NCBI GenBank assembly: GCA_964416505.1
Contig: CAYQEJ010000004.1
Coordinates: forward strand, 59,331-123,330
DNA length: 64,000 nucleotides
Direction of reading: 5' to 3'
Source of the DNA: an uncultured Gammaproteobacteria bacterium
GTDB taxonomy: Bacteria > Patescibacteriota > Microgenomatia > Levybacterales > UBA12049
Shown piece by piece: positions 1 through 64,000 of this stretch. Both the position numbers and the translations under genes were made by a program. The notes below the pieces were generated by a model. That model worked only from the letters and a program-made list of their open reading frames with translations, had not been told where the DNA came from and did not search any database. Each line of letters starts with the position of its first letter. The first letter of the stretch is position 1.

Positions 1-40
1 AGTAGTAGACGTTCTATATGGAGATCTTATTACAAGAAGC

Positions 41-1705
41 TTGATGATTCCTAGAAGCAGAGAGCGATCATCTCAATTAATTGATGCTTCCATAGACTCC
101 CGAGATAGAGCAAAAGAAAAAATTGAAACCATAAACCGAGAAAGACAGGCAAAAGGACTTAGGACATTTTCGTTAACTAGTGACATAGATTATTCTCAAA
201 CAGGATTTCATTTCCATAATAAAGGTCCTGTAGACGGCTACAATCTCCATTTCCACATGGCAGAAAGACCAGATTCTCCAAGATTAAGAGCTTATATCAC
301 ACTCTCTCTTGATGACATTGATCAGGTAGCAGATCATTTCATTGACCTCTCAAATACTCTTTATAATGCAGGTGTAAATTTTTCAGGAAAAGTTGATTCT
401 CCCGCCGGAGCAGCTGAAAGAACAGAAAATATGGTCTTTTACATAAATGACGCTGATCAACCTAAAGCTGCTGAGATAATAAGAAATTTCTTAAGTACAA
501 ATAGGATCGGCGAAGGTCATGTGCTAGCTGCGATCCCAAGCAAGCAAGAAGGATTATCGTGGGCATTTGAACCTGGTCAAGCAGAAGTCAAACTATATCA
601 AGAAATTACTGGGTCCATAAAAAATGCAGCAAGCTTTAACCAGTTTGCATCTGCAATGACAATTCCAACATATTTAACCCGATTAGCAAATGCACATGCT
701 ACGAATGGAAATACCTTAGAGGCTGAGACATTTAGAAAAGAAGCGGAAAGAGTAAGAACTCTAATTCGTTCTTATGAATCTTCACTTCCTAAACCACCTA
801 CGCCAAAAGGTGGAATAACTGGTAGAGTTTCGCAGGCAGGAGAAAGACTACAATCAACACTAAGAAGATCTGAGGGATCTAAACCTGAAAGATTTGATTA
901 TAAAAAGGCGTATGTTGAAAGATTTACAAGAGATGGAGAAAAAACTTCGGAAGACGGAGCAGATAACTATGTTTATCCACCTGATATAAGACAAGGATGG
1001 CAACTCCACTTAAATCTGGTCGCAAAATCCAGCAATCTCCTCCCTGAAATTTATAGCTTCCTTAAAGAAAATGGATTATTTGGAGAATTTAGATATAGTG
1101 AAAATCCCGATGATCAAGGAATTTTCAGTATATATGTGGGAAATAGAAACGACAGTCTTAAATTCGCAAGATTAATTCAGGAAAAGTTTGGTGACAGACT
1201 GGCGCCACCTACCCAAACTATGAAATTAAAAGACACTCCTCTGCTCGGAAGAGATGTGTCAATAGGAGCTTCCTTTGACTTAACAGAAGGACAAAAAGTA
1301 GACGGATTACCCAAAGTAGATGAAATGTTTAAGCGAGGCTCAGGAGGATTAATTTACCTGGAACAAGATGCACCAAGATCTTCATATGCTTCAGTCCGCC
1401 CTGAAGACATTGATCAGATTGTCGCAAACGCAGATGCGCAGTTTAGAAAAGTTTTCGGCGCATTCTACACTGGCTCAGGAGAAAATGAGTTTAATCCAAT
1501 AAATAGATTTGAAGAATCGGTTACGTCAACAAGAACTACAATACCCCCGCAAAGAACTCCCATTGCACCACCGCTTCCAATTATTTCACCGACTCCAGCT
1601 CCAAAAACTGCCTCAGCTCCTGTATTCACTAATAGACCGCATCTACCACCTGTATCTCCTATACCTAAAGGGTCTACCACTGCAACGCAGCCAAACTCTA
1701 CCTAA
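41..1705 (+). CDS. Hypothetical protein with an internally duplicated domain and a Pro/Thr/Ser-rich C-terminal tail. The reading frame stays open back to the window start, so it may be 5'-truncated.
   Basis: Long ORF. Two similar segments occur: HFHMAERPD...DDIDQVADHF near the N-terminus and LHLNL...EDIDQIVANADAQF near the C-terminus. The C-terminus is proline-rich (PPLPIISPTPAPK). GC content is higher than neighbouring genes. No family recognised. Confidence 0.5.
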   Translation: MMIPRSRERSSQLIDASIDSRDRAKEKIETINRERQAKGLRTFSLTSDIDYSQTGFHFHNKGPVDGYNLHFHMAERPDSPRLRAYITLSLDDIDQVADHFIDLSNTLYNAGVNFSGKVDSPAGAAERTENMVFYINDADQPKAAEIIRNFLSTNRIGEGHVLAAIPSKQEGLSWAFEPGQAEVKLYQEITGSIKNAASFNQFASAMTIPTYLTRLANAHATNGNTLEAETFRKEAERVRTLIRSYESSLPKPPTPKGGITGRVSQAGERLQSTLRRSEGSKPERFDYKKAYVERFTRDGEKTSEDGADNYVYPPDIRQGWQLHLNLVAKSSNLLPEIYSFLKENGLFGEFRYSENPDDQGIFSIYVGNRNDSLKFARLIQEKFGDRLAPPTQTMKLKDTPLLGRDVSIGASFDLTEGQKVDGLPKVDEMFKRGSGGLIYLEQDAPRSSYASVRPEDIDQIVANADAQFRKVFGAFYTGSGENEFNPINRFEESVTSTRTTIPPQRTPIAPPLPIISPTPAPKTASAPVFTNRPHLPPVSPIPKGSTTATQPNST

Positions 1706-1801
1706 AATTCCATAGCAGAAACCCAGAGAAGCGTAATCTAAACCTTCTTGAAATATTAAGATAGAAGCTGAGTAATGCTTAGGAATTAGATTTTCAAAAG
1801 C

Positions 1802-2473
1802 TTAACGCTTTTTTAAAGAGAACTTGGCTAGAAGAATTATTCCCAGATCAATTCCAATAGGAAATAACAAAACCCAAATACCCTTTTTCATAATTTCTAT
1901 AAAAGATTCAGAATTAAAATATTCTATTAGCACTTCTGGGGGTCTTATTCCTAAAAAGTAAGCTGCAATTATTACAAATACAATTACAATAAAAAGAAAA
2001 AGTGAACCTTCTAAATCTTTCTTGCTGGAAAACATCGTGTTTCCTATCTGAAATACCATAAAGAAAACTAATAAATAATTCCAGGGAATACTTAAAGGAG
2101 ATTTTTCAGATAGAAAATAAAAAACGAAAAAAGAAATGAGCATAATTCCGACCAAAACAGGAGCAAAACCGATTATAGCTCTTCTGAATGGATCTGTTTC
2201 TTCAATCCCTACGCTTCCCATTACTATCTTGTCTTCTGATGGCTCTGGAGAAAAGCTAAGACCTCCAGTACGAACCAGCATAGCTTCCGCAACCAAAAGA
2301 TGTGCAAGCTCATGAATTACTACACCTGGTAAAAGAAATAAATGAAAAAGCCTTATTGCAAGAGATTCATTCTTAGCTAATTTCATAAAAACATATGAAA
2401 TCAACCTGGTAAGAATTCTAGAAAGAAAGAAAAGCGTGATGAATTCTAGAATAAATATTAATAAATAGATCAC
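1802..2473 (-). CDS. Polytopic membrane protein with an HExxH motif, a putative intramembrane zinc metallopeptidase (M50-like).
   Basis: HELAHLLVAEA sits inside a hydrophobic segment. Multiple TM helices are predicted. Confidence 0.4.
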   Translation of the reverse strand: MIYLLIFILEFITLFFLSRILTRLISYVFMKLAKNESLAIRLFHLFLLPGVVIHELAHLLVAEAMLVRTGGLSFSPEPSEDKIVMGSVGIEETDPFRRAIIGFAPVLVGIMLISFFVFYFLSEKSPLSIPWNYLLVFFMVFQIGNTMFSSKKDLEGSLFLFIVIVFVIIAAYFLGIRPPEVLIEYFNSESFIEIMKKGIWVLLFPIGIDLGIILLAKFSLKKR

Positions 2474-2478
2474 TCAGC

Positions 2479-3660
2479 TTATTTTAACCTATTTATATTT
2501 TCTTCGCTCGGAATAACAAATAAAATATATAAAGCAAACGGAATAACAAATAAAATTATTTTTGGATGATATTCAAAAATTGGAATAATTAATAAATTTA
2601 AAAATGATATTAGGTAAATTATCTCTTCTTTTTTATTTTCCTTTGCAAAAATAAATAAACTAAGAACGAAACCAAAAAAAGCTGGCAAAGAATATCTAAA
2701 TACAGAAACAATTATGTGGTAATGGTAATCTGAAGGTAGAAATAAAAAAATTACAAAACAGATTGTTCCAATAAATAAATATTTAATTGACTTTGTTTTA
2801 CTTCTTTTCAAAAGATATCTGAACCAAATATAAAGTCCTGTAAAAAAACTAAGTATCCAAAATCCATATTCACCAAAGCCTGCGTTAAGAAAATCTATAA
2901 CTCCGGGTAAAGATTTAAATGAAACTTCCCAAACCTGATTACTCAAGCCATATTCTCCATAAAAAAATAAAAAAGGTTGAGGATAAAATGGATTTCCAGT
3001 AACTATATAATTTCTTGCATACCAAAATAAACCTAAAAATGAAAAAGGAATCATAAACAAAAATATTTTCTGAATACTATTTTTTGCAAATTCTTTGTTT
3101 ACATTTAGAAAAAATAATATTAAAAAATAAATCGGCCCAGTCAATTTAGATCCAATCAACATTCCACTTGAAACACCTAATAATAAAATGCTCTTAAACG
3201 ATAAAACGGATTTTTCCAATAAATATAAAGTCAGAATAAAAAAACCTAACAGCCATATATCTATAATTTGCATATTTATCCATCGAAACATAATCGGGGA
3301 AGATGAAACTGACACAGCAAATACACTTGCGTAACTGGAAGAAAATTTTAAATTTTTTGCCAAAATAAAACTTACTAAAAATACAAACAAAACTCCAAAA
3401 AAATTAAAAAGTTGAATTGGAATTTTCATAAAGATTAGCAAAGCAAGAATACCTTCAGAGGATCCAGGAAAAAACTTTAAATATTTTGCAGCTTCAAAAG
3501 TATTTGGATTTAAAAATGATCCATTAAGGAAAGATTTCGCAATTGGTATGTGATAGTTGAGACTATCCCCATCTGGCGTAGGATATGAAAACGCAAAAAA
3601 GAAAAAATATATTAGAAGATATATAAAACTAATTAGAACTAACTTAGAAAATAAATTCAT
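2479..3660 (-). CDS. Polytopic membrane protein, putative GT-C fold glycosyltransferase (PMT_2/ArnT-like).
   Basis: About 11 hydrophobic helices. The first extracytoplasmic loop carries PDGDSLNY...AKSFLNGSF, which resembles the D/E loop motif of GT-C enzymes. Confidence 0.35.
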   Translation of the reverse strand: MNLFSKLVLISFIYLLIYFFFFAFSYPTPDGDSLNYHIPIAKSFLNGSFLNPNTFEAAKYLKFFPGSSEGILALLIFMKIPIQLFNFFGVLFVFLVSFILAKNLKFSSSYASVFAVSVSSSPIMFRWINMQIIDIWLLGFFILTLYLLEKSVLSFKSILLLGVSSGMLIGSKLTGPIYFLILFFLNVNKEFAKNSIQKIFLFMIPFSFLGLFWYARNYIVTGNPFYPQPFLFFYGEYGLSNQVWEVSFKSLPGVIDFLNAGFGEYGFWILSFFTGLYIWFRYLLKRSKTKSIKYLFIGTICFVIFLFLPSDYHYHIIVSVFRYSLPAFFGFVLSLFIFAKENKKEEIIYLISFLNLLIIPIFEYHPKIILFVIPFALYILFVIPSEENINRLK

Positions 3661-3712
3661 TTCTAAAAATGGATTATACCAAATACTAATTTATGTAGAG
3701 TATAATACTTTA

Positions 3713-5161
3713 AAAATGAAGAAGCTTGGATTCACTCTATCATTCCTAATATTCTCAGCACTGTTTTTATTCGTTATTTTTTATCATACTCATGGAATTG
3801 TTCCATATGACGAAGGATGGTTTTTGCAGGCAGGAAAAAGATTACTAAATGGAGAAAAAATTTATAAAGATTTTGAATTTCTTTATAATCCAGGTGGAGC
3901 TTATTTAAATAAAATTGCTTTTAAGCTTTTAGGGGAATCTGTATTATCTTCAAGAATTATTGCTATTCTAAATACAACAGTATCTGTAATTTTCCTATTT
4001 AAAATATTTAGAAAAATAGAATTAAATGGAATTATTTCTTTGATTTTACTTTTTTCATTTGTTTTTTGGGGGGCAGGCCACATAAATTTTATTTGGCCTG
4101 TAATGATATGCTTAACCTTCGCAATAATATCGATATATTTATTCATAAGTTATTCTAATAAAGAAAGTTATTTTTTACTGGGAGTTCTTACATTTTTTAC
4201 TTTTTTCTTCAAACAAAACTTTGGCCTAGCCATATTTATAGCAAATATTATTTCAATACTTTTACTAAATAAAGAAAAATTTAAAAAAATTAAATTTTAT
4301 ATTTTAGGAATTATTTTTTTATTAATAGTACAAATAATTTACTTTTTAAACCTAGGAATACTTTCAGATTACTTAAAAGATATTTATTTTTATACATACG
4401 TTAAAATTTTTAAAGAAGGTGTTTTAAATTCAGACCTCCCATGGAATTACCCGGCACCCATATTTATTCAATTTTTTAAATTAGTTTTGTACTCATCGCC
4501 AATACTTATTTCATTATTTTCCATTTATTTAGTTGGGAATAAAAAAAATTTACTTTATATACCAATTATAATTATTTGTTTTTCGCTTCTAAGTATTAGG
4601 CCTACTACAGATTTTATTCATTTGACTCCTTTAATTTCACTTTCATTAATCTCGCTTGGTTTAATTTACATTCAAATAAAAAATTTATTTACAAAATTAA
4701 TAATCCTTATATTCTTTGTTTTTGTTTTTAGTTTTGGATTATATTCATCTTTCTATAGAAATTATTACAGATGGAATCCTCCTTTGGTGGGAAATAAATT
4801 CTATATTGAAAACAAACATGTAAAAATCTGGGCAGATAAAAAGGAATTTGAAAATATAAGTTTTTTAGAAAACCAACTTAAATCCTACCATGACGAAGAA
4901 GTATTTATTTATAATTTCGCCCCAATTTACTACTTAACTCTTGATAAGAATAATGCTACAAGATTTGATTATCTTCATAGTGGAATGATTTCCGAAAGTA
5001 ATGAGAATGAGATAATAATGGATTTAAATAAAAAGAAAACACGAATTATTATTTCCAATATTAATGTTTTTATTACTAGAACTAAAGTTGCTAGATATAT
5101 ACTAAGCAAATACAAACCAATAAAATCTGCAAATGAAATAACAGTTTGGAAATTGGATTAA
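3713..5161 (+). CDS. GT-C fold glycosyltransferase (ArnT/PMT family 39/83-like) integral membrane protein. The start is taken at MKKLGF rather than the track's upstream M.
   Basis: The N-terminal TM is followed by a loop YDEGWFLQAGKRLLNGEKIY, the DE motif typical of ArnT/PMT. Many TM helices follow. The upstream start in the track would overlap the convergent gene. Confidence 0.5.
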   Translation, partial: KMKKLGFTLSFLIFSALFLFVIFYHTHGIVPYDEGWFLQAGKRLLNGEKIYKDFEFLYNPGGAYLNKIAFKLLGESVLSSRIIAILNTTVSVIFLFKIFRKIELNGIISLILLFSFVFWGAGHINFIWPVMICLTFAIISIYLFISYSNKESYFLLGVLTFFTFFFKQNFGLAIFIANIISILLLNKEKFKKIKFYILGIIFLLIVQIIYFLNLGILSDYLKDIYFYTYVKIFKEGVLNSDLPWNYPAPIFIQFFKLVLYSSPILISLFSIYLVGNKKNLLYIPIIIICFSLLSIRPTTDFIHLTPLISLSLISLGLIYIQIKNLFTKLIILIFFVFVFSFGLYSSFYRNYYRWNPPLVGNKFYIENKHVKIWADKKEFENISFLENQLKSYHDEEVFIYNFAPIYYLTLDKNNATRFDYLHSGMISESNENEIIMDLNKKKTRIIISNINVFITRTKVARYILSKYKPIKSANEITVWKLD

Positions 5162-6147
5162 TTTTTCCAATTTTGTGGAAGAAGAGGACTACTTAACTCA
5201 ACTTCTTGAAATTTAGGTTTTTGATGCCCCTTCTTCTTTGCCCATCCCCATGTCTTTATTAATCCCTTTTCCAAATCAGTTCTATCTTTATACGCCAAAT
5301 ACTTTTTACTTAATCTATGATCACTTATTGCCTCTTTTACTTCCTGCGGCCTTTCTGGAAGATGAATGGGATTAATTTTGGAATTAGATATTTTAGATAT
5401 TAAATTTGCTAATTCATTTACAGTGTAGACATTGTCTGAACCTATATTAAACGTCATTCCATTTACTTTATTTCCCAGACATTTCACCAAGGCATCAACT
5501 ACATCATCTATATATGAGAAACATCTTTTTTGATTTCCTTTTCCATAAATATAATAAGGTTTATTTGCAAGAATAGAATTCATAAAAATTGTCACTACGT
5601 TTCTATATGGATCCTTCATGTTCTGTCTGGGACCATAAACATTGTGAGGTCTTGCTACAACAAAATCAAAATTGTGAATTTTACTTAAAATTTTTAATGC
5701 ATCTTCAAATGCTAGTTTTGAAATTCCATATAAATCTTCCGGCTTAGGCGTATCTTTTTCTTTAAAAGGTATTTGAAGACTACCATAAACAGCTATGCTT
5801 GAAGTAAAAATGAATTTTTTCATTCCACTTCTTATTCCAGCTGTTAATACTTTAATGCTGCCGTCAAAATTTCTAGAAGTTATGTCTACAGGTGAAAATT
5901 GAGCTTTATTTTCTGCGGCATTTGCAGCAAGATGATATATAACATCTGGTTTATATTCTGAAAGAATTTTATCTATTTTTTTAAAATTTCTTATATCTAC
6001 TTTTACTAACTTAGCTTTTTTATTGCAATTTTCTAAACTTCCTCCAGAAAAATCATCTAAAATTAAAACCTTATGTCCTTTAACAATCAATTTATCAACT
6101 AAATGACTTCCTATAAATCCTGCTCCACCTGTAACTACTATCTTCAT
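5158..6147 (-). CDS. NAD-dependent sugar-nucleotide epimerase/dehydratase (short-chain dehydrogenase/reductase (SDR) family).
   Basis: The N-terminus has MKIVVTGGAGFIGSHLVDKL (a Rossmann GxxGxxG motif). A YxxxK motif is present. The length of 329 aa fits. Confidence 0.8.
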   Translation of the reverse strand: MKIVVTGGAGFIGSHLVDKLIVKGHKVLILDDFSGGSLENCNKKAKLVKVDIRNFKKIDKILSEYKPDVIYHLAANAAENKAQFSPVDITSRNFDGSIKVLTAGIRSGMKKFIFTSSIAVYGSLQIPFKEKDTPKPEDLYGISKLAFEDALKILSKIHNFDFVVARPHNVYGPRQNMKDPYRNVVTIFMNSILANKPYYIYGKGNQKRCFSYIDDVVDALVKCLGNKVNGMTFNIGSDNVYTVNELANLISKISNSKINPIHLPERPQEVKEAISDHRLSKKYLAYKDRTDLEKGLIKTWGWAKKKGHQKPKFQEVELSSPLLPQNWKN

Positions 6148-6860
6148 ATCTTAAACCTATACCTTATTATCGTTTCAAACATTTTAAGTCCTACTAATAT
6201 AGACTTTTTCAATGATCCTGTGATTTTTGATTGACCTACTCTTTCATTATAATGAACAGGAACTTCTATGATTGAATTATTATTTAATAGAGCGAGAACA
6301 ATAAATTCTGAAAGAAAATAAGATCCTCCTACCTTAAACTTCGGAATTATATTTTCAATTGATGATCTTCTCATTACCCTAAAAGTACAACCACAATCCG
6401 TAAGAGATATAAAAGGATTATAAAGAAATTGAATTATTCTTGCTAAAACAATGTTTCCTATCCTTAAAAATCCATGCATATTAGCATTTTTTTCTATAAA
6501 TTTAGAGTTCGTCCTAGTTCCTAGAACAATTTCATATTTATCGATATATCGAAGCAGTTTTAATAAATCATTTGCTGAAAATGTTGCATCTGGTTCGCAA
6601 AAAGCTATTAAATCCCCTTTTACTTCTTTTAATCCTCTTCTAAGTGCATTTCCATATCCTTGTTTTTTTTCAAGAATTACTTTTGCTTTTTTTAATTTTG
6701 CAATTTCTGAGGTTCTATCTTTTGAATTATTATCAATAACCAAAATCTCATCAATTATTTTTAGTTTCTTAAAATCTGATATTGCTTTACCAATATTTTT
6801 CTCTTCATTATAAGCTGGAAAAATTAAAGAAATCTTTTTACCTTTGTACATTTTTACCAA
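6144..6860 (-). CDS. GT2 family glycosyltransferase, polyprenol-phosphate sugar transferase-like (DPM1/ArnC-like).
   Basis: Contains ISLIFPAYNEEKNI and VIDNNSKDRTSEIA, the DxD-type GT2 signatures. The gene overlaps the epimerase by 4 nt, which indicates an operon. Confidence 0.75.
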   Translation of the reverse strand: MVKMYKGKKISLIFPAYNEEKNIGKAISDFKKLKIIDEILVIDNNSKDRTSEIAKLKKAKVILEKKQGYGNALRRGLKEVKGDLIAFCEPDATFSANDLLKLLRYIDKYEIVLGTRTNSKFIEKNANMHGFLRIGNIVLARIIQFLYNPFISLTDCGCTFRVMRRSSIENIIPKFKVGGSYFLSEFIVLALLNNNSIIEVPVHYNERVGQSKITGSLKKSILVGLKMFETIIRYRFKI

Positions 6861-8293
6861 ATAGTTACTATTACAGACTGAAAGATAAACACTTGAACAA
6901 TCTGCAGCAAAAGGAGCAGAAAAAATTGCTGATTACGCAATTTTAATTTATTGGTACTGAAATTTGCAACAGTAATTATTAAAAAAGGAACAAATGGTAA
7001 CCAAATTCTGGCTGTCTCTGCTCTCACGCTCCCGGAAAAATTTACTGCTAACAAAATTATCAAGAATGAGACTCCAATAGCGTCAATTTTTGAAAAATTA
7101 AATTTACTTTTAATTAACAATCTTACATCACTAAACGCACCTAATAGAAATAAAACAGATAATGGGATTCCAGCAAAAAGGAAAAAATCATATAGATCAT
7201 AGAAGAGCCATATTAGATATCCTCTTGTAGACTGAGCAGATTCATGTAGAAACATTATTTTTCTTACCATTTCTATAAAATCTAATCCTAATATAAAGAG
7301 AATAAAAATTGGAAATAAAATTCCTAGTAGAAAATATAATCCAAATCTAAAATGTATAAAAAAATTCTTTTTCTTTAAAAATTCCAGCAAAAATAAAATT
7401 AAAAAGAATAACAAGATCGGAAGGAAAGTTAATGTAAAAAAAGCTCCAATGAATAATACAAATCCAGAAATCACAAAATTAAATTTATTCATTAACTTGT
7501 ATCCTCTTAGAAAGTAATAAAGAGAAATACTAGTAAATAGAGGCATAAAGATATCTATAAGAGGAGAAAACATCAATACGCTCGGTATGAATAATGAAAT
7601 AAATAATGCATTTTTTGCTGCTTTTTTTCCATAGGCAATTTTAGCTGATCCAAAAATAAAGATACTATACAAAGATGCAATAAATGAAATAATTATTCCT
7701 GAAAATATTCCATTTGTCTTTTGAACGATGTCTAGCTGATTCCATACTAATGAAATATTTTGCTCTGAAGGCTGCATGCTTAAAACAAATTTTAAAAGCG
7801 GTTCAAAAGGCCTAAGAAATAAATCAAGCAAATAATAAAGTATTATTCCCCCAGGAGGGTGAAATCGTGCATACATGGGAAATCTTTCAATATTTGTTAT
7901 AAATTCCCTAATAAACTCATTCAAATTAACAATATTTAATGATGCAGTAAAATACCCACTAACTAATGGATTTATCGTTCTACCCAGCAATACCTCAATT
8001 CCTGCTCTGTTAAAAAACAAAAAAGTTATTTGAATAAAAAATCCTATTAAAGTTAAAAATAAAAGCTTAGTTAAAGTTATTTCTTTAAATCTAACAAAAC
8101 AAATTAAAGTAATTAAGGATACCAAAAAGGGTGCCCAAAATTTTAAAAAATTAAAACTCGGCAGATATGTCCATCTCCAATCAGGAGAATATGGTGCTGG
8201 ACCAAATAAAAAAGGACTGAAATTAATTGAAATAAGAACCAGCAGAAAAATGGTAAAAAGAAAAACAAAATACAAGGACTTTGATTTATTCAC
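6854..8293 (-). CDS. Polytopic membrane protein immediately downstream of the major pilin gene. It may be an O-antigen-ligase-like (Wzy_C/TfpO-like) or GT-C oligosaccharyltransferase.
   Basis: 479 aa with about 12 hydrophobic helices. Its position mirrors pilA-tfpO arrangements. No catalytic motif could be verified by eye. Confidence 0.3.
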   Translation of the reverse strand: MNKSKSLYFVFLFTIFLLVLISINFSPFLFGPAPYSPDWRWTYLPSFNFLKFWAPFLVSLITLICFVRFKEITLTKLLFLTLIGFFIQITFLFFNRAGIEVLLGRTINPLVSGYFTASLNIVNLNEFIREFITNIERFPMYARFHPPGGIILYYLLDLFLRPFEPLLKFVLSMQPSEQNISLVWNQLDIVQKTNGIFSGIIISFIASLYSIFIFGSAKIAYGKKAAKNALFISLFIPSVLMFSPLIDIFMPLFTSISLYYFLRGYKLMNKFNFVISGFVLFIGAFFTLTFLPILLFFLILFLLEFLKKKNFFIHFRFGLYFLLGILFPIFILFILGLDFIEMVRKIMFLHESAQSTRGYLIWLFYDLYDFFLFAGIPLSVLFLLGAFSDVRLLIKSKFNFSKIDAIGVSFLIILLAVNFSGSVRAETARIWLPFVPFLIITVANFSTNKLKLRNQQFFLLLLLQIVQVFIFQSVIVTIW

Positions 8294-8353
8294 AGATAAC
8301 TTATAATACCAAAAAACTAAAGAAAATTTGAATATTAGTTAGTATACCGGAGA

Positions 8354-8815
8354 TTAGCGGGAGTTTGTGATTGTTTCTCCATTTTCAGGAGTCATTGCTG
8401 CAACTGTTACTCTATTATTTGCATCTTTTACTACGCTATATCCTGTTGTATATGTAGTACAGCTTGTTACTTCAGCACCATTGTTTACTTGAGGATCAAC
8501 TGGTAGAGCTGGGATGTATGTTGTTAATAGGTCAGTGCAAATATCAGCTTTTCCTGCACCACTACCAATTTCCTGTACTGTAGTAGTTATTCCTGCTGGA
8601 AGTACACCTTTGTGATCTGCTGAATATGCACCAATTGCATTAAGGATCTGAGTTACGTCACTTTTTCTCTTTGTGTTGTTTGCTTGTCCGAATTGTCTTG
8701 CTGGATTAATTGCGATTAAAACAATTGAGAGGAGGATTGCTAAAATTCCGATTACGACTAAAAGTTCTATTAATGTGAATCCTGAATTTTTCTTGAAAAC
8801 TTTTGGGCAGTTCAT
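8354..8815 (-). CDS. pilA: Major type IV pilin (PilA-like).
   Basis: Class III signal peptide ...KNSG|FTLIELLVVIGILAIL with Glu at +5. Two Cys lie in the C-terminal D-region. The length is 153 aa. Confidence 0.85.
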   Translation of the reverse strand: MNCPKVFKKNSGFTLIELLVVIGILAILLSIVLIAINPARQFGQANNTKRKSDVTQILNAIGAYSADHKGVLPAGITTTVQEIGSGAGKADICTDLLTTYIPALPVDPQVNNGAEVTSCTTYTTGYSVVKDANNRVTVAAMTPENGETITNSR

Positions 8816-8847
8816 AGTTATATATCTAGACTAAATAAAATTTAATT

Positions 8848-8861
8848 GCTTGTCAAGGGGG
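8848..8861 (-). promoter_or_regulatory. Promoter-like motif upstream of the major pilin gene. The minus strand reads CCCCCTTGACAAGC, which contains a -35 TTGACA.
   Basis: It shares GCTTGTCAAGrGGG with the hup upstream region and is followed by an AT-rich spacer about 35 nt before the pilA ATG. Confidence 0.35.
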
Positions 8862-8874
8862 TAATTTTTCAGCT

Positions 8875-9714
8875 TTAATTAGCTTCAGAATTATTTTCCC
8901 CAGTTCCACTATTTGATGAAAAATTTGACGAAAAATCTGGAGAAATTGCTGGTGAATTTGATGGCGCTATTACAGAAGGAACAGGAGCCGCTGGGTTATT
9001 AACCGGTAAAGCACTAGTTGGTTTTGGTGCCGAAAAAATATATTTATATAAAACAAATACCAGAATTAAAATAAGAAAAACAAAAACACCTGTTAACATA
9101 TAAAGCCTTTTGTTATCTTTTTTATTTTTCTCATTTGATTGCGCAAGCTGAGCCTGATCCGTGAGTAAGCTATAGGCTCTAAGATCTGGAACCTTATCTA
9201 AGATCAAACCAAGATCAAGATTGTTTTGTAAATTTGGCATAACTTCCATACAAGCTGAAAGAGGAATCACTGAGCTTACAACGAATCCAGAATCGACAAA
9301 CGCATTCCTAACAGCATCACATAGCTCCCTATTCGCAGCGGTAATCTTTGTCTTCTTAGTAAATTTCGATTTCTTGCTCAAGTAATCTTGAAATGGAACC
9401 AATTCTAAAAAATCTTGAACATTTTGATCTATCTGAACAGTACCATCAGTAAAATCTTTATCGAAAGTTACTGTTGTGGAAAGAAGAATTACAATATTCT
9501 CAGGAATTATTTTATAATTTGACACCAATGATTGAATCGCTGTCTCTATCTTTTTTTTGCTTATAACTTCAAGATCGCTAATCATATCCGGAGGAAAATC
9601 CACACCTACCGGAGAAGACAATCCGTGGTCATAAAAAAATCCTCTATTATTTTCTAGATAAAATATTCCTGTGGGTCTTTTTGGTAATTCTTTTTTTAAT
9701 TTATCTCTTTCCAT
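8875..9714 (-). CDS. Bitopic membrane protein within the pilus operon, with a cytoplasmic N-domain, one TM and a Pro/Ser-rich tail. It may play a PilM/PilN-like assembly role.
   Basis: A single TM helix (LYMLTGVFVFLILILVFVLY) follows a roughly 195-aa soluble domain. The C-terminal PxxP/S-rich region follows the TM. The gene sits between the minor and major pilin genes. Confidence 0.25.
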   Translation of the reverse strand: MERDKLKKELPKRPTGIFYLENNRGFFYDHGLSSPVGVDFPPDMISDLEVISKKKIETAIQSLVSNYKIIPENIVILLSTTVTFDKDFTDGTVQIDQNVQDFLELVPFQDYLSKKSKFTKKTKITAANRELCDAVRNAFVDSGFVVSSVIPLSACMEVMPNLQNNLDLGLILDKVPDLRAYSLLTDQAQLAQSNEKNKKDNKRLYMLTGVFVFLILILVFVLYKYIFSAPKPTSALPVNNPAAPVPSVIAPSNSPAISPDFSSNFSSNSGTGENNSEAN

Positions 9715-10064
9715 GAAGTAACAGTTAATTGATTATTTGTATTCGATGTCTGGACTTGGACTTTCCGAATTGTATTCGAAAAAGTAGCTGCACTAGTTAT
9801 CGTACCACTATTTACTACTATTACAACAGATCCACCATCAATACTCATAGTCTCTCCTGTATACGAAGGGTCACGAATCAACCTAAGTAACGCATTTTCA
9901 GCTCCTGTCTCTGCCATATAATATGCGGTAGTCCCCTGATCTACGCTACTAGTTGAGATTGCATTATTTAAAACAACCACCACGACTCCAGTAATTATCG
10001 CTAGGGAAATTGCCATAAAAAAAAGCAAAGTTATCAGCGCATTTCCTTTTTGAGATCTAATCAT
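9696..10064 (-). CDS. Minor pilin-like protein (PilX-like, atypical leader).
   Basis: The N-terminus MIRSQKG|NALITLLFFMAISLAII is a prepilin-like hydrophobic helix but lacks Glu at +5. Confidence 0.5.
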   Translation of the reverse strand: MIRSQKGNALITLLFFMAISLAIITGVVVVVLNNAISTSSVDQGTTAYYMAETGAENALLRLIRDPSYTGETMSIDGGSVVIVVNSGTITSAATFSNTIRKVQVQTSNTNNQLTVTSWKEIN

Positions 10065-10570
10065 CTAAGTCCTCCTGTAGTCTTAAAATTCACGACTTCT
10101 TTTCCTGATCTTCTATTTGCTTCTGAAGTTAAGGTATAAGAAATTTGTAATATATCTTTCCCATTGGAATCGCCCTCTATCCTTAGAAAAGAGAGATTCG
10201 ATACTTTTGTTTCATTGCTATTTAATTGGTCAGATGTGCCAGTAATAGAATTTTCTAGAATTAAATTCCCATCGTCTAATCCGTAAGATATATTCTGACT
10301 ATTAGCTACAATTGTCATAGCAGATCCTGAAGCACCTATTAGAGAAGGAATTGTTATACTTGATGCTCTTGACACATCATACCTAAATCTTTCTGCAATA
10401 TATCTTCCATCTACATTTACAGACGAAGTTGCTTGCGATTCTAATTGTAAATCAAAAACTGATCCATACATCTGAAGAGTTACTGCCAAAAGTATGCTAA
10501 ATATTCCCATATAAATGAGCAACTCTATTAAGGTGAATCCTTTTTTAACTTTAAATATTTTTTTAATCAT
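10061..10570 (-). CDS. Minor type IV pilin.
   Basis: KVKKG|FTLIELLIYMGIFSIL is a canonical prepilin cleavage motif with Glu at +5. Confidence 0.75.
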   Translation of the reverse strand: MIKKIFKVKKGFTLIELLIYMGIFSILLAVTLQMYGSVFDLQLESQATSSVNVDGRYIAERFRYDVSRASSITIPSLIGASGSAMTIVANSQNISYGLDDGNLILENSITGTSDQLNSNETKVSNLSFLRIEGDSNGKDILQISYTLTSEANRRSGKEVVNFKTTGGLR

Positions 10571-13530
10571 TAAGGTGAATAATTAACTCCAAAATCATAA
10601 AGAATTGGCGTCTGCGCTTGATCATTTGAGGACATATATATTTTATATCTCATACACTGTCCTGAATTTTCATAACCAGAGCCATCCGAATTCTTAGGAA
10701 GCTCTCCAGCAGCTGTAAAATAACTGCTTGATGTACCATCAGGCCCAACGTATACATAATTTGCGCCACCACACGATCCACCAACAGGATCTGCGATTGC
10801 CACCTGGTATGTTAATGTTGTTTGAGATGGAACGTTAACTGTAGAAAAAAATCTATTAAACATTGATTCTCCCGTTGCGTTAAAAGGCGCAGATTCAAAA
10901 GTACCAATTGATGAGTAAATCGCATCGTCAGGCCCTCCTTCAATTATTTTTAATTCATTTAGCGTAGTATTTGCCACCATGTAAACAAAATTATCACTAT
11001 CTGCTTCCGTTACTGAAGTTAAATCATTAAATCCTTGATCAAAATTTATTCCTGCACAATAAGTCGGCGAGGCCTCATTGGAACTATTCAAAACCTGGTA
11101 TTCTTCAGCATTATTTGAATTTCCAGTATTTCCATCTTTTCCAACTAAAACCACACGCTCTCCGTTTAGAACGGTTAAGGAACGTCTAGGATAAAGATCT
11201 GCATTAGCACCAGTTCCATAATAAAATCCACTCGTTGGACCATAGCTAGGAGATCCAGATGTGCCAGATAAAAATGCTGGAGCAGTTTTATTCGACGTAT
11301 TAATTACATAGAATTGCTTACTATCGGGCACCCCATTGTTATCCTTGTCGACTCCTCCATTTGATGAAATATAAGCTCTAGTTCCATCTGACTTTGCAAA
11401 TACTGAATTAGCTGCTTCTTCGGTAAACTGCTGAGAATTAAAATCAAGTCCGCTTACAACTTTCCAGCTAGCATCTCCACCTGAAATTGCACCGCAAGTG
11501 TTTTCTGCGCTTCTCGCAGTAGATGGAACAGTTGACACATCAACTATTTCAAATTCTCGGTCAGTTACCCCTCCTACGGCAACGTAAACGTATGTATTCA
11601 CTCCAACTTTAACAGGATATATATCATTTGTGGCATAAAGCTCTATATTTCCACCATCAGAACAGTCAGGGTGAATTGGGGTTGTAGTTGCCCAATTACT
11701 GCCACTTTGGCCTAAGGAATATTTCGCTGCTGAAGAAGTACCCGGATCACACTCATACCCATCCAACTGTATTCTGCAACCTTGCATATCAAGCCCGCTT
11801 GAAGTAGATTTTGTATCAATATTACTTAAATCAAAAATGTATAAAAATCCTCCTGAAGCCACATAACCTTTATTATCATAAACAGCTAATGATGTTGCCC
11901 CATAACCAAAAGGTGATCGGTCATAGGAATCATCATTAAAATAAACCTTAACAGTCGCCCAATCAAGTGAAAAATCACGAGTGGTATCACTCGCTACATC
12001 AATAACTCTAACTCTAAAATTCGAATTTGAAAAATCAGCATCGGCCCATGTTCTTCCCCAGTTATCGGTTGACCCTCCTAAAGAATAGGATACTTCTCCT
12101 GTTGTTAGGTTTGCAGTTGTCTTTGCAGTAGTCCAAGTAGATCCCCCATCCCACGAAAGCTGCACGCAAATCTTCGGGCTCCCCGTAGTAGAATCTGCCT
12201 TTGCATCAAGCCTTACCTCTATACCATTGATCGTGGATCCTGATGGAATATTGACGCCATAATTATAATACCTATGCTTGTCTTTATCTGCGCCCGTACA
12301 ATTCGTCCCAGTACCATTTCCAGAGTTGGTATCTACAGCGAAAGAATTATTATCACTATATGCTCTTGTCGGGTTCGTCGCGTAACCATCTCCATCTCCC
12401 CCAGTATCAGATGCATTTGAGGTTGGATTTAAAAATCCGGTATCTGTAGGAGCGTATGTGGAATAAATTTTTGTGTTAAAAAAAGTCCAGTATTTAAAAA
12501 TTTTATTTATAGGATCTTGATATTCACCAGTATTTGAACTGTTATTCGATGGATCTCCGTCATCCACCAAAACAGCAATTACTTCTTTATTAGGAAGATT
12601 CGTTCCCATAAGAGCATAAGTTTTACCCGCTGAAGATTTATAATACTTAATGTCTGTTGTCTTGAAATTATTATCTAAACCAGTTCCCGTTTGTGGAGAA
12701 TATCCTCCTGAAAACTCAGAAGAATTCATGGTAAATTTACCCGCCAAAACAGCTGAAGGAGTGCTTGTATTTGCCGTCACAGTAACATATGCCATTTTTA
12801 TAGAATTCGAAGTTGTAGGAGACGTAGCAACATAAACATTATTTGGAATACTTACAGAAGAACTAGCAGTAGCAGCAACAGCAACGGGTGGACCATCAGG
12901 AAGATCTATCGTGGTTGCAGAAAATGCCGGAGAACACCACTTAGCTTTGTTATCATTTATCAATTTCAACTCTCCTCCCCCTGTGTTAGTTACTTGAATA
13001 TTACTTGCAGTTCCAGAATTAAACTGAGATGAGGTAGTTTCTGTATATGAGAGATTTTTATATCTAGTAAAGTACGAGGTAGAACTAACATTTGACACAA
13101 GCGGAGTATTCCAGCTAACAGTTGTTACAACTTTTTTTGTTGATGGATCAACTGTTCCTCCAGAATTTACAATACCTCCACTGGAGTTTCTTTGCGCATC
13201 TGAGACATCAACTGAAATTGAAAAACCCTCAACTGCCTGGGCGCCTGATGTAAGCACGTACCTTCCATTGGAAATAACTGCATGGTAACTCCCATTTGCC
13301 GGAATATTACTCCATCCTCTTTCCGCTATGCTTCTTACTGCTTCTTGTGTTTCTTTTAAATAGGTTGTTGCCTGAAGTCTTTGCTCCTGCTGCGCTCTTC
13401 CTCCTCTTCCTGCTGCAAGCCCTGTAAGAAGAGCGGGTAAAATTAAAGTTGCAAGTCCGATAGCAATTAGAAGCTCAACTAACGACTGTCCTTTTTGACT
13501 TCTAAATTTTATCAATTTCCTTAAATTCAT
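10570..13530 (-). CDS. Giant pilin-like protein (986 aa) with a class III signal peptide; a putative modular minor pilin or tip adhesin.
   Basis: The N-terminus MNLRKLIKFRSQKG|QSLVELLIAIGLATLIL has Glu at +5. The remainder is Ser/Thr/Gly/Asn/Tyr-rich and predicted beta-rich. The gene lies between minor pilin genes. Confidence 0.7.
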   Translation of the reverse strand: MNLRKLIKFRSQKGQSLVELLIAIGLATLILPALLTGLAAGRGGRAQQEQRLQATTYLKETQEAVRSIAERGWSNIPANGSYHAVISNGRYVLTSGAQAVEGFSISVDVSDAQRNSSGGIVNSGGTVDPSTKKVVTTVSWNTPLVSNVSSTSYFTRYKNLSYTETTSSQFNSGTASNIQVTNTGGGELKLINDNKAKWCSPAFSATTIDLPDGPPVAVAATASSSVSIPNNVYVATSPTTSNSIKMAYVTVTANTSTPSAVLAGKFTMNSSEFSGGYSPQTGTGLDNNFKTTDIKYYKSSAGKTYALMGTNLPNKEVIAVLVDDGDPSNNSSNTGEYQDPINKIFKYWTFFNTKIYSTYAPTDTGFLNPTSNASDTGGDGDGYATNPTRAYSDNNSFAVDTNSGNGTGTNCTGADKDKHRYYNYGVNIPSGSTINGIEVRLDAKADSTTGSPKICVQLSWDGGSTWTTAKTTANLTTGEVSYSLGGSTDNWGRTWADADFSNSNFRVRVIDVASDTTRDFSLDWATVKVYFNDDSYDRSPFGYGATSLAVYDNKGYVASGGFLYIFDLSNIDTKSTSSGLDMQGCRIQLDGYECDPGTSSAAKYSLGQSGSNWATTTPIHPDCSDGGNIELYATNDIYPVKVGVNTYVYVAVGGVTDREFEIVDVSTVPSTARSAENTCGAISGGDASWKVVSGLDFNSQQFTEEAANSVFAKSDGTRAYISSNGGVDKDNNGVPDSKQFYVINTSNKTAPAFLSGTSGSPSYGPTSGFYYGTGANADLYPRRSLTVLNGERVVLVGKDGNTGNSNNAEEYQVLNSSNEASPTYCAGINFDQGFNDLTSVTEADSDNFVYMVANTTLNELKIIEGGPDDAIYSSIGTFESAPFNATGESMFNRFFSTVNVPSQTTLTYQVAIADPVGGSCGGANYVYVGPDGTSSSYFTAAGELPKNSDGSGYENSGQCMRYKIYMSSNDQAQTPILYDFGVNYSP

Positions 13531-14051
13531 CAGTTTACCCCCGTAATAACACCATACCTATTTATAGTTATAATTATTTCTTTATTAATTGCTATCGATC
13601 TGAGCGTTATAGTATTTGATGATGATGAATAACCTACCATTTCTCCACTTAGGGCTGAGAAAAGAAGAGTATTACTCGGTAATGTAGTACTCTTAATTTC
13701 TAGATCAGAAGGCAAATCTACAGTAAAATTAGTCGAATCTCCGCTGTTGTAGGTTCCACCATGAAACAAAATATATTTATTTGACATAAAATATATTCCG
13801 TAATTATCAGCTGAAGCTCTTCCCTCCGTGTTTCCAGTCATCGCCTTTATTTGCTGAGCTCTAATATCAGAAACAAGCTTATCTGTATTTGAAGTTTCAG
13901 AGGCGGATCCCTGAGCACGCAGTAAATTGAAAGTTATAACTCCAAAAAGGACCATCATAATTGAAGAAGCAAGAAGAATCTCAATAAAACTAAAACCTTT
14001 TTGAGACTTAAATTTCTTTAAATGTATAAATCTTGGCATACTATCTAGCAC
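13530..14051 (-). CDS. Minor type IV pilin (GspH/PilE-like).
   Basis: FKSQKG|FSFIEILLASSIMMVLFGVI is a prepilin motif. Confidence 0.75.
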   Translation of the reverse strand: MLDSMPRFIHLKKFKSQKGFSFIEILLASSIMMVLFGVITFNLLRAQGSASETSNTDKLVSDIRAQQIKAMTGNTEGRASADNYGIYFMSNKYILFHGGTYNSGDSTNFTVDLPSDLEIKSTTLPSNTLLFSALSGEMVGYSSSSNTITLRSIAINKEIIITINRYGVITGVN

Positions 14052-15096
14052 TCACCTGACCAATTAGTCCATATATTGGAGCAATTATTGAAAGCATAAC
14101 TCCACCTACTAAAAGACCTACAACTACAAGCATTACTGGCTCAAGAAGTGTAGTTAAATTTTTCAAACTATTAGTAACTCTATAGTCCTGCTGTTCAGAA
14201 ATATCTTGCATAGATTTATCTAAGGTTCCTGTCTTTTCTCCAGCTTCAACAATTTTTATGATTATTGATGAAAATATTTTCTTCTGGTTTTTGAAACCTT
14301 GCGATAAATTCTTTCCTCCCAAAACCGTATCTTCGGCATATTTTATGGCTGCTTCTATGTCTTTTCTTCTTACAACTTGAATCGATAAATCAAGAGCATT
14401 TGTAATCGTAATTCCTGAAGACAAAAGTAAATACATACTTCTTGAAAATCTTGCCAAGTCGATCTCCTTAACTAAATTAGAAACGACTGGAGCCATATAA
14501 AAGACATTAAGAATTCTTCTTCTCTGAGCCTTGAATAATAAAACTCCAAAAATTAAACTCACCAACATAACTACCAAAAAAGGCACTGTATAATCCAACA
14601 AGAGATTGGAAGCAGATATAAGAATCTTTGTAGGAAGAGGAAGTTTTACATTTAATCTAGAAAATACTGTTGAAATTTTTGGAATTACGACAGTTAAGAT
14701 CAAAAGCAAAACACCGGCAAAAACTGCAAGAATAACAACGGGATAAATCATTGCAGATTTTACCTTATCGTTAAATTCCATATCTTTTTGAATCTGCACT
14801 TTTAAATCTTTAAGAGTTACATCCATTGTTCCTGCTTCTTCTGAAGCACGCAAAACATTAACTGTAACCTTATCGAAAATTTCAGGAAATTTTGCAAAAG
14901 AGGAATATAAATGTTGACCCTGCATAAGATCTTCCCTCATTGTTTCTAAAACTCTTTTGGTATTCCCTTTTGAATCCTCAAGCAAAGAATCTATACTCTC
15001 GAGAATTGGAATTCCAGCAGTAATCATGGTAGATAGATTTCCCAAAAGGGCCAATTTATCACCACCCTTTAATGTAAGCTTTTCATTTGGTGTCAT
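14041..15096 (-). CDS. pilC: Type IV pilus assembly platform protein PilC (GspF family).
   Basis: Two GspF-like repeats contain 3 TM segments. The gene is adjacent to pilB. Confidence 0.8.
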   Translation of the reverse strand: MTPNEKLTLKGGDKLALLGNLSTMITAGIPILESIDSLLEDSKGNTKRVLETMREDLMQGQHLYSSFAKFPEIFDKVTVNVLRASEEAGTMDVTLKDLKVQIQKDMEFNDKVKSAMIYPVVILAVFAGVLLLILTVVIPKISTVFSRLNVKLPLPTKILISASNLLLDYTVPFLVVMLVSLIFGVLLFKAQRRRILNVFYMAPVVSNLVKEIDLARFSRSMYLLLSSGITITNALDLSIQVVRRKDIEAAIKYAEDTVLGGKNLSQGFKNQKKIFSSIIIKIVEAGEKTGTLDKSMQDISEQQDYRVTNSLKNLTTLLEPVMLVVVGLLVGGVMLSIIAPIYGLIGQVSAR

Positions 15097-15097
15097 T

Positions 15098-16780
15098 TTA
15101 TGCTGATTCTACTTTGGTAACTCTAAGAACTTCTTTTATAGTGGTCTTACCTTTTACAACCTTATCTAACCCGTCATCAAGCATAGTAGTCATTCCATCA
15201 GCTATCGCCTGCTTTGCAATTTCATCAGAATCACTTTTTGATGTAATAAGTTCTCTGATTTTTTCTGACATATCAATTACTTCAAAAATTCCAATTCTTC
15301 CACTATAGCCAGTGGCATGACAAACCTTACAACCTTTACCTTCATATACCCTAATCTGATCTCCAGGACCGAAGTATTTTGTAACTGCATCATCAGGAAT
15401 ATCTTTTAAAACTGCTTTTCTACTTATCACTATCTGAGCTTTACAAGAATCACAAATTTTCCTAACAAGTCTTTGAGCAATTATCACGTTCACGGTTGAA
15501 GCAACTAAAAAGGGCTCTATTTTCATATCAATCAAGCGTGGAAGGGTAGTAGCAGCATCATTGGTGTGAATCGTAGATAAAACCAAATGCCCGGTTAAAG
15601 CTGCATTTACGGCAATTCCTGCAGTTTCGCTGTCCCTAATTTCTCCTACAAAAATAACATTTGGATCTTGTCTTAAAATAGAACGAAGTCCGCTTGCGAA
15701 CGTTAAATTTGTTTTAGGATTTACTTGAATTTGATTAACACCTTTTATTCTGTATTCAACAGGCTCTTCAATAGTAGTTATATTTTTCTCTCTAGTATTA
15801 ACAATTTTTAAAATTGCATATACCGATGTTGTCTTACCAGATCCTGTAGGACCTGAGGACAGAATCATTCCGTAAGATTTATTAATTGCATTAGTCACTT
15901 TAGTTAAATCTCTTTCGTTCATACCAAGATCCTGAAGAGTGAATTGTCTAAATTTAGAAGACAAAAGTCTCATAACTATTTTTTCCCCTTCAGTAACTGG
16001 AATTATAGAAACACGAATATCCAGATTCTCCTCGTCTACCACAATTCTCATTTTTCCATCCTGCGCACTCAAATGCTCATCTGTTCTAAGACGAGATAAA
16101 ACCTTAATTCTTGTTACGATTCTGTCGTGAAGTTTTTTATCAACATACAAAACATCATGTAAAATTCCATCAATCCTAAATCTAACAAGTGAATTTTTTT
16201 CCTCTGGCTCTATGTGAACATCTGATGCTTTATCTCGATAAGCATAGGTGATAAGCAAATCTACAATTTTTGCAATCGGTGCCTCATCGAGCGTAGAAGC
16301 CGTCCTTGTTATTTCCGCTTGAAGCATTTGATCAAATGTTTGCTGAAGATCTTTTCTATAGAGCTGAAGCACATTTTCTATATCTTTTTCCGTTGCCATG
16401 TAGACGGTCACTTTTTGACCTGTCTTTTTGCTTATCATCTCAGGAAGTTTTGTATTAACTGGATCTGCAGCTGCAAGCTTTATACCATCTGCATCTTTTG
16501 CAAAAACAATTGCTTTGTGTTTCCTGGCCAATCTCTCCGGAACAATTCTATATACCCCTTCTGAAATCGTAATATTAGACAAAACTACAAAAGGATATTT
16601 AATATGATTCGCTATTAGTTGACCAAGCTTATCATCTGGAATTACATCTTTTTCCATTATTGCTTGCTGGAGAGGAATTCTTCCATTCGCCGCAAATACC
16701 AAAACATCCCTCATGGTCTTAGTGTCAACTAGACCAGACTGAAGAAGCAGTTGTTGTATCTCAATATCGGGCAGAAGCAT
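15098..16780 (-). CDS. pilB: Type IV pilus assembly ATPase PilB (GspE family).
   Basis: Walker A GPTGSGKTT is present, along with GspE Asp/His boxes and a tetra-Cys motif CDSCK...CKVC. The length is 560 aa. Confidence 0.9.
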   Translation of the reverse strand: MLLPDIEIQQLLLQSGLVDTKTMRDVLVFAANGRIPLQQAIMEKDVIPDDKLGQLIANHIKYPFVVLSNITISEGVYRIVPERLARKHKAIVFAKDADGIKLAAADPVNTKLPEMISKKTGQKVTVYMATEKDIENVLQLYRKDLQQTFDQMLQAEITRTASTLDEAPIAKIVDLLITYAYRDKASDVHIEPEEKNSLVRFRIDGILHDVLYVDKKLHDRIVTRIKVLSRLRTDEHLSAQDGKMRIVVDEENLDIRVSIIPVTEGEKIVMRLLSSKFRQFTLQDLGMNERDLTKVTNAINKSYGMILSSGPTGSGKTTSVYAILKIVNTREKNITTIEEPVEYRIKGVNQIQVNPKTNLTFASGLRSILRQDPNVIFVGEIRDSETAGIAVNAALTGHLVLSTIHTNDAATTLPRLIDMKIEPFLVASTVNVIIAQRLVRKICDSCKAQIVISRKAVLKDIPDDAVTKYFGPGDQIRVYEGKGCKVCHATGYSGRIGIFEVIDMSEKIRELITSKSDSDEIAKQAIADGMTTMLDDGLDKVVKGKTTIKEVLRVTKVESA

Positions 16781-16869
16781 AGTCTTTAATCACCAATAAA
16801 GGCTTAATTTTATCCTAACATAAAAAAAGAAAAGTTGTATCAAGTTAATATTAATCTTGTGCTAGAATA

Positions 16870-18603
16870 TTGGAAACAATGAAGCTAATCGCATTTATAG
16901 TTTTTTTAATTGCAGGAATTTTTATTACATATCCCTGGATCTTTCATTTAAGTGATTTCGTAACTGGGTATGGAGACAATTTCGTTTATACATGGATACA
17001 TACTTGGGTAATTGAATCTATAATAAATGGAAATATTACACAAATTTTCAATACTAATATTTTCTATCCTTATCAGGTAGGGCTTTCAGTCTCTGATCCA
17101 AATATATCAACAGCAATCCTCTCAATACCCATTTACTTGTTAACTAGAGAGCCAATTTCGACTGTAAATTTCACAACAATATTTTCTATAGTTTTCCTAG
17201 GGTTTTCCATTTACTTACTTTCTTATTATTTAACAAAAAATTATCTAGCTTCTATTTTTTCCGGACTGCTCATAGCATTTTCACCGGCATATCTTAGTTT
17301 CTATGGACATTTACAAATGATGTCTATTGCCTTTACTCCACTTTCTATTCTTTGTTTTTTAATTTTTATAAAAACCAAAAAACAAAAAAATCTAATAATT
17401 TCTTTATTTTTATTTCTTTTACAAACTTATAATAATTTTTTGGGAGGCTACTTTATTCTTTTTTCCTATTTGATCATTTTTTTATTTAATTTAATTGGAA
17501 ATAAATCAAAAACAATTGGTCTGATTTCCAAAAAAAATATTATTATTTTTATTTCTTTTTTTGCACTAATTATTCCAGTCGCTAATTCATACTTTTCGGT
17601 TTCCAAGGAGTTTAATTACAAAAGAGATATTAGAGATGCAGTTCATTTCGCAAACCAACCTGAAGATTTTCTCCTAACTATGGAATTTAGCCGTTTACAA
17701 AAGCCCTTAAAATCACTTCCTTTTAATCAGGTTTCACAAAATTCAGAATTTAAACCTGCATTTTTAGGATTTATATTTAGTCTTTTGTTCTTATTCTCAA
17801 TTTTTTATTTTTTTAAAAATTTAAAAAGGAAAAACATATATTTAAATTCATTTATGACTATAGCTGCTCTCGGATTTGTCTTAAGCCTAGGCCCCGTACT
17901 TCATCTTGGTAGGCAAACCATACATAATCCTATTATTCCTCTCCCTTATGCTCTTTTTTATTATATTGTTCCCGGATTTCAAGGATTCAGGAATTCAGCG
18001 AGATGGGAAGTTCTCATGCTTATCGGGGCTTCCGTTGTAATAGCTGTTATTCTTAGCAAAGTTTTTGGAAAATTTAGTACCAAGAAACAATTCATAATTT
18101 ATTCTCTTCTAACATTAGTGTGCATAATTGAATTAAATCTTCCTCTTAAGTTCGTAAAAATGCAGTCAATAAAAAATATTCCCCAAGAATACCATTGGCT
18201 CGCAACAACTCCTGAGGATACAAAACTAATTGAAATGCCGGTTTACAACTGGAACATGTTCCCCTATGGCAATCAAGAACTTTGGAGACTTTATTATTCA
18301 ACGAGTAATTTCAGAAGAACCGTAAATGGAACTGGAGGATTTACTCCACCTCCTTGGCAGGAAATGGCATATGAACTAGATGAAAATTTCCCAAATGAAA
18401 AATCCATCACCAAACTAAAGAATCTCAACCTCAACTATATTCTTGTTCATAAAAATGAATTTGATAAATTAAATAGTGATAAATTTACAATAAATAAAAA
18501 AATTATACCTAGTGGAGAATTCGTTATTAGAAATTTAAATAAAAATCCAGAATTAAAACTTATCAACAGATTTGGGGATACGTATATTTACAGCCTTAAT
18601 TAG
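16870..18603 (+). CDS. Polytopic membrane protein with a C-terminal soluble domain; a putative GT-C-like glycosyltransferase. The likely ATG start is at 16879.
   Basis: About 12 TM helices. An early loop carries TGYGDNFVYTW. A roughly 150-aa C-terminal extracytoplasmic domain follows. Confidence 0.3.
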   Translation: METMKLIAFIVFLIAGIFITYPWIFHLSDFVTGYGDNFVYTWIHTWVIESIINGNITQIFNTNIFYPYQVGLSVSDPNISTAILSIPIYLLTREPISTVNFTTIFSIVFLGFSIYLLSYYLTKNYLASIFSGLLIAFSPAYLSFYGHLQMMSIAFTPLSILCFLIFIKTKKQKNLIISLFLFLLQTYNNFLGGYFILFSYLIIFLFNLIGNKSKTIGLISKKNIIIFISFFALIIPVANSYFSVSKEFNYKRDIRDAVHFANQPEDFLLTMEFSRLQKPLKSLPFNQVSQNSEFKPAFLGFIFSLLFLFSIFYFFKNLKRKNIYLNSFMTIAALGFVLSLGPVLHLGRQTIHNPIIPLPYALFYYIVPGFQGFRNSARWEVLMLIGASVVIAVILSKVFGKFSTKKQFIIYSLLTLVCIIELNLPLKFVKMQSIKNIPQEYHWLATTPEDTKLIEMPVYNWNMFPYGNQELWRLYYSTSNFRRTVNGTGGFTPPPWQEMAYELDENFPNEKSITKLKNLNLNYILVHKNEFDKLNSDKFTINKKIIPSGEFVIRNLNKNPELKLINRFGDTYIYSLN

Positions 18604-18620
18604 GATAGTGGCATTTTTTG
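18596..18620. repeat. Left copy of a 25-bp perfect direct repeat, ttaattaggatagtggcattttttg.
   Basis: It is identical to 20425-20449, and the pair flanks the 18630-20237 gene. Confidence 0.9.
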
Positions 18621-18629
18621 AACTGCTGA

Positions 18630-20237
18630 TCAATTAGGAGACCATATAGCATTTTCAAATTTTATATTTTTATCCTCATAATTGATCTCACCAGTTTTTT
18701 CTCCAGTTTCTTTATCTTTAAATTGCAGTCCGGCATTAGTTTCTTCTATTTTTGAAGTTATTATTTTATTAAAAGTGTTATATAAATCTGTAAACTGCTT
18801 CTCGCTAAGAATTGCATTTGGTGATGAAATTGAATCAACTAAATCTGACTCAGATCCTGTCTTTAGATCTAATAATTTTACATAAACGGAATCTGATAAT
18901 TTATAAGGCTGAAAGTTACCAGCATACCTACCAATTAAAATTACAAATCTTTTACGTGAGTCGACGTGTAATAATTCAGGTGGAATAGGTGCATTAATTT
19001 TTAGATCATATATTTTTTTAGGGAATTCTCCTTTTTTTAAAACATAAATCCCATCACCTGCTAATAAATTGTACTGCGAATTAATTTTTTCCAAGGGGTA
19101 ATAACTTTTAAGAAACCCCATATCTCTGCTTATTATTCTATTTTCTTCATCTATAAATTTATATTCAGCCTGCGGTGCAATATTTTTTATAGGCACGGTG
19201 TCTTTTGGAATACTGGTAACTAATTTCCAATTCTTATTGGAAATATCATAGGCGTAACTTTTCCAAACATTATCTTGAGCTAATTTGAAATAGATAAATG
19301 AAGGAGAATAGGAAACTATTTCATAATTCTTAAATTCAAACGGAATCAGCGGAGATTCAATCCACCCATTCTTTGTTTGAATGAAGATTTTCTTACAACT
19401 TCTTATCCCATCAAATAGATTTGTATTTACTTTAACTAATCTACCATCTAAACAGCCAGGGATTCCCAATTCTTTAGGCAATTGATCTTGGGGAATGATC
19501 TTAATTTCATTTGAAACAGGATCTATTTTCGTTATCAAAGAATTTCCATTTACAAAATTAAAATCATTTAAAATTAAAATTTTTCCATTCTGATTAAATA
19601 ATTCAGAATTAACAAAATAAGGTTTACTCGATGATTGCTTGGAATAATTAACTACTTCTGGATCCTCATAGGAATCAAAATATTCTGAAGTTATATTTCC
19701 TGAACTTAAATCTAATTTATAAATTCCTCTCTTTATTTGCTTTGAAGAATTACCACAAAAGATAAATAAGAAATTATTAACTTTAGCTACTGAATTCACA
19801 CATCCGAAGACAGTAGGATTTAATTGTCTAACGATGTTTTTATTTTTTGGATCATATTCTACTATCCAATTTAAACCAGCAATCAACTGATGCTCTTTAT
19901 ACTGATAAACTGCACGAACTTCAGGGAAGAAATAAAGAAAATCTTTTTCACTAAGACTATCAAAATTATCAATATGATCAATAAAAACATTTTTTATAAC
20001 TTCATTTTTTACATTTACAGCAACAGTATTTACAATCTCCGAATCCTGCTTTCTATTCTCATTAATAGTAAAGCGACTGCTTAATATTGAAATTATTCCT
20101 ATAAAAAGCGGAATCAAAATTATTACAAAGATAAATAAAAATAATTTTTTTCTAGCAGTTTTTGAAGTTTTTTGGGACCAAGATAAAGCTTTTGGAAGCT
20201 CTGCCCTAGCGCTTTTGTCTGATTGATTTTGATCCAT
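18630..20237 (-). CDS. Hypothetical exported protein anchored by an N-terminal TM. It sits on a cassette bounded by 25-bp direct repeats.
   Basis: An N-terminal basic stretch and TM (LFLFIFVIILIPLFIGIISIL) precede a large Asn/Lys-rich ectodomain. No family recognised. Confidence 0.5.
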   Translation of the reverse strand: MDQNQSDKSARAELPKALSWSQKTSKTARKKLFLFIFVIILIPLFIGIISILSSRFTINENRKQDSEIVNTVAVNVKNEVIKNVFIDHIDNFDSLSEKDFLYFFPEVRAVYQYKEHQLIAGLNWIVEYDPKNKNIVRQLNPTVFGCVNSVAKVNNFLFIFCGNSSKQIKRGIYKLDLSSGNITSEYFDSYEDPEVVNYSKQSSSKPYFVNSELFNQNGKILILNDFNFVNGNSLITKIDPVSNEIKIIPQDQLPKELGIPGCLDGRLVKVNTNLFDGIRSCKKIFIQTKNGWIESPLIPFEFKNYEIVSYSPSFIYFKLAQDNVWKSYAYDISNKNWKLVTSIPKDTVPIKNIAPQAEYKFIDEENRIISRDMGFLKSYYPLEKINSQYNLLAGDGIYVLKKGEFPKKIYDLKINAPIPPELLHVDSRKRFVILIGRYAGNFQPYKLSDSVYVKLLDLKTGSESDLVDSISSPNAILSEKQFTDLYNTFNKIITSKIEETNAGLQFKDKETGEKTGEINYEDKNIKFENAIWSPN

Positions 20238-20424
20238 GTTCTTATTTAGGCAAATTTCTAATTCCTAGTCAATAAAATCCACATGGTAATAGGTGGTTAT
20301 AAAAAGTGATTTTTTGAATAAACAAAAAGTAATAAGTTTACCAAAAATCTGAAAATTTATGAGGCTAGTAAATTTCTCCTGTAAGGCAACTAAATCATGG
20401 ATCTAGATTGACTTGACAATCTAA

Positions 20425-20449
20425 TTAATTAGGATAGTGGCATTTTTTG
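20425..20449. repeat. Right copy of the 25-bp perfect direct repeat. It coincides with the secA 3' end, encoding ...KKCHYPN*.
   Basis: Identical to 18596-18620. Confidence 0.9.
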
Positions 20450-23166
20450 TATTTTTTTCCGCTTCCACACCAACATGGATCATTTCTACCTAACTTCTTT
20501 TTATCAACCGGTGCCGAAGTATTTACCGGAGATAAATTTGGAGCTACAGATATTGGCACACTTTTAGTTTCTTTTGATTTTCTTGCTGATTTTTTAGGCG
20601 CTTCATCAGCTCCCAATTCTCCACCTGCAGGAGTTTCATGAATATGCATATGTGGAGTTTCGGGAGTAGCTACATGAACCTTGAATATTCTATGAGAGAT
20701 CTCATCGTTAATTCCAGCAATTAATTTTTCAAACATCTTAAATGCTTCATTTTTATATTCGACTAGTGGATCCTTCTGACCGTATGCTCGAAGTCTTATT
20801 CCTTCTCTTAAGTTATCTACTACGTCCAAATGCTCCATCCAAAGATTATCTATCACCGAAAGAGTCACGAAATTATCAATTTGACGCATGGTTTTTTCAC
20901 CAAGCTCTTTTTCCCGATTCTCATACATATCTCTGGCTATATTACTTAAAAATTCTATCCTTGAATTAATTTCAGGCCTATCTTCAATTTGCTTAGCAAG
21001 CTCTTTCTGTGACGCCTCATCAAAAGGAATAATTGTTGAGAATTCAGAAATAATTTTTTCAGAAACACTTTCGCCAGCTGCGCCTAAATCTCCTGAATTT
21101 ACAATATTGGCGATAGAGGTATCCAAATTTTCTAAAATTTCCTCTTTAGAAGTTTTTGATTGGGCATGTGCATTTTCGAGCGCTACTCTTCTTCTTTGAT
21201 AAATAATCTCTCTTTGTTTATTTAAAACATCATCATATTCAACGAGCTGCTTTCTTGAATCAAAATTAAATCCTTCAACCTTAACTTGAGCCTGCTCGAT
21301 TGCCCGACTTACAATCGGATGCTCCAATGGAACATCTTCAGGCATGTTGAATTTAGTCATAATTCCAGCGATACTATCTCCTCCGAAAAGCCTCATGATT
21401 TCATCATCAAGCGCCACATAGAATCTGGATTTACCAGGATCTCCCTGACGTCCAGATCTTCCCCTTAACTGATTATCAATTCTTCGAGATTCATGTCTTT
21501 CGGTACCAATGACATAGAGTCCGCCAAGAGACAATACTTCATCATGAGCCTTCTGCCATCTTTCCCATTCGCGAGTACCTTTAAGATCTATTCCATCCTC
21601 TCCCACCGGAGCAGCTCCACCAAGAATAATATCAACTCCACGTCCAGCCATATTTGTGGCTACCGTTACCGCTCCTTTTTCTCCTGCTTTGGCAATAATT
21701 TCTGCTTCTCTTTCATGATTTTTTGCATTAAGAAGTTCGTGTTTTATGCCGCGTCTTCTAAGAAGCTCTGAGAGAATTTCATTTTTATCAATTGAAGTTG
21801 TTCCTACCAAAACAGGCTGACCTGTTTTATTGGCTTTCTCTATTTCTGCAACAACTGCGCTAAACTTAGCTCTAGTGGTTTTGTAAATAGCATCAGAAAA
21901 ATCTTCTCTCTGAACTATTTTATTGGTAGGAATTACTACTACATCAAGCTTATAAATTTTATGGAATTCCTGAGCTTCTGTTACTGCTGTACCAGTCATT
22001 CCAGCCAATCTTTCATACATCCTGAAATAATTCTGAAGCGAGACCGTAGCTAAAGTTTTTGATTCGCGCTGGATCGCAACTCCTTCTTTGGCTTCAATTG
22101 CTTGATGAAGACCATCAGACAAGCGACGACCAATCATAAGACGCCCGGTAAATTCATCAACCAAAATTACTTCTCCATCTCTAACGATATAATCTTTTTC
22201 TTTTTTAAATAACGTTCTTGCTTTTAATGCAGCCTCAATGTGATAAACCGTATCAAAATCTTTTTCGTATATGTTTTGTATTCCAAAAAGCTTTTCTATC
22301 TTTCCAAGTCCATGATCTGTTAAGTGAGCTGTGTGAAGCTTTTCATCAATTTTATAATCGGTATCCGGAGAAAGTTTTTCTACTAACTTAGCGTAATCAT
22401 AATATTTATTTGTGGGAGTTTCATCTGGAGCAGATATAATATGAGGAGTTCTAGCTTCATCAATAAGAACTGAATCCACCTCATCGACTATTGCAAAGTA
22501 ATAACCTCTTTGAGTTACATTTTCAATATTTTGCTGCATATTATCTCTTAAATAATCAAATCCAAATTCAGAATTGATTCCATAAACGACATCTGCTTGA
22601 TATGCCTCTTTTCTAGTTACCGGTTTTAGATGAGTAAGTCTAAAATCGTGCGCATCTTTATTCGCAAAGCTCGAGTCATAAATAAAAGATTGCTCTGAAA
22701 TAATTGATGCAACTTTCATACCAAGAAACTCAAATACAGGGCCCATCCATCCGGCATCACGCCTAGCTAGATAGTCATTAACCGTTACCAAATGTACAGC
22801 TTTTCCTGAAAGAGCATGTAAGTAGAGAGCTGGAGTAGCTGAGAGAGTTTTTCCTTCTCCTGTTTTTTGCTCTGCAATTTTTCCTAAATAGAGAGACGCA
22901 GAAGCCATAAGCTGAACATCATAATGACGTTGCCCTATGGTTCGCCTTGCAGCTTCTCTGACTAAGGCAAACGCTTCAGGAAGTAGTAAATCCAAACTTT
23001 CTCCCTCAAGAGCTCTTTTTTTAAGTTCTTTTGTTTTTTTAGGAAAATCTGAATCTTTTAGTTTTTTTGTTTTATCTTCGAGTGCATTTATTTCAGAAAT
23101 AAGAGGTTCTAGCTTTTTTATTTCCTTTTCGTTGGAATCGAATAATTTTCCGAGGATGGGTAACAT
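20425..23166 (-). CDS. secA: Preprotein translocase ATPase SecA.
   Basis: The N-terminus MLPILGKLFDSNEKEIKKL is SecA-like. DEAD-like motor motifs are present, and there is a C-terminal zinc finger CWCGSGKKYKKCH. Confidence 0.95.
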   Translation of the reverse strand: MLPILGKLFDSNEKEIKKLEPLISEINALEDKTKKLKDSDFPKKTKELKKRALEGESLDLLLPEAFALVREAARRTIGQRHYDVQLMASASLYLGKIAEQKTGEGKTLSATPALYLHALSGKAVHLVTVNDYLARRDAGWMGPVFEFLGMKVASIISEQSFIYDSSFANKDAHDFRLTHLKPVTRKEAYQADVVYGINSEFGFDYLRDNMQQNIENVTQRGYYFAIVDEVDSVLIDEARTPHIISAPDETPTNKYYDYAKLVEKLSPDTDYKIDEKLHTAHLTDHGLGKIEKLFGIQNIYEKDFDTVYHIEAALKARTLFKKEKDYIVRDGEVILVDEFTGRLMIGRRLSDGLHQAIEAKEGVAIQRESKTLATVSLQNYFRMYERLAGMTGTAVTEAQEFHKIYKLDVVVIPTNKIVQREDFSDAIYKTTRAKFSAVVAEIEKANKTGQPVLVGTTSIDKNEILSELLRRRGIKHELLNAKNHEREAEIIAKAGEKGAVTVATNMAGRGVDIILGGAAPVGEDGIDLKGTREWERWQKAHDEVLSLGGLYVIGTERHESRRIDNQLRGRSGRQGDPGKSRFYVALDDEIMRLFGGDSIAGIMTKFNMPEDVPLEHPIVSRAIEQAQVKVEGFNFDSRKQLVEYDDVLNKQREIIYQRRRVALENAHAQSKTSKEEILENLDTSIANIVNSGDLGAAGESVSEKIISEFSTIIPFDEASQKELAKQIEDRPEINSRIEFLSNIARDMYENREKELGEKTMRQIDNFVTLSVIDNLWMEHLDVVDNLREGIRLRAYGQKDPLVEYKNEAFKMFEKLIAGINDEISHRIFKVHVATPETPHMHIHETPAGGELGADEAPKKSARKSKETKSVPISVAPNLSPVNTSAPVDKKKLGRNDPCWCGSGKKYKKCHYPN

Positions 23167-23199
23167 GCGTATTAGTATAGCAGATTCGAGGCTAGCTTA

Positions 23200-24459
23200 C
23201 TAGCTTTTCTTCTCTATTTTCGTAAGACCACCAAGGTATTTTTGAAGAACTTCAGGAATAAGCACTGATCCATCAGGCTGTTGATAATTTTCTATAATTG
23301 CAATAAGAGTTCTACCGATTGCAAAAGCAGTTCCATTTAGAATATTTGCGTACTTTTTATTCCCCGCGTCATTATATTTAATATTTAATCTTCTAGATTG
23401 GAAATCAGTTATAGTAGAAACACTTGTAACCTCTCTGTATTTATTTTGACCAGGCATCCACGCTTCTATATCAAATTTTCTAGCTGCTGGAAAACCAAGA
23501 TCACCACTACACATCTTAATTACTTGATAGGGAATTCCAAGCGCCTGAAATAATTTCTCCTCAATAGAAAGAAGAAAATCTTGCTCCTTATCATCTTCTC
23601 CCTCAGGAACGAATGAAACCATTTCTACTTTATCAAACTGGTGAACTCTTAAAATTCCTTTAGTATCTTTTCCATACGAACCAGCTTCGCGCCTAAATGC
23701 CGTTGAAAAACCAACATATCTTAGCGGCATATCTTTAACATCAAAAGTTTCATCCATATGCATTGGAACGACTGAATGCTCAGCAGTTCCAACTAAAGTA
23801 AATCCATCATTTGGAATGTGGAACATATCTTCATCTCCACCATTCTCCATATAACCTAAACCCCTCATTACCTCAGTCTTTATAAGCACTGGAGGAACAA
23901 CAGGCTTAAAACCTTCTTTCATTAGTGTCTCTATTGCAAACTGAACTAATGCAAATTCTAGAAGTGCTCCTTCATTTTTTAAGTAAGCAAATCTTGCTCC
24001 ACTTACCTTTGCGGCTCTTTCAACATCAATAATTCCTAAAGCTTGTCCGATATCTAAATGGTCTTTGGCCTGAAAATCAAACTTAGGTAGTTCTCCCACT
24101 GTTTTAACTACATCATTTTCACTATCGTCTTTTCCTACCTTAACATCAGGCTTTGAAGGATTAGGAACTTTTAAAAGAAGCTCTTTTAATTCTTTATCTA
24201 AATCATTTAATGCGCCTTCTTTTTGATCTAATTCTTCTTTAATTTTTTTGCCTGTCTCAATTTGCTCTGGAGTAGGTTTTCCTTTTATACCAGATACGTG
24301 TTGATTTCTTTTCTCTCTAAGCACCTGAACTTCTGAATCCAAAACTTTCTTTTTAGAATCAACTTCCAGGATTTGAGAAACGTCAATTTTAACTCTTTTT
24401 GCAAGAGCTGCCTTTTCAATTTCCTCAGAATTTTCTCTAATTATTTTTATATCAATCAT
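23200..24459 (-). CDS. serS: Seryl-tRNA synthetase.
   Basis: An N-terminal coiled-coil arm precedes a class II core (FRREAGS..G). Confidence 0.9.
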   Translation of the reverse strand: MIDIKIIRENSEEIEKAALAKRVKIDVSQILEVDSKKKVLDSEVQVLREKRNQHVSGIKGKPTPEQIETGKKIKEELDQKEGALNDLDKELKELLLKVPNPSKPDVKVGKDDSENDVVKTVGELPKFDFQAKDHLDIGQALGIIDVERAAKVSGARFAYLKNEGALLEFALVQFAIETLMKEGFKPVVPPVLIKTEVMRGLGYMENGGDEDMFHIPNDGFTLVGTAEHSVVPMHMDETFDVKDMPLRYVGFSTAFRREAGSYGKDTKGILRVHQFDKVEMVSFVPEGEDDKEQDFLLSIEEKLFQALGIPYQVIKMCSGDLGFPAARKFDIEAWMPGQNKYREVTSVSTITDFQSRRLNIKYNDAGNKKYANILNGTAFAIGRTLIAIIENYQQPDGSVLIPEVLQKYLGGLTKIEKKS

Positions 24460-24466
24460 AGACGTA

Positions 24467-25033
24467 TTATACTACTTTAGCCTCATTTAGGAAATCACTT
24501 AACTTTTTAAGCGCAATTTTACGATGAGAAATTTTATCTTTTTCTGAAGGAGTCATTTCGGCAAAAGTTTTTCTTTCTCCGTCTGGCACAAAAACCGGAT
24601 CCCAACCAAAACCATTTTCCCCTCTTATTTCTTTGGAAATCTCTCCATCAATTTCCCCAATAAATAAATAAGGATTTTTTCCATCATGATAACCAATCGC
24701 AAGCTTTGCTATAGCTTTTCTATTTTCTTCATTTTTTAATAATCTTAAAAGAAGATTTGCGGTATCATTTTCGGACTTTAACATCCATTTAATCAAAGGC
24801 CCAGGAAATCCATTCCATGCGCTAATTTCTAAAGAAATGTCATCGATAATCACAGGGCCTTTTACTATACCGAAAGCCTGATTCAACTTATTCAGTGCAA
24901 CTTTTTCTAAATTAATTTCTTGAATTTCTTCAATTTCGGTTTCTAATATTTCTAAAGGGATATTTAGAATTCTCGAAACTTCTTTAGCTTTTGCCTTATT
25001 TCCTGTGACAAAAGTTATCTTGGAAGTTTTCAT
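24467..25033 (-). CDS. rdgB: Non-canonical purine NTP pyrophosphatase (Ham1/RdgB).
   Basis: ITFVTGNKAKAKE, ...FGWDPVF... and the Ham1 length fit. Confidence 0.85.
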   Translation of the reverse strand: MKTSKITFVTGNKAKAKEVSRILNIPLEILETEIEEIQEINLEKVALNKLNQAFGIVKGPVIIDDISLEISAWNGFPGPLIKWMLKSENDTANLLLRLLKNEENRKAIAKLAIGYHDGKNPYLFIGEIDGEISKEIRGENGFGWDPVFVPDGERKTFAEMTPSEKDKISHRKIALKKLSDFLNEAKVV

Positions 25034-26544
25034 TTTGAGGCCTCTTCTAGTCTTTCTTTCACAAATGATTTATCCAGAGAAAGCAAAAACCAAGCTAGCC
25101 TTGGACCATGATCTTTTCCAATCAATGCTTTATAAAATGCCGAAAATGTATCCCCAGATGCTAATTCAAGACTTTTTCCTAAATCATAAATTTTAGTTTG
25201 GAGCTCCGAAGGATCTTTTACTTCAGAAATAAATTCTGCAGTTTTTCTTAAAAGCTCTTTTTGTTCTTCTGATAGGTCAATATTTTTTGGCAACTCTTTC
25301 TGAACCGTAAATTTTTGATCATCTGGAGCAAACCGTTCCACCCATACCCTGGCATATTTCGCCCATTCCTCCAATCCTCCTTCTTTAATCTTTCCATCCA
25401 TGTTTGGCATTTGCACCCAAGAAGTTAAAATCGAAAATCTAATCATTGGTGGTTTTTTTATTTCTTCTATTTGAGAAATTTCAAATGCTCTGCCTAAATC
25501 TTCATCACTTTTACTGAAATATGCTTCTGCTGCTTTTTGATAATCATCAAAAAGAGAGGGGATAGCATTCTTATCTTCGGGATCAAAATTTGTTTGAGAT
25601 TTAATTCCATTTCTTGCAAACAAAAACCTGGCTACATTTGGAGGAAGTATTTCTATTAAGTCGTGTGCTTTAAGACCCAAACCTTTCGAGGAAGACATTT
25701 TCTTGCCACCGATTAGAATAAATTCATATGGGAGCCTAAACGGAGGAGCGAAATCGAATACCTCTTTGCATATTTCCATTGCAATATCATATGAACCACC
25801 CTTTGAAGCATGATCTTTTCCAGCCCCCTCAATTGTTACCCCAATCACTTTCCAATGAGCTGGCCAATCAACTTTCCACGGAAGCTTCCCAGTTCCACCA
25901 AAGGGAGTAATTTTCCCTTCATATCCACAACCGACAGCCCATTTAACCAAATTGGGTTCACATTTGTATGAAACTTTTTCAGAATCCCATGCGAAAACTT
26001 TGGTGGTTCCCAATTTCCCGCATTGCTCGCAGATAACCTGGAAAGGAAGCCAGCCGGATTGTTTCTTCTGACTTCCAGAAATTCTTTGATAGATATCCTG
26101 AATTTTTTCTGCATTATCTAGTGCCTTTTTTATGACCTCATCAAACTTTCCTTGATGATAAAGTTCCCATGAGGATAATACTTTAACATTAACTCCCAGA
26201 TTTTTTATTGCATTTAGAAAATCCGTAGAAAACAAATCTGCCATTGACTCAAATTTTGGATCAGGTGATTTTGCTAATTTTAAAGGCTTCCCAAGTTCCG
26301 ATTCATGAGTACCTTTTATTTCTGGGAGAAGATCATCTGCGGGATCGAAATCATTTATCACAAATGTATAATCTACCTCTTTCCCAAGATCTTTTAAGCT
26401 TTGAAAAATCATACTATGAATCACAGGCCCCATAAGCGAGCCCACATGTGCATAGCCAGAAGGAGTCTTCATATCATCTACCCAATAGGGGACGTATTTT
26501 CCAGAATCAATAATATCTTTTGCAATTTTATCAGCCCAAAACAT
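25030..26544 (-). CDS. lysK: Class I (archaeal-type) lysyl-tRNA synthetase.
   Basis: The N-terminus MFWADKIAKDII...PSGYAHVG matches class I LysRS. A KMSSSKG (KMSKS-like) motif is present. Confidence 0.7.
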   Translation of the reverse strand: MFWADKIAKDIIDSGKYVPYWVDDMKTPSGYAHVGSLMGPVIHSMIFQSLKDLGKEVDYTFVINDFDPADDLLPEIKGTHESELGKPLKLAKSPDPKFESMADLFSTDFLNAIKNLGVNVKVLSSWELYHQGKFDEVIKKALDNAEKIQDIYQRISGSQKKQSGWLPFQVICEQCGKLGTTKVFAWDSEKVSYKCEPNLVKWAVGCGYEGKITPFGGTGKLPWKVDWPAHWKVIGVTIEGAGKDHASKGGSYDIAMEICKEVFDFAPPFRLPYEFILIGGKKMSSSKGLGLKAHDLIEILPPNVARFLFARNGIKSQTNFDPEDKNAIPSLFDDYQKAAEAYFSKSDEDLGRAFEISQIEEIKKPPMIRFSILTSWVQMPNMDGKIKEGGLEEWAKYARVWVERFAPDDQKFTVQKELPKNIDLSEEQKELLRKTAEFISEVKDPSELQTKIYDLGKSLELASGDTFSAFYKALIGKDHGPRLAWFLLSLDKSFVKERLEEASK

Positions 26545-26598
26545 ATTCGTATTTTACCTCAAAATTGATTTTTTTGCCTCAATTAATTCTTTAGGAGT

Positions 26599-27606
26599 TT
26601 AAAAAGTAAATTTACTGATAATTTCAAATATTTTCTCTTTGTTCTCTTCCGTTACTTTTATTTCCACCATTCCTTCATTAGGTTTACCCTTGGAAGCTTT
26701 AGCGAAAGAGGGCTGACCATAATAAATAGAAAACCCAAGTGGAGCTACGAGAACAGCTGGCAAAACCGTTAAATCTTCTTCTCCATCAATTAAGATCACA
26801 TATTTCTTGTTTGACTCTATACATTTTTTTACTTCTTCAAAAATACTCCCTGAAATTTCACCCGCTGAGTTTTTTATTTTAATTGTTTTAATTTCCTTTT
26901 CGAAATTTAAGTCTTCCATTTTTTCAAACTTTTTCTTTCTCTGAACTTGAAAATCCACAATTGAAAGAATCTGATTAATTTTATTTAGGTTAAATTCTTT
27001 AGTTGTTATGTCACCAATAGTAATTATCTTTTGCCCATCTAGATTTCTTGATATTTTTTTAAGCACATCTCCCATTGGTTTTTGCAATAAAGGTCGCATC
27101 TCTTGCGGTAATTTTAAACTTTTATTTATCCACTCATCTTTAACATATAGTCTTCCATCTCTATTTATTTCTCCGTTTCTGATTCTCGTACTTGATATTA
27201 AACCATTATCTTCTGCTCGATCCATTTCGATAACTTCAACTGCAATTTCCGGAATACCAATAGCTTTCCTTTCTTCATTAATTCCAATTACAGTTCTATT
27301 TGTTTGTGGCGTCACAGCTACAGCCGAAACTTTAAAATTTTTATCTAAGAGAGGACCATAGATATCATCTATTTCAATAATTTCAAGCTTATTTGAGGCC
27401 TTAAGGGTTTTTAAAAAATTAAAAACATTTCGTTCTCGAGTTCTATAATCTTCAAAATTATTATTCTTGAATCTTGATACATATGAATCGCTTGTCACTC
27501 CAATTATAACTTTATCTCCTAATTGGGCTACTTTTTCTAAAAAGCTTTTGTGTCCTTTATGAAGAAGATCAAATGTTCCACCGCTTACTATGACATCATA
27601 TTTCAT
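26599..27606 (-). CDS. Fusion protein: an N-terminal archaeal-type phosphopantetheine adenylyltransferase (cytidylyltransferase fold) and a C-terminal DUF359-like domain (archaeal GTP-dependent dephospho-CoA kinase-like).
   Basis: The N-terminus has GGTFDLLHKGHKSFL...GVTSD. The C-terminal half has GDITT...ILIDGEEDL..LPAVLVAPLGFSIYYGQP. The DUF359 assignment is from memory of the family and needs checking. Confidence 0.45.
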   Translation of the reverse strand: MKYDVIVSGGTFDLLHKGHKSFLEKVAQLGDKVIIGVTSDSYVSRFKNNNFEDYRTRERNVFNFLKTLKASNKLEIIEIDDIYGPLLDKNFKVSAVAVTPQTNRTVIGINEERKAIGIPEIAVEVIEMDRAEDNGLISSTRIRNGEINRDGRLYVKDEWINKSLKLPQEMRPLLQKPMGDVLKKISRNLDGQKIITIGDITTKEFNLNKINQILSIVDFQVQRKKKFEKMEDLNFEKEIKTIKIKNSAGEISGSIFEEVKKCIESNKKYVILIDGEEDLTVLPAVLVAPLGFSIYYGQPSFAKASKGKPNEGMVEIKVTEENKEKIFEIISKFTF

Positions 27607-27610
27607 GAGG

Positions 27611-28798
27611 CTAAATTCCTAATTCTTCTTTTACGCTTTTAAATGCTGCTATACCTTTATCTAAATCCTCTCTTGAATGTGCTGCGGAAGGAATAACTCT
27701 AATTCGAGCTGTGCCTTTTGGTACCATAGGAAAAACAATCGGAGTTGCGAATACATCCATCTCGTATAGTTTTTTAGAGAATTCCTTTGCTTTTTCTTCA
27801 TCTCCAATCAAAACTGGAGTAATGGGGCTTACGCTTTTCCCGGTATTGAATCCTAATTTCTTAAATTCTTCTTTTATATATTTTACATTCTCCCATAACT
27901 TATCAACGGTTTCAGTCGATTCTGAAAGAATATTTATTGCTTCAAGAGCTGCTGCGGTATCGGGAATTGAGAGCGCAATTGAAAAAAGTCTCTGACGCGC
28001 TTTCAGCTTATAATAGCCTATTAATGTTTTATTTCCTGCAATAAATCCGCCCAAAGAAGAAAATGCTTTGGATAAGCTGCCTACTTCAATATCAATTTTT
28101 CCTACTAAGCCAAAATGATCGACAACACCACGTCCACCTTTCCCCATCACTCCTTCACCATGAGCGTCATCAACCATCGTCAATGCATTATATTTTTCTG
28201 CTAGTTCAACAATCTCAGGAAGAGGAGCTAGATCTCCATCCATAGAGAAAACTCCATCGGTAACTATAAGAACTAATGGTAAATTTCCATCAGACTTAAC
28301 ATTCTTTCGAATCTCATCTATTTCTTGAAGTTTTTTTTCTAGATCAGCGGAATCTCCATGCTTGTAAATAAATTTATTTTTTACACCTGATAATCTCACT
28401 GCATCAATTATTGATGCATGGTTTAACTCATCAGAAATTACTATATCTTCTTTACCTATAATCGTTTGAATTGCTGCAGCATTTGCCAAATAAGCACTTG
28501 AAAAAGTTAACGCAGCCTCCGTACCTTTAAATTTAGCAATCGCTTCCTCGAGCTCTAAATGAAGAACGTGTGTTCCGGCCAAAGTTCTATATCCTGTCCC
28601 AATTCCATATTTCTCAACAGCTGCAATCACTGCATCTTTTACTTTTTGATTTTCTGCTAATCCTAAATAATGACTTGAACAAAAATTGAGTTTTCTTACA
28701 CCATCAATAGTAAGATATGCTCCTTGACCTGATTGAATAACCCTAGGAGTAACACCAGCTTTTACAACTTCTTCAAGTTCTTTATAAAAATCATCCAT
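27611..28798 (-). CDS. kbl: 2-amino-3-ketobutyrate CoA ligase (glycine C-acetyltransferase), a PLP-dependent enzyme.
   Basis: Class II aminotransferase fold with an SLSKAF lysine motif. It is adjacent to tdh. Confidence 0.8.
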   Translation of the reverse strand: MDDFYKELEEVVKAGVTPRVIQSGQGAYLTIDGVRKLNFCSSHYLGLAENQKVKDAVIAAVEKYGIGTGYRTLAGTHVLHLELEEAIAKFKGTEAALTFSSAYLANAAAIQTIIGKEDIVISDELNHASIIDAVRLSGVKNKFIYKHGDSADLEKKLQEIDEIRKNVKSDGNLPLVLIVTDGVFSMDGDLAPLPEIVELAEKYNALTMVDDAHGEGVMGKGGRGVVDHFGLVGKIDIEVGSLSKAFSSLGGFIAGNKTLIGYYKLKARQRLFSIALSIPDTAAALEAINILSESTETVDKLWENVKYIKEEFKKLGFNTGKSVSPITPVLIGDEEKAKEFSKKLYEMDVFATPIVFPMVPKGTARIRVIPSAAHSREDLDKGIAAFKSVKEELGI

Positions 28799-28800
28799 AG

Positions 28801-29820
28801 TTAAGGGGTAAGAACTATTTTTCCGCTTTCTCCAGATTTCATTACCTTCATAGCCTCCTCAAAATCTTTAAGAGCAAATCTATGTGTAATGATTTTAGAT
28901 AAATCTACTTTTCCCGAAGTTAATAATTCCGAAGTCTGTTCCCATGTTTCCCAAATTCTTCTACCGAAAACGCTTTTTAAATTTAATTCTTTATTTATAA
29001 AATACTTACCAAAATCAACTGCAACAGGTGCTTTAGGAATTCCAAAAATTATTATTACTCCAGCTATTCTTACTGCATCAAGAGCTGTTTGAATAGCGTC
29101 TGGATTTCCCGACATTTCTAAAACAGCATCTATCTTATTTAAATATTTTTCAGGAAGCTTGTCATAAATCTCATCTGCACCCATTTTTTCCGCAAGCTTT
29201 CTTCTATATTCTCCACGGTTGAGAGCGATTACTTTCTTCGCACCAAAGGCCTTAGCAGCTGCCACTGCACATAATCCGGTAGGACCAAGTCCCGTTACCA
29301 AAACCGTTTTCCCCTCAACTTCTGCTTTTTTTGCTACATGAACGGCATTTCCAAGAGGCTCTTGAGAACTCATTGCCTCCAAAGGAACTCTAGGATCATT
29401 TTTCCATGATGTTCTAATTGGAATTGTCGCATACTCTGCAAATCCACCATTTCTTCCAATTCCAAAAAGCTCCATATTTTCACAAATATGCTTATTGCCA
29501 ATTTCACATTGATAACATTTTCCACAATAAATATGAGTTTCAGATGAAACTAAGTCTCCAATTTTTAAACCTTTTGGATTATCTCCGTTGATTTCAAGAA
29601 TTTCTCCTACTACCTCATGACCTATCACGATTGGTGGAGCGATATGCCCTTCTGCCCAGGGAGTCCAATCATAAATCGAGATATCTGTACCACAAATTGA
29701 GGCTGCTTTTACTTTTACTAAGAGTTCTCCATCTAGAGGCTTGGGGATGGGGATTTTTTTAATAGAAACGCCTGGTGCTTTGTTTTCCTTAAGAACTGCG
29801 AGCATCAGATCATTAGCCAT
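28801..29820 (-). CDS. tdh: L-threonine 3-dehydrogenase (zinc-dependent alcohol dehydrogenase (ADH) family).
   Basis: ICGTDISIYDW...GHEVVGE and the NAD-binding glycine motif GLGPTG are present. Confidence 0.8.
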   Translation of the reverse strand: MANDLMLAVLKENKAPGVSIKKIPIPKPLDGELLVKVKAASICGTDISIYDWTPWAEGHIAPPIVIGHEVVGEILEINGDNPKGLKIGDLVSSETHIYCGKCYQCEIGNKHICENMELFGIGRNGGFAEYATIPIRTSWKNDPRVPLEAMSSQEPLGNAVHVAKKAEVEGKTVLVTGLGPTGLCAVAAAKAFGAKKVIALNRGEYRRKLAEKMGADEIYDKLPEKYLNKIDAVLEMSGNPDAIQTALDAVRIAGVIIIFGIPKAPVAVDFGKYFINKELNLKSVFGRRIWETWEQTSELLTSGKVDLSKIITHRFALKDFEEAMKVMKSGESGKIVLTP

Positions 29821-29821
29821 A

Positions 29822-30283
29822 TTAATTTATTGCTTCTATCGTGTAAATAATTTTCCCTGCTGGAGCTTCAACTTCTACCTTTTCGCCAACCTTTTTACCT
29901 AAAAGAGCTTTTCCCAAAGGAGATTCATGAGAGATTTTACTTTCTTTAGGATCCGCTTCCCATTCTCCTACTACTGTAAATGTTTCTTTTCCTGAATCTG
30001 TGTTTACTTTCACTGTTGAACCTAATTTTATAGTATTTGAATGATTATTGCTAATTATCGCAACTTGCTTTAAAAGCTCTTCAAGCTCATCAATTCTGCC
30101 ATCTATAAAGGATAATTCTTCACGAGCTACTGTATATTCTGCGTTTTCAGAGAGATCTCCCATGTTTCTGGCTTGAGAAACTCTTTCTAAAACTTCAGGT
30201 CTTTTAACTTTCGTGAGCTCTTCCAATTCTCTCTTTAGTTCGTCTAAACCTTCTTTTGTTAAATATATTTTTTTACTATCCAT
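29822..30283 (-). CDS. greA: Transcription elongation factor GreA. The start is taken at MDSKKIY.
   Basis: An N-terminal coiled coil (LTKEGLDELKRELEEL) precedes an FKBP-like C-terminal domain. Confidence 0.85.
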   Translation of the reverse strand: MDSKKIYLTKEGLDELKRELEELTKVKRPEVLERVSQARNMGDLSENAEYTVAREELSFIDGRIDELEELLKQVAIISNNHSNTIKLGSTVKVNTDSGKETFTVVGEWEADPKESKISHESPLGKALLGKKVGEKVEVEAPAGKIIYTIEAIN

Positions 30284-30390
30284 AATAAAAATCCCTCCAA
30301 AGAGCAGTTGGTGGGAAATAAGTTCTGGAAGATGATAAATCAAATCTAAATCAATGTCAATGTCCTAGAGTTAATGAAAAATATTAATTT

Positions 30391-31893
30391 TTACTTTTTA
30401 ACCGTTGGCTGAGGTTCAAGTTTTTGGAAAACGGAATTAAGTCCATCAATTATAGATCCTGAAGCACTATCTACGTTTTCATTTTGCAATATAGAATTTA
30501 TACTTTCCTGCAAAAGCTTATTTGATTCCAAATTAAGACTTGAGTCAAACGTTGAGTCCGCGAAAGGACTAGAAACAGCATTTAGGCCTTGATCAGAGAA
30601 AACTTTAATATCAGAATTTTTAAATTCAGCTATCAAACTTTTTCCAGCGGGAACTTTTCCTAAACCATTTTTCTTTACTTGCTGTTCATATATTTTTCTT
30701 TGAGTCTCCTCGCTTAATAAAAATTTCATAAACAACATCGATTCTTTTTGATGCAAACCTCTAGAAGAAACTCCATTTACCCAATAACTTGCTATGTTAG
30801 CTTTACTATCTTGCAATAACTGCGGAACGGGATAAACCCTGAAATCAAGATCTGAGTTTTTTGATTTAATTTCGACAAAGTCCCTATGATATCCAAAAAT
30901 CATTGCAACCTTACCCTGAGAAAAAGCTTCCATTGAAGGCTCCAGAGTAACATCCCAAACCGAATTTTCATTTAATGCAAAAGTGGTATAGAAAGTAAGC
31001 GCATCCGATATTTTTTCTACAAATTCATTTGGTTTTTTTATATTTACTCCATTTTGCGCAAACAATAGAGAAATTAAATCAGGTGCATTTTTTATATTGT
31101 CATAAGTCCCAATCGCAGCACCACCTATAACTATTTTTCCTGTTTCATCTCTTTTCGTTAAAACTTCACTTAAGTCAATAAATTCTTGCCATGTTTTCGG
31201 TGCAACTAATTGCCTGTTAAAACTTTTAGAAGCACTTTCAATAATAGCGGTATTTATGAAAAGCGCTAGAGTATCCATCTCTAACGGAATACCATAAATT
31301 GCACCATTTTTAATTAAGTCGTCTTCATTTACATTGTAAAATCTTTTAGTAAATTCTTCTTTGGAAATTGTCTCCTGCGTAAGGGGAGAAAGATTATTTT
31401 TAAATATTGGATACCATGTGTTATGGAACATGAATACATCTGGCCCATTACCGTTCTCAATTCTTGTTGTAAGCTTTTCTCTATAATCAATTATATCTTC
31501 TTGGGAATACGATACTTTTATATTCGGATTTTTTTTCTCAAAATCGGATATTACAGGATTTATTACCTCAGGGTCTTCATTAACCCCCCAGTAAGAAATA
31601 GTAACTTCTTCAGCTTTACCCCTGTTCCCTCGATTAATAATTGATGAAGCAATAAACACAACCGTTAAGATTAAGAAAATTAAAAATCCAATTTTTAAAA
31701 TTCCTCTTGGGGAAAATCTTGAATGTTTTTTTTCATTAACTACAGATTCATTTTGGGATTGAGGGATATTAGTGGGATTATTTTGAACGTCAGAAACCCC
31801 ATCCTGAAAGATTGTTCCTTCTGGCATACTTATATAGTATAATATCATGATCTTAGCCACAATGAAATCTTCCATAAAAAAGATAAACAGCAT
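30391..31893 (-). CDS. Extracellular solute-binding protein (ABC transporter family 1-like) with an N-terminal membrane anchor.
   Basis: A TM anchor is followed by ISYWGVNEDPEVINPVISDFEKKNPNIKV, typical of the SBP_bac_1 family. Confidence 0.5.
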   Translation of the reverse strand: MLFIFFMEDFIVAKIMILYYISMPEGTIFQDGVSDVQNNPTNIPQSQNESVVNEKKHSRFSPRGILKIGFLIFLILTVVFIASSIINRGNRGKAEEVTISYWGVNEDPEVINPVISDFEKKNPNIKVSYSQEDIIDYREKLTTRIENGNGPDVFMFHNTWYPIFKNNLSPLTQETISKEEFTKRFYNVNEDDLIKNGAIYGIPLEMDTLALFINTAIIESASKSFNRQLVAPKTWQEFIDLSEVLTKRDETGKIVIGGAAIGTYDNIKNAPDLISLLFAQNGVNIKKPNEFVEKISDALTFYTTFALNENSVWDVTLEPSMEAFSQGKVAMIFGYHRDFVEIKSKNSDLDFRVYPVPQLLQDSKANIASYWVNGVSSRGLHQKESMLFMKFLLSEETQRKIYEQQVKKNGLGKVPAGKSLIAEFKNSDIKVFSDQGLNAVSSPFADSTFDSSLNLESNKLLQESINSILQNENVDSASGSIIDGLNSVFQKLEPQPTVKK

Positions 31894-33295
31894 AAAAAAA
31901 GCTCACTTAAAATCAGCAAGCAAAACTGTCTTTTGGTTCTCGATGGGAGCCGTAATGGCTCTATTTTTAATTTCTAGTTTTTCCTACATAGGATTTCAAA
32001 AATACTATAAAAATAAAATTTATCCAGGAATAACAATCGATAATGTTAATTTTGGTAGCAAATCAAAAGAACAAGTTGTAAAGCACATTCAAGAAAAAAA
32101 TGATAAAGCCTCAAATGGTGTTTTTGTTTTTAAATTTGATGACGAAATCGCAACAGTTTCTGCAAAAGAAATTGATTTTGGATACGATGAAAACCTACTA
32201 GCTGAACAGGCTATCAGCATTGGCCGCTCAAAAGACCCAATTACAAATTTAAGTTTAATTTTTCAGGCATATACAATTGGGATAAATCTTTCCCCTGCAT
32301 ACAGATATTCAAGTGAAAAACTAGATAAAAAGCTTGAACCACTTATTGAAAACATAAATACAAAACCAGTCGAGGCGGTATTTACATTTGAAAATGGGAG
32401 AGTAACAGAATTTAAAGCTTCATCCGATGGCCGAGAAGTAAATAAAGAAGAATTGAATAATAAACTACTTTCGCAAGCTAAAGCAGTCTTAGGAAATTCT
32501 CTTCAAAAAGTGGTGATTATCCAAATTCCAATAAAAATTTTAAAACCAAATCTCACGACAGACAAAGTAAATCAGATGGGAATAAGAGAACTTATCGGAA
32601 CAGGTACATCTTTATATCAACACTCAATTGACAGTAGAATTTATAATGTTGCACTTGCTGCGTCTAGAGTAAATGGAGTGCTTGTCGCCCCAGGTGAAAT
32701 ATTTTCTTTTGCAAAAGCTGTAGGAGATGTCTCTTCGCTTACAGGATACAAACAAGCATATGTTATATCCGGGGGAAAAACGGTTTTAGGAGACGGGGGA
32801 GGAGTTTGTCAGGTATCAACTACACTTTTTAGAGCTGCTCTAAATGCAGGTCTTCCCATAGTCGAGAGACATCCACATGCATACAGAGTTGGTTACTATG
32901 AACAGGATTCTCCACCAGGAATTGATGCAACAGTTTATGTACCAAGCGTTGATTTTAAATTCAAAAATGACACTGGTCATCATATACTAATCCAAACAAT
33001 AGTTGATCCCGTAGAACTTAGGTTAACTTTTATGTTTTATGGAACTAGTGATGGAAGAATTTCTGAAGTATCTAGTCCAGTAATAACCAATCAGGTTCCT
33101 GCTCCTGAAGCAAAATATGAAGATGATCCTTCTTTACCCAAGGGTCAAATAAAACAAGTGGATTTTGCTGCTCCCGGCGCGAAGTCAACTTTTTCCAGAA
33201 TCGTAAAAAGAGATGGAAAAATTATCTCCGAAGATACATTTGTTTCAAACTATAGACCATGGCAGGCAGTATTCTTAAGAGGCACAAAAGAATAG
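31847..33295 (+). CDS. VanW-like protein with an N-terminal TM.
   Basis: GGGVCQVSTTLFRAALNAGLPIVER resembles the VanW core. A TM anchor is present. Confidence 0.55.
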   Translation: MILATMKSSIKKINSIKKAHLKSASKTVFWFSMGAVMALFLISSFSYIGFQKYYKNKIYPGITIDNVNFGSKSKEQVVKHIQEKNDKASNGVFVFKFDDEIATVSAKEIDFGYDENLLAEQAISIGRSKDPITNLSLIFQAYTIGINLSPAYRYSSEKLDKKLEPLIENINTKPVEAVFTFENGRVTEFKASSDGREVNKEELNNKLLSQAKAVLGNSLQKVVIIQIPIKILKPNLTTDKVNQMGIRELIGTGTSLYQHSIDSRIYNVALAASRVNGVLVAPGEIFSFAKAVGDVSSLTGYKQAYVISGGKTVLGDGGGVCQVSTTLFRAALNAGLPIVERHPHAYRVGYYEQDSPPGIDATVYVPSVDFKFKNDTGHHILIQTIVDPVELRLTFMFYGTSDGRISEVSSPVITNQVPAPEAKYEDDPSLPKGQIKQVDFAAPGAKSTFSRIVKRDGKIISEDTFVSNYRPWQAVFLRGTKE

Positions 33296-33771
33296 TGGGA
33301 AAAATTCTAGAAACTGAAAATATTTCTTCTGAAATAAGTATACTTAAAAAACAAAATAAAAAAATTGTTTTAGTAGGAGGCTGTTTTGACATTCTTCATC
33401 TTGGACATTTACTTTTTCTTGAGGCAGCAAAAAAAGAAGGAAACATACTCATAGTTCTTCTTGAAAGCGATGAAAATATTAAAAAACGAAAAGGAAATAA
33501 TAGACCAATAAATAATGCGCACAGCAGGCAAATAATAGTTAGTTCTATAAAGAGCGTTGATTACGTTATTCCCTTAAAAGGCGTGACATCAGATTTAGAA
33601 TATGATAGACTAATGTCTCAAATTAAGCCTGACGTTGTTGCAATAACAGAAGGAGATTCGCAAACCGAAAAAAGAAAAATTCAATGCGAAGAAACTGGAA
33701 CAAAACTAAAAACTGTAATTAAATTGATTGATAATAATTCAACTACTGCTCTTATCAATAAAATAAAATAA
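33259..33771 (+). CDS. Cytidylyltransferase-family nucleotidyltransferase (RfaE domain II / RibL / TagD-like).
   Basis: GGCFDILHLGHLLFLEAAKKEG...KG.NRP (HxGH plus the downstream KG/RP motif). Confidence 0.65.
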   Translation: MAGSILKRHKRIVGKILETENISSEISILKKQNKKIVLVGGCFDILHLGHLLFLEAAKKEGNILIVLLESDENIKKRKGNNRPINNAHSRQIIVSSIKSVDYVIPLKGVTSDLEYDRLMSQIKPDVVAITEGDSQTEKRKIQCEETGTKLKTVIKLIDNNSTTALINKIK

Positions 33772-34244
33772 TGGAAAGCTTATCAAAATTTCTAAAAGAA
33801 AACATTCGACTTTTATTAGGTGCAATTGTAGTTATATTTCTCGCATTATTAATAATCAGTTATGTTTTAAGTAGACAAACCACAAAAGTCACTGTTGGGA
33901 CAACCACTTTCAATGCAAAAATCGCCGACAGTGAAAAAGAAAGAGAAATAGGTCTTTCAAAAACTAATAAACTCACAGACAAAGAGGGCATGCTTTTCTT
34001 ATTTGAAAATTCTTCAAAATATTCTTTTTGGATGAAAGACATGAAATTTCCAATAGATATTATTTTTATTAGAAATGGAAAAGTTGTAGATGTAGTAAAA
34101 AACGCAAAACCAGTTAACGCAAACTCTCCTTTAGATATTTACCAACCAGAAGAAGAAGCTGATAAGGTTCTGGAAATTAATGCTGGACTAAGTGATAAAT
34201 TAAATATCGTAAAAGGTACAATTATTAAAATAGAAAACCTCTAA
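33771..34244 (+). CDS. DUF192 family protein.
   Basis: An N-terminal TM is followed by GLS..EGMLFLF..PIDIIFI, typical of DUF192. Confidence 0.5.
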   Translation: MESLSKFLKENIRLLLGAIVVIFLALLIISYVLSRQTTKVTVGTTTFNAKIADSEKEREIGLSKTNKLTDKEGMLFLFENSSKYSFWMKDMKFPIDIIFIRNGKVVDVVKNAKPVNANSPLDIYQPEEEADKVLEINAGLSDKLNIVKGTIIKIENL

Positions 34245-34247
34245 CTT

Positions 34248-35273
34248 ATGCTAATTCTAGGCATCGAAAGTAGTTGCGATGAAACAGGCGCAGCAATAAT
34301 TAAAGGAAAAACCAAGGCAGAAAAAGTTGAACTTTTATCAAATACTGTTGCTTCTTCATTGGTTATGCATTCGAAAACAGGTGGAATAATTCCAGAAAAC
34401 GCAGCAAGAGAACAAGTAAAGTACATAATTCCTGTTGTCAAAGAAGCGCTTGATCAAGCAAAACTTAATATTACAGATTTAGATGCAATATCTGTAACAT
34501 ATGGTCCGGGCTTAATTGGATCACTTCTGATTGGTGTTGAGACTGCAAAAGCAATTTCCTATGCAACAGGAATCCCGATTATTCCAGCAAATCATCTTTA
34601 TGGACACATTTATGCGAATTGGATCTCCCAGAAAACAAATGAACAGATTGAATTTCCTGCAATAGGTCTAATTGTTTCAGGGGGACACACTGACCTTATT
34701 CTTATAAAAAATCATGGAGATATTACTTGGCTTGGAGGAACTAGAGACGATGCAGCAGGAGAAGCATTAGATAAAATTGGAAGACTTTTAAATATTCCCT
34801 ATCCTGGTGGACCTCATATAGAAACATTTGCAAAACTAGGTGATCCGAAAAAATTTAATTTTCCAAGACCATTGATCGGATCAAAAGATTATGATTTCAG
34901 TTTTAGCGGATTAAAGACTGCTGTGCTTAGAGAGGTAAGTTCTATAAAAAGCATAAATGAACAAACAAAAAATGATTTATGCGCCAGTGTTCAGAAAGTA
35001 ATTATTGAAATTTTAGTAAAAAAAACTCTAAACGCAGCTAGGGAATTTGGCGCCAAAAAAATACTCATTGGTGGAGGAGTTGCAGCCAATTCAAAACTTA
35101 GAGAAGAACTTGAAAACTCAATATCAGGTTCTAATTTAAATAGTAAGCTAATTGCCCCTCCAAAATATCTTTGCACTGATAATGGTGCAATGATTGCGGC
35201 AACTGCTTTTTATAACGATCAAAAAAAAGAATGGCGGGAAATCGACGCCAATCCTAATTTATACTTTGACTAA
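34248..35273 (+). CDS. tsaD: tRNA N6-adenosine threonylcarbamoyltransferase TsaD.
   Basis: MLILGIESSCDETGAAII... and HxxGH metal-site motifs are present. Confidence 0.9.
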   Translation: MLILGIESSCDETGAAIIKGKTKAEKVELLSNTVASSLVMHSKTGGIIPENAAREQVKYIIPVVKEALDQAKLNITDLDAISVTYGPGLIGSLLIGVETAKAISYATGIPIIPANHLYGHIYANWISQKTNEQIEFPAIGLIVSGGHTDLILIKNHGDITWLGGTRDDAAGEALDKIGRLLNIPYPGGPHIETFAKLGDPKKFNFPRPLIGSKDYDFSFSGLKTAVLREVSSIKSINEQTKNDLCASVQKVIIEILVKKTLNAAREFGAKKILIGGGVAANSKLREELENSISGSNLNSKLIAPPKYLCTDNGAMIAATAFYNDQKKEWREIDANPNLYFD

Positions 35274-35292
35274 TGTGGTAAAATATTGATCC

Positions 35293-36312
35293 ATGCAAAT
35301 AGACCTGCTCATAATAATTGCAACTCTTCTAATAGGATTCTTCTCTTTGTACTTTCTTTTGAATAAAAAAAATAAAAATAATCCTGAATCCAACGATGCT
35401 TTAGTGGAATGGCTTAAAAGCATGCAAACTTCCCTTGATGAAACTAATAAAAGCCTCAATCAGTCTATGAGAAACTCCTCTTTAGAAATGACAAGAACTC
35501 TTCAAGAAAATAATAAACAAATTAATGACAGACTAACTAAAGCAGCTGAGGTTATCAGAGATGTATCAAAAGAAGTAGGACAAATGTCGGAGATAGGAAG
35601 AAGCATGCGAGAACTTCAGGATTTCCTAAAAAGCCCAAAGCTTAGAGGAAATATCGGAGAAGAAGTATTAAAAGATTTAATTTCCCAAACGTTTCCTAAA
35701 AACAGTTTTAATCTCCAATACCAGTTTCGCTCTGGTGAAAAAGTTGATGCTGCAATAAAAACAGATGCAGGGATTCTACCAATCGACTCTAAATTTCCCA
35801 TGGAAAATTTCCAAAAAATGAATAAAAGTGAATCTCAAACAGAAAAAGAATCTTATAAAAAAGAGTTCGTTAGAGATGTTAAAAAACATATCGATGCCAT
35901 TTCGAAGAAATATATTCTACCCGATGAAGGAACTATGGATTTCTGTCTTATGTATATACCTTCAGAACCAGTCTATTATGAAGTTGCAAATAATCCTGAA
36001 CTTCTAGACTACGCTAGAAAAATGAGAGTCTATGCAGTATCACCCACAACTCTTTATGCTCATCTCCAGGTTATTCTTCTATCATTCGAGGGAAAGAAAA
36101 TTGAATCAAAATCTCGTGAAGTATTCGCACTACTTAGAGGATTAAAAGTAGATTACGATAAGGTAAATGAAAATTTAGGAGTATTAGGAAAGCATATTGG
36201 AAACTCATCGGCTCAATTCAATAATTTATTATCTTCTTTTCAAAAAATTGGGAAAAAACTTGATAGCACAAGAAATTTAGAACCTGAAGAACAAAATACA
36301 TTACCAAGTTAA
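35293..36312 (+). CDS. rmuC: DNA recombination protein RmuC-like.
   Basis: An N-terminal TM, a central coiled coil and a conserved C-terminal region (YVSPTTLYA) fit RmuC. Confidence 0.5.
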   Translation: MQIDLLIIIATLLIGFFSLYFLLNKKNKNNPESNDALVEWLKSMQTSLDETNKSLNQSMRNSSLEMTRTLQENNKQINDRLTKAAEVIRDVSKEVGQMSEIGRSMRELQDFLKSPKLRGNIGEEVLKDLISQTFPKNSFNLQYQFRSGEKVDAAIKTDAGILPIDSKFPMENFQKMNKSESQTEKESYKKEFVRDVKKHIDAISKKYILPDEGTMDFCLMYIPSEPVYYEVANNPELLDYARKMRVYAVSPTTLYAHLQVILLSFEGKKIESKSREVFALLRGLKVDYDKVNENLGVLGKHIGNSSAQFNNLLSSFQKIGKKLDSTRNLEPEEQNTLPS

Positions 36313-37019
36313 TACCCTGGGAAATTTTCTTTAAATATTTTTTCCTCTTTTATCCCAATACTTTTAATAATCTCATATACTCCATATTCAAAATCTTCAG
36401 AACCAACTATATAATACTTCGCTTTTTTATAATTTTTAGAATACCCCTGGATTAATTCCTCTGATATTCTTTCATTTTCAAAATTTTTTATTTTTTCTTT
36501 TGTAACATTAAAAATAATTTTTAAGTTTTCATTTCTTGACTCAATCTCCTTTAACTCATCATAAAAAATAACATCATTTTTTTTTGAAAAAGAAGCGATT
36601 AATTTAATTTTGGTATTAATTTTTTCTTGATCTATAAATTTTATGATTGAATGAAAAGGAGTAATTCCCATGCCACCAGACAGAAAAATTTGCTCCTCTC
36701 TATTTTTTGGATCAAAATTAAAATATCCCATTGGACCAAACGCGTTTACATTATCTCCTGATTTTAAGTTTTTTAAATATTTCTTAAAACTGCTTTTTCC
36801 GATTCTAGTAGTAATTGCTATAAATTTATCCAATGGACTTGATGAAATAGTAAAATATCTTGATGTTCCTTTTTCATCAGGATTAGGAATAGGCAAATTA
36901 AGTCTTATATACTGTCCTGGTAAAAAATCTACTTTTTTATCAAAATAAAATATAAAAATATTTTTATTTAATTCATCTTTTTTTTGAAACTCAAGAATAA
37001 TTTTTTCTGCTTTTTTCAT
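36309..37019 (-). CDS. FAD/NAD(P)-binding oxidoreductase (ferredoxin-NADP reductase (FNR)-like flavin reductase domain).
   Basis: RYFTISSSP (an RxYS FAD motif) and LSGGMGITP (an NAD(P) motif) are present. Confidence 0.6.
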   Translation of the reverse strand: MKKAEKIILEFQKKDELNKNIFIFYFDKKVDFLPGQYIRLNLPIPNPDEKGTSRYFTISSSPLDKFIAITTRIGKSSFKKYLKNLKSGDNVNAFGPMGYFNFDPKNREEQIFLSGGMGITPFHSIIKFIDQEKINTKIKLIASFSKKNDVIFYDELKEIESRNENLKIIFNVTKEKIKNFENERISEELIQGYSKNYKKAKYYIVGSEDFEYGVYEIIKSIGIKEEKIFKENFPGY

Positions 37020-37048
37020 TTTGATTCGTTTGATTATAACAGCTACTT

Positions 37049-39949
37049 ATGATAGAGTTAATACCACTCCAAACTCATCAAATGGCAGAAAAAAAACTTA
37101 ACCCAGAACAACTTAGCGCGGTAGAACACGGAAAAGGTCCGCTTTTAATCATTGCAGGAGCAGGCACTGGAAAGACAACTGTTATTACTGAAAGAATTAG
37201 ACATCTAATAATTGACGAAAAAAATCCCCCACACTCTCTACTAGCTTTAACATTTACGGAAAAGGCTGCATACGAAATGCAGGATCGAATTGATAAGCTG
37301 CTTCCATATGGCTACACAAATTTATGGATCTACACTTTCCACTCTTTTTGCGACAGAATACTTCGAGATGAAGCACATAGCATAGGACTTGATCCAAGTT
37401 ATAAACTAATTTCTGAATCAGAGTCGGTGTTCCTAATGAGACAGAATATTTTTGAGCTCGGTTTGAAAAAATTCAGACCTCTAGGAAATCCCACTAAATT
37501 TCTAGAAGCACTCTTAACACATTTTTCTAGATTAAAAGATGAAGATATTACCCCGGTAGAATATTTAGAATGGGCAAATAAAAATAAAGATATCGAAGAG
37601 AAGGAACAATACCTAGAACTCGCTAATGCATATAAAAATTATGAAGAAATAAAAATCAAGAGCTCCGTAATGGATTTTTCTGACTTAATTTCCAATACAT
37701 TAAAGTTATTTAGAGAAAGAAAAAATATTCTTAAAAGATATCAGGATCAATTTAAATTTGTTTTAGTTGATGAGTTCCAGGATACTAACTATGCCCAAAA
37801 TGAATTATCAATTCTCTTAGCTGGAGAGAACAAAAATCTTACTGTAGTTGCTGATGATGATCAATCAATTTACAGATTCAGAGGCGCTGCAGTTTCCAAT
37901 GTTCTTCAATTTAAAAATAATTTTCCACAAGCAAAAATTATTACCTTAAACAAAAACTACAGATCTACCCAAATAATTCTTGATGCATCATATTCCTTAA
38001 TTCAAAATAATAATCCTAATAGATTAGAGGTCGTTGAAAATATAAATAAAAAACTTATTTCTGAAACCAAAAATCCAGATATTGAAATCGAAATGATTTA
38101 TGAACAAAGATCCGAAGATGAAGCGGATGAAATTTCTAAAAAAATTAATGAACTATCTAAAAAATATGATTATAAAGATATTGCAATTCTGGTTCGAGCA
38201 AATAATCATTCGCAACTTATTACATCTTCTTTAGCAAGAAGAAAAATTCCATATCAATTTTTAGGACCTGGGTATTTATTTCAACAGGAAGAAATAAAAG
38301 ATTTAATTGCATACATTACTTTTTTGACTAATCTCTCTGACACAATTTCTCTTTTCAGAGTTTTATCTATGGACATTTTTAAAATTCCTTATCTCGAACT
38401 TAATTATTTACTAAACTTTGCAAAGAAGAAAAACTTAACACTTTTCGAAGCACTTGAAACCCCGGATCAGTCTTTCCTAAAAGAAAATACTAAGGAGAAA
38501 CTTATAGATTTTCGAAAAATGGTTTTGAGTCACTTAGAAAAAAGTAAAAAAGAACAAGCTGGACAAGTACTTTATGATTTCTTAGTTGACTCCGGATTAT
38601 ATGAAACATTTAATGAAACAAAATCCACTAAAGATGAAAAAAGAATACAGAATGTGGCAAAATTCTTTGATAGAATTAAAAACTTTGAAATGGAAAGGGC
38701 TGACGCAAATATATTTATATTAGCTGAGTGGCTCAATCTCATGCTTCAAATGGGAGATAGTCCTACAGCCGCAGATGTTGATTTAAGAGATAGAAATGCA
38801 GTAAATATCTTAACAGTACATTCCTCAAAAGGACTCGAATTTAAAATAGTTTTCTTAGTGAATCTTGTTTCAGATAGATTCCCATCTCGCGAAAGATCAG
38901 AAAAAATTCCTCTACCTGTAGAGATACTTAAGGAAAAATTAGCAGACGGAACTGATTTCCATCTAGAAGAAGAGCGAAGATTATTCTATGTAGGAATGAC
39001 AAGAGCACGGGAAAGATTATATTTTACAGCGGCAGATTTCTATGGAACCGGAAAGAGAGTAAAAAAAATTTCTCCATTTATCTATGAGGCTTTGCCAAAA
39101 TTAAAAAAAGATCAAGAAATAAAGAAAAGCGTAAAACAATTGTCCTTACCAGAAGTTCTTTCTTCATATGAGGACTTAAAAGAAGTTGAAGAAAAAAAGA
39201 TAGATTATAAAGTAAACTATATTACCTTTTCAAACCTACAGATGTTTGATATTTGTCCGTTGCATTATAAGGCAAAGGTAATCTTTAATATTCCAAGCCC
39301 TGCAACTTCGGCTCAGAGTTTTGGAATTTCCATGCATGCAACACTTCAGAATTTCTACAAACTCGCACAAGAAAGAAATACTTACCCATCTGAAAAAGAA
39401 CTGCTAAAAATTCTCCAAGAAGAATGGGAAAGTGAGGGATATGTAAACAAAAAGCATGAGGAAGAAAGATTCGCCCAGGCAAAAGAAGTCTTAAAAAAGT
39501 TCTATTCCACGGAATGCCAAAAAATCAATATACCCTTAAAACTTGAATATCCTTTTAACTTTAATTTAAAAAATGGAATTAAGGTTTTTGGGAAAATAGA
39601 TAGAATTGATTCCAAAGGAAACGGAATAGAAATTATTGACTATAAAACTGGTGAAGATAATCCAAAAGCAGAAGAAGCACACAAACTACAGCTTGCAATT
39701 TACGCCCTAGCAGCAAGTAGAGTTAGAGACGAAGTATTGAATAAGAATGCAGAAAATATAACCCTAACTCTTCATTTCCTAGACGGAAATACTAAAAAGT
39801 CAATGAATTTTAATACTAAAGATTTAGAGGAACTTGAGAACAATCTATTAGAAAAAATAAAAGATATAGAAAAAAGTGAATTTAATTGCTCGGGAAGTGT
39901 ACTTTGCGTCAACTGTGAATATAAACTTCTTTGTAATACTATAAGCTGA
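37049..39949 (+). CDS. UvrD/PcrA-family ATP-dependent DNA helicase fused to a C-terminal PD-(D/E)xK nuclease with a 4-Cys cluster (AddA/AddB- or Cas4-like nuclease module).
   Basis: Walker A AGAGTGKTT, a UvrD motif Ia/II (VDEFQDTN) and motif VI (YVGMTRAR) are present. In the C-terminus, EIIDYKTGE is a nuclease motif III, and the Cys pattern is C...CSGSVLCVNCEYKLLC. Confidence 0.8.
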   Translation: MIELIPLQTHQMAEKKLNPEQLSAVEHGKGPLLIIAGAGTGKTTVITERIRHLIIDEKNPPHSLLALTFTEKAAYEMQDRIDKLLPYGYTNLWIYTFHSFCDRILRDEAHSIGLDPSYKLISESESVFLMRQNIFELGLKKFRPLGNPTKFLEALLTHFSRLKDEDITPVEYLEWANKNKDIEEKEQYLELANAYKNYEEIKIKSSVMDFSDLISNTLKLFRERKNILKRYQDQFKFVLVDEFQDTNYAQNELSILLAGENKNLTVVADDDQSIYRFRGAAVSNVLQFKNNFPQAKIITLNKNYRSTQIILDASYSLIQNNNPNRLEVVENINKKLISETKNPDIEIEMIYEQRSEDEADEISKKINELSKKYDYKDIAILVRANNHSQLITSSLARRKIPYQFLGPGYLFQQEEIKDLIAYITFLTNLSDTISLFRVLSMDIFKIPYLELNYLLNFAKKKNLTLFEALETPDQSFLKENTKEKLIDFRKMVLSHLEKSKKEQAGQVLYDFLVDSGLYETFNETKSTKDEKRIQNVAKFFDRIKNFEMERADANIFILAEWLNLMLQMGDSPTAADVDLRDRNAVNILTVHSSKGLEFKIVFLVNLVSDRFPSRERSEKIPLPVEILKEKLADGTDFHLEEERRLFYVGMTRARERLYFTAADFYGTGKRVKKISPFIYEALPKLKKDQEIKKSVKQLSLPEVLSSYEDLKEVEEKKIDYKVNYITFSNLQMFDICPLHYKAKVIFNIPSPATSAQSFGISMHATLQNFYKLAQERNTYPSEKELLKILQEEWESEGYVNKKHEEERFAQAKEVLKKFYSTECQKINIPLKLEYPFNFNLKNGIKVFGKIDRIDSKGNGIEIIDYKTGEDNPKAEEAHKLQLAIYALAASRVRDEVLNKNAENITLTLHFLDGNTKKSMNFNTKDLEELENNLLEKIKDIEKSEFNCSGSVLCVNCEYKLLCNTIS

Positions 39950-39951
39950 TA

Positions 39952-39960
39952 TGGTATAAT
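39952..39960 (+). promoter_or_regulatory. Extended -10 promoter element TGgTATAAT upstream of rnpB.
   Basis: A perfect TGnTATAAT lies about 4-5 nt upstream of the predicted P1 5' strand of RNase P RNA. Confidence 0.45.
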
Positions 39961-39962
39961 AC

Positions 39963-40318
39963 TGATGCCGGGAAGAAGATCTGCTAGTCCGATACATTAG
40001 GACAGGAAAGTCCAGACAGATCTTAAAACAGGGATGGAGCATAAGCTCTGACTAGTGATAGCTGGTGACTAAATTCTTAGACTACTAAACGGAATTAAGT
40101 ACAGGTTTTGAATTGACAAAACTTGAGAGCAACAGAGACGAGTAGTTATGAAACGGGCAATCCTACCTGCTGCAACCCATGACCAATGCGTTTGAGCTTT
40201 TTTAAGGCGAGCATTAAAAATGGGGCATCCTGATAACATCAGGACAGGTGACTAAACATCACAATGAGAAAGATTGCAGATTAAAACAGAATCTGGCTTA
40301 CTACCTTCCCGGCATTAT
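39963..40318 (+). ncRNA. rnpB: RNase P RNA (bacterial type A-like).
   Basis: The P1 helix pairs atgccgggaag (39965-39975) with cttcccggcat (40305-40315). A conserved GGAAAGUCCaGaC lies near the 5' end and ACAGAAuCuGGCUUAcuACC near the 3' end. The region is non-coding. Confidence 0.8.
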
Positions 40319-40590
40319 TATTTAACCGCTTTTTTAAGAGTTTTTCCTGGAGTAAAACCTGGCGCGCGGCGGGCAGGTAGTGTTATTTTTTCTCCTGTTT
40401 TCGGATTCCTTCCTGGACGTTCTGATCTATTTCTAATACTGAAAGTTCCAAAACCAGTTATTACCACTTTCTCTCCTTTTTTAAGTGAATCTCTAATACC
40501 ATTGAGCATAGCCGTAACTGAATCATTTGCGGCTTTATTTGTTAAATTTGCTTTCTTAGCAACATGCACTATCAAATCTTTTTTAGTCAT
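40318..40590 (-). CDS. hup: DNA-binding protein HU.
   Basis: MTKKDLIVHVAKKANLTNKAANDSVTAMLNGI...GFGTFSIRNRSERPGRNPKTGE is an HU/IHF fold signature. Confidence 0.9.
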   Translation of the reverse strand: MTKKDLIVHVAKKANLTNKAANDSVTAMLNGIRDSLKKGEKVVITGFGTFSIRNRSERPGRNPKTGEKITLPARRAPGFTPGKTLKKAVK

Positions 40591-40667
40591 ACAAATCACC
40601 TACCTCTAAAGTTGAAAAAGAAAAACGAAGAATGCTCAATCAGACTTACAATACAATGCAATCAAAT

Positions 40668-40681
40668 AGCTTGTCAAGAGG
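40668..40681 (-). promoter_or_regulatory. Promoter-like motif upstream of hup. The minus strand reads CCCTCTTGACAAGC, which contains a -35 TTGACA.
   Basis: A near-identical motif lies upstream of the major pilin gene. The spacing to a TATTGT -10 candidate is 17-18 nt. Confidence 0.35.
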
Positions 40682-40689
40682 GATGAAAT

Positions 40690-41946
40690 TTACTCATTTC
40701 CCGAGACCGCGCGGAATTCTCTAATAGCAGTGACTTTCACTTCTCCTGGAATTGCTAAAGATCTACTTACTTCTTCTCTTATTTTATCAGCAATAAGTGT
40801 TGTTTCTGAATCATTCAACTTACCAGGATTAATGATCACCCGAAGCTCTCTTCCAGCTTCAAAAGCATAAGCATCCTCTACTCCATCATATTTCTTAGCG
40901 ATATCCTCCATCTCAGAAAGCCTTACACCATATTCCTCTATGTCTTCGTAACGCGCACCAGGTCTTGCTCCAGAAATTTGATCAGCGATATGAACAATTA
41001 CAGATTCGACTGATGAAAAAGGCTTATCCTCATGATGCTCAGCAACACAATTGATAATAGGTTCAGGAATATTATGCTTTTTAAGCAAATCTACTCCTAA
41101 TTTAACATGGCTTCCTTCTCCTGGAACGACCTTTCCAATATCATGAAGCATACAGGCGATCCTCACTATATTTACATCTGCTTTAATTTCTTCAGCGATA
41201 TGAGTTCCTATTTTTGCTGTTTCGAGCAAATGAAGTGTTAAGTTTTGACCATATGATGTTCTGAACTTTGCTCTTCCTAAAACTGCGATAAGATCTGCTG
41301 GAAGATTAAATACACCTACTTCATGTGAAAGTTTTTCTCCTTCTTCAAACATAATCTTCTCAACTTCTTTTTTTGTTTCTTCAACTATTTCTTCTATCCT
41401 AAAAGGCTGAACTCTAGTATCCTTAATAAGCTTCTCAAGTGATCTTCTGGCAATTTCACGTCTGACTTGATCAAAAGATGAAAGCCTAATCACTCCTTCC
41501 TCATCTAAGTCCACATCGACACCCGTAGCCTGTTCAAAAGCCCTAATATTTCTTCCTTCTTTCCCTATTATTCTTCCTTTTATTTCTTCATCAGGAATTC
41601 TAACGATAGAGACTGTATATTCTGGAATATAACTAACGGCACCATGGCGCATTGATTCCACTACTATCTCTTGCGCTCTTTTATCTGCAGTTCTTTTTGC
41701 CTCTTCTTCTCTTTCTCTAATTATTTTTGCTAAAATCTGCGCTTCTTTTTCTTCTATTTGGAGAAGTAACTCCTTCTTTGCCTCCTCTGAAGTTAACCCT
41801 GAAACTTTTTGAAGTTTTTCTATGTATTCATCTTTTTTATCTGCAATTTGCTTTTTTTCGCGCTCCAAATCTTCCCGCGCTTCATCGAGTTTTTCTTGTC
41901 TTTCTATTAATTTTTTTTCTAATTGGATTAAATCTTGATCAGCCAT
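40690..41946 (-). CDS. rny: Ribonuclease Y (KH + HD domain endoribonuclease). It lacks the usual N-terminal TM helix.
   Basis: An N-terminal coiled coil precedes a KH motif (IGKEGRNIRAFE) and an HD domain (HLLETAKIG...MLHDIGK). Confidence 0.8.
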   Translation of the reverse strand: MADQDLIQLEKKLIERQEKLDEAREDLEREKKQIADKKDEYIEKLQKVSGLTSEEAKKELLLQIEEKEAQILAKIIREREEEAKRTADKRAQEIVVESMRHGAVSYIPEYTVSIVRIPDEEIKGRIIGKEGRNIRAFEQATGVDVDLDEEGVIRLSSFDQVRREIARRSLEKLIKDTRVQPFRIEEIVEETKKEVEKIMFEEGEKLSHEVGVFNLPADLIAVLGRAKFRTSYGQNLTLHLLETAKIGTHIAEEIKADVNIVRIACMLHDIGKVVPGEGSHVKLGVDLLKKHNIPEPIINCVAEHHEDKPFSSVESVIVHIADQISGARPGARYEDIEEYGVRLSEMEDIAKKYDGVEDAYAFEAGRELRVIINPGKLNDSETTLIADKIREEVSRSLAIPGEVKVTAIREFRAVSGNE

Positions 41947-42094
41947 AAACTAAGAATAAAAAGAAATTCGGAAATAAATCCGGAAGCTTATCCTTCTATC
42001 AAATTGAGGTATAAATTAGATTTCATAATCCTCTTTTGACAATTTCTTCTTGTCTAATGCGTATTATATTACTTATGCTTTAGAAAATCAAAGT

Positions 42095-42125
42095 TAGCCT
42101 CGCAAGGCCAGGCCTTGCGAGGCTA
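42095..42125. repeat. GC-rich perfect palindrome TAGCCTCGCAAGGCC-a-GGCCTTGCGAGGCTA, repeat family copy 1. It lies downstream of recX.
   Basis: 15-bp perfect arms. Near-identical copies occur at 62621 and 63651. The GC-rich element stands out against an AT-rich background. Confidence 0.85.
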
Positions 42126-42152
42126 ATGAAATACAATTCTTTAATTAAAAAT

Positions 42153-42626
42153 CTAGGAAAATATTTTTTTAACTATATCATAAGAAAAACCTTTTCTAAG
42201 TAAATAATTCATTACTTTCTCATGTCTTTTTTTAGGCTCCAAAGCTCTATAGAAATCCAATTTCTTTTCAGCTAACTTTTTAGCACTTTCGTAATCTATA
42301 TCTTTATTTTCTCGATCTTCAAGCAACTCGCTTACTAAACTTTGTGAAATCCCCTTCTGACTTAATTCATACCTAATAACCCTAAGGGGCCTGTTTCTAA
42401 ACTGCGTTCTCTGTTTTATCCAAAATTTTGCAAACTCTAGATCATTTATAAATTTGTATTCTTGAAGCTTAGACATAATTGAAAAAATCATCTCATCTGT
42501 TAATCCTGGAGATTTTTTCTGCTTTTCTTTTAGATAATCTAGAACTTCTTTTTCACTACGAGGCCTATATGAGAGGTATCTAAGAGACAGATTGTAATAG
42601 CGGGCAAAAATGATATCCGTGTCCAT
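42153..42626 (-). CDS. recX: Recombination regulator RecX.
   Basis: RecX repeat helices are present (YLSYRPRSEKEVLDYLKEK), and the gene immediately follows recA. Confidence 0.8.
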   Translation of the reverse strand: MDTDIIFARYYNLSLRYLSYRPRSEKEVLDYLKEKQKKSPGLTDEMIFSIMSKLQEYKFINDLEFAKFWIKQRTQFRNRPLRVIRYELSQKGISQSLVSELLEDRENKDIDYESAKKLAEKKLDFYRALEPKKRHEKVMNYLLRKGFSYDIVKKIFS

Positions 42627-43718
42627 TTAAGATTCTTCACTATCAGAATCTTCATCGTTTTCAACTCCCACTTCGACAGGGGTTCCGTCTGATTTATTTT
42701 TCTTCATAATCTCATCTGTAATCTTTTTTGCCAGATTTGGATTTTCTTTCAAATAGTCCTTCGTTGCTTCTTTTCCTTGACCTAACATATCTTCCCCATA
42801 TCTATAAAACGCCCCTGATTTATTAATAATCCCCATCTCAACTCCCACATCTACAATTGCTCCTTCACGAGAAATCCCACCCTGCATAACATCATATTCT
42901 GCAATTCTAAAAGGCGAGGAAACTTTATTTTTTACTATTTTTACTCTATGACGAGATCCAATTACCTTATCTCCATCTTTTAAAGTTTCTATTTTTCTAG
43001 AATCAAGACGTACTGAAGCATAAAATTTAAGCGCTAAACCTCCAGTTGTAGTTTCTGGATTTCCAAACATGACCCCAATTTTTTGCCTTAGCTGATTAGT
43101 AAAAATTACAACTGTTTTAGACTTAGAAATCACTCCGGTAAGCTTTCTTAAAGCTTGAGACATAAGCCTAGCCTGAAGACCTACCATAGCATCTCCCATT
43201 TCTCCTTCTATTTCTGCCCTTGGGACAAGCGCCGCGACTGAATCAATTACTAAGACATCAATTCCCCCGGATCTAATAAGGCTTTCTGCAATTTCCAGTG
43301 CTTGCTCTCCAGTGTCTGGTTGAGAAATTAATAAGTCATCTAACTTCACACCAATTGTTTCTGCCCAAATCGGATCCAGCGCATGCTCTGCATCAATAAA
43401 TGCTGCTACTCCGCCTGTTTTCTGAGCTTCAGCAATCAAAGACAATGCTAAAGTGGTTTTTCCAGAAGCTTCTGGTCCATAGATTTCAATTATTCTACCT
43501 CTTGGAAGCCCACCAACTCCCAGCGCTATGTCCACAGGAAGAATTCCTGTGGGAATTACCTGGATATCTAGCTTCTGAGCTGCTTCCCCCATACGCATGA
43601 TAGAACCTCTACCATACTGCTTTTCAATTTGCTCCATAGCCATCCTAACTGCGTCAAGCTTTGCGGATTGCTCTACTTTTTCAACTGCTGGAAGTGGATT
43701 TTTTGCGGTCCTTGCCAT
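42627..43718 (-). CDS. recA: Recombinase RecA.
   Basis: [19 protein letters not shown] is a RecA Walker A. The L1/L2 loops are present, and there is an acidic C-terminal tail. Confidence 0.95.
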
Positions 43719-43776
43719 GTCAAAATAATAGACTACATTTCAGTAAAATTCAAGAACCGATTTCGTAAGAGATTAG

Positions 43777-43847
43777 TCGGGGTGCCGAGAATCGAACTTG
43801 GACCACACGGCCCCCAGCCGCGCATTCTACCACTAAACTACACCCCG
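43777..43847 (-). tRNA. tRNA-Pro (anticodon GGG).
   Basis: Manual fold: acceptor CGGGGUG/CACCCCG, anticodon stem CGCGG/CCGUG with loop CUGGGGG (U33, G37), T-loop UUCGAUU, discriminator A. No CCA is encoded. Confidence 0.75.
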
Positions 43848-43909
43848 AAATCACAAGTATTTTACCATAAATTTGTTCTTTAGCCTCCTCTCAAGTATAA
43901 TTAACTACC

Positions 43910-44656
43910 ATGAATGATCTTTCTGAAAAAAGAAAAGAAGCTATAAAAAAATATCCCAAACTAGGAGAAGTGTCCGATGAAAATTTTCCTAAACATATTT
44001 TTATAATTCCTGATGGAAACAGAAGGTATGCTTCGAAAAACAATAAACCTGCATTTTGGGGACATGAAAAAGGATTTAAAGTAGCAATTAATTTACTTAG
44101 ATTTTTCAGACCATTTCCGATAAAAACAGTGACACTTTGGGGTTTTTCTTCTGACAATTGGAAAAGAGACACTGGGGAAATTAAGAATCTCATGCGAATC
44201 TTCGGATTCATAATAGACAACTACTTAGATGAAATTAAGGAGTACAACTCCAGATTTGTTCATCTCGGGAGACGCGATAGATTACCAAAAAATCTGCTTA
44301 ATAAGATAGAAAAGGCTGAGAGAGAAACTAAGAATAATACTGGTCAGATTGTCTGTCTGGCGCTGGACTTCGGCGGAGAAGACTCTAACGTAAGAAGCGC
44401 TTTAAAAGCCAGGCAAACAAACTTTGAAATAAATGAAGAAACGATTTGGAAATTAAGAGACACTGAAGGCTTAATAAGATCAGCAGATTTAATCTTTAGA
44501 ACCAGCGAAAAAAGAACATCTGATGTGGGTTTTCTGAACGGAAAACACTCTGTATTGTTTTTTGCAGAAGATAAATTATTCCCTGAAGTAACTGAAGATG
44601 ACCTAGCAGATGCAATTTATTATTATTCACAAACAAAAAGAAACGAAGGAAAATGA
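43910..44656 (+). CDS. uppS: Undecaprenyl (isoprenyl) diphosphate synthase.
   Basis: IPDGNRRYA is a cis-prenyltransferase signature. A second conserved region ...FRTS... is present. Confidence 0.85.
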   Translation: MNDLSEKRKEAIKKYPKLGEVSDENFPKHIFIIPDGNRRYASKNNKPAFWGHEKGFKVAINLLRFFRPFPIKTVTLWGFSSDNWKRDTGEIKNLMRIFGFIIDNYLDEIKEYNSRFVHLGRRDRLPKNLLNKIEKAERETKNNTGQIVCLALDFGGEDSNVRSALKARQTNFEINEETIWKLRDTEGLIRSADLIFRTSEKRTSDVGFLNGKHSVLFFAEDKLFPEVTEDDLADAIYYYSQTKRNEGK

Positions 44657-45195
44657 TGCTTAATTATTACAAACAAAAGCAACTTATTGCTAAAGTTGAC
44701 GAGAAAGGAAATATATTAGGAGAGATTGAAAAATGGGAAGCACATAAAAATGGAATTCTTCATAAAGCTATAACAGTAACAATTTTTTTTAATAATAAAC
44801 TCATAATCCAACATAGGCGACATCCAGCTTTTGACAAAACTTACGACGTAACCTCATCTTCACACCAGCTATTTATAAAAGGAAAGCTCCAAACTAGTAA
44901 AGATACAGCAAGAGATTGTTTAAAAAGAGAATGGAATCTTAACGAAGATCAATATTCTAATTTAAAAAATCTTGGATCAATATACTATAAAGCAAAGGAT
45001 CCCAATAGCGAATTTACAGAACATGAGATTTGTGACGTTTTAACAGTGGAAGTAAATAGTAAACCTGAACCAAACTTAGATTTTTCCTATGACGCTCTCT
45101 TGGTAAGTCTCGAAGAATTAAAAAATAAAGATTCGAGGATTTTTAAAAACCTTGCACCGTGGGTAAAGGTAATGATAGAAGAAGGAAAAATTTAA
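44653..45195 (+). CDS. Nudix-fold protein resembling type 1 isopentenyl-diphosphate isomerase. The catalytic Cys is not evident.
   Basis: EKWEAHKNGILHKAITVTIFFNNKLIIQHRRHPAFDKTYDVTSSSH parallels IDI-1 ...AH..G.LHRAFS..LFN...LLLQRR....W.NTCCSHP. It overlaps uppS by 4 nt. Confidence 0.4.
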   Translation: MMLNYYKQKQLIAKVDEKGNILGEIEKWEAHKNGILHKAITVTIFFNNKLIIQHRRHPAFDKTYDVTSSSHQLFIKGKLQTSKDTARDCLKREWNLNEDQYSNLKNLGSIYYKAKDPNSEFTEHEICDVLTVEVNSKPEPNLDFSYDALLVSLEELKNKDSRIFKNLAPWVKVMIEEGKI

Positions 45196-45665
45196 CGTTT
45201 TGGAGATTGTTTTTGTCTTCTTGCTTTTCCGCCAGTTCCAACTTTTCTTCTCTCCCTAACTCTTTGATCACGAGTTAATAATCCTTTTTTTCGAAGCACT
45301 GGCTTTACTCCCTCATCAATTGCAGCTAAAGCTCTAGAAAGACCTAAAACAAAAGCTCCAAGTTGAGATGCAGTTCCTCCACCGACTACTCTTGCTGTAA
45401 TAGCATACTTATTCAATGCATCTGCTAATTTAAGTGGTTCTTCATATGTAGCTTTTGCTACAACTCCACTAAAATATTCAGAAATATTTCTTCCGTTAAC
45501 AACTAAATCGCCTTTCTTAACTTCGTATTCTTCAAATTTTAGAGCATCTGGAACTTTAGAATAGACTCTAACACGAGCCACTGCTGCTCTTCTTCGTCCT
45601 ACAGCAAACATAAATTCCTTATATTTTTTTGTTCCCCCAACTTGTGTTTTTAATTCTTCTGCCAT
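45192..45665 (-). CDS. rpsI: 30S ribosomal protein S9.
   Basis: GRRRAAVARVRV... and a C-terminal basic tail ending KR are present. Confidence 0.9.
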   Translation of the reverse strand: MAEELKTQVGGTKKYKEFMFAVGRRRAAVARVRVYSKVPDALKFEEYEVKKGDLVVNGRNISEYFSGVVAKATYEEPLKLADALNKYAITARVVGGGTASQLGAFVLGLSRALAAIDEGVKPVLRKKGLLTRDQRVRERRKVGTGGKARRQKQSPKR

Positions 45666-45667
45666 AT

Positions 45668-46090
45668 TTAGTTTGTACCTTTCTTTGTAAATTTATCTGA
45701 AAATGTATGCTCAACTCCACCAAATACCTTAAGTCTTCCTAGCATTTCATCCCTTAATTTGTTTTGAGGAAGCATTCCTTTTACAGCGTGAACTATTATA
45801 TCAGAAGATTTTCTATTTCTAAGCTCTCCAAGCGTTTCTTCTTTAAATCCTCCTGGATATCCAGAATGTCTTCTGTAAACTTTTTTTGTTTCTTTATTTC
45901 CTGTAACTGCAACTTTATCTGAATTTATTACAACTACAAAATCTCCGCAGTCTAAGTTCTTAACAAAGTATGGTTTACCTTTTCCCATTAAAAGTCCTGC
46001 AATTTCAGTTGACGTTCTACCTAGATTTTTACCATCTACATCAATCAAATGCCACACTCTTTTTATTTCTGCTGCTCTTGTTGCTTTCAT
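45668..46090 (-). CDS. rplM: 50S ribosomal protein L13.
   Basis: WHLIDVDGKNLGRTSTEIAGLLMGKGKPYF... Confidence 0.9.
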   Translation of the reverse strand: MKATRAAEIKRVWHLIDVDGKNLGRTSTEIAGLLMGKGKPYFVKNLDCGDFVVVINSDKVAVTGNKETKKVYRRHSGYPGGFKEETLGELRNRKSSDIIVHAVKGMLPQNKLRDEMLGRLKVFGGVEHTFSDKFTKKGTN

Positions 46091-46572
46091 TATTTAGTTT
46101 TCCCTTCTGTTTTCTTTGCTGGTTTCTTAACTGTCTTTACCTTAACTGCTTTAGCTTTTACTTCCTTGGGTTTAGCTTCTTTCTTTGATTCTTTAGCTTC
46201 TACTTTCGGAGCAACTGCTTCGCCCTCCACCCATTCCATTATAACCATCGATGCATTATCATTAAATCTATTTCCCGCTCTTACAATCCTTGTATATCCT
46301 CCAGCTCTATTCTTAAATCTTGGTGCAATATCTGAAATCATCTTATCTAGCTCATGCTTTTTAAGGCTACCTGATAAAAGTCTTCTTGCGTTGATTTCTT
46401 CTTTCTTCGCCTTTGTAACCATTTTTTCTAGATCAGCTCTTATGGATTTTGCTTTTTCCTCTGTTGTACTTATTTTTCCATACATTATCATAGAAGAAAT
46501 AAGACCATTAAATAAGGCTTTTCTTTCATTTGAATCTCTTTTAAATTTTCTACCAAAAACTTGTTTTCTCAT
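46090..46572 (-). CDS. rplQ: 50S ribosomal protein L17, with a Lys/Glu/Ala-rich C-terminal extension.
   Basis: MRKQVFGRKFKRDSNERKALFNGLISSMIMYGKISTTEEKAK; the C-terminal roughly 45 aa are highly basic. Confidence 0.9.
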   Translation of the reverse strand: MRKQVFGRKFKRDSNERKALFNGLISSMIMYGKISTTEEKAKSIRADLEKMVTKAKKEEINARRLLSGSLKKHELDKMISDIAPRFKNRAGGYTRIVRAGNRFNDNASMVIMEWVEGEAVAPKVEAKESKKEAKPKEVKAKAVKVKTVKKPAKKTEGKTK

Positions 46573-46580
46573 AATCTAAA

Positions 46581-46678
46581 AAATCCGAAGCTCGAAATCA
46601 GAAATACGAAACAATTTTCAAAACTTTAATCTTTCAAAATTTTTTTGTTTCGAGTTTCGAAATTCGAATTTCGGATTT
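46581..46678. repeat. Long imperfect inverted repeat (about 32-nt arms) in the rpoA-rplQ spacer.
   Basis: The arm aaatccgaagctcgaaatcagaaatacgaaac matches the reverse complement of gtttcgagtttcgaaattcgaatttcggattt at about 75% identity. Confidence 0.5.
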
Positions 46679-46681
46679 ATA

Positions 46682-47605
46682 TTAGGCAGACAGCTCTATC
46701 CCTTTTTCTTTAAGCTTATCTTCAATTATAGAGATAGATTTTCCTCCCATATTTCTCATAGAAATAAGGTCTTTTCTAGGAGCTTCTACTAGCTGTCCAA
46801 TTGTTTCAATTCCGCCATTCCTTAGAGAATTATAAATTCTGGTTGGAAGATCCAATTCATCTATTGTTAATTTAAGTGTAGTATCTGGGATATCAGATCT
46901 AGATGAATCTGACTCAGAAACTACTTCTGTTTTTGGATCAAATATTTGATGGAAGTATGAATTAAGATTTCTAGCTGCATAATCAAGAGCTTCTTTTGGA
47001 GATACTACTCCATTTGTCCAAATATGAAGCGTAAGTTTATCTAAATTAGTTTGTCTTCCAACACGAGTTGCTGAAACTGTATAATTAACTCTTTTTACTG
47101 GTGTAAAAATAGCATCAGTTGGAATCACTCCAAGAGATGAGCTTCTTCTTTCTTCGGAAAGAGAATAACTAAATCCCCTCTCAATAGTCATTTCAAGATC
47201 TAATTTTCCTTTCTTATCTGCAAGTGTTCCTATGTAATGATCTGGATTTGCAATCTCTACATCTTCAGGGAGATCTAAATCCTTTGCGGTAATTTCTTTT
47301 GGACCTTTTACTGATAACTTAACTACGCTTTGATCTTTTGAATTTAGAAGTTTAAAGTTAAGCCCTTTTATATTTAATAAAAGGTCAATAACATTTTCCT
47401 TAACCCCAGGAATAGTAGAGAATCTATGCTTTGCTCCTCCGATCTTAACTGAAGTTACTGCAACTCCGGGCATAGAGATTAGAAGAACGCGTCTAAGAGC
47501 TGTTCCCAATGTATGTCCGTAACCTGGCTCTAAAGGTTCTATTACGAACTCTCCGTAGTCAGCTGTCAACTTTTCTTCTTTAATTTTAAAGGTTGGTTCT
47601 GTCAT
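46682..47605 (-). CDS. rpoA: DNA-directed RNA polymerase alpha subunit. The C-terminal domain is short.
   Basis: The N-terminal domain has ...EPLEPGYGHTLGTALRRVLL.... A C-terminal helix-hairpin-helix (alpha-CTD) is present. Confidence 0.9.
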   Translation of the reverse strand: MTEPTFKIKEEKLTADYGEFVIEPLEPGYGHTLGTALRRVLLISMPGVAVTSVKIGGAKHRFSTIPGVKENVIDLLLNIKGLNFKLLNSKDQSVVKLSVKGPKEITAKDLDLPEDVEIANPDHYIGTLADKKGKLDLEMTIERGFSYSLSEERRSSSLGVIPTDAIFTPVKRVNYTVSATRVGRQTNLDKLTLHIWTNGVVSPKEALDYAARNLNSYFHQIFDPKTEVVSESDSSRSDIPDTTLKLTIDELDLPTRIYNSLRNGGIETIGQLVEAPRKDLISMRNMGGKSISIIEDKLKEKGIELSA

Positions 47606-47622
47606 AAAGAATTATTTTACCA

Positions 47623-48225
47623 TTATCTTGAATAATATTCAATAATCAACTGTGTATTGAAAGGGACCTCTAGATCGTCTTTTTTTGGCGCTTTTAAAAG
47701 TTTTCCTACGCTTCCTTTACGCTCAACAAATGCAACCAAATCCTGTCTTTCTTCCATAGCCTGTAATATTAATGGATTGGCTTGTGATTTTTCCCTTAGC
47801 GAAATAACATCGTCAACTTTAACCTGATATGAAGGAATGTTTACTCTTTTATCGTTTACTAAAACATGACCATGAGAAACTAATTGTCTTGCTCCAGCAC
47901 GTGATCTAGAAAATCCAAGTCTATATACGATGTTATCCAGCCTAGTTTCTAAAAGAGAAACCAAAAGCTCGCCCGTTTCATCTGTTTGATTTTCTGCATA
48001 TTTAAAAAGCTTTTTAAATTGCTTTTCCATAATGCCATACATTGCTTTTGCTTTTTGTTTTTCTCTTAACTGTTCTCCGTATTCAGAAAGTCTCTTTTTT
48101 CTTTTTCTTGCATGCTGTCCTGGTGGGATATTTAATCTTCTGGATAAGGTATTTGATGTCTTATCTAAAAGATTTATTCCTTCGCGTCTAGATAATTTAT
48201 GTTTTGGTCCTGTATATCTTGCCAT
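47623..48225 (-). CDS. rpsD: 30S ribosomal protein S4.
   Basis: MARYTGPKHKLSRREG... and an S4 domain are present. Confidence 0.95.
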   Translation of the reverse strand: MARYTGPKHKLSRREGINLLDKTSNTLSRRLNIPPGQHARKRKKRLSEYGEQLREKQKAKAMYGIMEKQFKKLFKYAENQTDETGELLVSLLETRLDNIVYRLGFSRSRAGARQLVSHGHVLVNDKRVNIPSYQVKVDDVISLREKSQANPLILQAMEERQDLVAFVERKGSVGKLLKAPKKDDLEVPFNTQLIIEYYSR

Positions 48226-48227
48226 AA

Positions 48228-48626
48228 TTAAATTCTTCTTTTCTTACTTGCTCTTGGTCCATTATGTGGAATTGGTGTCGTATCTGCGATTTGAATAATT
48301 GAAAGACCCGCACCTTTAATTGCTCGAAGCGCTGAATCTCTTCCCGCGCCTGGTCCTTTAATATAAACTTCTACGCTTTTTAGTCCCCCTGCTATAGCTT
48401 TTTTTGCAACTGATTCAACAGCTGTACTAGCTGCAAAAGGAGTAGATTTTCTGGTTCCTTTAAATCCGCTTGCTCCAGCCGAAGACCATCCGATCGTATC
48501 GCCTTTATTATTTGTGAAAGTTACTAGCGTATTATTAAATGTTGCAGTTATATAAACCTTACCGTTTTCAGTAATTCTATTAACTTTTTTCTTTGTTGTT
48601 ACTTTTTTTGTTGCTTCTTTTGCCAT
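48228..48626 (-). CDS. rpsK: 30S ribosomal protein S11.
   Basis: ...[17 protein letters not shown]...[13 protein letters not shown]... Confidence 0.95.
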
Positions 48627-48631
48627 ATTTA

Positions 48632-49024
48632 TTATTCAGATAATCCCATTTTTACTGCTACTTCTTTTTTAATTGCTCCGATTGTTACTCTCTTTCCTCT
48701 TTTTGTTCTTGCATTTGATCTTGTTCTTTGTCCTCTGGATGGTAGATTTCTAGCATGCCTCATTCCTCTGTAGGCTCCAATATCTCTTAATCTCCTAATA
48801 TTTGCATTAACTTCAGTTCTTAAATCTCCTTCAGTTTTATATGTCTCAAGAGCCTGCTGAATCATTTTTTGCTCTTCTTCTGTTAATGCTTTAACTCTTT
48901 TTGATCCATCAACTTTAGCTTTTTCAAGAATTTCATAAACATTTTTTCTTCCAACCCCATAAATATAGCCTAATGCTATTTCTAATTTCTTTTCATCTGG
49001 TATGTTTACTCCTGAAATTCTCAT
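48632..49024 (-). CDS. rpsM: 30S ribosomal protein S13.
   Basis: [25 protein letters not shown]... Confidence 0.95.
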
Positions 49025-49027
49025 AAT

Positions 49028-49141
49028 TTAACCTTGTCTTTGCTTATGTCTAGGATTATCACAGATAACCCTTACGACTCCACGTCTTTTAATAACTTTA
49101 CATTTTGAACATCTTGGACCAATACTTGCTTGAACTTTCAT
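49028..49141 (-). CDS. rpmJ: 50S ribosomal protein L36. It is not in the ORF track and was found by manual translation.
   Basis: The minus strand translates to [37 protein letters not shown], a perfect match to the L36 pattern (C..C...C..H zinc ribbon). It lies between infA and rpsM. Confidence 0.9.
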
Positions 49142-49142
49142 A

Positions 49143-49361
49143 TTACTTTAACCTAAAGGTTATCCTTCCTTTTGATTCATCATATGGCGTCATCTCTACT
49201 CTCACCCTGTCTCCAGGAAGAATTTTTATAAAATGCATCCGCATTTTTCCAGACAAATGACAAATGATTATTTTGCCATCCGGAAGCTCAACTCTAAATA
49301 ATGTATTAGGCAGAGATTCCAAAACTTTTCCTTCAACTTCAAATGACCCCTGATGCGCCAT
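49143..49361 (-). CDS. infA: Translation initiation factor IF-1.
   Basis: ...[52 protein letters not shown]... Confidence 0.95.
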
Positions 49362-49453
49362 AAATATTAAACGATAGATCTAGAAGATAGACTCCTATTT
49401 CTACCGTCGTTATTGTGCCCTCAATTATAGCAAAACAGGCTCGAAAGAGCAAG

Positions 49454-50212
49454 TTATTTTGTTAAGATTTCTACGCCACCTTCAGATACTAATACTGTTC
49501 TTTCGAAAAGACCTGATAAAGAGCCATCTTCAGTCGAAATTGTCCAGTTGTCATCATTATAATATTTAACTTCAAAACTACCCATATTATAAATTACTTC
49601 TACAGCAATGGTCATACCTTCTTTAAGTAGAGGGGTTTTCTCAATTTTTTTATTTAAATAACCTGGAACCTCTGGATCTTCATGTAAATTTCTCCCAACA
49701 CCATGCCCAATAAGACTCCTAACTACAGAGTATCCATTTTCTTTTTCAACAATATCCTGGATCGTTTTGGAAATATGACCAATACGATTTCCCGGCATAA
49801 CTTGTAAAATAGCTTCATTTAGAGCTCTTTCTCCCACTTCAAGAAACTTTTCTAATTCAGAACTTTTTTTATTACCTACAATTTTTGAATGAGACATGTC
49901 CGTATGAAAACCTTTATAAAAAACTCCACAATCTACTCCTACAATATCTCCATCTTTAAATACATAGTTGCTAGGAATTCCATGAACCACTACATCATTC
50001 GTAGAGATGCAAGTTGCATATGAATAGCCCTCTACTTTTTTGAATCCAGGTTCTCCTCCTTTTTCAACAATTAGTCGATCAGCTAAAGCATCTACTTCTT
50101 TCTCCGAAACACCGGGTTTTATAAAATCCATTACCTCCCATAATGTTTCAGCAAGAATTTTGCCTCCTGCTCTCATTATTTCAATTTCTTCTTTTGTCTT
50201 TATATCAACCAT
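49454..50212 (-). CDS. map: Methionine aminopeptidase type I.
   Basis: The pita-bread fold is indicated by the D, D, H, E, E metal ligands (...VVHGIP..., ...DCGV..., ...HGVG...). Confidence 0.9.
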   Translation of the reverse strand: MVDIKTKEEIEIMRAGGKILAETLWEVMDFIKPGVSEKEVDALADRLIVEKGGEPGFKKVEGYSYATCISTNDVVVHGIPSNYVFKDGDIVGVDCGVFYKGFHTDMSHSKIVGNKKSSELEKFLEVGERALNEAILQVMPGNRIGHISKTIQDIVEKENGYSVVRSLIGHGVGRNLHEDPEVPGYLNKKIEKTPLLKEGMTIAVEVIYNMGSFEVKYYNDDNWTISTEDGSLSGLFERTVLVSEGGVEILTK

Positions 50213-50753
50213 AAATATAGCTAATTATTTTATTATGAATCTCGTCAATTGGACCAGTTCCATCAATTTCTCTTAAAAGTCCTTCTTTTTTATAGAACTC
50301 AAGAACTTTTTCTCTATCTCTATCCTGATTTTCCCTTCTCTTTAAAACTATTTCTGGCTTATCGTCATCCCTTCCGCGATAAACCATTCTCTTTAACATT
50401 TCTTCTTTAGAAATATTTAAATAAAAAACATAATCAACCTTAAGTTTTTTTTCTTTAATATAATTATTAAAAGTCTCTAAGTCTTCTTGTGTACCAGGAA
50501 AATTATCAATTATACAGCCATTTACCGTTTCCTCAATTTTATCTTTTAAAAGCTCGAATTTAAGATTAACTGGAACATGCATTCCTTTCATGCTATATTT
50601 TTCAAATCCTTCAACTGCCCTAGGGTCTTTTCTTTCATATGCATCTCGAATCAAAGCACCCATAGAAAAAACTGGCAAGTTAATTCTTCCCCCCAACATT
50701 TTTGCTTGAGTATCTTTTCCTGAAAAAGGCGGACCAGTAAAAATAATTATCAT
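50205..50753 (-). CDS. Adenylate-kinase-like NMP kinase paralog (short type, possibly a UMP/CMP or second adenylate kinase).
   Basis: GPPFSGKDTQA (P-loop), DNFPGTQEDL (NMP-binding) and RGRDDDKPEIVLKRRE (a LID-less RxDD motif) are present. Confidence 0.6.
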   Translation of the reverse strand: MIIIFTGPPFSGKDTQAKMLGGRINLPVFSMGALIRDAYERKDPRAVEGFEKYSMKGMHVPVNLKFELLKDKIEETVNGCIIDNFPGTQEDLETFNNYIKEKKLKVDYVFYLNISKEEMLKRMVYRGRDDDKPEIVLKRRENQDRDREKVLEFYKKEGLLREIDGTGPIDEIHNKIISYIYG

Positions 50754-51310
50754 AATTTATTAAAAAGCTCTTCCAATTTTTCTTCTAAATTTCCTCCATT
50801 GTTTGAAATAAAATAATCAGCAACTGCAAAACACTTAGCTACCTGTAAACCATTAATTTCATTTTCAGAAATTCCTAAATCTCTATAATCAAGCCTATCG
50901 AAAAGCTCAGGTGTAAGTTCTTCTCGATTTTTTATTTTTTTTACTCTTTCGAATCTTATTTTTCTATCTGCTACAATTCCAAGCAATATAAATTTTTCAA
51001 ACTTCTTTAACTCTTCTATTTCACCTAAATTTCTTATTCCATCAATTACTGCTCTTTCAATATTATTTTCTCTAATAAAGTCGATTGCTTTTTTTGCCAG
51101 AACCCCAGCTCCTTCATTTTTTCTCCATAAATTCCCTAAGTCTTGCAGATTATTCCTAGTTATTTCTTTTTTATTTTTCGAGAGCTCTTTCTCAAGAAAT
51201 GATGAAAGAGTTATTTTAGTAAAATCTTTTGCTTGAAAAAAAGAAGCTGCGGTAGATTTTCCGCTACCAAATGGCCCGGTAATTCCTATAACAGTTACAT
51301 TCCCATTCAC
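50750..51310 (-). CDS. P-loop nucleoside/nucleotide kinase (dephospho-CoA-kinase-like or other small kinase).
   Basis: VIGITGPFGSGKSTAASFF is a Walker A. The 186-aa protein is all-alpha/beta and sits between adk and the adk-like gene with 4-nt overlaps. Confidence 0.4.
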   Translation of the reverse strand: MNGNVTVIGITGPFGSGKSTAASFFQAKDFTKITLSSFLEKELSKNKKEITRNNLQDLGNLWRKNEGAGVLAKKAIDFIRENNIERAVIDGIRNLGEIEELKKFEKFILLGIVADRKIRFERVKKIKNREELTPELFDRLDYRDLGISENEINGLQVAKCFAVADYFISNNGGNLEEKLEELFNKL

Positions 51311-51852
51311 TTCTGAATACTCCTGAGAATTTCTTTTGTAATATCTTCAACCGACTGTTCGCCATCAATCTCTATTAACTGTCCCTTTTCTCTATAATAT
51401 TCAATAACTGGTTCTGTAAATTTATGAAAAAGATCAATTCTTTTTCTAATGGCGATGAGCGTCTCATCCTCTCTTTCTGCTTCTCTTCCTGAAATCCTCC
51501 ATAGAGCTTCCTTATCTGAGATCTTTAAATAAATTACTTTATCAATTCCATTCTTAAAACTTTTAGCTTGAACTAAAGTTCTTGGATATCCATCCATAAT
51601 ATAACCTTTTTCATATTCTGAACGAGAAAGATAATCACTTACAATCTTATTTGTTTTTTTATCAGAGATAAGAAGTCCTGCATTCATAACCAACTTTATT
51701 TGACGTCCAAGTGGAGAATGCTCTTTAGCAAGATTTCTAAAAATATGTCCTGTTGATAAATATGGAATACCAAGTTTTTCAGAAAGATTATTTCCCTGTG
51801 TAGATTTTCCTGATCCTTGTATTCCAATTAAAATTAATTTCATCAAAATCAC
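51307..51852 (-). CDS. adk: Adenylate kinase (short form).
   Basis: MKLILIGIQGSGKSTQGNNL..., ...DGYPRT..QA... and its position right after secY fit adk. Confidence 0.85.
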   Translation of the reverse strand: MILMKLILIGIQGSGKSTQGNNLSEKLGIPYLSTGHIFRNLAKEHSPLGRQIKLVMNAGLLISDKKTNKIVSDYLSRSEYEKGYIMDGYPRTLVQAKSFKNGIDKVIYLKISDKEALWRISGREAEREDETLIAIRKRIDLFHKFTEPVIEYYREKGQLIEIDGEQSVEDITKEILRSIQK

Positions 51853-51859
51853 CCCTTTT

Positions 51860-53146
51860 TTATTTTTGATAGATTTCGTAATTCTTCATTACAAGCTGTG
51901 CTTCTATTGATTTAATAGTTTCAAGTACTACTGAGACCACGATAAGCATTCCAGTTCCCCCCAGTAAAAGAGTTTGAACATCTGTAATATGTCTACTTAC
52001 TACTGGAAGAATTGCAATAAGACCTAAGAAAAGAGCACCACCTGATGTGATCCTAGATAATATGTAATTTAAGTACTTTGCGGTTTCTCCTCCTGGTCTA
52101 ATTCCTGGAATAAACCCTCCTTGTTTTTGAATCTCTTCAGAAATTTTCTTCGGATTAAAAACAACTGCCGTATAAAAATATGTAAAAACAACTACGAGAA
52201 CAAAATAAACAACATTGTAGGTCATACCATTTGGATTAAACCAAACTGAAACATTTGCAGCAAAACTTCTTAAAGCCGCATTTGAAGAAGCAGTTAAATA
52301 ATTAGCAAATAAGCTTGGCAGAAGAACCAAAGATACTGCAAAAATAATTGGTATTACTCCTGCCTGATTTAATCTAAGAGGCAAATGAGTTGACTGACCT
52401 CCATACATTTTATTTCCTCTAACTCTTTTTGCATAATTGATAGTTATTCTCCTTGTAGCTTCGTTCACAATAACAATCAAAATTACCACAGCTAAAGACA
52501 TCACTCCGAAAGTTAAAATATTAAATAAATTCTGAGATGAAGTTGTTGATGCTGTTTGCCCTAATGAAATAGGAAGTCTTCCTACTATTCCTGCAAATAT
52601 TAATACCGAAATTCCATTACCCACGCCTTTTTCTGTTATAAGCTCTCCAAGCCAAACCAAAAGCATTGTTCCTGCAGTCATCGTAAGAATAAAAGCTAAA
52701 ATCTGAATTGGATTATTCATAGCTATAATATTTTGACTCTTAAGAAGAGCAAACATTCCAACCGCTTGAACAGCAGCAAGAGGCACAGTAAGAATTCTTG
52801 TGTACTGATTAATTTTCTGCCTTCCAGTCTCTCCTTCTTTTTGAAGCTCTTCAAGCTTTGGAAATACCAAAGTTCCAAGATTCATAATAATAGATGCGTT
52901 AATGTATGGATTAAGTCCTAAAGCCATTACAGAAAAATTGGCTAACGTTCCACCTGAAAAAATATCTAAAAGACCTAGAAGTTGGTTTTGTGAAAATAAA
53001 GATTTAAGCTGAACAAGATCAACTCCAGAAACTGGAATATGTGCGAATATGCGGAAAACTACGAGGACTAAAGCCGTAAAAAGTATTTTTCTTCGAACGT
53101 CTGGAGCTCGAAAAATATTTCTAAATAAACTTAAAAGATTATCCAT
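51860..53146 (-). CDS. secY: Protein translocase subunit SecY.
   Basis: 10 TM helices are predicted, with the SecY signature regions. It follows rplO. Confidence 0.95.
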
Positions 53147-53154
53147 TTATGGGA

Positions 53155-53607
53155 TTATTTCTTTGGATTAAGCTCTAATTTTCCACCTGCTTTTTCAATT
53201 TTCTTTAGAGCGCTATTTGAAACTGGAATTCTAAATATTAAGCTTTCCTTAATCTCTCCATCTCCTAGTATTTTAACACCAAATTCTTTTGCGTCGTTTG
53301 CTTTAACAATTCCCCTCTTAACAAGCGATTCGACATCTACTACATCATTCTTTTTAAAATCCACTAAATATTTTAAATTAACAATTAATGGAACATTTCT
53401 AAAACTTTTATTTCTACCTTTACCACGCCTAAATGGAAGTCTTTTAATTAATGGTAGAGCTCCTCCTTCGAAATACAAAGGAACTTTACCTCTAGCTTTT
53501 TGACCCTTCGTTCCTCTTCCTCCTGTTTTAACTTTTCCTGATCCATGACCTTGACCTAGTCTTTTTTTAGATTTTGATTTTATTTTTACTAACTTATTAA
53601 GACTCAT
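53155..53607 (-). CDS. rplO: 50S ribosomal protein L15.
   Basis: ...GQGHGSGKVKTGGRGTKGQKARG... Confidence 0.9.
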   Translation of the reverse strand: MSLNKLVKIKSKSKKRLGQGHGSGKVKTGGRGTKGQKARGKVPLYFEGGALPLIKRLPFRRGKGRNKSFRNVPLIVNLKYLVDFKKNDVVDVESLVKRGIVKANDAKEFGVKILGDGEIKESLIFRIPVSNSALKKIEKAGGKLELNPKK

Positions 53608-54107
53608 TATTTAGTTTTCCTTTCTTCTTCCCTCTTATATCTTTGAGCCAAAAGTCTCAATGCTTCAATCGTTGCATAAACATTACTTGCTTGATTTTTC
53701 GTACCAAGAACTTTAGAAGAGATATTGTGAATTCCAGCAGCTGTCACAACACTTCTAACTGCTCCACCAGCGATTACACCTGATCCCGGAGGTGCTGGCT
53801 TAATTAAAACCTTTGCTGCACCTAATTTTATATAAAATTCAAAAGGAATCGTACCATTTATGATTGGAACTTCAACTAAATTTTTCTTTGCAGTTAGAAC
53901 TCCTTTTCTAATCGCCGCAGAAACATCAGGCGCTTTTCCAAGACCAACCCCTACTTTTCCTTTTCCATCTCCCACAACTGCGAGAGCAGAAAAACCTATC
54001 TTATTTCCACCTTTTGTTTTTTTAGAAACACGGCTTACCTGAACAATTTTTTCTTCAAAATCATCCTGTCTTCGGTCTATTTGATTCGTAAATCTTGCGT
54101 CAGCCAT
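53607..54107 (-). CDS. rpsE: 30S ribosomal protein S5.
   Basis: ...IVQVSRVSKKTKGGNKIGFSALAVVGDGKGKVG... Confidence 0.95.
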   Translation of the reverse strand: MADARFTNQIDRRQDDFEEKIVQVSRVSKKTKGGNKIGFSALAVVGDGKGKVGVGLGKAPDVSAAIRKGVLTAKKNLVEVPIINGTIPFEFYIKLGAAKVLIKPAPPGSGVIAGGAVRSVVTAAGIHNISSKVLGTKNQASNVYATIEALRLLAQRYKREEERKTK

Positions 54108-54448
54108 TAGAATTCCATTCCTCCTTCACGTAATCCTTCTGCGATGTTTTTAATTCTTCCATGATATGCATAACTTCCTCTATCAAAAATTATTTTTGTT
54201 ATTTTTTTTGTTTTTAATTTATTGGCTAATTCCAATCCAAGAGCTTTTGCTTTTTCTGTTTTGGTTCCAGTTGCTTTAATATTTTTTTGTGAAATCCCAA
54301 CAATTGTTACACCTTTTATATCATCAATCGCTTGTGCCGCAACATATTTGTTTGACCTATATACTGAGACTCTTGGTCTATCGCTAGATGCATTTATTTT
54401 AGATCTAACTCTTATTTGTCTCTTATTTTTTCTAGCTAATTTGTTCAT
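54107..54448 (-). CDS. rplR: 50S ribosomal protein L18.
   Basis: ...RPRVSVYRSNKYVAAQAIDD... Confidence 0.9.
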   Translation of the reverse strand: MNKLARKNKRQIRVRSKINASSDRPRVSVYRSNKYVAAQAIDDIKGVTIVGISQKNIKATGTKTEKAKALGLELANKLKTKKITKIIFDRGSYAYHGRIKNIAEGLREGGMEF

Positions 54449-54450
54449 AA

Positions 54451-55008
54451 TTATTTTGCTCCTGCAGCTCCTACTGCTTTTGCCGCCTTTCCAACTTTTC
54501 TCCTAATTCTTTCTCCCTGATACTTAATTCCTTTTCCTTTGTATGGCTCAGGTGGTCGCACACGTCTTACCTCCGCTGCAACATCTCCCACCATTGCCTT
54601 ATCTACTCCTGAGACTATAACCACATTGTCTTCAACGCTAAAAGAAATTGTTGGATCAGCTTTTATAATAACAGGATGCGAATAACCAACAGATAAAGTT
54701 AAAGTACTACCTGATGCTTGCGCCCGATAACCTACTCCAGTTAATTCTAGCTTTTTTGTAAAACCATCACTAACTCCTTTAACCATATTTGCAACATATG
54801 CTCTAACAAGCCCTGACAATGCTCTTGCTTTATCATTATCTTCTGTTTGTTTAACCAATACATTTCCTTCTTCAATTTTCACACTAACTCCACCGGGAAG
54901 CGGGAAAACTAAATTTCCTTTTGCACCACTTACCTTCACTTCATTATTTTCAAGTGTTACTGTAACTCCTTCTTTTATTTGAACTGGTATTTTAGCAATT
55001 TTAGACAT
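54451..55008 (-). CDS. rplF: 50S ribosomal protein L6.
   Basis: MSKIAKIPVQIKEGVTVTLE... is a tandem L6 domain. Confidence 0.95.
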   Translation of the reverse strand: MSKIAKIPVQIKEGVTVTLENNEVKVSGAKGNLVFPLPGGVSVKIEEGNVLVKQTEDNDKARALSGLVRAYVANMVKGVSDGFTKKLELTGVGYRAQASGSTLTLSVGYSHPVIIKADPTISFSVEDNVVIVSGVDKAMVGDVAAEVRRVRPPEPYKGKGIKYQGERIRRKVGKAAKAVGAAGAK

Positions 55009-55023
55009 ATATATAAACTCTTA

Positions 55024-55416
55024 TTACCAAATCTCGAATAAGATTTCTCCTCCTACTCCTTTTTTCTTTGCATCAGCTCCACTCATCACGCCTTGGCTTG
55101 TTGATAGAACTACCTTATGCTTTCCACGTCTTTCTACTCCAGCTATTTTATCTGCACCCTTGTAAACTCTAAGAGATGGCTTAGAAACGATTACCACATC
55201 TGATAAAACAGGATTTCTCTTCTCATAGGAAATAGTTACCTGAAGAGTTCTCTTATTTCCATCTTTTATTTCTTTAACTTCTTCTAAAAATCCTTCTTTT
55301 TGTAAAACTTTCCCGATTTCCTTATTAATATTTGAATAAGGAAGCACTATTTGTTTTCTCCTTGCTAAAGAAGCATTTTTTATTCTAATTATAAAATCCG
55401 AAACTGAATGATTCAT
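55024..55416 (-). CDS. rpsH: 30S ribosomal protein S8.
   Basis: ...SDFIIRIKNASLARRKQIVLPYS... Confidence 0.95.
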   Translation of the reverse strand: MNHSVSDFIIRIKNASLARRKQIVLPYSNINKEIGKVLQKEGFLEEVKEIKDGNKRTLQVTISYEKRNPVLSDVVIVSKPSLRVYKGADKIAGVERRGKHKVVLSTSQGVMSGADAKKKGVGGEILFEIW

Positions 55417-55418
55417 AT

Positions 55419-55604
55419 TTACCAGCTTGCCTTTATTACTCCAGGCATTTCTCCTTTCGATGCTAATTCTCTAAAACAAATTCTACAAATTCCAAATTTC
55501 CTCATGTAGCCTCTGTTTCTTCCACAAATCTTACATATATTCTTGTGTCGAACTGAAAACTTTTGCTTTTTTTGATATTTAACTACATTTGATTTTTTTG
55601 CCAT
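55419..55604 (-). CDS. rpsZ: 30S ribosomal protein S14, zinc-binding type Z.
   Basis: 61 aa with [20 protein letters not shown], a C4 zinc ribbon. Confidence 0.9.
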
Positions 55605-55607
55605 ATA

Positions 55608-56147
55608 TTATTTTTGAAAAGGCATTCCTAAGGCTTTTAAGAGCGCCATTCCCTCCTTATTATCTCTAGCAGATGTAACAATTGTTATTTCTAAGCCTTG
55701 TGTTCTCTCAAGTTTTGACGGATCTATTTCTGGAAAAACAATTGGCTCTGCAAAACCTAACGAATAATTCCCTCTACCATCAAAACTTTTTACTGACACT
55801 CCTCTGAAATCTCTTAAACGAGGAAGAACAATATTAACTAATTTTTCATAAAAATCATACATTCTTTTTCCCCTAAGAGTTACTGCCACTCCAATTTTAT
55901 CTCCTTCTCTGAGCTTAAAAGTAGCAATTGATTTTCTAGCTTTGGTAATCTTGGGTTTTTGTCCAGTAATCTGTGATAAAACACCTGCTGCGATTTCAAC
56001 ATTTTTTTTATCAGCAATTGCATCTTTTACCCCAGTATTTATAACAATCTTTTTAAGTTTTGGAATTGCAAAGAAATTATTTATCTCCAATTCTTTCTGA
56101 AGATCGTTAACTATTTTTGTATTAAATTTTGTCATTAAATTATCCAT
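55608..56147 (-). CDS. rplE: 50S ribosomal protein L5.
   Basis: ...LMTKFNTKIVNDLQKELEINNFFAIPKLKKIVINTGV... Confidence 0.9.
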   Translation of the reverse strand: MDNLMTKFNTKIVNDLQKELEINNFFAIPKLKKIVINTGVKDAIADKKNVEIAAGVLSQITGQKPKITKARKSIATFKLREGDKIGVAVTLRGKRMYDFYEKLVNIVLPRLRDFRGVSVKSFDGRGNYSLGFAEPIVFPEIDPSKLERTQGLEITIVTSARDNKEGMALLKALGMPFQK

Positions 56148-56149
56148 AA

Positions 56150-56455
56150 TTAAATTTTCTTTTCGCACTTAGCGCAAATTCTAACCTTTTCTTTGTTATC
56201 AAGTTTATATGCTATTCTTGTTTCCTTATGACAGTTCGGACAAATTAAAGAAACATTTTGAGCCGGAAAAGGTCTTACAATATCTCTAATCTCTGAAGGC
56301 TTATCTTGAACTCTTGATTTGTAATGTCTTTTATAAACATTAAGCCCAGGAATCAAAACAGAATTTAGCTTATCAAAAACCTTTTCAATCTTTCCTCTTT
56401 TTCCTTTATCTTTTCCTCTTGTAATAATAACTTCGTCACCTTTTTTAAGTTTCAT
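56150..56455 (-). CDS. rplX: 50S ribosomal protein L24 with a C-terminal C4 zinc-ribbon.
   Basis: A KOW domain (KLKKGDEVIITRGKDKGKRGKI) is followed by CPNCHKETRIAYKLDNKEKVRICAKCEKK. Confidence 0.85.
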   Translation of the reverse strand: MKLKKGDEVIITRGKDKGKRGKIEKVFDKLNSVLIPGLNVYKRHYKSRVQDKPSEIRDIVRPFPAQNVSLICPNCHKETRIAYKLDNKEKVRICAKCEKKI

Positions 56456-56456
56456 A

Positions 56457-56831
56457 TTATAACACCTCAACAGCCATACTTGAAATTTTCATAAATCCTT
56501 TATCTCTAATTTCTCTTGCGACTGGTCCAAAAATACGAGTCCCAACTGGATTCTTATCTGTTTTATTATCGATTACTACTGCTGCATTATCAGAGAATCT
56601 AATAAATGATCCGTCTGCTCTTCTGAATTCTTTTCTTGATCTCACAAGCACTGCTTCAACCATTTCACTTTCTTTTACAGTTCCAGTAGGAGATGCTTCT
56701 TTTACAACGCACTTAATTACATCTCCAATATAACCAAATCTTCTCTTGGATCCATTTCTTGCTTGGATAACTAGTAAAATTTTTGCTCCACTATTATCTG
56801 CGACTCTTAAAAGACTTCTATGCTGTACCAT
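56457..56831 (-). CDS. rplN: 50S ribosomal protein L14.
   Basis: [17 protein letters not shown]... Confidence 0.95.
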
Positions 56832-57163
56832 TATTTGATTGCCTTTGAAGGACTTCCTTTCTTAGATTTTACTGATTTCTTAACTTCTTTTACTTCTTTT
56901 GGCTTCTCATCTTTTTGCACTAATTTAGCTTTTTGTCCGACAACTTCCATAATCTTAAAATATTTACTTTTTGAAATTGGTCTAGTTTCTACGATTTTCA
57001 CTTTGTTTCCAATTTCTATTTCGAATCCAGTTGTATCTGCTTTTAATTTTTTACTAAGTCTTATTAATTTTTTATACAATGGATGTGGAGTTCTTCTGGT
57101 AATTTCCACTACCGCTGTATTATTTTTATCTTTTGACACTACTAATCCTTCAAAAATTTTCAT
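56831..57163 (-). CDS. rpsQ: 30S ribosomal protein S17, with a Lys-rich C-terminal tail.
   Basis: ...[27 protein letters not shown]... Confidence 0.9.
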
Positions 57164-57164
57164 A

Positions 57165-57395
57165 TTACTTTGCTACCTCTACTTTCTTTTCTTCTTTGGG
57201 CATTAATTCCTTTTCTCTTAATAGAGTTAAGATTCTAGCAATTTCTTTCCTAGTATTAAAGATACTTCTAGAATTCTTTAATGTATTTTTTTTGCTATCC
57301 ATAATTAATTTAAATAACTCTTCTCTCTTAGAAGATACTAAATCTCTTAATTCTTTTTCACTCTTTACGCTAATTTCATTAACATTTTTTTTCAT
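57165..57395 (-). CDS. rpmC: 50S ribosomal protein L29.
   Basis: ...SVKSEKELRDLVSSKREELFKL... Confidence 0.85.
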   Translation of the reverse strand: MKKNVNEISVKSEKELRDLVSSKREELFKLIMDSKKNTLKNSRSIFNTRKEIARILTLLREKELMPKEEKKVEVAK

Positions 57396-57397
57396 AA

Positions 57398-57802
57398 TTA
57401 TTTATCTACAATTCTTGTTGTAACGCTAAGCTTATGAGCTGCTAACCTAAGAGCTTGATGCGCAACATCTGCTGGAACTCCTGCCATCTCAAAAAGCATT
57501 CTGCCTTTTTTTACTGGCGCTACAAACTCCGCAACATCTCCTTTTCCTCCACCCATTCTTACCTCAGGTGGTTTTTTACTAATTGGCTTATCTGGAAAAA
57601 TTCTTATCCAAACACGTCCACCACGCTGTGTATAGTGAGTAATTGCTCTTCTTGCTGCCTCTATCTGACGAGCTGAAATCCAACCAGTTTGCTCACTTAC
57701 CAGTCCAAAATCTCCAAAAGAAATTTTCGTTCCAGCATGCGCTACTCCTTTTAAATTTCCCCTAAATTGTTTTCTATATTTTGCTCTTTTAGGTGTTAAC
57801 AT
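57398..57802 (-). CDS. rplP: 50S ribosomal protein L16.
   Basis: MLTPKRAKYRKQFRGNLKG... Confidence 0.95.
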   Translation of the reverse strand: MLTPKRAKYRKQFRGNLKGVAHAGTKISFGDFGLVSEQTGWISARQIEAARRAITHYTQRGGRVWIRIFPDKPISKKPPEVRMGGGKGDVAEFVAPVKKGRMLFEMAGVPADVAHQALRLAAHKLSVTTRIVDK

Positions 57803-58446
57803 TATTCTTCCTTTCTATTGATCCAAACCTTTACCCCAATGTAACCCTTCTTTGTTAAAGATGGTACGCTTGCATAATTTACATGTTCTCTAATTGTAGA
57901 TAATGGCACGGTTCCCTGCTGAAGTTTTTCACGTCTTCCGATTTCTGCTCCACCAATTCTTCCCGATAGAATAACTCTAATTCCAAGCGCACCAGATGCC
58001 ATTGCTCGCTCAACAGCTTGACCCATAACTCTCTTATGCGGCATTCTTCTAGCAAGTTGATCTGAAATATTTTTTGCAACCAAATAAGCATCAAGATTTG
58101 GTTCTTTTACCGGTTCTATTCTAATATCTAATTTTGGAAGATTTTTCTTTCCTTTATTTTTAGAAAGAAGTTCCACTAAAAACTTTTTAAGATCTTCTAG
58201 TCCCGCTCCGCCTCGTCCGATAACCATTCCAGGCTTCGAGACATAAGCTGTAACCTTAATGCTATTTATGCTTCGCTCGATTTCTACGGTTGAAACTCCA
58301 GCTCCTTTTAATCTTTCAATTATAGATTTTCTCAAATGATAATCTTCTAAAAGGGTTTGAGCATAGTTTCTATCATCAAACCATCTGGAATCCCAATTAT
58401 AAATTGGTCCTATTCTAAATAATTTTGGATTTACTTTATGACCCAT
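57802..58446 (-). CDS. rpsC: 30S ribosomal protein S3.
   Basis: MGHKVNPKLFRIG..., KH domain. Confidence 0.95.
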   Translation of the reverse strand: MGHKVNPKLFRIGPIYNWDSRWFDDRNYAQTLLEDYHLRKSIIERLKGAGVSTVEIERSINSIKVTAYVSKPGMVIGRGGAGLEDLKKFLVELLSKNKGKKNLPKLDIRIEPVKEPNLDAYLVAKNISDQLARRMPHKRVMGQAVERAMASGALGIRVILSGRIGGAEIGRREKLQQGTVPLSTIREHVNYASVPSLTKKGYIGVKVWINRKEE

Positions 58447-58447
58447 T

Positions 58448-58792
58448 TTACTTCGATGCCTCCTTTTCCTCTAATACAATTCTTATATTGCTTGTCCTTT
58501 TCTTATATCTATGGATTCTACCTCTGGTAGAAGGCCTAAATCTTTTCAAAGATGTCCCTTCTCCAACATCGATACTTTTTATTTTTAAATTATTTTTGTC
58601 TAATTTTGAGTTATTTACAGCATTAGCTACAGCTGCATTGAGCGCCTTTCCTAAATCAGTTGCTCCTCTTTTTTCAATAACTGTTAAAGCATCCAACGCT
58701 TCAGGAATACTCAAATTCCTTATAGCATCTGCTACTATCCTTACTTTTCTCGTACTTGTTCTAACTTCATTAAATCTTGTTATAGTTTGCAT
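58448..58792 (-). CDS. rplV: 50S ribosomal protein L22.
   Basis: ...RTSTRKVRIVADAIRNLSIPEAL... Confidence 0.9.
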   Translation of the reverse strand: MQTITRFNEVRTSTRKVRIVADAIRNLSIPEALDALTVIEKRGATDLGKALNAAVANAVNNSKLDKNNLKIKSIDVGEGTSLKRFRPSTRGRIHRYKKRTSNIRIVLEEKEASK

Positions 58793-58801
58793 ATATTCTC
58801 C

Positions 58802-59086
58802 TTATGTCTTTGAAATTTCTCTAGCTACAATTCTTCCATGTGATCTAAATGTTCTAGTTGGAGAGAATTCTCCGAGACGATGTCCTACCATTCCCTCAAC
58901 AACATATACATTTATGAAATTCTTTCCATTGTGCACCGCGAAATTATGTCCCACAAACTCAGGTGGAATTTGACATGCCCTTGCCCATGTTTTTATAGCC
59001 GCTTTATCACCGGTTTGCTTCTGCATGTTTACTTTTTTTAATAATTTTGCGTCCACGAATGGACCCTTTTTACTACTCCTTGCCAT
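58802..59086 (-). CDS. rpsS: 30S ribosomal protein S19.
   Basis: [12 protein letters not shown]...[12 protein letters not shown]... Confidence 0.95.
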
Positions 59087-59088
59087 AT

Positions 59089-59826
59089 TTACTTAGTACC
59101 CCTTTTTTTTAATATAAATTTATTTGAATACTTTTTCGGATTTCTGGTTTTCCCAAATGCAGGACGACCCGCATATGTCTTTGGACGTTTTAGACCGATT
59201 CCTGAGCGTCCTTCTCCTCCTCCATGAGCATGTGATCTTGGATTCTGAGCTACTCCTCTTACAGTTGGCCTAATACCCATGTGCCTTCTTCTTCCAGCTT
59301 TTCCAAAAAACTCATTTTTCCAGTCAATGTTTGAAAGCACCCCGACAGTTGCCATACAAGCTCCAAGAACTCTTCTAACTTCTCCCGAAGGAAGTTTCAC
59401 ATGAACATAATTTCCTTCTCTTGCTTGAACTACTGCTCCAACTCCCGCACCTCTCGCAAGCTGTCCTCCTCTACCGGGTGTTAGCTCAACATTATGAACT
59501 ACTGTTCCAACTGGAATACTTGATAAAGGAAGGGAATTTCCTACTTTAGAAGAAACATCCTTTCCCGAGCTAATTTTATCGTTAACTTTTAGATCAAGAG
59601 GAGCAATTATATATCTTTTTTCTCCATCTGCATAGTGAACGAGCGCAATATCTGCAGTTCTGTTTGGATCATACTCGATAGAGACTACGCGACCAACTGT
59701 TCCAGATTTATCTCTTTTGAAATCTATTTTTCTAAGAAATCTTTTATGTTCTCCACCCTGATGTCTAACAACTACTTTTCCATTGCTTCTTCCTGCATTT
59801 TTCTTTCTAATTACTTTTAATTTCAT
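59089..59826 (-). CDS. rplB: 50S ribosomal protein L2. It appears about 30 aa shorter at the N-terminus than typical bacterial L2.
   Basis: ...[20 protein letters not shown]...[13 protein letters not shown]...GHGGGEGR... Confidence 0.9.
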
Positions 59827-59828
59827 AT

Positions 59829-60119
59829 TTAACTTTCTCCTCCTAATTCAAATAACCCAATTTTTTCTCCTTTTTTAAGAGTTACGATTGCTTTTTTCCA
59901 AGCAGTAAGAGATTTTTCATTTCTTCTTGCACCAACTCTAATTGATTTTCCTTTTAAAATATTTGTTGTAATTTTAGTCACATTTACACTAAATCTTTTT
60001 TCAATTTCTTTTTTGATTTCATCTTTATTAGCAGTTTTTAAAACTTTAAATGTAAATTTCCCATTACCTGCATCCAGCATAGATTTTTCTGTAATTAAAG
60101 CTTGAATTATTGCACTCAT
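59829..60119 (-). CDS. rplW: 50S ribosomal protein L23.
   Basis: ...[19 protein letters not shown]... Confidence 0.85.
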
Positions 60120-60907
60120 TATTTAGCACTCCTTTTTACTCCGCCAAGCGGAGCTAAAACTTCAACTGATTCTTTCATAAAAAGTATATTTTTATTTTTC
60201 AAAACCTCATAAGTATTTAAAAGTTTTGCATTCATAACTTCTACGTTTTTTATATTCCTTGCAGCTCTATAAACATTTGGTAATTCTTTTGGATTTGCAG
60301 AAATTACGAGCAAAACTCTATTCTTTGACTTTACATCTTCAGTTACTTTTACAATTAATTGATTCATGTTTTTTGTTTTTGCTTCTATCTTATCTAAACC
60401 CGAAAGAACAGTAATAGATCCTTCTTTTGCTTTTAGAGAAAGAGCGGATAAAAGAGCTGCTTTTTTCATTTTCTGAGGCATAGAAAGAGAATAATCTCTT
60501 AATCTTGGTCCATGAGCAACTCCTCCCTTTACAAAAATCGGAGCTCTCTTTCCTCCATGTCTTGCTCCACCTGTTCCTTTTTGTCTATAAATTTTCTTAG
60601 TTGATCCTATTACCTCTCCTCTTGTTAAGGTCTTAGCAGATCCTATTCTCTGATTTGCTAGATAAACCCTAACAGCTTGAGCCATGAGAGCATCATTTAT
60701 TTTTCCACCAAATACTTCTTTAGGAAGTGAAAATGTTCCATTTTTAGCACCTTTTACATCAAACATTGGGGCGTTCAAACCAGACACTTTTACTTCTGCT
60801 TCTACTTTTTCTGTTTTCGTAACTTTTGATACAGCAACCTTTTTAGCTGCTGCCTTTTTTACGGGTGTTTTTACTTCTTTAATTGTTTTTGTTTTACTTG
60901 TCGCCAT
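60119..60907 (-). CDS. rplD: 50S ribosomal protein L4 with a Lys/Ala-rich N-terminal extension.
   Basis: ...VSGLNAPMFDVKGAKNG...LANQRIGSAKTLTRGEV... An extra basic N-terminus of about 40-50 aa is present. Confidence 0.9.
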   Translation of the reverse strand: MATSKTKTIKEVKTPVKKAAAKKVAVSKVTKTEKVEAEVKVSGLNAPMFDVKGAKNGTFSLPKEVFGGKINDALMAQAVRVYLANQRIGSAKTLTRGEVIGSTKKIYRQKGTGGARHGGKRAPIFVKGGVAHGPRLRDYSLSMPQKMKKAALLSALSLKAKEGSITVLSGLDKIEAKTKNMNQLIVKVTEDVKSKNRVLLVISANPKELPNVYRAARNIKNVEVMNAKLLNTYEVLKNKNILFMKESVEVLAPLGGVKRSAK

Positions 60908-61775
60908 CTTTTACTTCCTCCTTGTTTTCTTGATTTTCCGCTTGCTCCTCTGCTTCCGTAGATGAAGTTACTTCTTCTGCTGGAGCTACATCTTGTGCAG
61001 AGTTTTCCTCAGCTGGTTTTTCAGCTTCTAATTTTGCTGCTTCTTCTGCAGCCACTCTATCAGCTTCTTCCTGTGCTGCTTTTGCAGCTGCTTCCTCAGC
61101 TGCTACCACTTCAGGATCCCTGAAAAGAGGAACAAATTTTTTATCTTCCCCCGCTTTTTCTATAAAAATCATTCCATTAATGATCCCTGGAACAAGACCT
61201 TTAATTACTAAAACGCCGTCATTTGTAATGTCTACAATTCTCAGATTTTTAACTGTAACTGTGTCATTTCCCATTCTCCCTGCCATTCTTTTTCCTTTAT
61301 AAACTCTTCCTGGAGTTGTTCCCTGACCAATTGAACCAGGAGCTCTCCATCTATCTGACTGACCATGAGTTTTTGGTCCTCCACTAAATCCATGCCTCTT
61401 CATTCCTCCTTGAAATCCTTTTCCTTTAGAAATTCCTGTTATATTTACCAAATCTCCAGGCTGAAAAACTTCTGAAGGATTCAAAGTTACACCTAATTCT
61501 GGAAGCACTTCGTCTTCATCTTTGATTCTTACTTCTCTTAAAAATTTAGGAGCTTTTTCTAAATTAGCTCCTTTTTTTGCGTGTCCTATTTCTGCTCTAC
61601 TAGCCTTTTTCTTAGCGCTAAATCCAAGCTGCACAGCTTGGTAATGATCTTTTTCGTTAGTTTTATGAGACACTACAACATTTCCGTTAACATCCACGAG
61701 AGTAACCGGAATTCTCATTCCGTTTTCTAAAAATCTTTGACTCTGTACTTTCTTGATACCTATTAGAGACTGCAT
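60894..61775 (-). CDS. rplC: 50S ribosomal protein L3 with an Ala/Glu-rich acidic C-terminal extension. The start is taken at MQSLIGIKK.
   Basis: ...LIGIKKVQSQRF...GKGFQGGMKRHGF.... About 85 C-terminal residues are low-complexity (AAEEAAAKAAQEEADRVAAEEAAKLEAEK...). Confidence 0.9.
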   Translation of the reverse strand: MQSLIGIKKVQSQRFLENGMRIPVTLVDVNGNVVVSHKTNEKDHYQAVQLGFSAKKKASRAEIGHAKKGANLEKAPKFLREVRIKDEDEVLPELGVTLNPSEVFQPGDLVNITGISKGKGFQGGMKRHGFSGGPKTHGQSDRWRAPGSIGQGTTPGRVYKGKRMAGRMGNDTVTVKNLRIVDITNDGVLVIKGLVPGIINGMIFIEKAGEDKKFVPLFRDPEVVAAEEAAAKAAQEEADRVAAEEAAKLEAEKPAEENSAQDVAPAEEVTSSTEAEEQAENQENKEEVKDGDK

Positions 61776-61974
61776 ATAGATAAAATTTACAAACAAAAAA
61801 GCGACCACATAGTGTCGCTCAATTCCCAAGTAGAAATTAAACTCAAACAGAAACTATGTAGCTATCACCTCCTGTGTTTGTAAAGCCATTTTGTACATGT
61901 AATTATAGCTAAGCGCGTGCGTAAATGCAAGGGGAAGGGAAGAATTTAATAAGAAAAGATCCCCAAACAAACCT

Positions 61975-62541
61975 TTATGTTCTCTTTTTAATTGGAGCAC
62001 TTGCTGTGTAAGTTTTTGGATTACGCACGTAGCTACCTACTTCATATCCTAATTCTTCAGCAAGCAACCTATATGCAGATAGTTTTTCTCGATCAGTCTC
62101 AGAAATTCCTTTCGGATCAGTAAAACTACCTATTGATCCCTTTTCTGCAGCTGAATGTATGTTTTCTATCATCACTTCCCTCATGCCTGGAGGCTGCCTA
62201 TCCCAAAATCTTTGCGCATACATCTCATCCGGCTTCACTTGTTTTCCTCCTACTACTTCAACTTTTCCATCTTTACCTTTTCTTAACTGTGGTGGATGAT
62301 GCGGCTCATACATTTTCCCATCCATTACAAATGGCTTAGGAATATATGGTCCACCCGGAAGACGCCTTGCTAATGAATTAAGAGCCTGGTTAATTCCTAA
62401 GGGCCCCGTATTCAAATTAGGCTCAATTTGTCGCACAAGACCCGCATTTCCTGGATGAGGAATACTAGGAGACTTGGAAGGACTAGTAGATCCAACTGGT
62501 TCTACTGTTTTAATCGGTTCAACATCTGCCATACATACCAA
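61975..62541 (-). CDS. Hypothetical Pro-rich protein inserted between rpsJ and rplC.
   Basis: 188-aa ORF with a GC content that looks above the local average. No family recognised. Confidence 0.4.
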   Translation of the reverse strand: MVCMADVEPIKTVEPVGSTSPSKSPSIPHPGNAGLVRQIEPNLNTGPLGINQALNSLARRLPGGPYIPKPFVMDGKMYEPHHPPQLRKGKDGKVEVVGGKQVKPDEMYAQRFWDRQPPGMREVMIENIHSAAEKGSIGSFTDPKGISETDREKLSAYRLLAEELGYEVGSYVRNPKTYTASAPIKKRT

Positions 62542-62620
62542 TATAACATTTATAAACGTTATGTAAATATCTTAAGCTCGCTTAAAAATAAAATCACTTC
62601 TTTCCCGATTGATTATATTC

Positions 62621-62651
62621 TAGCCTCGCAAGGCCTGGCCTTGCGAGGCTA
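62621..62651. repeat. GC-rich perfect palindrome, repeat family copy 2 (TAGCCTCGCAAGGCC-t-GGCCTTGCGAGGCTA).
   Basis: Its arms are identical to the copy at 42095. The 3' flank AAGCGCTATAAGATATCTG resembles the flank of copy 3. Confidence 0.85.
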
Positions 62652-62690
62652 AAGCGCTATAAGATATCTGAGAATTAAATTTATCTTGGA

Positions 62691-63239
62691 TTACTTTCTT
62701 CTAATCTTCTGTGCAATTGATTCTCGAACTTTTTTCACTCTATTAACAAAGGGGTCTATCCTTCCTGAAGCAATTAATGCATTAAAAGGAATAAACCACA
62801 CAGGAATTGTTAAGGATGTTGCAATAATACTGTCAACCAAAAGCTGATTATCATGATTATAAACTGCAATGGCATTTATTGGATTCGTTAACTGAAGATA
62901 AACATGATTTCCAGCATGCTCTAGAGCAGAAGACATAACTGGCCTTCCTGTCATAATATTAAAAGTTGTTCCATAGGGACTAGCGCTATATTGTCTTTCT
63001 CTTAAATTTCTCGCTTCTAGAGCAATACTAGCAGCATTCGCTACAAACGATACCCCTATTAATGTAGCTCTTGCTAAATCCGGCGTACCACTTGACAGTA
63101 AATGCGTAGCTGTAGTTAAACCTGCTTCTATTGGAAGTATTGATGGAATTGATGCTGTAAAAATCGCTGAAGTAACAGCAATTCCTTCTGGATTTATTCT
63201 ACCTTTGGCTGATTGATATCTCTCTCTAACGCTTGGCAT
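62691..63239 (-). CDS. Hypothetical protein, possibly membrane-associated, inserted between rpsJ and rplC.
   Basis: 182-aa ORF with hydrophobic stretches. No family recognised. Confidence 0.4.
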   Translation of the reverse strand: MPSVRERYQSAKGRINPEGIAVTSAIFTASIPSILPIEAGLTTATHLLSSGTPDLARATLIGVSFVANAASIALEARNLRERQYSASPYGTTFNIMTGRPVMSSALEHAGNHVYLQLTNPINAIAVYNHDNQLLVDSIIATSLTIPVWFIPFNALIASGRIDPFVNRVKKVRESIAQKIRRK

Positions 63240-63263
63240 ATGCCGGCAATTATAGCAAAGGGG

Positions 63264-63614
63264 CTATTGAATTCCTAAAATTCCTGAACCAATAATTACA
63301 GAGGCAACAGCTATTAATATAGCTACTATTATCAAAAAAAATACCATCCATATACGCTTAGTTCTTCTGTTTAAATCTTTTAAAACAATAGAATCCTGTG
63401 CGTATTGAAAGATTCTATTACATTTTAAACATCTATAAGCAACTACTCTCCTAAGATCTGTGAAATTAGCTTCATTTGTTCCAATAATATAGTTTTTTGT
63501 TCCGGACGGGACATTACCGCTTTTAGCATAACGCTGAATCAAAACTGCTCCGTAAGTACTATCGAGAATAACTCCATTTTCAAAATCTCCACCACAATCA
63601 GGACATTTTTTCAT
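63264..63614 (-). CDS. Small zinc-ribbon protein with a C-terminal TM helix.
   Basis: CPDCGG...CLKCNR forms a CxxC...CxxC ribbon. The C-terminal helix is MVFFLIIVAILIAVASVIIG. Confidence 0.45.
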   Translation of the reverse strand: MKKCPDCGGDFENGVILDSTYGAVLIQRYAKSGNVPSGTKNYIIGTNEANFTDLRRVVAYRCLKCNRIFQYAQDSIVLKDLNRRTKRIWMVFFLIIVAILIAVASVIIGSGILGIQ

Positions 63615-63650
63615 AAACTAATCATTTCAGATATTGCAAGTGAATTCAAT

Positions 63651-63681
63651 CAGCCTCGCAAGGCCAGGCCTTGCGAGACTA
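63651..63681. repeat. GC-rich palindrome, repeat family copy 3. It has one arm mismatch and lies between rpsJ and the inserted genes.
   Basis: CAGCCTCGCAAGGCC-a-GGCCTTGCGAGACTA, with the flank AAGACACTATAAGACTG. Confidence 0.8.
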
Positions 63682-63777
63682 AGACACTATAAGACTGTCA
63701 TAAAATTCACTACGAAATAATTTTCAGTGGGTAAAAAGGGTATAAGATGAAGATTAGAAAATATCAGAGAAGCAAGA

Positions 63778-64000
63778 TTACATCTTTATTTCGATGTTGA
63801 CTCCTGCTGGGAGCTCTAAATGTCCGAGGGAATCCATGGTTTTTTCTGTTGGACTAACAATATCTATAAGTCTTTTATGTACTTTAATTTCAAAATGATC
63901 TCTAGCGTCTTTATCAATGAAAGGGGACTTATTTACTGCGTAGACTGATCTTTTAGTAGGCAAAGGTATTGGTCCCACAACTTTAGCTCCGGTTCTAATA
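63778..64000 (-). CDS. rpsJ: 30S ribosomal protein S10. The N-terminus runs off the window edge, so it is partial.
   Basis: ...[72 protein letters not shown]. The frame stays open to position 64000. Confidence 0.9.

What the first reader, a model, noticed from the sequence alone, without database searches (positions are those of the whole stretch)
2479..8815. Glycosylation gene set directly downstream of the major pilin (pilA-tfpO-like arrangement)
The major pilin gene is followed immediately on the same strand by:
- a 479-aa 12-helix membrane protein
- a GT2 polyprenol-phosphate glycosyltransferase (overlapping the next gene by 4 nt)
- an NAD-dependent sugar epimerase
- two more GT-C-like (ArnT/PMT DE-loop) membrane proteins nearby.
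On the other side of the pilus operon (16870-18603) lies a fourth candidate GT-C-like membrane protein.
In Pseudomonas aeruginosa strain 1244, pilA is followed by tfpO, an O-antigen-ligase-like oligosaccharyltransferase that glycosylates the pilin C-terminal Ser. The pilin here ends ...ETITNSR with a penultimate Ser. Together these suggest a dedicated lipid-linked pathway decorating the pilin or other surface proteins.
Basis: inference. Interest (0 to 1): 0.6.

Follow-up and report, generated by a model that had tools for sequence, protein, structure and literature searches.

The report
Lipid-linked sugar-transfer genes beside a pilin gene
Next to the main pilus-subunit gene of an uncultured ultra-small (Levybacteria-type) bacterium sits a real gene cassette for adding lipid-carried sugars to something on the cell surface.

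Summary
The genes are real and at the stated coordinates. Downstream of a type IV pilin (8354-8815, -) lie a 479-aa membrane protein, a Dpm1/ArnC/PpgS-like GT2, a GalE-like 4-epimerase, a PMT_2 protein (481 aa, on the opposite strand) and a 393-aa membrane protein.

AlphaFold models (pLDDT ~89) of the 479-aa and 393-aa proteins match only GT-C glycosyltransferases (STT3, PglB, ALG3/9/12, ArnT, Pmt). No protein has a Wzy_C signature, so this is not a TfpO-type system. The closest pilus precedent is TfpW, a GT-C enzyme.

The module works by the known scheme: UDP-sugar, then polyprenyl-phosphate-sugar, then GT-C transfer outside the membrane.

Pilin as acceptor is weakly supported:
- Pilin adjacency arose once, in one clade of 8 species.
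- More distant orthologues sit by GT2/epimerase or other GT-C genes, not pili.
- About 27 lineages with pilins 54-83% identical lack the cassette downstream, including one with an 83%-identical pilin.
- The C-terminal Ser/Thr-Arg is conserved family-wide with or without the cassette.
- A conserved -10-like box precedes the GT-C start codon.

My best reading is a compact GT-C set that builds or decorates a membrane-anchored surface glycoconjugate. Pilin glycosylation remains possible (about 0.25). This is a new member of a known kind, of modest interest.

The parts
8354..8815 (-). Major type IV pilin (153 aa). It is the last gene of a PilB-PilC-pseudopilin operon (16780-8354). It is a possible acceptor, but this is unproven.
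   Evidence: Pfam N_methyl 4.7e-9 and NCBIfam GspG/pilin hits. A TTGACA-type promoter-like sequence lies just upstream. The operon was verified by Pfam: T2SSE 1e-126, T2SSF 8e-45.
8294..8353 (-). 60-nt pilin-to-GT-C spacer with a promoter-like element (TTCAAA-18-TATTAT, with TG). No terminator is predicted.
   Evidence: The TGnTATnAT box 11-16 nt upstream of the GTG start is conserved in all 7 relatives. Those relatives additionally carry a 72-73-aa two-TM ORF here, which this genome has lost.
6854..8293 (-). Compact GT-C-fold glycosyltransferase (479 aa, all-membrane, no soluble domain). It is a distant PMT_2 relative.
   Evidence: The window copy has no Pfam hit, but 19 of 30 family members hit PMT_2 (best 2.4e-10). 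AF2 model: pLDDT 89.4, pTM 0.92. The top 25 Foldseek PDB hits are all GT-C enzymes, TM 0.4-0.49. An acidic residue at position 38 (26 Asp, 4 Glu) follows TM1, and R96, H145, D247, R357, D369, E426 and R429 are invariant.
6144..6860 (-). GT2 polyprenyl-phosphate sugar synthase (238 aa, no TM segment). It is Dpm1/PpgS-like. An ATG at 6851 is an alternative start.
   Evidence: Pfam Glycos_transf_2 5.6e-25. NCBIfam: AglJ 1e-27, Dol-P-hexose transferase 5e-21, ArnC 8e-12, PpgS 9e-11, all below cut-off. PDB: DPMS 5mlz and ArnC 9hwj. No TM segment.
5158..6147 (-). NAD-dependent UDP-hexose 4-epimerase-like SDR (329 aa).
   Evidence: Pfam Epimerase 2e-56. Best PDB match is Thermotoga UDP-glucose 4-epimerase 4zrm, 9e-55. 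NCBIfam GalE scores 154.9 bits against a cut-off of 262.3. The GGAGFIGS and YGISK motifs are present, and SSIAVYG lacks the dehydratase Asp/Glu (read).
3716..5161 (+). PMT_2-family GT-C protein (481 aa) on the opposite strand. It is an insertion relative to close relatives.
   Evidence: Pfam PMT_2 4.8e-10. A YDEG motif follows TM1. The exact 481-aa product is in the public collection. It is absent between the epimerase and the 393-aa gene in relatives. Homologues lie 1.7-3.5 kb from GTC479 orthologues in L004, L014, L017, L025 and L038.
2479..3660 (-). Second conserved compact GT-C-fold protein (393 aa).
   Evidence: AF2 model pLDDT 89.6. Foldseek top hit is ArnT 5ezm (5.6e-4, TMq 0.51), followed by PglB, ALG3/9/12, Pmt4 and AftB. 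G31-D32 after TM1 is invariant. It follows the epimerase directly in the relatives that keep the epimerase; in L010 it follows GT2.
16870..18603 (+). 577-aa membrane protein (DUF6311/DUF7657 family). It is a candidate GT-C and a recurrent neighbour of GTC479 orthologues elsewhere.
   Evidence: Weak Pfam DUF7657 hit, 1e-3. Homologues carry PF19830 and PF24677. D36 in TGxGDE is invariant. hhalign gives only 41% (A1) and 5% (A2) probability. A homologue lies immediately downstream of GTC479 orthologues in L017, L022, L027 and L035, E 1e-118 to 1e-178.
43910..44656 (+). Undecaprenyl-diphosphate synthase (context only). It shows the organism makes the polyprenyl carrier the module needs.
   Evidence: Pfam Prenyltransf 2e-42.

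Best explanation
Region 2479-8293 is a cassette for polyprenyl-monophosphate-sugar-dependent glycosylation on the outer face of the cytoplasmic membrane.

Proposed steps:
1. The GalE-like SDR interconverts a UDP-hexose or UDP-HexNAc. This is inferred from family membership.
2. The TM-less Dpm1/PpgS-like GT2 transfers that sugar to polyprenyl phosphate at the inner face. This is inferred from its closest characterised relatives.
3. The lipid-sugar is flipped. No flippase gene was identified.
4. Two conserved compact GT-C enzymes (479 aa and 393 aa) transfer the sugar to acceptors outside the membrane. In this genome a third, PMT_2-type GT-C may also act, and perhaps the 577-aa protein. The fold is shown; activity and acceptor are inferred.

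The GT-C proteins are small and all-membrane, with no soluble peptide-binding domain (ALG3/9/12- or PimE-like in build). They recur next to other GT-C paralogues rather than next to pili. The acceptor is therefore most likely a membrane-anchored surface glycoconjugate, such as a lipoglycan, a lipid-linked glycan or a cell-wall polymer, built or decorated stepwise from one lipid-sugar donor.

Its position after the pilin gene is a lineage-specific insertion between the pilin gene and a conserved downstream gene. That position is not by itself evidence that the pilin is the target.
For: - Fold and family assignments.
- Operon-like packing: GT-C/GT2 overlap or 2-6 nt gaps; GT2/epimerase 4-nt overlap; epimerase and the 393-aa gene abut in relatives.
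- The GT-C + GT2 + epimerase trio is retained in L003 and L006 (GT-C 39-42% identical) in a DsbA/thioredoxin neighbourhood without any pilus genes.
- Other orthologues have a different adjacent GT2: L017, L027, L032.
- Other orthologues have adjacent GT-C paralogues: an M577 homologue in L017, L022, L027 and L035, and a PMT481 homologue in L004, L014, L017, L025 and L038.
- GT-C/GT-C fusion proteins exist in the family (P0358, P0369).
- Pilus-linked copies form a single clade.
- The cassette is absent after homologous pilins in roughly 27 lineages. In L054 (pilin 83% identical) the gene order is pilin, an unrelated ORF, then the M223 homologue.
- A conserved -10-like box lies directly before the GT-C start codon.
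- Synonymous-site GC is lower in the cassette than in the pilus operon (GC3 0.15-0.22 against 0.20-0.27).
- UppS is present in the window.
- Precedents for the scheme: CsbB/YfhO (PMC5836110) and PpgS/Rv3632/Rv3779 (PMC3485146).
Against: - No acceptor, sugar or flippase is identified. The argument from compact architecture to a lipid-anchored acceptor is an inference, and some protein-modifying GT-Cs (such as DPY19) also lack large soluble domains.
- Same-strand adjacency to the pilin gene, with no predicted terminator, has persisted through about 50% divergence of the GT-C protein in 8 species.
- Two other lineages carry unrelated GT-C-type genes immediately next to homologous pilins (L079, L126). 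This hints at a real pilin/GT-C affinity.
- Nothing is known of lipoglycans or teichoic-like polymers in this lineage.
Confidence: 0.55

Rival explanations
1. Dedicated pilin O-glycosylation, working like P. aeruginosa TfpW. The GT-C encoded after the pilin gene transfers single sugars from polyprenyl-phosphate-sugar to Ser/Thr of the pilin at the outer membrane face, before or during pilus assembly. The GT2 and epimerase supply the donor.
For: - The GT-C gene is 60 nt downstream of the pilin gene on the same strand, with no terminator predicted.
- The arrangement is kept in all 8 species of the clade.
- TfpW is a GT-C encoded directly after pilA, with an essential acidic loop-1 motif.
- The pilin has Thr/Ser clusters and a conserved penultimate Ser.
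- Two other lineages have a different GT-C-type gene right after a homologous pilin: L079 (9 TM + TPR, a TfpW-like build) and L126 (TMEM260-like O-mannosyltransferase, 2e-23). These were the only GT-C-type genes found among the large or TM-rich ORFs Pfam-scanned in the ~7 kb downstream of about 27 lineages.
Against: - The adjacency has a single evolutionary origin.
- About 25 more distant orthologues (42% identity or less) have no pilus operon within 10 kb.
- The cassette is absent downstream of pilins 54-83% identical, including L054.
- The C-terminal Ser/Thr-Arg is conserved irrespective of the cassette.
- The 479-aa protein has no TPR or other soluble domain.
- A conserved promoter-like box precedes it, and relatives have another gene in between.
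- Two or three GT-Cs are more than a single pilin modification needs.
Confidence: 0.25
2. Broad-spectrum protein O-glycosylation, working like actinobacterial Ppm1/Pmt. The GT-Cs glycosylate many exported proteins as they emerge, possibly including pilins and S-layer or adhesin proteins. Neighbouring the pilin gene is incidental.
For: - The family is a distant PMT_2 relative.
- Foldseek hits include Pmt1/Pmt4, PglB and STT3.
- In L003 and L006 the trio sits beside DsbA/thioredoxin genes, which act on exported proteins.
- SecA lies 3.6 kb from the pilus operon here and directly upstream of PilB in relatives.
Against: - There is no MIR, TPR or other acceptor-binding domain.
- Similarity to Pmt is no better than to lipid-glycan GT-Cs. 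The best TM-scores normalised to the target are ALG12 (0.49) and ALG3 (0.51).
- No glycoproteome data exist for this group. The Saccharibacteria pilus study only predicts sites.
Confidence: 0.15
3. The genes are neighbours by chance in a compact genome and do not form one pathway.
For: Such genomes are gene-dense and largely co-directional. Genes downstream of homologous pilins are highly varied.
Against: - The GT-C/GT2/epimerase trio recurs in a different neighbourhood with a different strand arrangement.
- The genes overlap or abut.
- GT2 plus GT-C is an established functional pairing.
Confidence: 0.05

Closest known systems
TfpW of Pseudomonas aeruginosa Pa5196/PA7 (GT-C pilin arabinosyltransferase; bioRxiv 10.1101/2020.04.19.049825)
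   Same: Both are GT-C-type membrane glycosyltransferases encoded immediately downstream of the major pilin gene. Both have an acidic motif in the first external loop. Both depend on a lipid-phosphate-linked monosaccharide donor made by separate genes.
   Different: TfpW is 646 aa with 11 TM segments and a large periplasmic TPR domain. The 479-aa protein is all-membrane. TfpW's donor genes are unlinked and make D-arabinofuranose, whereas here a Dpm1-like GT2 and a 4-epimerase are in the cassette. Sequence homology to TfpW could not be tested. Pilin modification is not shown here.
TfpO/PilO of P. aeruginosa 1244 (Wzy_C O-antigen-ligase-like oligosaccharyltransferase)
   Same: Gene position directly after pilA. 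A hydroxy amino acid near the pilin C-terminus.
   Different: TfpO belongs to a different superfamily (Wzy_C), and no Wzy_C hit was found here. TfpO uses Und-PP-linked O-antigen units, not monophosphate-linked single sugars. Its site is the terminal Ser, whereas here Ser is penultimate and conserved regardless of the cassette.
CsbB/YfhO and GtlA/GtlB (Bacillus and Listeria teichoic acid glycosylation), GtrB/GtrC, ArnC/ArnT
   Same: The same logic: a cytoplasmic GT2 makes C55-P-sugar, and a GT-C encoded beside it transfers the sugar outside the membrane (PMC5836110). The GT2's closest solved relatives include ArnC.
   Different: Those GT2s carry C-terminal TM helices, and this one has none. No GtrA/ArnEF-type flippase gene is present. 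Here there are two to four GT-Cs for one GT2. The acceptors (teichoic acid, O-antigen, lipid A) are not known to exist in this lineage.
PpgS (Rv3631) / Rv3632 / Rv3779 of Mycobacterium tuberculosis, and Ppm1 with the mannosyltransferase GT-Cs (PMC3485146)
   Same: A TM-less GT2 makes a polyprenyl-P-sugar from a UDP-sugar, and GT-C enzymes consume it to decorate or extend a cell-envelope glycan. Several GT-Cs share one donor. Relatives of this locus have a small two-TM protein gene nearby, reminiscent of Rv3632.
   Different: There is only distant sequence similarity (PpgS NCBIfam 9e-11, far below cut-off). The small membrane protein is missing from this window, and its role is unknown.

Membership tests
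TfpO/PilO-type pilin oligosaccharyltransferase (Wzy_C) | Wzy_C / O-antigen ligase domain (PF04932) | tested here: not met
   No Wzy_C hit for any cluster protein or for 30 + 41 family members. The fold matches are to GT-C enzymes, and no O-antigen ligase appears among them.
TfpO/PilO-type pilin oligosaccharyltransferase (Wzy_C) | Gene immediately downstream of the major pilin gene | tested here: met
   60-nt gap on the same strand. In relatives a 73-aa ORF intervenes.
TfpO/PilO-type pilin oligosaccharyltransferase (Wzy_C) | C-terminal Ser of the pilin as a cassette-dependent acceptor | tested here: inconclusive
   Ser is penultimate, not terminal. Ser/Thr-Arg is conserved in 29 pilins with or without the cassette. 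Modification itself is not testable here.
TfpW-type GT-C pilin glycosyltransferase | GT-C fold with an acidic motif in external loop 1 | tested here: met
   All top 25 Foldseek hits are GT-C enzymes. D/E38 after TM1 is conserved in 30 of 30 members. It is a single acidic residue, not a DDx motif.
TfpW-type GT-C pilin glycosylltransferase | Large periplasmic C-terminal TPR domain | tested here: not met
   The 479-aa model is helical membrane bundle throughout and has no TPR hit.
TfpW-type GT-C pilin glycosyltransferase | Sequence homology to TfpW, and demonstrated pilin modification | not testable with these tools
GT-C superfamily / Pfam PMT_2 | Match to PMT_2 (PF13231) above the gathering score | tested here: inconclusive
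   The window's 479-aa copy has no hit, but 19 of 30 homologues do (best 2.4e-10), as do longer family members. The 481-aa protein passes (40.3 bits against a cut-off of 26.1). The 393-aa family has no hit but has the GT-C fold.
Polyprenyl-phosphate sugar synthase GT2 (Dpm1/GtrB/ArnC/PpgS/AglJ) | GT-A GT2 catalytic domain, most similar to polyprenyl-P-utilising members | tested here: met
   Glycos_transf_2 5.6e-25. Best NCBIfam matches are AglJ, Dol-P-hexose transferase, ArnC and PpgS, all below equivalog cut-offs. Best PDB matches are DPMS 5mlz and ArnC.
Polyprenyl-phosphate sugar synthase GT2 (Dpm1/GtrB/ArnC/PpgS/AglJ) | C-terminal TM helices (GtrB/ArnC/archaeal DPMS subtype) | tested here: not met
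   No hydrophobic segment in the 238 aa. It resembles the TM-less PpgS / Ppm1-D2 / human DPM1 subtype instead.
Three-component GtrABC-like glycosylation system | Dedicated small flippase (GtrA, ArnE/F or GtcA type) | tested here: not met
   No such protein was found between 1 and 20 kb by Pfam or NCBIfam. The 223-aa HExxH membrane protein has no family hit and is syntenic with the pilus operon even without the cassette.
GalE-type UDP-hexose 4-epimerase | Extended SDR with GxxGxxG and YxxxK motifs, scoring at equivalog level | tested here: inconclusive
   The motifs are present. Thermotoga GalE 4zrm matches at 9e-55. TIGR01179 scores 154.9 against a cut-off of 262.3. The substrate is unknown.

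The most novel reading that the evidence does not exclude
The slot immediately after the major pilin gene in this group of ultra-small bacteria is a variable accessory-gene position, as it is downstream of pilA in Pseudomonas aeruginosa. Different lineages have filled it with different GT-C glycosyltransferases: the compact 479-aa family with its own donor-synthesis genes here, a multi-TM + TPR protein in L079, and a TMEM260-like enzyme in L126. All of them would O-glycosylate the pilin. This would be the first pilin glycosylation system described in the Candidate Phyla Radiation. It would also be the first to use a minimal, domain-less GT-C with a linked polyprenyl-phosphate-hexose supply.
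Probability: 0.2. Interest if true: 0.55.

Novelty: new member of a known kind. Interest (0 to 1): 0.3.

Why it matters
Type IV pili are the best-documented host-contact organelles of episymbiotic ultra-small bacteria. Their surface chemistry is essentially unknown: the one genetic study of such pili only predicts glycosylation sites (PMC11623550).

This locus gives a concrete, compact and testable set of genes: one lipid-sugar synthase, one epimerase and two minimal GT-C transferases. They could be reconstituted with the neighbouring pilin to settle whether these organisms glycosylate pili or instead build a surface glycolipid or glycopolymer.

Either answer would assign a function to three uncharacterised membrane-protein families. 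The 479-aa family has 613 representatives at 50% identity with E <= 1e-30, and the 393-aa and 577-aa families returned 151 and 233 90%-identity clusters, mostly unnamed metagenomic sequences, with the few named ones from Levybacteria, Woesebacteria and other Patescibacteria. As it stands, this is a plausible but ordinary glycosylation cluster.

Tried and rejected
- Profile searches of the three membrane-protein families against PDB sequences found nothing meaningful.
- Profile-profile comparisons among the 479-aa, 393-aa and 577-aa families were not significant. The best was 41% probability. Their common GT-C nature therefore rests on predicted folds for the first two only.
- The terminator scan between pilin and the GT-C gene found none, in the whole 1700-9800 interval. 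This does not prove co-transcription, because a conserved -10-like box lies before the GT-C start.
- I considered the 223-aa HExxH membrane protein (1802-2473) as a flippase, a prepilin peptidase or a cassette member. I rejected it as a cassette member: it stays next to the pilus operon in L054, where the cassette is absent, and it has no family hit.
- I considered the C-terminal Ser as a TfpO-like site and rejected it as evidence, since it is conserved family-wide.
- I tested whether the N-terminal YfhO-like halves of two GT-C/GT-C fusion proteins are homologous to the 577-aa family. The result was not significant.
- A lipid A (ArnT-type) target is unlikely on general grounds, because this lineage is not known to make LPS. 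This rests on background knowledge and was not tested.

Full report
**1. What is in the sequence**

ORF listing and translation confirm a minus-strand type IV pilus operon:
- PilB, 15098-16780 (T2SSE 1e-126).
- PilC, 14041-15096 (T2SSF 8e-45).
- Four pilin-like or accessory genes, including a 986-aa pilin-like protein.
- A 279-aa one-TM protein.
- The 153-aa major pilin, 8354-8815 (N_methyl 4.7e-9).

Continuing on the same strand after the pilin:
- A 479-aa polytopic protein (6854-8293).
- A 238-aa GT2 (6144-6860; Glycos_transf_2 5.6e-25).
- A 329-aa SDR (5158-6147; Epimerase 2e-56). The GT2 and SDR genes overlap by 4 nt.
- A 393-aa polytopic protein (2479-3660).
- A 223-aa HExxH membrane protein (1802-2473).

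Between the SDR and the 393-aa gene, on the plus strand, lies a PMT_2 protein. Its true start is the ATG at 3716 (481 aa). That exact product is in the public collection, and it scores PMT_2 4.8e-10.

A 577-aa polytopic protein lies divergently upstream of PilB (16870-18603).

The rest of the window is housekeeping: SecA, SerRS, class I LysRS, GreA, RecA, UppS, RpoA and SecY. No further GT-C-type gene appeared among the 20 larger ORFs scanned there. Homologues of these proteins come from Candidatus Levybacteria and other Patescibacteria MAGs.

**2. Identity of the proteins**

The 479-aa protein:
- It has no Pfam or NCBIfam hit itself. However, 19 of 30 homologues hit PMT_2.
- An AlphaFold2 model built on the family alignment is confident (pLDDT 89.4, pTM 0.92).
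- The 25 best Foldseek matches in the PDB are all GT-C enzymes: STT3, AglB, PglB, ALG9/12, Pmt1/4, Emb, AftA and DPY19. Probabilities are about 1 and TM-scores 0.4-0.49. Transporters and receptors follow with probability below 0.1.
- An acidic residue (D38; 26 Asp and 4 Glu) sits in the loop after TM1. Seven further charged residues are invariant.

The 393-aa protein gives an equally confident model (pLDDT 89.6). Its best match is ArnT (5ezm, E 5.6e-4, TMq 0.51), followed by PglB, ALG3/9/12, Pmt4 and AftB. It has an invariant Gly31-Asp32 after TM1.

Neither protein has a soluble domain. No Wzy_C signal exists anywhere.

The GT2 has no TM segment. Its closest characterised relatives are polyprenyl-phosphate sugar synthases:
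- NCBIfam AglJ, Dol-P-hexose transferase, ArnC and PpgS, all below cut-off.
- PDB Pyrococcus DPMS and ArnC.

The SDR is closest to Thermotoga UDP-glucose 4-epimerase (9e-55). It has the epimerase-type SSxxVYG and YxxxK motifs, but it is below the GalE equivalog cut-off.

The 577-aa protein belongs to a large, well-conserved family that carries DUF6311/DUF7657. It has an invariant Asp36 in a TGxGDE loop. I could not show a GT-C fold for it.

**3. What travels with what**

Anchoring on the 479-aa family, I examined 43 loci from species-representative genomes plus context look-ups. A distance tree shows the following.
- The pilus-linked copies form one clade: the window (the deepest branch) plus seven species, 47-50% identical.
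- All seven relatives have the order PilB...pilin(s) - 73-aa ORF - GT-C - GT2 - epimerase - 393-aa gene - 223-aa gene. The epimerase is missing in L010. The short L009 contig ends within GT2, so only the upstream part of the order is seen there.
- The nearest outgroups, L003 and L006, keep GT-C + GT2 (on the opposite strand) + epimerase. They sit beside DsbA/thioredoxin genes and have no pilus genes.
- Further orthologues lack a pilus operon within 10 kb. Several have a different GT2 abutting (L017, L027, L032).
- In four lineages (L017, L022, L027, L035) a homologue of the 577-aa protein lies immediately downstream (E 1e-118 to 1e-178).
- In five lineages (L004, L014, L017, L025, L038) a homologue of the 481-aa PMT_2 protein lies 1.7-3.5 kb away.
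- Two family members are fusions of a YfhO-type GT-C with a 479-type GT-C.

So the conserved partners of this GT-C are a GT2, an epimerase and other GT-Cs, not pilins. In the window, the 481-aa and 577-aa genes are insertions relative to close relatives, where SecA abuts PilB and the epimerase abuts the 393-aa gene.

**4. Anchoring on the pilin instead**

A metagenome scan returned 80 loci with pilins 54-83% identical.
- None of the ~40 loci with at least 2 kb of downstream sequence (about 27 independent lineages) has a homologue of the 479-aa, GT2, epimerase or 393-aa proteins downstream.
- L054 is the most informative. It has a complete syntenic pilus operon and an 83%-identical pilin. This is followed by an unrelated 397-aa ORF on the other strand, then the homologue of the 223-aa protein (2e-96), then the giant ORF seen in the relatives.
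- The glycosylation genes are therefore an indel between the pilin gene and the 223-aa gene. The 223-aa gene belongs to the older synteny, not to the cassette.
- Elsewhere the gene after the pilin is very varied: L,D-transpeptidase, release factor, response regulator, CofD, peptidases, transporters and others.
- There are two exceptions. L079 has a 574-aa protein with 9 TM segments, a GDDE motif and C-terminal TPRs (a TfpW-like build), 339 nt downstream on the same strand. L126 has a TMEM260-like O-mannosyltransferase (2e-23), convergent, 62 nt away.
- These two were the only GT-C-type genes found among the large or TM-rich ORFs that were Pfam-scanned in the ~7 kb downstream of these lineages, and both occupy the first position after the pilin. 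This is a hint of affinity, not a statistic.

**5. Other points bearing on pilin as target**

- The C-terminal ...I(S/T)(I/V)(S/T)R, with penultimate Ser/Thr and terminal Arg, is conserved across all 29 pilins examined, including those without the cassette. It therefore carries no information about the cassette.
- No terminator is predicted between the pilin and the GT-C gene.
- However, a TGnTATnAT box 11-16 nt before the GTG start is conserved in all eight genomes. The pilin has its own strong promoter-like site.
- In relatives a 72-73-aa two-TM ORF separates the two genes. It is under purifying selection (384 synonymous against 82 non-synonymous codon differences). The window has lost it.
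- Cassette genes have lower synonymous-site GC (0.15-0.22) than pilus and housekeeping genes (0.19-0.27).

**6. Mechanism**

Shown here: the folds and families, the gene packing, and the recurrence of the GT-C/GT2/epimerase trio.

Inferred from established knowledge of Dpm1/ArnC/GtrB/CsbB/PpgS systems: UDP-sugar is epimerised, loaded onto polyprenyl phosphate by the GT2, flipped, and used by the GT-Cs outside the membrane. UppS in the window shows the organism makes the polyprenyl carrier.

Inferred more weakly: the GT-Cs are minimal all-membrane enzymes, multiple, and habitually clustered with each other. On that basis the acceptor is more likely a membrane-anchored glycan, lipoglycan or wall polymer than a folded protein.

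I give about 0.55 to this reading, 0.25 to dedicated pilin glycosylation, 0.15 to broad protein O-glycosylation and 0.05 to no functional link.

**7. Comparison with known systems, and novelty**

As a family, this is not TfpO/PilO. In arrangement it resembles TfpW but lacks the TPR domain. In logic it is a member of the widespread GT2 + GT-C polyprenyl-phosphate-sugar systems.

The GT-C families themselves are uncharacterised and fairly large. The 479-aa family has 613 representatives at E <= 1e-30.

Verdict: a new member of a known kind, with modest interest (0.3). Interest would rise to about 0.55 if pilin glycosylation were demonstrated.

Noticed in passing
L008:9729-9950, L011:9735-9956, L030:9699-9920 and 4 others; absent from window 8294-8353: A conserved 72-73-aa two-TM protein (MAKKKSPHHEKN...LINKKK) is encoded between the pilin and GT-C genes in seven relatives. 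It is under purifying selection (384 synonymous against 82 non-synonymous codon differences). It is deleted in this window. It could be a pilus or glycosylation accessory, reminiscent of Rv3632 or DPM2/3.
   Followed up: partly
window 1802-2473 (-): A 223-aa five-TM protein with an HELAH (HExxH) motif and no Pfam or NCBIfam hit. It stays next to the pilus operon in L054, where the glycosylation cassette is absent. It is therefore linked to the pilus locus, not to the cassette. It may be a membrane metalloprotease.
   Followed up: partly
L079:7825-9549 (+) and L126:612-2573 (-): Two other lineages with homologous pilins have a different GT-C-type gene as the immediate neighbour. One is a 9-TM + GDDE + C-terminal TPR protein with TfpW-like architecture. 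The other is a TMEM260-like protein O-mannosyltransferase (Pfam 2e-23).
   Followed up: partly
window 16870-18603 (+): The 577-aa DUF6311/DUF7657 membrane protein belongs to an unusually well-conserved family: the 120 best 90%-identity clusters listed (of 233 hits) are all at least 43% identical. It has about 47 invariant residues and a C-terminal soluble part. It sits directly after 479-family orthologues in four other lineages, but in this genome it is on the far side of the pilus operon.
   Followed up: partly
window 6854-8293 (-), residues 24 and 30: The window's GT-C copy has Phe30 where the other 29 family members have Arg, and Asn24 where 23 have Asp. Together with the loss of the small ORF, this may mean altered or decaying function in this genome.
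   Followed up: no
window 2479-6860: Synonymous-site GC of the cassette genes is lower than in pilus and housekeeping genes (0.19-0.27): GT2 0.146, epimerase 0.173, 393-aa gene 0.175, 481-aa gene 0.178. This is consistent with a separate history or with low expression.
   Followed up: partly
P0358 and P0369 (family members): These ~1230-aa proteins fuse a YfhO/PTPS_related-type GT-C half to a 479-type GT-C half. This is a Rosetta-stone hint that this family works together with another GT-C.
   Followed up: partly
L007:19806-21458 and L002:11350-11897: Relatives carry a UDP-glucose 6-dehydrogenase, and (seen in L007; the L002 locus ends first) a second SDR, about 5 kb beyond the 223-aa gene, after a 1500-1900-aa ORF. 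This is a possible extra nucleotide-sugar supply. The window has a 554-aa Pro-rich protein (41-1705; weak HopA1 hit, 9e-4) in the corresponding place.
   Followed up: no
window 10570-13530 (-): A 986-aa protein with a prepilin-type N-terminus lies inside the pilus operon (a giant minor pilin or tip adhesin candidate). It shrinks to 642-665 aa in some relatives (L009, L013, L054).
   Followed up: no
L008, L009, L010, L030, L034 compared with window 8354-8815: Most close relatives carry two tandem, nearly identical copies of the major pilin gene. This window, L011 and L013 have one.
   Followed up: no
window 25030-26544 (-): Lysyl-tRNA synthetase of the class I type (PF01921, 1e-85), the archaeal-type enzyme, in a bacterial genome.
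   Followed up: no

Follow-up and report, generated by a model that had tools for sequence, protein, structure and literature searches.

A type IV pilus operon of Levybacteria-type Microgenomatia, probably encoding a monoderm CPR-style pilus with a modular tip adhesin

Introduction

The PilB-driven mechanism of type IV filaments is established. Bacteria of the CPR encode PilB, PilC, a GspL-domain PilM and PilD (Meheust et al. 2019, PMC6744442), and no PilQ was found in CPR in published surveys (PMC6744442, PMC7143001). In TM7x (Saccharibacteria; T4P-1 and T4P-2), PilX2 consists of a pilin and a beta-propeller and is required for host binding (PMC12206443). Modular pilins, in which a pilin module carries further modules, are widespread and are predicted to be located at the tip (Raynaud et al. 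2021, PMC8179133). The same survey lists an 860-residue pilin of Falkowbacteria (CPR) with 12 copies of IPR013211 (PMC8179133).

CPR pili and modular pilins are thus already published, and systems of the general kind described here are known; the present findings extend current views to a new lineage and overturn none. To our knowledge, the Microgenomatia (Levy-, Woese-, Shapiro- and Roizmanbacteria) have no cultivated member, and we know of no identified hosts or partners. The operon analyzed here shares PilB, PilC, a PilM/GspL-like protein and multiple pilins with the CPR/TM7x pili; like them it is without a secretin, and its minor pilins have added C-terminal domains. It differs from them in that PilN, PilO, PilT and PilD do not adjoin it.

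Organization and conservation of the operon

Eight tightly coupled genes were found on the minus strand at positions 8354-16780 of the window, the whole 64-kb stretch of DNA that was analyzed, and all eight open reading frames were present at the coordinates listed in Table 1. The order of transcription is PilB, PilC, a 173-aa minor pilin, the 986-aa giant pilin, a 169-aa minor pilin, a 122-aa protein without Glu5, a bitopic protein of 279 aa and the 153-aa major pilin. Neighboring genes overlap or abut by 1, 4, 11 or 19 nt, the sole gap within the operon being the 59 nt ahead of the major pilin gene, and the genes are translationally coupled. The first-pass annotation had proposed a single minus-strand type IV pilus operon, and HMM matches, class III signals, synteny and the literature agree on this. 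It had placed PilB and PilC first and the major pilin last, as observed; the giant pilin, which it had put after the small ones, is instead the second of four minor pilins.

Table 1. Features of the pilus operon in order of transcription, with the domains of the giant pilin listed below it.
Feature	Size or residues	Position in window	Strand	Signal peptide cleavage	Basis
PilB-type extension ATPase	560 aa	15098..16780	(-)		Pfam T2SSE E=1e-127, MshEN 9e-13
PilC/GspF platform protein	351 aa	14041..15096	(-)		Pfam T2SSF, two repeats, 8e-45
Minor pilin	173 aa	13530..14051	(-)	G19|FSFIE	N_methyl 22.4 bits
Giant modular pilin	986 aa (mature 972 aa, 10 Cys)	10570..13530	(-)	G14|QSLVE	class III signal
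Giant: pilin module (leader, alpha1, beta head)	residues 1-215	12886..13530	(-)		model secondary structure
Giant: propeller-like region, first part	residues 216-356	12463..12885	(-)		four-strand repeats in model
Giant: inserted Asp-box beta-sandwich	residues 357-531 (~175 aa)	11938..12462	(-)		absent from shorter orthologs
Giant: propeller-like region, second part	residues 532-866	10933..11937	(-)		model
Giant: C-terminal beta-sandwich	residues 867-986	10573..10932	(-)		model
Minor pilin	169 aa	10061..10570	(-)	G11|FTLIE	N_methyl 33.1 bits
Pilin-like protein, GspK/PilX/ComGG type	122 aa	9696..10064	(-)	G7|NALIT	motif
PilM/GspL-like bitopic protein	279 aa	8875..9714	(-)		AlphaFold2 model and Foldseek
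Major pilin	153 aa (mature 141 aa)	8354..8815	(-)	G12|FTLIE	N_methyl 35.9 bits

A Pfam profile search assigned T2SSE and T2SSF, and N_methyl was above the Pfam threshold for the 173-, 169- and 153-aa proteins. A regular expression search of all six frames returned exactly four class III signals of the form G|xxxxE in the window, every one of them inside the operon. The type IV filament subunits found are accordingly four G|xxxxE proteins and one variant without Glu5.

The gene order recurred in 73 loci, each from the genome of a different species, and in three further loci. Synteny across the 73 genomes is near-invariant and covers Levy-, Woese-, Shapiro- and Roizmanbacteria and other Microgenomates; the order is also kept in a closed genome of 0.93 Mb and in a contig of Shapirobacteria. 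This recurrence far exceeds chance, and the gene cluster is real and complete-looking. In a related closed genome, DprA was located 3 kb away from the pilus cluster.

Pfam scans of all larger open reading frames detected no PilD, PilT, secretin or PilN/O/P within the 64-kb window, as had been reported for pilD, pilT and the secretin. Peptidase_A24 was absent from the window, a crude motif scan of 76 related loci was also negative, and the processing of the prepilins is assumed because no prepilin peptidase lies within the window. No PilT was found within 10 kb in any of 73 loci, and the window holds no second T2SSE gene. The GspD secretin, GspC and GspM, which mark a type II secretion system, gave no Pfam match in the window either.

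Assembly proteins

The ATPase contains T2SSE together with Walker A (residue 310), Walker B (375), His box (397) and tetracysteine (CxxC at 443 and 484) motifs, as expected for a hexameric ATPase of the GspE/PilB family. Its NCBIfam scores were 525 bits for PilB, 515 for GspE, 246 for ComGA and 165 for the PilT family; ComGA, with a cutoff of its own of 300 bits, was the fifth-best model. The platform protein has the two T2SSF repeats of polytopic GspF/PilC proteins and scored 227 bits with the GspF and 205 bits with the PilC model of NCBIfam. It lacks the N-terminal 65-80 residues or so, because the alignment starts at about position 67-83 of the GspF/PilC models of about 400 aa. The earlier PilB and PilC calls were confirmed by the Pfam matches in Table 1.

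In the AlphaFold2 model the bitopic protein consists of a reduced actin-like cytoplasmic domain (residues ~11-185), a transmembrane helix (~201-228) and a disordered tail of about 50 aa rich in Pro, Ser and Thr; pLDDT was above 90 for residues 11-185. Foldseek matched the fold in the PDB to PilM (5eox, 2ych and 3jc8), the cytoplasmic domain of GspL/EpsL (4pht, 1w97 and 5tkw) and FtsA, with E=1e-7 to 1e-4 and probability 1.00. The Pfam GspL and PilM models did not match the window's own protein, and PilM_2 was weakly matched (0.003) by one of 17 orthologs. The first-pass annotation had seen no PilM, PilN, PilO or PilP homologs in the window. PilN/O/P were indeed not found, but for PilM the statement appears to be wrong, given the fold-level match of the confident AlphaFold model to PilM, GspL/EpsL and FtsA. 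The protein resembles GspL and PilM in its fold and GspL in its topology, an actin-like cytoplasmic domain ahead of a single transmembrane helix. It differs from them in that the domain is much reduced, to about 175 residues, and in that a periplasmic ferredoxin-like domain is missing. No PilN/PilO-type domain was detected in the protein; its orthologs are tail-anchored or carry a disordered tail or a LytR_C-type domain. This minimal tail-anchored PilM/GspL variant suggests how little of an alignment complex a monoderm pilus may require.

Small minor pilins and major pilin

The 173-aa pilin, with orthologs in 71 loci, is weakly GspH/ComGD-like (ComGD 2e-5, GspH 2e-3), and its profile matched solved pilins at the N-terminal helices only. 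For the 169-aa pilin TIGR02532 scored over its cutoff, and the profile matched pilin N-termini. The 122-aa protein lacks Glu5, because its signal reads G|NALIT, and Glu5 was missing from every sampled ortholog. Pfam N_methyl gave no match in this protein, weak matches were obtained to GspK (0.008) and ComGG (0.09), and profile comparison found no sequence relative in the PDB. It is a probable tip cap. The major pilin matched GspG (1e-7). Residues 12-42 are near-identical across 17 orthologs and both cysteines of the Cys93-Cys119 pair are invariant in them. The earlier description of a major pilin with a disulfide holds. One to three tandem copies of the gene are present in related genomes.

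The 986-residue pilin

The AlphaFold2 model of the giant pilin (pLDDT 88.9) has a canonical alpha1 helix of 56 residues (16-71) followed by a beta-sheet head. Together with the G|QSLVE class III signal, this supports the first-pass assignment of a giant protein with a prepilin motif. N_methyl scored 16.7 bits, below the Pfam threshold of 21.2, and no further Pfam domain was matched in the protein itself. The +1 residue is Gln, which seems unusual. More than 796 homologs were found, the best 120 with 55-74% identity over the full length; the family as a whole retains G-1 and Glu5. The gene is flanked by minor pilin genes, which it overlaps by 1 nt, and it keeps this position in more than 70 genomes. 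Median identity was 57% for the giant pilin and 56% for PilC, as against 40-43% for the other minor pilins.

The model comprises a pilin module followed by three other domains, which span about 770 residues and whose boundaries are borne out by natural variants lacking them. The profile of the pilin module, which also occurs in relatives of about 650 aa, matched geopilin/PilA N-termini only. The all-beta region gave Foldseek matches solely to beta-propeller proteins, at a low TM-score of 0.1-0.25; residues 532-866 are the most conserved part of the protein, with a mean identity of 68%. The LVIVD repeat PF08309, which we take to be the repeat of entry IPR013211, was matched by two of nine orthologs (best E=4e-6), the window's own protein being unmatched. 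At the C-terminus, C920 and C959 are invariant and the end, NYSP, is conserved in two alignments.

PilY1 was absent from the top 50 Foldseek matches of the giant pilin, the protein had no Pfam PilY1 (Neisseria_PilC) match, and its propeller profile was related by sequence to no solved structure, PilY1 included. A tip adhesin of the PilY1/PilC type was ruled out, as there is no Pfam match and the protein is itself a pilin.

Precisely residues 357-531 are missing in giant pilin orthologs of about 800-830 aa, e.g. P0150. Of 76 loci, 48 encode a giant pilin with this domain, and its insertion site never varies. It matched no Pfam family; the sole resemblance was to sialidases, through a weak Asp-box match. 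The domain recurs, at 55-67% identity, in hundreds of secreted proteins other than pilins from other phyla, and it is a widespread extracellular family outside Pfam so far. Elsewhere it co-occurs with PKD, cadherin-like, Big_5, CBM_3 and M14 peptidase domains, partners typical of a binding module. This undescribed family is also found in secreted enzymes from Chloroflexota, Actinomycetota and other groups.

Identity and function of the pilus

Taken together, the locus is probably the core type IV pilus operon of an ultra-small, Levybacteria-type bacterium (Microgenomatia, CPR/Patescibacteria), encoding a monoderm CPR-style pilus with a modular tip adhesin. By family assignment, the hexameric extension ATPase PilB would drive the platform PilC, and by analogy with GspL-GspE and PilM the membrane-anchored actin-fold protein may tether PilB. 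The four minor pilins are expected to prime assembly and remain at the tip, the 122-aa protein presumably capping the filament with the 173-, 986- and 169-aa pilins beneath it, and the 141-aa disulfide-bonded major pilin would polymerize below them. With a monoderm-like envelope, no secretin would be required. Genes for the prepilin peptidase and for a retraction ATPase, if there is one, would have to lie elsewhere in the genome. The pilin module of the giant protein is predicted to display some 770 residues, made up of a beta-propeller, the inserted Asp-box beta-sandwich and the C-terminal beta-sandwich, a bulk that could probably be accommodated only at the tip.

A competence pilus of the Com type is an unlikely reading of the operon. 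The filament would be short and DNA-capturing, and the giant pilin would be a receptor like ComZ, the DNA or substrate receptor of Thermus. Like the ComG system of Firmicutes (comGA-GG), the system is of monoderm type and without a secretin, and a single operon encodes the ATPase, the platform, one major and four minor pilins; the first-pass annotation had called it Com-pilus-like. Among the weak best matches for the small pilins are ComGD, ComGE and ComGG, and the nearby DprA of the related closed genome and the lack of PilT within 10 kb in 73 loci fit as well. CPR rely on scavenged nucleotides, and a link to competence has been proposed (PMC6744442). However, the Com-like label had to be dropped: the ATPase is a full-length PilB/GspE-type enzyme with MshEN, for which ComGA is just the fifth-best model, and not a short ComGA, and a 141-aa pilin with a disulfide stands in place of the short ComGC. 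Moreover, a PilM/GspL-like gene is present here, and we know of no such protein in ComG operons and of no giant pilin in Com systems. The modules of the giant pilin and their partner domains (CBM_3, PKD, cadherin-like) resemble glycan or protein binders rather than DNA binders. In TM7x, deletion of non-essential T4P-2 genes affected host binding, not motility or competency (PMC12206443).

It is also quite improbable that the 986-aa protein stays outside the filament, as a surface protein or possible enzyme anchored by its pilin-like helix and maybe released by PilD, with the pilus machinery serving only for its export or anchoring in a pseudopilin/T2SS-like logic. The conserved G-1 and Glu5, the canonical helix and pilin head in the model, and the placement of the gene among minor pilin genes in more than 70 genomes argue for a filament subunit, and the window encodes neither a secretin nor GspC or GspM. 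An unassembled protein would nevertheless fit the sub-threshold N_methyl score, the lack of other Pfam domains and the Gln at +1. It would also fit a fold resembling sialidase-type propellers with lectin inserts, a propeller whose conservation suits an active site better than a variable adhesin, and the GspG-, GspH-, GspK- and GspL-like best matches across the operon. A classical diderm type IVa pilus or T2SS, with the missing secretin, PilN/O/P and PilT outside the window, is highly improbable, although the scans covered only 64 kb of the genome and the PilB/GspE and PilC/GspF models score about equally. Within 10 kb in 73 loci there is no assigned secretin-sized neighbor and no second ATPase, and the PilM-like protein has a membrane anchor built into the same chain and contains no PilN/PilO-type domain. 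The published surveys likewise report no PilQ in CPR (PMC6744442, PMC7143001). The first-pass choice of a CPR-style pilus over a proteobacterial type IVa pilus was retained, as no PilQ or PilN/O/P match was found within the window.

In the preferred monoderm, CPR-style pilus, the giant pilin is probably an adhesin at the pilus tip, and would most likely be the unit that binds a receptor on touching a host cell or surface glycan. The first-pass remark that small episymbionts may use such pili to attach to hosts and take up DNA is in line with published work on Saccharibacteria (PMC12206443). It is the most obvious candidate for first contact, because its operon position is kept in more than 70 species and its conservation equals that of the cytoplasmic machinery. 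Such strong conservation is atypical of an adhesin under host pressure and could instead reflect an enzymatic or structural role. A more speculative proposal, for which the chances are rather low, is that the giant pilin forms a conserved tip organelle for host recognition or processing throughout the Microgenomatia lineage, in which the slowly evolving propeller and the Asp-box domain bind or even cleave a conserved cell-wall glycan. If true, it would offer a direct biochemical way to identify which hosts or substrates these uncultivated bacteria use, and the Asp-box domain would define a new family of carbohydrate-binding modules. Produced as recombinant proteins, the propeller and the Asp-box domain might serve as probes, either on glycan arrays or in binding to candidate host cells.

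Comparison with other large pilins and tip complexes

The giant pilin carries an extra inserted domain compared with the CPR/TM7x pilins, and its canonical G|xxxxE site contrasts with TM7x PilX1 and PilX2, which are reported to lack a predicted PilD site. Its propeller is probably LVIVD-type and that of PilX2 RCC1-type, PilX2 being compared by its published description. With modular pilins such as PilB and PilC of S. sanguinis it shares a pilin module with bulky functional modules and a predicted fit at the tip only. It differs from them in its larger size, in the nesting of one module inside another and in modules that, in the window's own protein, Pfam does not recognize. As in FimU-PilVWX-PilY1 of proteobacterial type IVa pili and GspHIJK of the T2SS, four minor pilins are co-encoded, one of them without Glu5, although no secretin is present here. 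A large beta-propeller protein that is probably a tip adhesin also recalls the FimU-PilVWX-PilY1 complex, but the propeller is fused to a pilin here, whereas PilY1 is a separate non-pilin protein. In some relatives a histidine kinase and a response regulator adjoin the minor pilin genes, an arrangement that recalls FimS/AlgR.

Organization of the pilus operon

Eight minus-strand open reading frames were found at window positions 8354-16780, with the sizes given in the first-pass annotation. Neighbouring genes overlapped by 1-19 nt or were spaced by 1 nt, the sole exception being a 59-nt gap ahead of the major pilin gene. This spacing is the signature of a single translationally coupled operon. 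The gene order differed slightly from the one first described, where all small pilin genes preceded the giant gene; the latter is the second of four minor pilin genes. A scan for promoters and terminators returned fewer sites than, or no more than, shuffled sequence and was left unused.

Features of the pilus operon and of the surrounding DNA (window positions; a hyphen in the signal marks the cleavage site; identity is the median to the window's protein)
Feature	Position	Strand	Length (aa)	Transcription order	Class III signal (regex)	Identity
PilB	15098-16780	-	560	1st		64%
PilC	14041-15096	-	351	2nd		56%
Small (minor) pilin	13530-14051	-	173	3rd	G19-FSFIE	40%
Giant pilin	10570-13530	-	986	4th	G14-QSLVE	57%
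Gln15 codon of giant pilin	13489-13491
Small (minor) pilin	10061-10570	-	169	5th	G11-FTLIE	40%
Small pilin-like protein	9696-10064	-	122	6th		43%
Bitopic PilM-like protein	8875-9714	-	279	7th		28%
Major pilin	8354-8815	-	153	8th	G12-FTLIE	59%
PMT_2-like 10-TM protein	3557-5161
NAD-dependent epimerase	5158-6147
GT2 glycosyltransferase	6144-6860
12-TM protein without family	6854-8293
Divergent 10-TM protein	16870-18603
Class I lysyl-tRNA synthetase	25030-26544	-
Probable RNase P RNA	39968-40316	+
Three P-loop kinase genes	50205-51852	-
ORFs without Pfam family	1802-3660	-
ORFs without Pfam family	18630-20237	-
ORFs without Pfam family	61975-63239	-

Pfam searches assigned PilB to T2SSE (1e-127) with an N-terminal MshEN domain and found two T2SSF repeats in PilC, which bears out the domain assignment on which the pilus reading depended. 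PilB contained Walker A, Walker B, a His box and two CxxC motifs. The RLGxx motif of a c-di-GMP-sensing MshEN domain was not seen when its N-terminus was inspected by eye. Among NCBIfam models PilB scored 525 bits with PilB, 515 with GspE and just 246 with ComGA. The earlier description as a CPR-style type IV pilus is retained in its main point, but not its "Com-like" part. A type II secretion system was considered and rejected because the window has no secretin, GspC or GspM. Pfam searches of all larger ORFs in the window found no Peptidase_A24, second T2SSE ATPase, secretin, PilN, PilO or PilP, in line with the earlier statement that pilD, pilT, secretin and PilN/O/P genes are missing there. 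A motif scan for prepilin peptidase was likewise negative in the window and in 76 related loci; the regular expression is crude, so this is no evidence of absence. The operon holds the full set of filament-building parts except the peptidase.

Canonical class III signals numbered exactly four in a six-frame regex search of the 64 kb, and every one lay inside the operon. The 122-aa protein carries G7-NALIT without Glu5, and Glu5 was missing in every sampled ortholog; its best matches, all weak, were GspK and ComGG. In type IV filaments the tip-capping minor pilin is the one without Glu5. In the major pilin, C93 and C119 were invariant among 17 orthologs and the N-terminal 30 residues were almost invariant. 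When profiles of each minor pilin, of the pilin module and propeller of the giant protein and of the PilM-like protein were compared with all PDB chains, only the N-terminal pilin helix matched. A one-to-one assignment of the small pilins to GspH/I/J/K or FimU/PilV/W/X was therefore not possible.

The giant pilin and its inserted domain

More than 796 homologs of the giant pilin were found. The best 120, with 55-74% identity over the full length, came from Levybacteria, Microgenomates group and Patescibacteria MAGs and carried no names beyond "type II secretion system protein", "PulG" or "hypothetical". An exhaustive phmmer search gave 4188 matches among 1.84 billion cluster representatives, falling into three classes. 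The first consisted of full-length orthologs. The second comprised shorter pilins sharing the GQSLVELL-type N-terminus: forms of about 650 aa had only residues ~10-265 and ~705-986 in common with the giant pilin, and forms of about 800-830 aa lacked exactly residues 358-534. The third comprised hundreds of non-pilins with a Sec-type N-terminus, in which the ~175-aa stretch 357-531 occurs 1-11 times, with 55-67% identity.

An AlphaFold2 model (108-sequence alignment, mean pLDDT 88.9) predicted a 56-residue alpha1 helix (16-71), a beta-sheet head (80-190), four-strand repeats at 217-351 and 547-865, a separate domain at 358-532 and a C-terminal beta-sandwich (875-985). Foldseek searches of PDB and BFVD with the whole model returned only generic propellers (DDB1, sialidases, podophage nozzle proteins) at TM-scores of 0.1-0.25. 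These matches were taken to reflect a similar fold and nothing more, rather than a link to phages. LVIVD repeats (PF08309; presumably the repeat of entry IPR013211) were found in two of nine orthologs. Most of the ten cysteines were invariant or nearly so. Conservation was highest in the second part of the propeller, at 68%, and in the inserted domain, at 64%; it was lowest in the head of the pilin module and in the sandwich at the C-terminus, at 52% each. The +1 residue was Gln (G-QSLVELL) in most family members, versus the usual Phe or Met; after cleavage it could undergo N-methylation or pyroglutamate cyclisation.

Pfam and PDB searches gave no family for the inserted domain (residues 357-531; window positions 11938-12462, minus strand), an Asp-box-like match to sialidases ("SWDGGxTW") being the sole other signal. 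It was present in the giant pilin at 48 of the 76 loci, with an unchanging insertion site, and the other genes there carried no copy. Copies elsewhere belonged to secreted proteins from Chloroflexota, Dehalococcoidia, Micromonosporaceae, Acidobacteria and Methylobacter, where the neighbouring domains were PKD, Big_5, cadherin-like, CarboxypepD_reg, CBM_3 and M14 peptidase. The family counted 856 proteins from several phyla at E<1e-10; the domain was frequently located at the C-terminus or arranged as tandem repeats, numbering up to 11. One subtype had lost a covarying Cys pair along with a loop. From these sequence comparisons, the ~175-aa Asp-box domain is apparently an undescribed, widespread extracellular domain family.

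A PilM/GspL-like bitopic protein

No Pfam or NCBIfam family was found for the bitopic protein, and a word-based search gave only 27 homologs, those with names being from Levybacteria. In an AlphaFold2 model (21 sequences) residues 11-185 had pLDDT >90, followed by one predicted transmembrane helix and a disordered Pro/Ser/Thr-rich tail. Foldseek against PDB matched PilM (5eox, 2ych, 3jc8), the cytoplasmic domain of GspL/EpsL (4pht, 1w97, 1yf5, 5tkw) and also FtsA, all with probability 1.00 and E-values of 1e-7 to 1e-4. PilM_2 of Pfam was touched by one of 17 diverse orthologs, at 0.003. Because of this PilM/GspL-like fold, the earlier claim that PilM is missing was wrong. Orthologs occurred in three forms: some, of 219-239 aa, were tail-anchored, some ended in about 50 disordered residues, as in the window, and others carried a LytR_C-type extracellular domain 125-155 aa long. 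A PilN/PilO-type domain was in none of the orthologs examined. The pilus machine thus seems to rely on a minimal GspL-like protein with its own membrane anchor.

Distribution

A species scan, taking one genome per species and a narrower alignment after the first proved too divergent, gave 73 loci, the named ones from Levyibacteriota, Woesebacteria, Shapirobacteria, Roizmanbacteria and Microgenomates. The order PilB-PilC-173-giant-169-122-PilM-like-major pilin (1-3 copies) was almost invariant, and no second ATPase was found within 10 kb of any locus. The same order was present in a closed 0.93-Mb Microgenomates genome (L001) and a Shapirobacteria contig (L076). In these two, a response regulator and a HisKA/HATPase_c histidine kinase lie between pilC and the minor pilin genes (L001 4059-9443, L076 3141-7609), recalling the control of the Pseudomonas minor pilin operon by FimS/AlgR; the window has no such pair. 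Most third-party MAG records among the loci with this operon (L003-L073) are titled "uncultured Gammaproteobacteria" or "Pseudomonadales"; on low-GC, CPR-like contigs these titles look wrong.

Proposed assembly and relation to known systems

By analogy with type IV filaments, PilB would power PilC and be kept at the membrane by the GspL/PilM-like protein. The four minor pilins would form a priming complex that ends at the tip, where the Glu5-less protein would be the cap, with the major pilin polymerising beneath the complex. The ~770 extra residues of the giant pilin could be accommodated at the tip only; the same argument from bulk was made for PilB of S. sanguinis (PMC8179133). Its modules and their partners elsewhere favour a role in binding a glycan or protein ligand, which agrees with the host-binding role of PilX2, a propeller-bearing pilin of Saccharibacteria (PMC12206443).

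Type IV pili lacking a secretin have been described in the literature as a hallmark of CPR genomes (PMC6744442, PMC7143001), and modular pilins are widespread, a survey including a Falkowbacteria pilin of 860 residues that carries 12 copies of the IPR013211 repeat (PMC8179133). With both features already known, the locus belongs to a known kind. Literature searches for LVIVD with pilin (one unrelated preprint) and for Levybacteria with type IV pili found nothing relevant. Particular to this locus are a very conserved, Microgenomatia-specific family of 986-aa pilins, whose propeller contains a mobile domain that lacks annotation and whose canonical cleavage site has Gln as its +1 residue, and the predicted pared-down PilM/GspL protein.

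Surrounding genes

Among the larger ORFs flanking the operon, Pfam identified glycosyltransferase-type genes, SecA, aminoacyl-tRNA synthetases, RecA/RecX and a ribosomal protein operon. Genes of cell-surface glycosylation type border the pilus operon on both sides (3557-8293 and 16870-18603). The 12-TM gene lies directly downstream of the major pilin gene, and the divergent 10-TM protein matched DUF7657 weakly. In L003-L005 and L008, among the nearest relatives, the pilin gene is followed by the 12-TM, GT2 and epimerase genes as a trio; L006 has 12-TM and GT2 only. Glycosylation of the pilin or envelope is possible.

A full-length match to bacterial class A RNase P RNA (model positions 1-367, E=8e-14) falls within an otherwise "empty" 740-nt gap. 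Its 48.6 bits are below the Rfam gathering score of 100, and the default scan therefore missed it; it is probably a divergent CPR RNase P RNA. Three consecutive adenylate-kinase-like genes (ADK, AAA_18, ADK) sit in the ribosomal protein/SecY/Map cluster, where a single adk is usual. Lysyl-tRNA synthetase is of class I (tRNA-synt_1f, 1e-85), versus the usual bacterial class II. For ORFs of 535, 393, 223, 188 and 182 aa, Pfam gave no family at the E<=0.001 level; the longest, of 535 aa, has a single N-terminal TM helix and a weak Kelch match.

What the first reader, a model, noticed from the sequence alone, without database searches (positions are those of the whole stretch)
10570..13530. Giant (986 aa) pilin-like protein with a canonical prepilin leader: candidate modular pilus tip adhesin
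The N-terminus MNLRKLIKFRSQKG|QSLVELLIAIGLATLIL has a basic leader, a Gly at -1, a Glu at +5 and a hydrophobic helix, which is a textbook class III signal peptide. The mature protein is about 960 residues, however, against about 130 for an ordinary pilin. The remainder is rich in Ser/Thr/Gly/Asn/Asp/Tyr with scattered Cys pairs, a composition suggesting beta-helix or lectin-like modules. It sits between two ordinary minor pilins and would plausibly be presented at the pilus tip. For a host-attached bacterium it is a prime host-binding candidate.
Basis: partly seen in the sequence, partly recalled or inferred. Interest (0 to 1): 0.7.

Follow-up and report, generated by a model that had tools for sequence, protein, structure and literature searches.

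The report
Giant modular pilus-tip pilin of Microgenomates
The 986-residue gene is real: it is a conserved pilus subunit of an ultra-small (CPR/Microgenomates) bacterium whose small pilin stem carries a seven-bladed propeller with a swappable sugar-binding-like module, so it most likely lets the pilus grip surfaces or host cells, an uncharacterised variant of the known "modular pilin" idea.

Summary
An uninterrupted 986-aa ORF lies at 10570-13530 (-) with leader MNLRKLIKFRSQKG|QSLVE. The Gly(-1) and Glu(+5) are conserved in at least 90% of 74 aligned homologues. It sits between two small pilins in a PilB-PilC-pilin-BIG-pilin-pilin-TM-major pilin operon, and that order is conserved in about 60 Microgenomates species. 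It is not an artefact: hundreds of full-length homologues share 55-74% identity.

The AlphaFold2 model (pLDDT 84) shows four parts:
- a 59-residue N-terminal helix plus a beta-sheet head, as in pilins;
- a C-terminal beta domain.

Positional orthologues come in several sizes: ~650 aa (plain LVIVD-type propeller), ~800 aa (no module), ~985 aa (module) and up to 1073 aa. At the same propeller loop the insert is present, absent, replaced by a Pfam CBM_4_9 domain, or moved to another loop.

Best reading: a GspI/ComGE-slot minor pilin displayed at the pilus tip, binding glycans through an exchangeable module. Function is inferred, not shown. It is not a PilY1 family member and not the same family as Saccharibacteria PilX2.

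Novelty: a new variant of the known modular-pilin kind. Interest is moderate.

The parts
13489..13530 (-). Leader peptide, residues 1-14 (MNLRKLIKFRSQKG), ending in Gly(-1)
   Evidence: Read directly from the sequence. Leader length and sequence vary in homologues, but the terminal Gly is present in at least 90%.
13318..13488 (-). Pilin alpha-1 helix, residues 15-71, with Gln(+1), Glu(+5) and a hydrophobic N-terminal half
   Evidence: The AF2 model has a helix at residues 13-71. E19 is present in at least 90% of sequences. There are weak N_methyl and ComGE matches.
13051..13317 (-). Pilin globular head, residues 72-160: antiparallel beta-sheet following alpha-1
   Evidence: AF2 strands at 80-155 with pLDDT 75-92. 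Family members give sub-threshold matches to ComGE (21 of 27) and GspI (3 of 27).
12919..13050 (-). Short beta linker region, residues 161-204, ending at invariant Cys199
   Evidence: AF2 secondary structure. The region is conserved in the ~650-aa orthologues as well.
12460..12918 (-). Beta-propeller, N-terminal part (residues 205-357; about blades 1-2 by strand counting)
11926..12459 (-). Inserted ~175-aa jelly-roll module (residues 358-535), with Asp-box-like SWDGGSTW and the Cys411/Cys455 pair
10906..11925 (-). Beta-propeller, C-terminal part (residues 536-875), with long Cys-containing loops (585/594, 623/679)
   Evidence: The loops are absent from the ~650-aa orthologues. At 66% identity it is, with the module, the best conserved region.
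10573..10905 (-). C-terminal beta domain (residues 876-986) with invariant Cys920/Cys959
   Evidence: AF2 strands at 883-985. Shared with all orthologue size classes. No Pfam match.
13530..14051 (-). Upstream minor pilin, 173 aa (GspH/ComGD-like)
   Evidence: N_methyl 22.4 bits, above the cut-off. Sub-threshold matches to ComGD (E 2.1e-5) and GspH (E 1.6e-3).
10061..10570 (-). Downstream minor pilin, 169 aa
   Evidence: N_methyl 33.1 bits; TIGR02532 23.3 bits, above its cut-off.
9696..10064 (-). Pilin-like protein, 122 aa, lacking Glu(+5) (G|NALIT); GspK/ComGG-like
   Evidence: Sequence. Weak matches to GspK (E 0.008) and ComGG.
8875..9714 (-). Conserved 279-aa single-pass membrane protein of the operon, unassigned
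   Evidence: No significant family match. Syntenic in 50 of 75 loci.
8354..8815 (-). Major-pilin-like protein, 153 aa
   Evidence: N_methyl 35.9 bits. The GspG match (31.9 bits) is below its cut-off.
14041..15096 (-). PilC/GspF platform protein
   Evidence: Pfam T2SSF, E 8e-45.
15098..16780 (-). PilB/GspE assembly ATPase
   Evidence: Pfam T2SSE, E 1e-126. TIGR02538 PilB scores 524.6 bits, below its 675.65-bit cut-off.

Best explanation
The gene encodes a modular type IV minor pilin of a Microgenomates (Levybacteria-like) CPR bacterium.

Architecture. A prepilin-type leader and a GspI/ComGE-slot pilin module (residues 1-160) anchor the protein in the pilus core. Grafted onto this are a disulfide-stabilised seven-bladed LVIVD-type beta-propeller and a C-terminal beta domain. 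A ~175-residue CBM-like jelly-roll module is nested in a propeller loop.

Proposed mechanism.
1. The protein is inserted in the membrane through the Sec pathway and processed by prepilin peptidase.
2. It joins the 173-, 169- and 122-aa minor pilins in the complex that primes pilus assembly.
3. It therefore ends up at the distal tip of the filament built from the 153-aa major pilin.
4. CPR cells have no outer-membrane secretin, so a ~100 kDa head can be carried at the tip.
5. At the tip, the propeller and its exchangeable module bind a surface ligand, most likely a glycan on a host cell or substrate.

Shown here: the ORF, the conserved leader motif, the operon context, the predicted domain folds, and the modularity and insert swapping among orthologues. 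Inferred: cleavage, tip location, and the nature of the ligand.
For: - The ORF and leader motif are conserved.
- The operon order PilB-PilC-173aa-BIG-169aa-122aa-279aa-major pilin is found in about 50-65 of 75 species loci. It recurs around the 648-aa orthologue.
- The gene order and sub-threshold family matches follow the GspH-I-J-K / ComGD-E-F-G pattern. ComGE is hit by 21 of 27 pilin modules, and the 122-aa protein lacks Glu5, as GspK does.
- In orthologues the same loop carries a Pfam CBM_4_9 domain (26.4 bits, above the 25.9 cut-off). In others it carries nothing or a divergent copy, and in two species the module sits in a different loop.
- A rough NJ tree interleaves these insert states, which implies repeated gain and loss.
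- There are 10 invariant Cys, and the composition is that of an extracellular protein.
- Literature: CPR bacteria lack PilQ, have PilD, and have MdbA-like disulfide machinery (PMC6744442). Modular pilins are proposed to be tip-exposed (PMC8179133). In Saccharibacteria TM7x, deleting the propeller-bearing pilin PilX2 roughly halves host binding without abolishing the filaments (PMC11623550).
Against: - No experiment or proteomic datum exists for this family.
- The window protein's N_methyl score is below the Pfam cut-off, and its +1 residue is Gln.
- No prepilin peptidase gene was found among the window ORFs scanned against Pfam.
- The propeller is more conserved than the pilin module and than the neighbouring minor pilins. 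That is unusual for a host-specific adhesin and fits a structural or assembly role equally well.
- About 20 of the 65 full-length orthologues placed in the tree do without any insert, so the module cannot be essential to the core function.
- I could not inspect model coordinates, so helix-to-head packing, blade numbering and disulfide pairs are inferred from secondary structure and alignments.
Confidence: 0.55

Rival explanations
1. It is mainly a structural or assembly component, that is, a PilY1-like primer, cap or anti-retraction factor. The conserved propeller nucleates or stabilises the minor-pilin tip complex and controls extension and retraction. Ligand binding is secondary or absent.
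For: - The gene is a fixed member of the operon across Microgenomates.
- Its propeller is as conserved as PilB and PilC, and more so than the other minor pilins.
- About 20 of the 65 full-length orthologues placed in the tree lack any binding-type insert.
- By established knowledge, PilY1 with the minor pilins primes T4aP assembly (Treuner-Lange 2020, cited in PMC11623550).
Against: - The repeated gain, loss and replacement of CBM-type modules at a surface loop is the signature of a ligand-binding surface under diversification, not of a purely structural part.
- In TM7x, the propeller pilin PilX2 is dispensable for filament formation (PMC11623550).
- The two roles are not mutually exclusive.
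Confidence: 0.2
2. It is a pilin-anchored cell-surface protein that is not incorporated into filaments. The class III-like N-terminus would serve only as a membrane anchor, or as a pseudopilus stub, displaying the propeller at the cell surface.
For: - The N_methyl score is sub-threshold and the +1 residue is Gln.
- The very large head could hinder polymerisation.
- TM7x PilX1 and PilX2 were likewise not predicted to have PilD signals (PMC11623550).
Against: - Gly(-1) and Glu(+5) are conserved in at least 90% of homologues while the leader itself varies. This argues for selection on processing and on the Glu5 contact used in filament assembly.
- The gene is translationally coupled inside the minor-pilin block.
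Confidence: 0.1
3. It is a pilus-borne enzyme. The propeller plus CBM-like module would form a glycoside hydrolase- or lyase-like unit that the pilus delivers to a host cell wall.
For: - A propeller combined with CBM inserts is a common glycosidase architecture. Foldseek lists V. cholerae neuraminidase (1kit) and a beta-xylosidase among its matches.
- The propeller has many invariant Asp, Glu and Arg residues.
- Modular pilins with peptidase modules are catalogued (PMC8179133).
Against: - The best propeller matches are non-catalytic seven-bladed WD40-type folds.
- There is no match to any glycosidase family in Pfam or NCBIfam.
- The Foldseek TM-scores are at most 0.25.
Confidence: 0.07
4. It is a DNA receptor of a competence-type pilus, analogous to ComZ. 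The tip propeller would capture extracellular DNA for uptake, feeding the nucleotide-auxotrophic CPR cell.
For: - The pilin module resembles ComGE-class competence minor pilins, though below threshold.
- CPR T4P are linked to competence in the literature (PMC6744442).
Against: - The protein is acidic to neutral (K+R 6.7%, D+E 9.5%), with no obvious basic surface.
- The exchangeable inserts are carbohydrate-binding types.
- The YncE match is a generic fold match.
Confidence: 0.06

Closest known systems
Modular type IV pilins, e.g. Streptococcus sanguinis PilB (vWA module) and PilC (ConA-like lectin module) (PMC8179133, PMC9934059)
   Same: - A small N-terminal pilin module with a class III signal peptide carries bulky functional module(s).
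- It is encoded among the pilus genes of a bacterium without an outer-membrane secretin.
- It is proposed to be tip-exposed and ligand-binding. One module here is lectin/CBM-like.
   Different: - There is no sequence relationship.
- The grafted part here is a seven-bladed propeller with a nested jelly-roll and a further beta domain, about 825 residues in all, not a single C-terminal module.
- None of the modules has a Pfam signature, so the InterPro-based census of modular pilins would miss it.
- The insert is exchanged among orthologues.
Nanosynbacter lyticus TM7x PilX2 (propeller-bearing minor pilin) and PilX1 (jelly-roll-bearing minor pilin) (PMC11623550)
   Same: - It is a CPR type IV pilus minor pilin with a C-terminal heptabladed propeller (PilX2) or a lectin-like jelly-roll (PilX1).
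- A glycan-binding adhesin role is proposed for both.
- PilX2 deletion reduces host binding but not filament formation.
   Different: - PilX2's propeller is described as RCC1-repeat type. No RCC1 match occurs here, and the orthologues carry LVIVD repeats instead.
[quoted passage not shown]
- Here both fold types are combined in one protein.
PilY1 / PilC tip adhesins of T4aP (Pseudomonas, Neisseria, Myxococcus)
   Same: - It is a large (~100 kDa) protein with a seven-bladed propeller.
- Its gene sits inside the minor-pilin cluster.
- It is proposed to sit on the minor-pilin tip complex and to combine priming with adhesion.
- The parts attached to the propeller are modular and variable.
   Different: - PilY1 is not a pilin. 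It has a Sec signal and docks non-covalently on the minor pilins, whereas here the propeller is fused covalently to a pilin module.
- There is no PF05567 match.
GspI / PilV / ComGE core minor pilins
   Same: - It holds the second position in an H-I-J-K-like minor-pilin gene order.
- The pilin module gives its most frequent matches, all sub-threshold, to ComGE and GspI.
- Glu5 is present.
   Different: - All matches are far below the family cut-offs.
- Ordinary members are ~100-130 aa with no extra domain.
Carbohydrate-binding modules of the galactose-binding-like jelly-roll fold (CBM32, CBM4/9/22, CBM6, CBM15; F-type lectins)
   Same: - In some orthologues the same loop holds a bona fide Pfam CBM_4_9 domain.
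- Like CBMs, it is promiscuous in multidomain secreted proteins and occurs in tandem arrays.
   Different: - It matches no existing Pfam family.
- Identity to the structural matches is 5-20%.
- It has its own strongly conserved motifs (GGDGNGY, DKDKHR, the Asp-box-like SWDGGxTW, NFRVR, RDFSLDW).
- No ligand is known.

Membership tests
Type IV pilin / class III signal peptide proteins (Pfam PF07963 N_methyl, TIGR02532) | Short hydrophilic leader ending in Gly, followed by a ~20-residue hydrophobic segment with Glu at +5 | tested here: met
   The sequence reads MNLRKLIKFRSQKG|QSLVELLIAIGLATLILPALL. G14 and E19 are present in at least 90% of 74 homologues.
Type IV pilin / class III signal peptide proteins (Pfam PF07963 N_methyl, TIGR02532) | Profile match at or above the curated cut-off | tested here: inconclusive
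   The window protein scores 16.7 bits against a cut-off of 21.2, and TIGR02532 is not reported. Some orthologues do carry a precomputed PF07963 hit (P0029; P0394 and P0451). The +1 residue is Gln instead of Phe.
Type IV pilin / class III signal peptide proteins (Pfam PF07963 N_methyl, TIGR02532) | Extended N-terminal alpha-helix followed by an antiparallel beta-sheet head (lollipop fold) | tested here: met
   The AF2 model has a helix at 13-71, then strands at 80-155 with pLDDT 75-92.
Type IV pilin / class III signal peptide proteins (Pfam PF07963 N_methyl, TIGR02532) | Cleavage and N-methylation by prepilin peptidase, and incorporation in a filament | not testable with these tools
   No peptidase A24 gene was found among the window ORFs scanned against Pfam. 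PilD is reported as widespread in CPR (PMC6744442).
Type IV pilin / class III signal peptide proteins (Pfam PF07963 N_methyl, TIGR02532) | Encoded together with type IV filament machinery (PilB/GspE, PilC/GspF, other pilins) | tested here: met
   Synteny holds in about 60 species and in L076.
Modular type IV pilins (sensu Raynaud et al. 2021) | N-terminal pilin module plus at least one additional structural module not specific to pilus biology | tested here: met
   The protein combines a propeller, a jelly-roll module also found in non-pilin proteins and a C-terminal beta domain.
PilY1/PilC family (Pfam PF05567, IPR008707) | Sequence match to the PilC/PilY1 beta-propeller domain | tested here: not met
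   No Pfam hit other than N_methyl at E up to 0.1.
PilY1/PilC family (Pfam PF05567, IPR008707) | Non-pilin protein with a Sec-type signal that docks on minor pilins | tested here: not met
   The protein has a pilin-type N-terminus.
LVIVD-repeat beta-propellers (Pfam PF08309) | Profile match to LVIVD repeats | tested here: inconclusive
   The window protein gives no hit at E up to 0.1. Many ~650-aa positional orthologues carry a precomputed PF08309 hit. They align with the window protein across the propeller.
GspI / PilV / ComGE core minor pilins | Profile match above the family cut-off | tested here: not met
   The best match is ComGE NF041013: 15.9 bits for the window protein, with a best member E-value of 2.4e-6, against a cut-off of 49 bits. 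GspI is hit by 3 of 27 members. Only the gene order supports the assignment.
Carbohydrate-binding modules (CBM_4_9 PF02018 and related jelly-roll CBMs), for the inserted module | Sequence match to a CBM family | tested here: not met
   The window module has no Pfam match at E up to 1. The alternative insert of orthologue L034 does match CBM_4_9, at 26.4 bits against a 25.9 cut-off.
Carbohydrate-binding modules (CBM_4_9 PF02018 and related jelly-roll CBMs), for the inserted module | Beta-jelly-roll (galactose-binding-like) fold | tested here: met
   [not shown]
Carbohydrate-binding modules (CBM_4_9 PF02018 and related jelly-roll CBMs), for the inserted module | Demonstrated carbohydrate binding | not testable with these tools
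   This needs recombinant protein and glycan arrays or ITC.
TM7x PilX2-type pilins (RCC1-repeat propeller) | RCC1 repeats in the propeller | tested here: not met
   No RCC1 family hit. The PilX2 sequence itself was not available for direct comparison.

The most novel reading that the evidence does not exclude
The conserved tip pilin may work like a phage receptor-binding protein built into a pilus. A constant pilin-propeller scaffold would carry a hot-spot loop into which interchangeable glycan-binding cassettes are repeatedly inserted, lost or swapped. The states seen are the unnamed Asp-box jelly-roll, CBM_4_9, a divergent copy, or none. These swaps would set which host cell walls or substrates each Microgenomates lineage can attach to.

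As a corollary, the unnamed ~175-aa module, shared at 55-67% identity with secreted proteins of Chloroflexota, Actinomycetota, Acidobacteriota and Proteobacteria, would be a new and widespread carbohydrate-binding module family.
Probability: 0.35. Interest if true: 0.65.

Novelty: new variant of a known kind. Interest (0 to 1): 0.5.

Why it matters
Microgenomates are abundant, uncultivated ultra-small bacteria. How they find and hold on to partners is unknown, and type IV pili are the main candidate.

This family supplies a concrete candidate for the binding end of that pilus. It is conserved in nearly every pilus locus retrieved here. It has a predicted structure good enough to design constructs. 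It also has a natural set of insert variants (none, module, CBM_4_9, relocated module) that could be correlated with habitat or host.

It further shows that censuses of modular pilins based on domain signatures miss large families, because none of its modules has a Pfam model. Finally, it flags an unnamed, strongly conserved extracellular module that occurs in many phyla.

Tried and rejected
- A sequence search of the whole protein against PDB chains found nothing.
- A profile of the pilin module against PDB matched only the hydrophobic alpha-1 of T. thermophilus PilA and geopilins, not significantly. The head therefore cannot be assigned to GspI/PilV by sequence.
- Pfam and NCBIfam on the whole protein gave only a sub-threshold N_methyl or ComGE hit.
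- Pfam on the isolated module, the C-terminal domain and the linker gave nothing.
- Foldseek of the full model against PDB returned low-TM matches of no specific meaning (at most 0.25 normalised to the query): podophage nozzle proteins, DDB1, neuraminidase. It returned no pilin and no PilY1.
- The AlphaFold-database library was unavailable, so similar architectures in other phyla could not be surveyed by fold.
- The promoter/terminator scan of the operon found nothing above chance.
- No prepilin peptidase was found among the window ORFs scanned. The ribosomal-protein block at about 46-64 kb was not scanned.
- A frameshift or fusion artefact was considered and rejected on the full-length homologues.
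- A beta-helix or vWA content was considered and rejected on the model.
- Membership of PilY1/PilC was considered and rejected.

Full report
**1. Observation**

One search lists an ATG-initiated ORF at 10570..13530 on the minus strand.

It lies in a tightly packed minus-strand operon:
- PilB/GspE ATPase, 15098-16780 (Pfam T2SSE, E 1e-126)
- PilC/GspF, 14041-15096 (T2SSF, E 8e-45)
- a 173-aa pilin, 13530-14051
- the 986-aa gene
- a 169-aa pilin, 10061-10570
- a 122-aa pilin-like protein, 9696-10064
- a 279-aa single-pass membrane protein, 8875-9714
- a 153-aa major-pilin-like protein, 8354-8815

The start codon of the big gene overlaps the stop codon of the 173-aa gene by one base (TGATG), and a GGGGG run lies upstream. 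Its own stop codon likewise overlaps the next start by one base. This suggests translational coupling.

S+T+G+N+D+Y make up 52% of the protein, against 30% in cytoplasmic proteins of the window. There are 10 cysteines. The description is therefore accurate.

**2. Not an artefact, and not a lineage-private oddity**

A capped search returned 796 homologues. The best 120 are nearly all 955-1035 aa long, mostly cover 95-100% of the query, and are 55-74% identical. Where a source names them, the names are Levybacteria, Microgenomates or Patescibacteria 'type II secretion system protein' or 'PulG'.

In a 74-sequence alignment, mean column identity is 59%. All 10 Cys are invariant. Gly(-1) and Glu(+5) are kept in at least 90% of sequences, while the leader before the Gly varies freely in length and sequence. 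This is the pattern expected if processing and the Glu5 contact are under selection.

A scan of one genome per GTDB species found 75 loci, in Levy-, Woese-, Gottesman-, Roizman- and Shapirobacteria. Many third-party assemblies carry the placeholder title 'uncultured Gammaproteobacteria'.

In about 50-65 of those loci the same gene order recurs: PilB-PilC-pilin-BIG-pilin-pilin-TM protein-major pilin.

Typical identity to the window in the more distant loci:

| Protein | Identity |
|---|---|
| big protein | 55-60% |
| PilB | ~64% |
| PilC | ~57% |
| 173-aa pilin | 30-45% |
| 169-aa pilin | 35-45% |
| 122-aa pilin-like protein | 40-45% |
| 279-aa membrane protein | 22-30% |

Identity to the window protein by region within the big protein:

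| Region | Identity |
|---|---|
| propeller, C-terminal part | 66% |
| inserted module | 66% |
| alpha-1 helix | 55% |
| pilin head | 47% |

This is the reverse of the usual pilin pattern, in which the N-terminus is the conserved part.

**3. Architecture**

AlphaFold2 on the 74-sequence alignment gave mean pLDDT 84.3 and pTM 0.61. The model has a helix at 13-71, then strands at 80-155. This is the pilin arrangement of a long alpha-1 followed by a beta-sheet head. Everything after that, up to residue 986, is all-beta.

An exhaustive profile search split the protein into evolutionary units:
- Only a few 50%-identity clusters share the full ~990-aa architecture.
- A very large set of ~610-760-aa proteins matches profile positions 5-265 and about 715-988.
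- Positions 358-532 occur on their own in proteins of 231 to 3109 aa, at any position and sometimes in tandem. P0126 has three copies, and P0164 has 11 matched stretches.

Aligning two ~650-aa relatives shows what they keep and what they lack. They keep the pilin module, the linker ending at Cys199, a lean propeller and the C-terminal domain. They lack the 358-535 module and several long loops.

The four Cys shared with them are 199, 825, 920 and 959. The six extra Cys lie in the additions: 411 and 455 in the module, and 585, 594, 623 and 679 in the loops. Each addition therefore seems to bring its own disulfide (inference).

The ~650-aa proteins are also Microgenomates proteins. Many carry a precomputed Pfam PF08309 (LVIVD beta-propeller repeat) hit. 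One of them (P0390, 648 aa, Levyibacteriota) sits in exactly the same operon slot, and even downstream of the same SerRS-SecA genes as in the window (compare). The 986-aa protein is thus an elaborated positional orthologue of a widespread pilin-propeller protein.

**4. The inserted module**

- CBM4, CBM6 and CBM36

Identities are 5-20%.

The module has no Pfam model. It contains an exact Asp-box-like S-x-D-x-G-x-T-W motif (SWDGGSTW, residues 459-466). The identification of that motif rests on my own knowledge.

Outside the pilins it is found at 55-67% identity in unnamed proteins from Anaerolineae, Dehalococcoidia, Micromonosporaceae, Acidimicrobiia, Acidobacteria and Methylobacter. There it sits next to Ig-like, PKD, fn3, TIG, cadherin-like, Kelch, CBM_3, subtilase, M14 peptidase and lipase-like domains. 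It therefore behaves as a promiscuous extracellular accessory module.

**5. Insert swapping among orthologues**

I searched the ORFs of the 75 loci with HMMs of the whole protein and of the module, then aligned the exceptions. The standard site lies between the conserved strings KYWTFFNTKIY and NDQAPFGYG. Counts below are for the 65 full-length orthologues placed in the tree.

| State | Number of species |
|---|---|
| standard module at the site | 39 |
| no insert, clean junction, 793-852 aa proteins | 20 |
| unrelated insert (NGSFETG...YFDD) matching Pfam CBM_4_9 | 3 (L034, L041, L071) |
| divergent copy of the module | 1 (L035) |
| standard site empty, module in a different hairpin (between YYKSSG and GKTYAL) | 2 (L044, L067) |

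The CBM_4_9 match scores 26.4 bits for L034, above the 25.9 cut-off, and 22.7 bits for L071. In L071 the insert is flanked by Pro/Thr linkers.

A rough, unbootstrapped NJ tree of the scaffold, with the insert region masked, interleaves these states. This implies several independent gains or losses.

A recognised carbohydrate-binding domain occupies the same loop in some orthologues. That is the strongest indirect argument that this loop presents a glycan-binding function.

**6. Which pilin is it?**

By sequence only the hydrophobic alpha-1 matches solved pilins, and not significantly. Against NCBIfam, 21 of 27 pilin modules of the family give sub-threshold matches to ComGE, and 3 of 27 to GspI or XpsI.

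The upstream 173-aa pilin resembles ComGD and GspH. The 122-aa protein resembles GspK and ComGG and lacks Glu5 (sequence).

The gene order therefore mirrors GspH-I-J-K / ComGD-E-F-G, with the giant protein in the 'I' slot. In known systems these four form the priming complex that ends up at the filament tip. That statement is established knowledge, summarised in PMC8179133 and PMC11623550. The assignment here rests on gene order plus weak matches.

**7. Mechanism proposed, and status of each step**

- Sec insertion and PilD cleavage after Gly14: inferred. PilD is widespread in CPR (PMC6744442), but none was found among the window ORFs scanned.
- Disulfide formation outside the membrane: inferred from the invariant Cys. 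CPR encode MdbA-like oxidoreductases (PMC6744442).
- Assembly with the other minor pilins and display at the tip: inferred from the operon, from Glu5, and from the size of the head. CPR lack the PilQ secretin (PMC6744442), so a ~100 kDa head is not excluded sterically.
- Binding of a glycan ligand through the module, and possibly the propeller face: inferred from fold, from the CBM_4_9 replacement, and by analogy with TM7x. There, deleting the propeller pilin PilX2 halves host binding without abolishing filaments, and exogenous rhamnose blocks binding (PMC11623550).

I put about 0.9 on 'modular pilin-like component of this type IV pilus system'. I put about 0.55 on the full tip-adhesin, glycan-binding statement.

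**8. Rivals**

- A mainly structural or priming role, PilY1-like, fits the high conservation and the insert-less orthologues (0.2). It is not exclusive with adhesion.
- A membrane-anchored surface protein that never enters the filament (0.1).
- A pilus-borne glycosidase or lyase (0.07).
- A ComZ-like DNA receptor (0.06).

**9. Comparison with what is known**

The kind is known. Modular pilins were defined on S. sanguinis PilB and PilC and shown to be widespread, with CPR examples. The authors noted that many are missed because their modules lack signatures (PMC8179133). This family is such a case.

The nearest published functional analogues are TM7x PilX2 (propeller) and PilX1 (jelly-roll). 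[quoted passage not shown]

PilY1/PilC is a functional analogue but not a relative. There is no PF05567 match, and PilY1 is not a pilin.

The new elements are these:
- a pilin module fused covalently to an LVIVD-type propeller, conserved across a whole CPR superphylum-level group;
- a module nested inside the propeller;
- a hot-spot loop where binding-type modules are exchanged;
- the unnamed, cross-phylum module itself.

I found no paper describing this family.

**10. Verdict**

Novelty is a new variant of a known kind. Interest is 0.5.

Noticed in passing
window 11926-12459 (-); also P0126, P0128, P0129, P0164, P0226, P0238, P0255 and the hits: The ~175-aa insert is an unnamed extracellular module with no Pfam model. 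It recurs at 55-67% identity in secreted multidomain proteins of Chloroflexota, Actinomycetota, Acidobacteriota and Methylobacter. It is sometimes tandemly repeated: 3 copies in P0126, and 11 matched stretches in the 3109-aa P0164. Strongly conserved motifs include GGDGNGY, DKDKHR, the Asp-box-like SWDGGxTW, NFRVR and RDFSLDW. Such conservation across phyla is unusual for a binding module.
   Followed up: partly
window 3557-8293 and 16870-18603: Glycosylation-type genes flank the pilus operon: a PMT_2 GT-C glycosyltransferase (3557-5161), an NAD-dependent sugar epimerase/dehydratase (5158-6147), a GT2 (6144-6860), a 479-aa multi-pass membrane protein with no family (6854-8293) and a 577-aa multi-pass protein (16870-18603, weak DUF7657). 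The 479-aa gene is also found 0.7-1.4 kb beyond the start of the major-pilin match in five of the six closest relatives. This may be a pilin or surface-protein glycosylation system. The giant pilin is 22% Ser+Thr.
   Followed up: partly
window 9696-10064 (-): The 122-aa pilin-like protein has Gly(-1) but Thr instead of Glu at +5 (MIRSQKG|NALIT). GspK/PilX-class subunits that cap the tip complex show the same feature. It is conserved in 64 of 75 loci.
   Followed up: partly
window 8875-9714 (-): A 279-aa protein has a ~200-residue cytoplasmic part, one transmembrane helix and a Pro/Ser-rich tail. It is a fixed member of the operon (50 of 75 loci) but matches no PilM, PilN or PilO model or any other family. 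It diverges fast (22-30% identity). It may be an unrecognised alignment or platform component.
   Followed up: no
window 13489-13488 boundary (Gly14|Gln15): The predicted mature N-terminus is Gln in most family members, not Phe or Met. A free N-terminal Gln can cyclise to pyroglutamate, so it is unclear whether it is N-methylated like other pilins.
   Followed up: no
loci L001-L075: Many GTDB species-representative assemblies that carry this clearly CPR-type operon are titled 'uncultured Gammaproteobacteria', 'Pseudomonadales' or 'Saccharibacteria'. These titles look like placeholders or mislabels and should not be read as taxonomic distribution.
   Followed up: no
window 1-64000: GC skew is negative in 29 of the 32 2-kb bins (cumulative -4.9), and most genes are on the minus strand. 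A pronounced strand compositional disparity has been reported for a complete Microgenomates genome (title of PMC7143001; not read).
   Followed up: no
window 18630-20237 (-): A 535-aa membrane-anchored ORF with only a faint Kelch hit lies between the pilus operon region and secA. It has no detected counterpart in the 75 loci.
   Followed up: no
L071 (res 360-592 of its 1073-aa orthologue), L034, L041: In three species the insertion site holds a CBM_4_9-like domain instead of the standard module. In L071 the domain is flanked by long Pro/Thr linkers, as in cellulosomal or glycosidase CBMs.
   Followed up: partly
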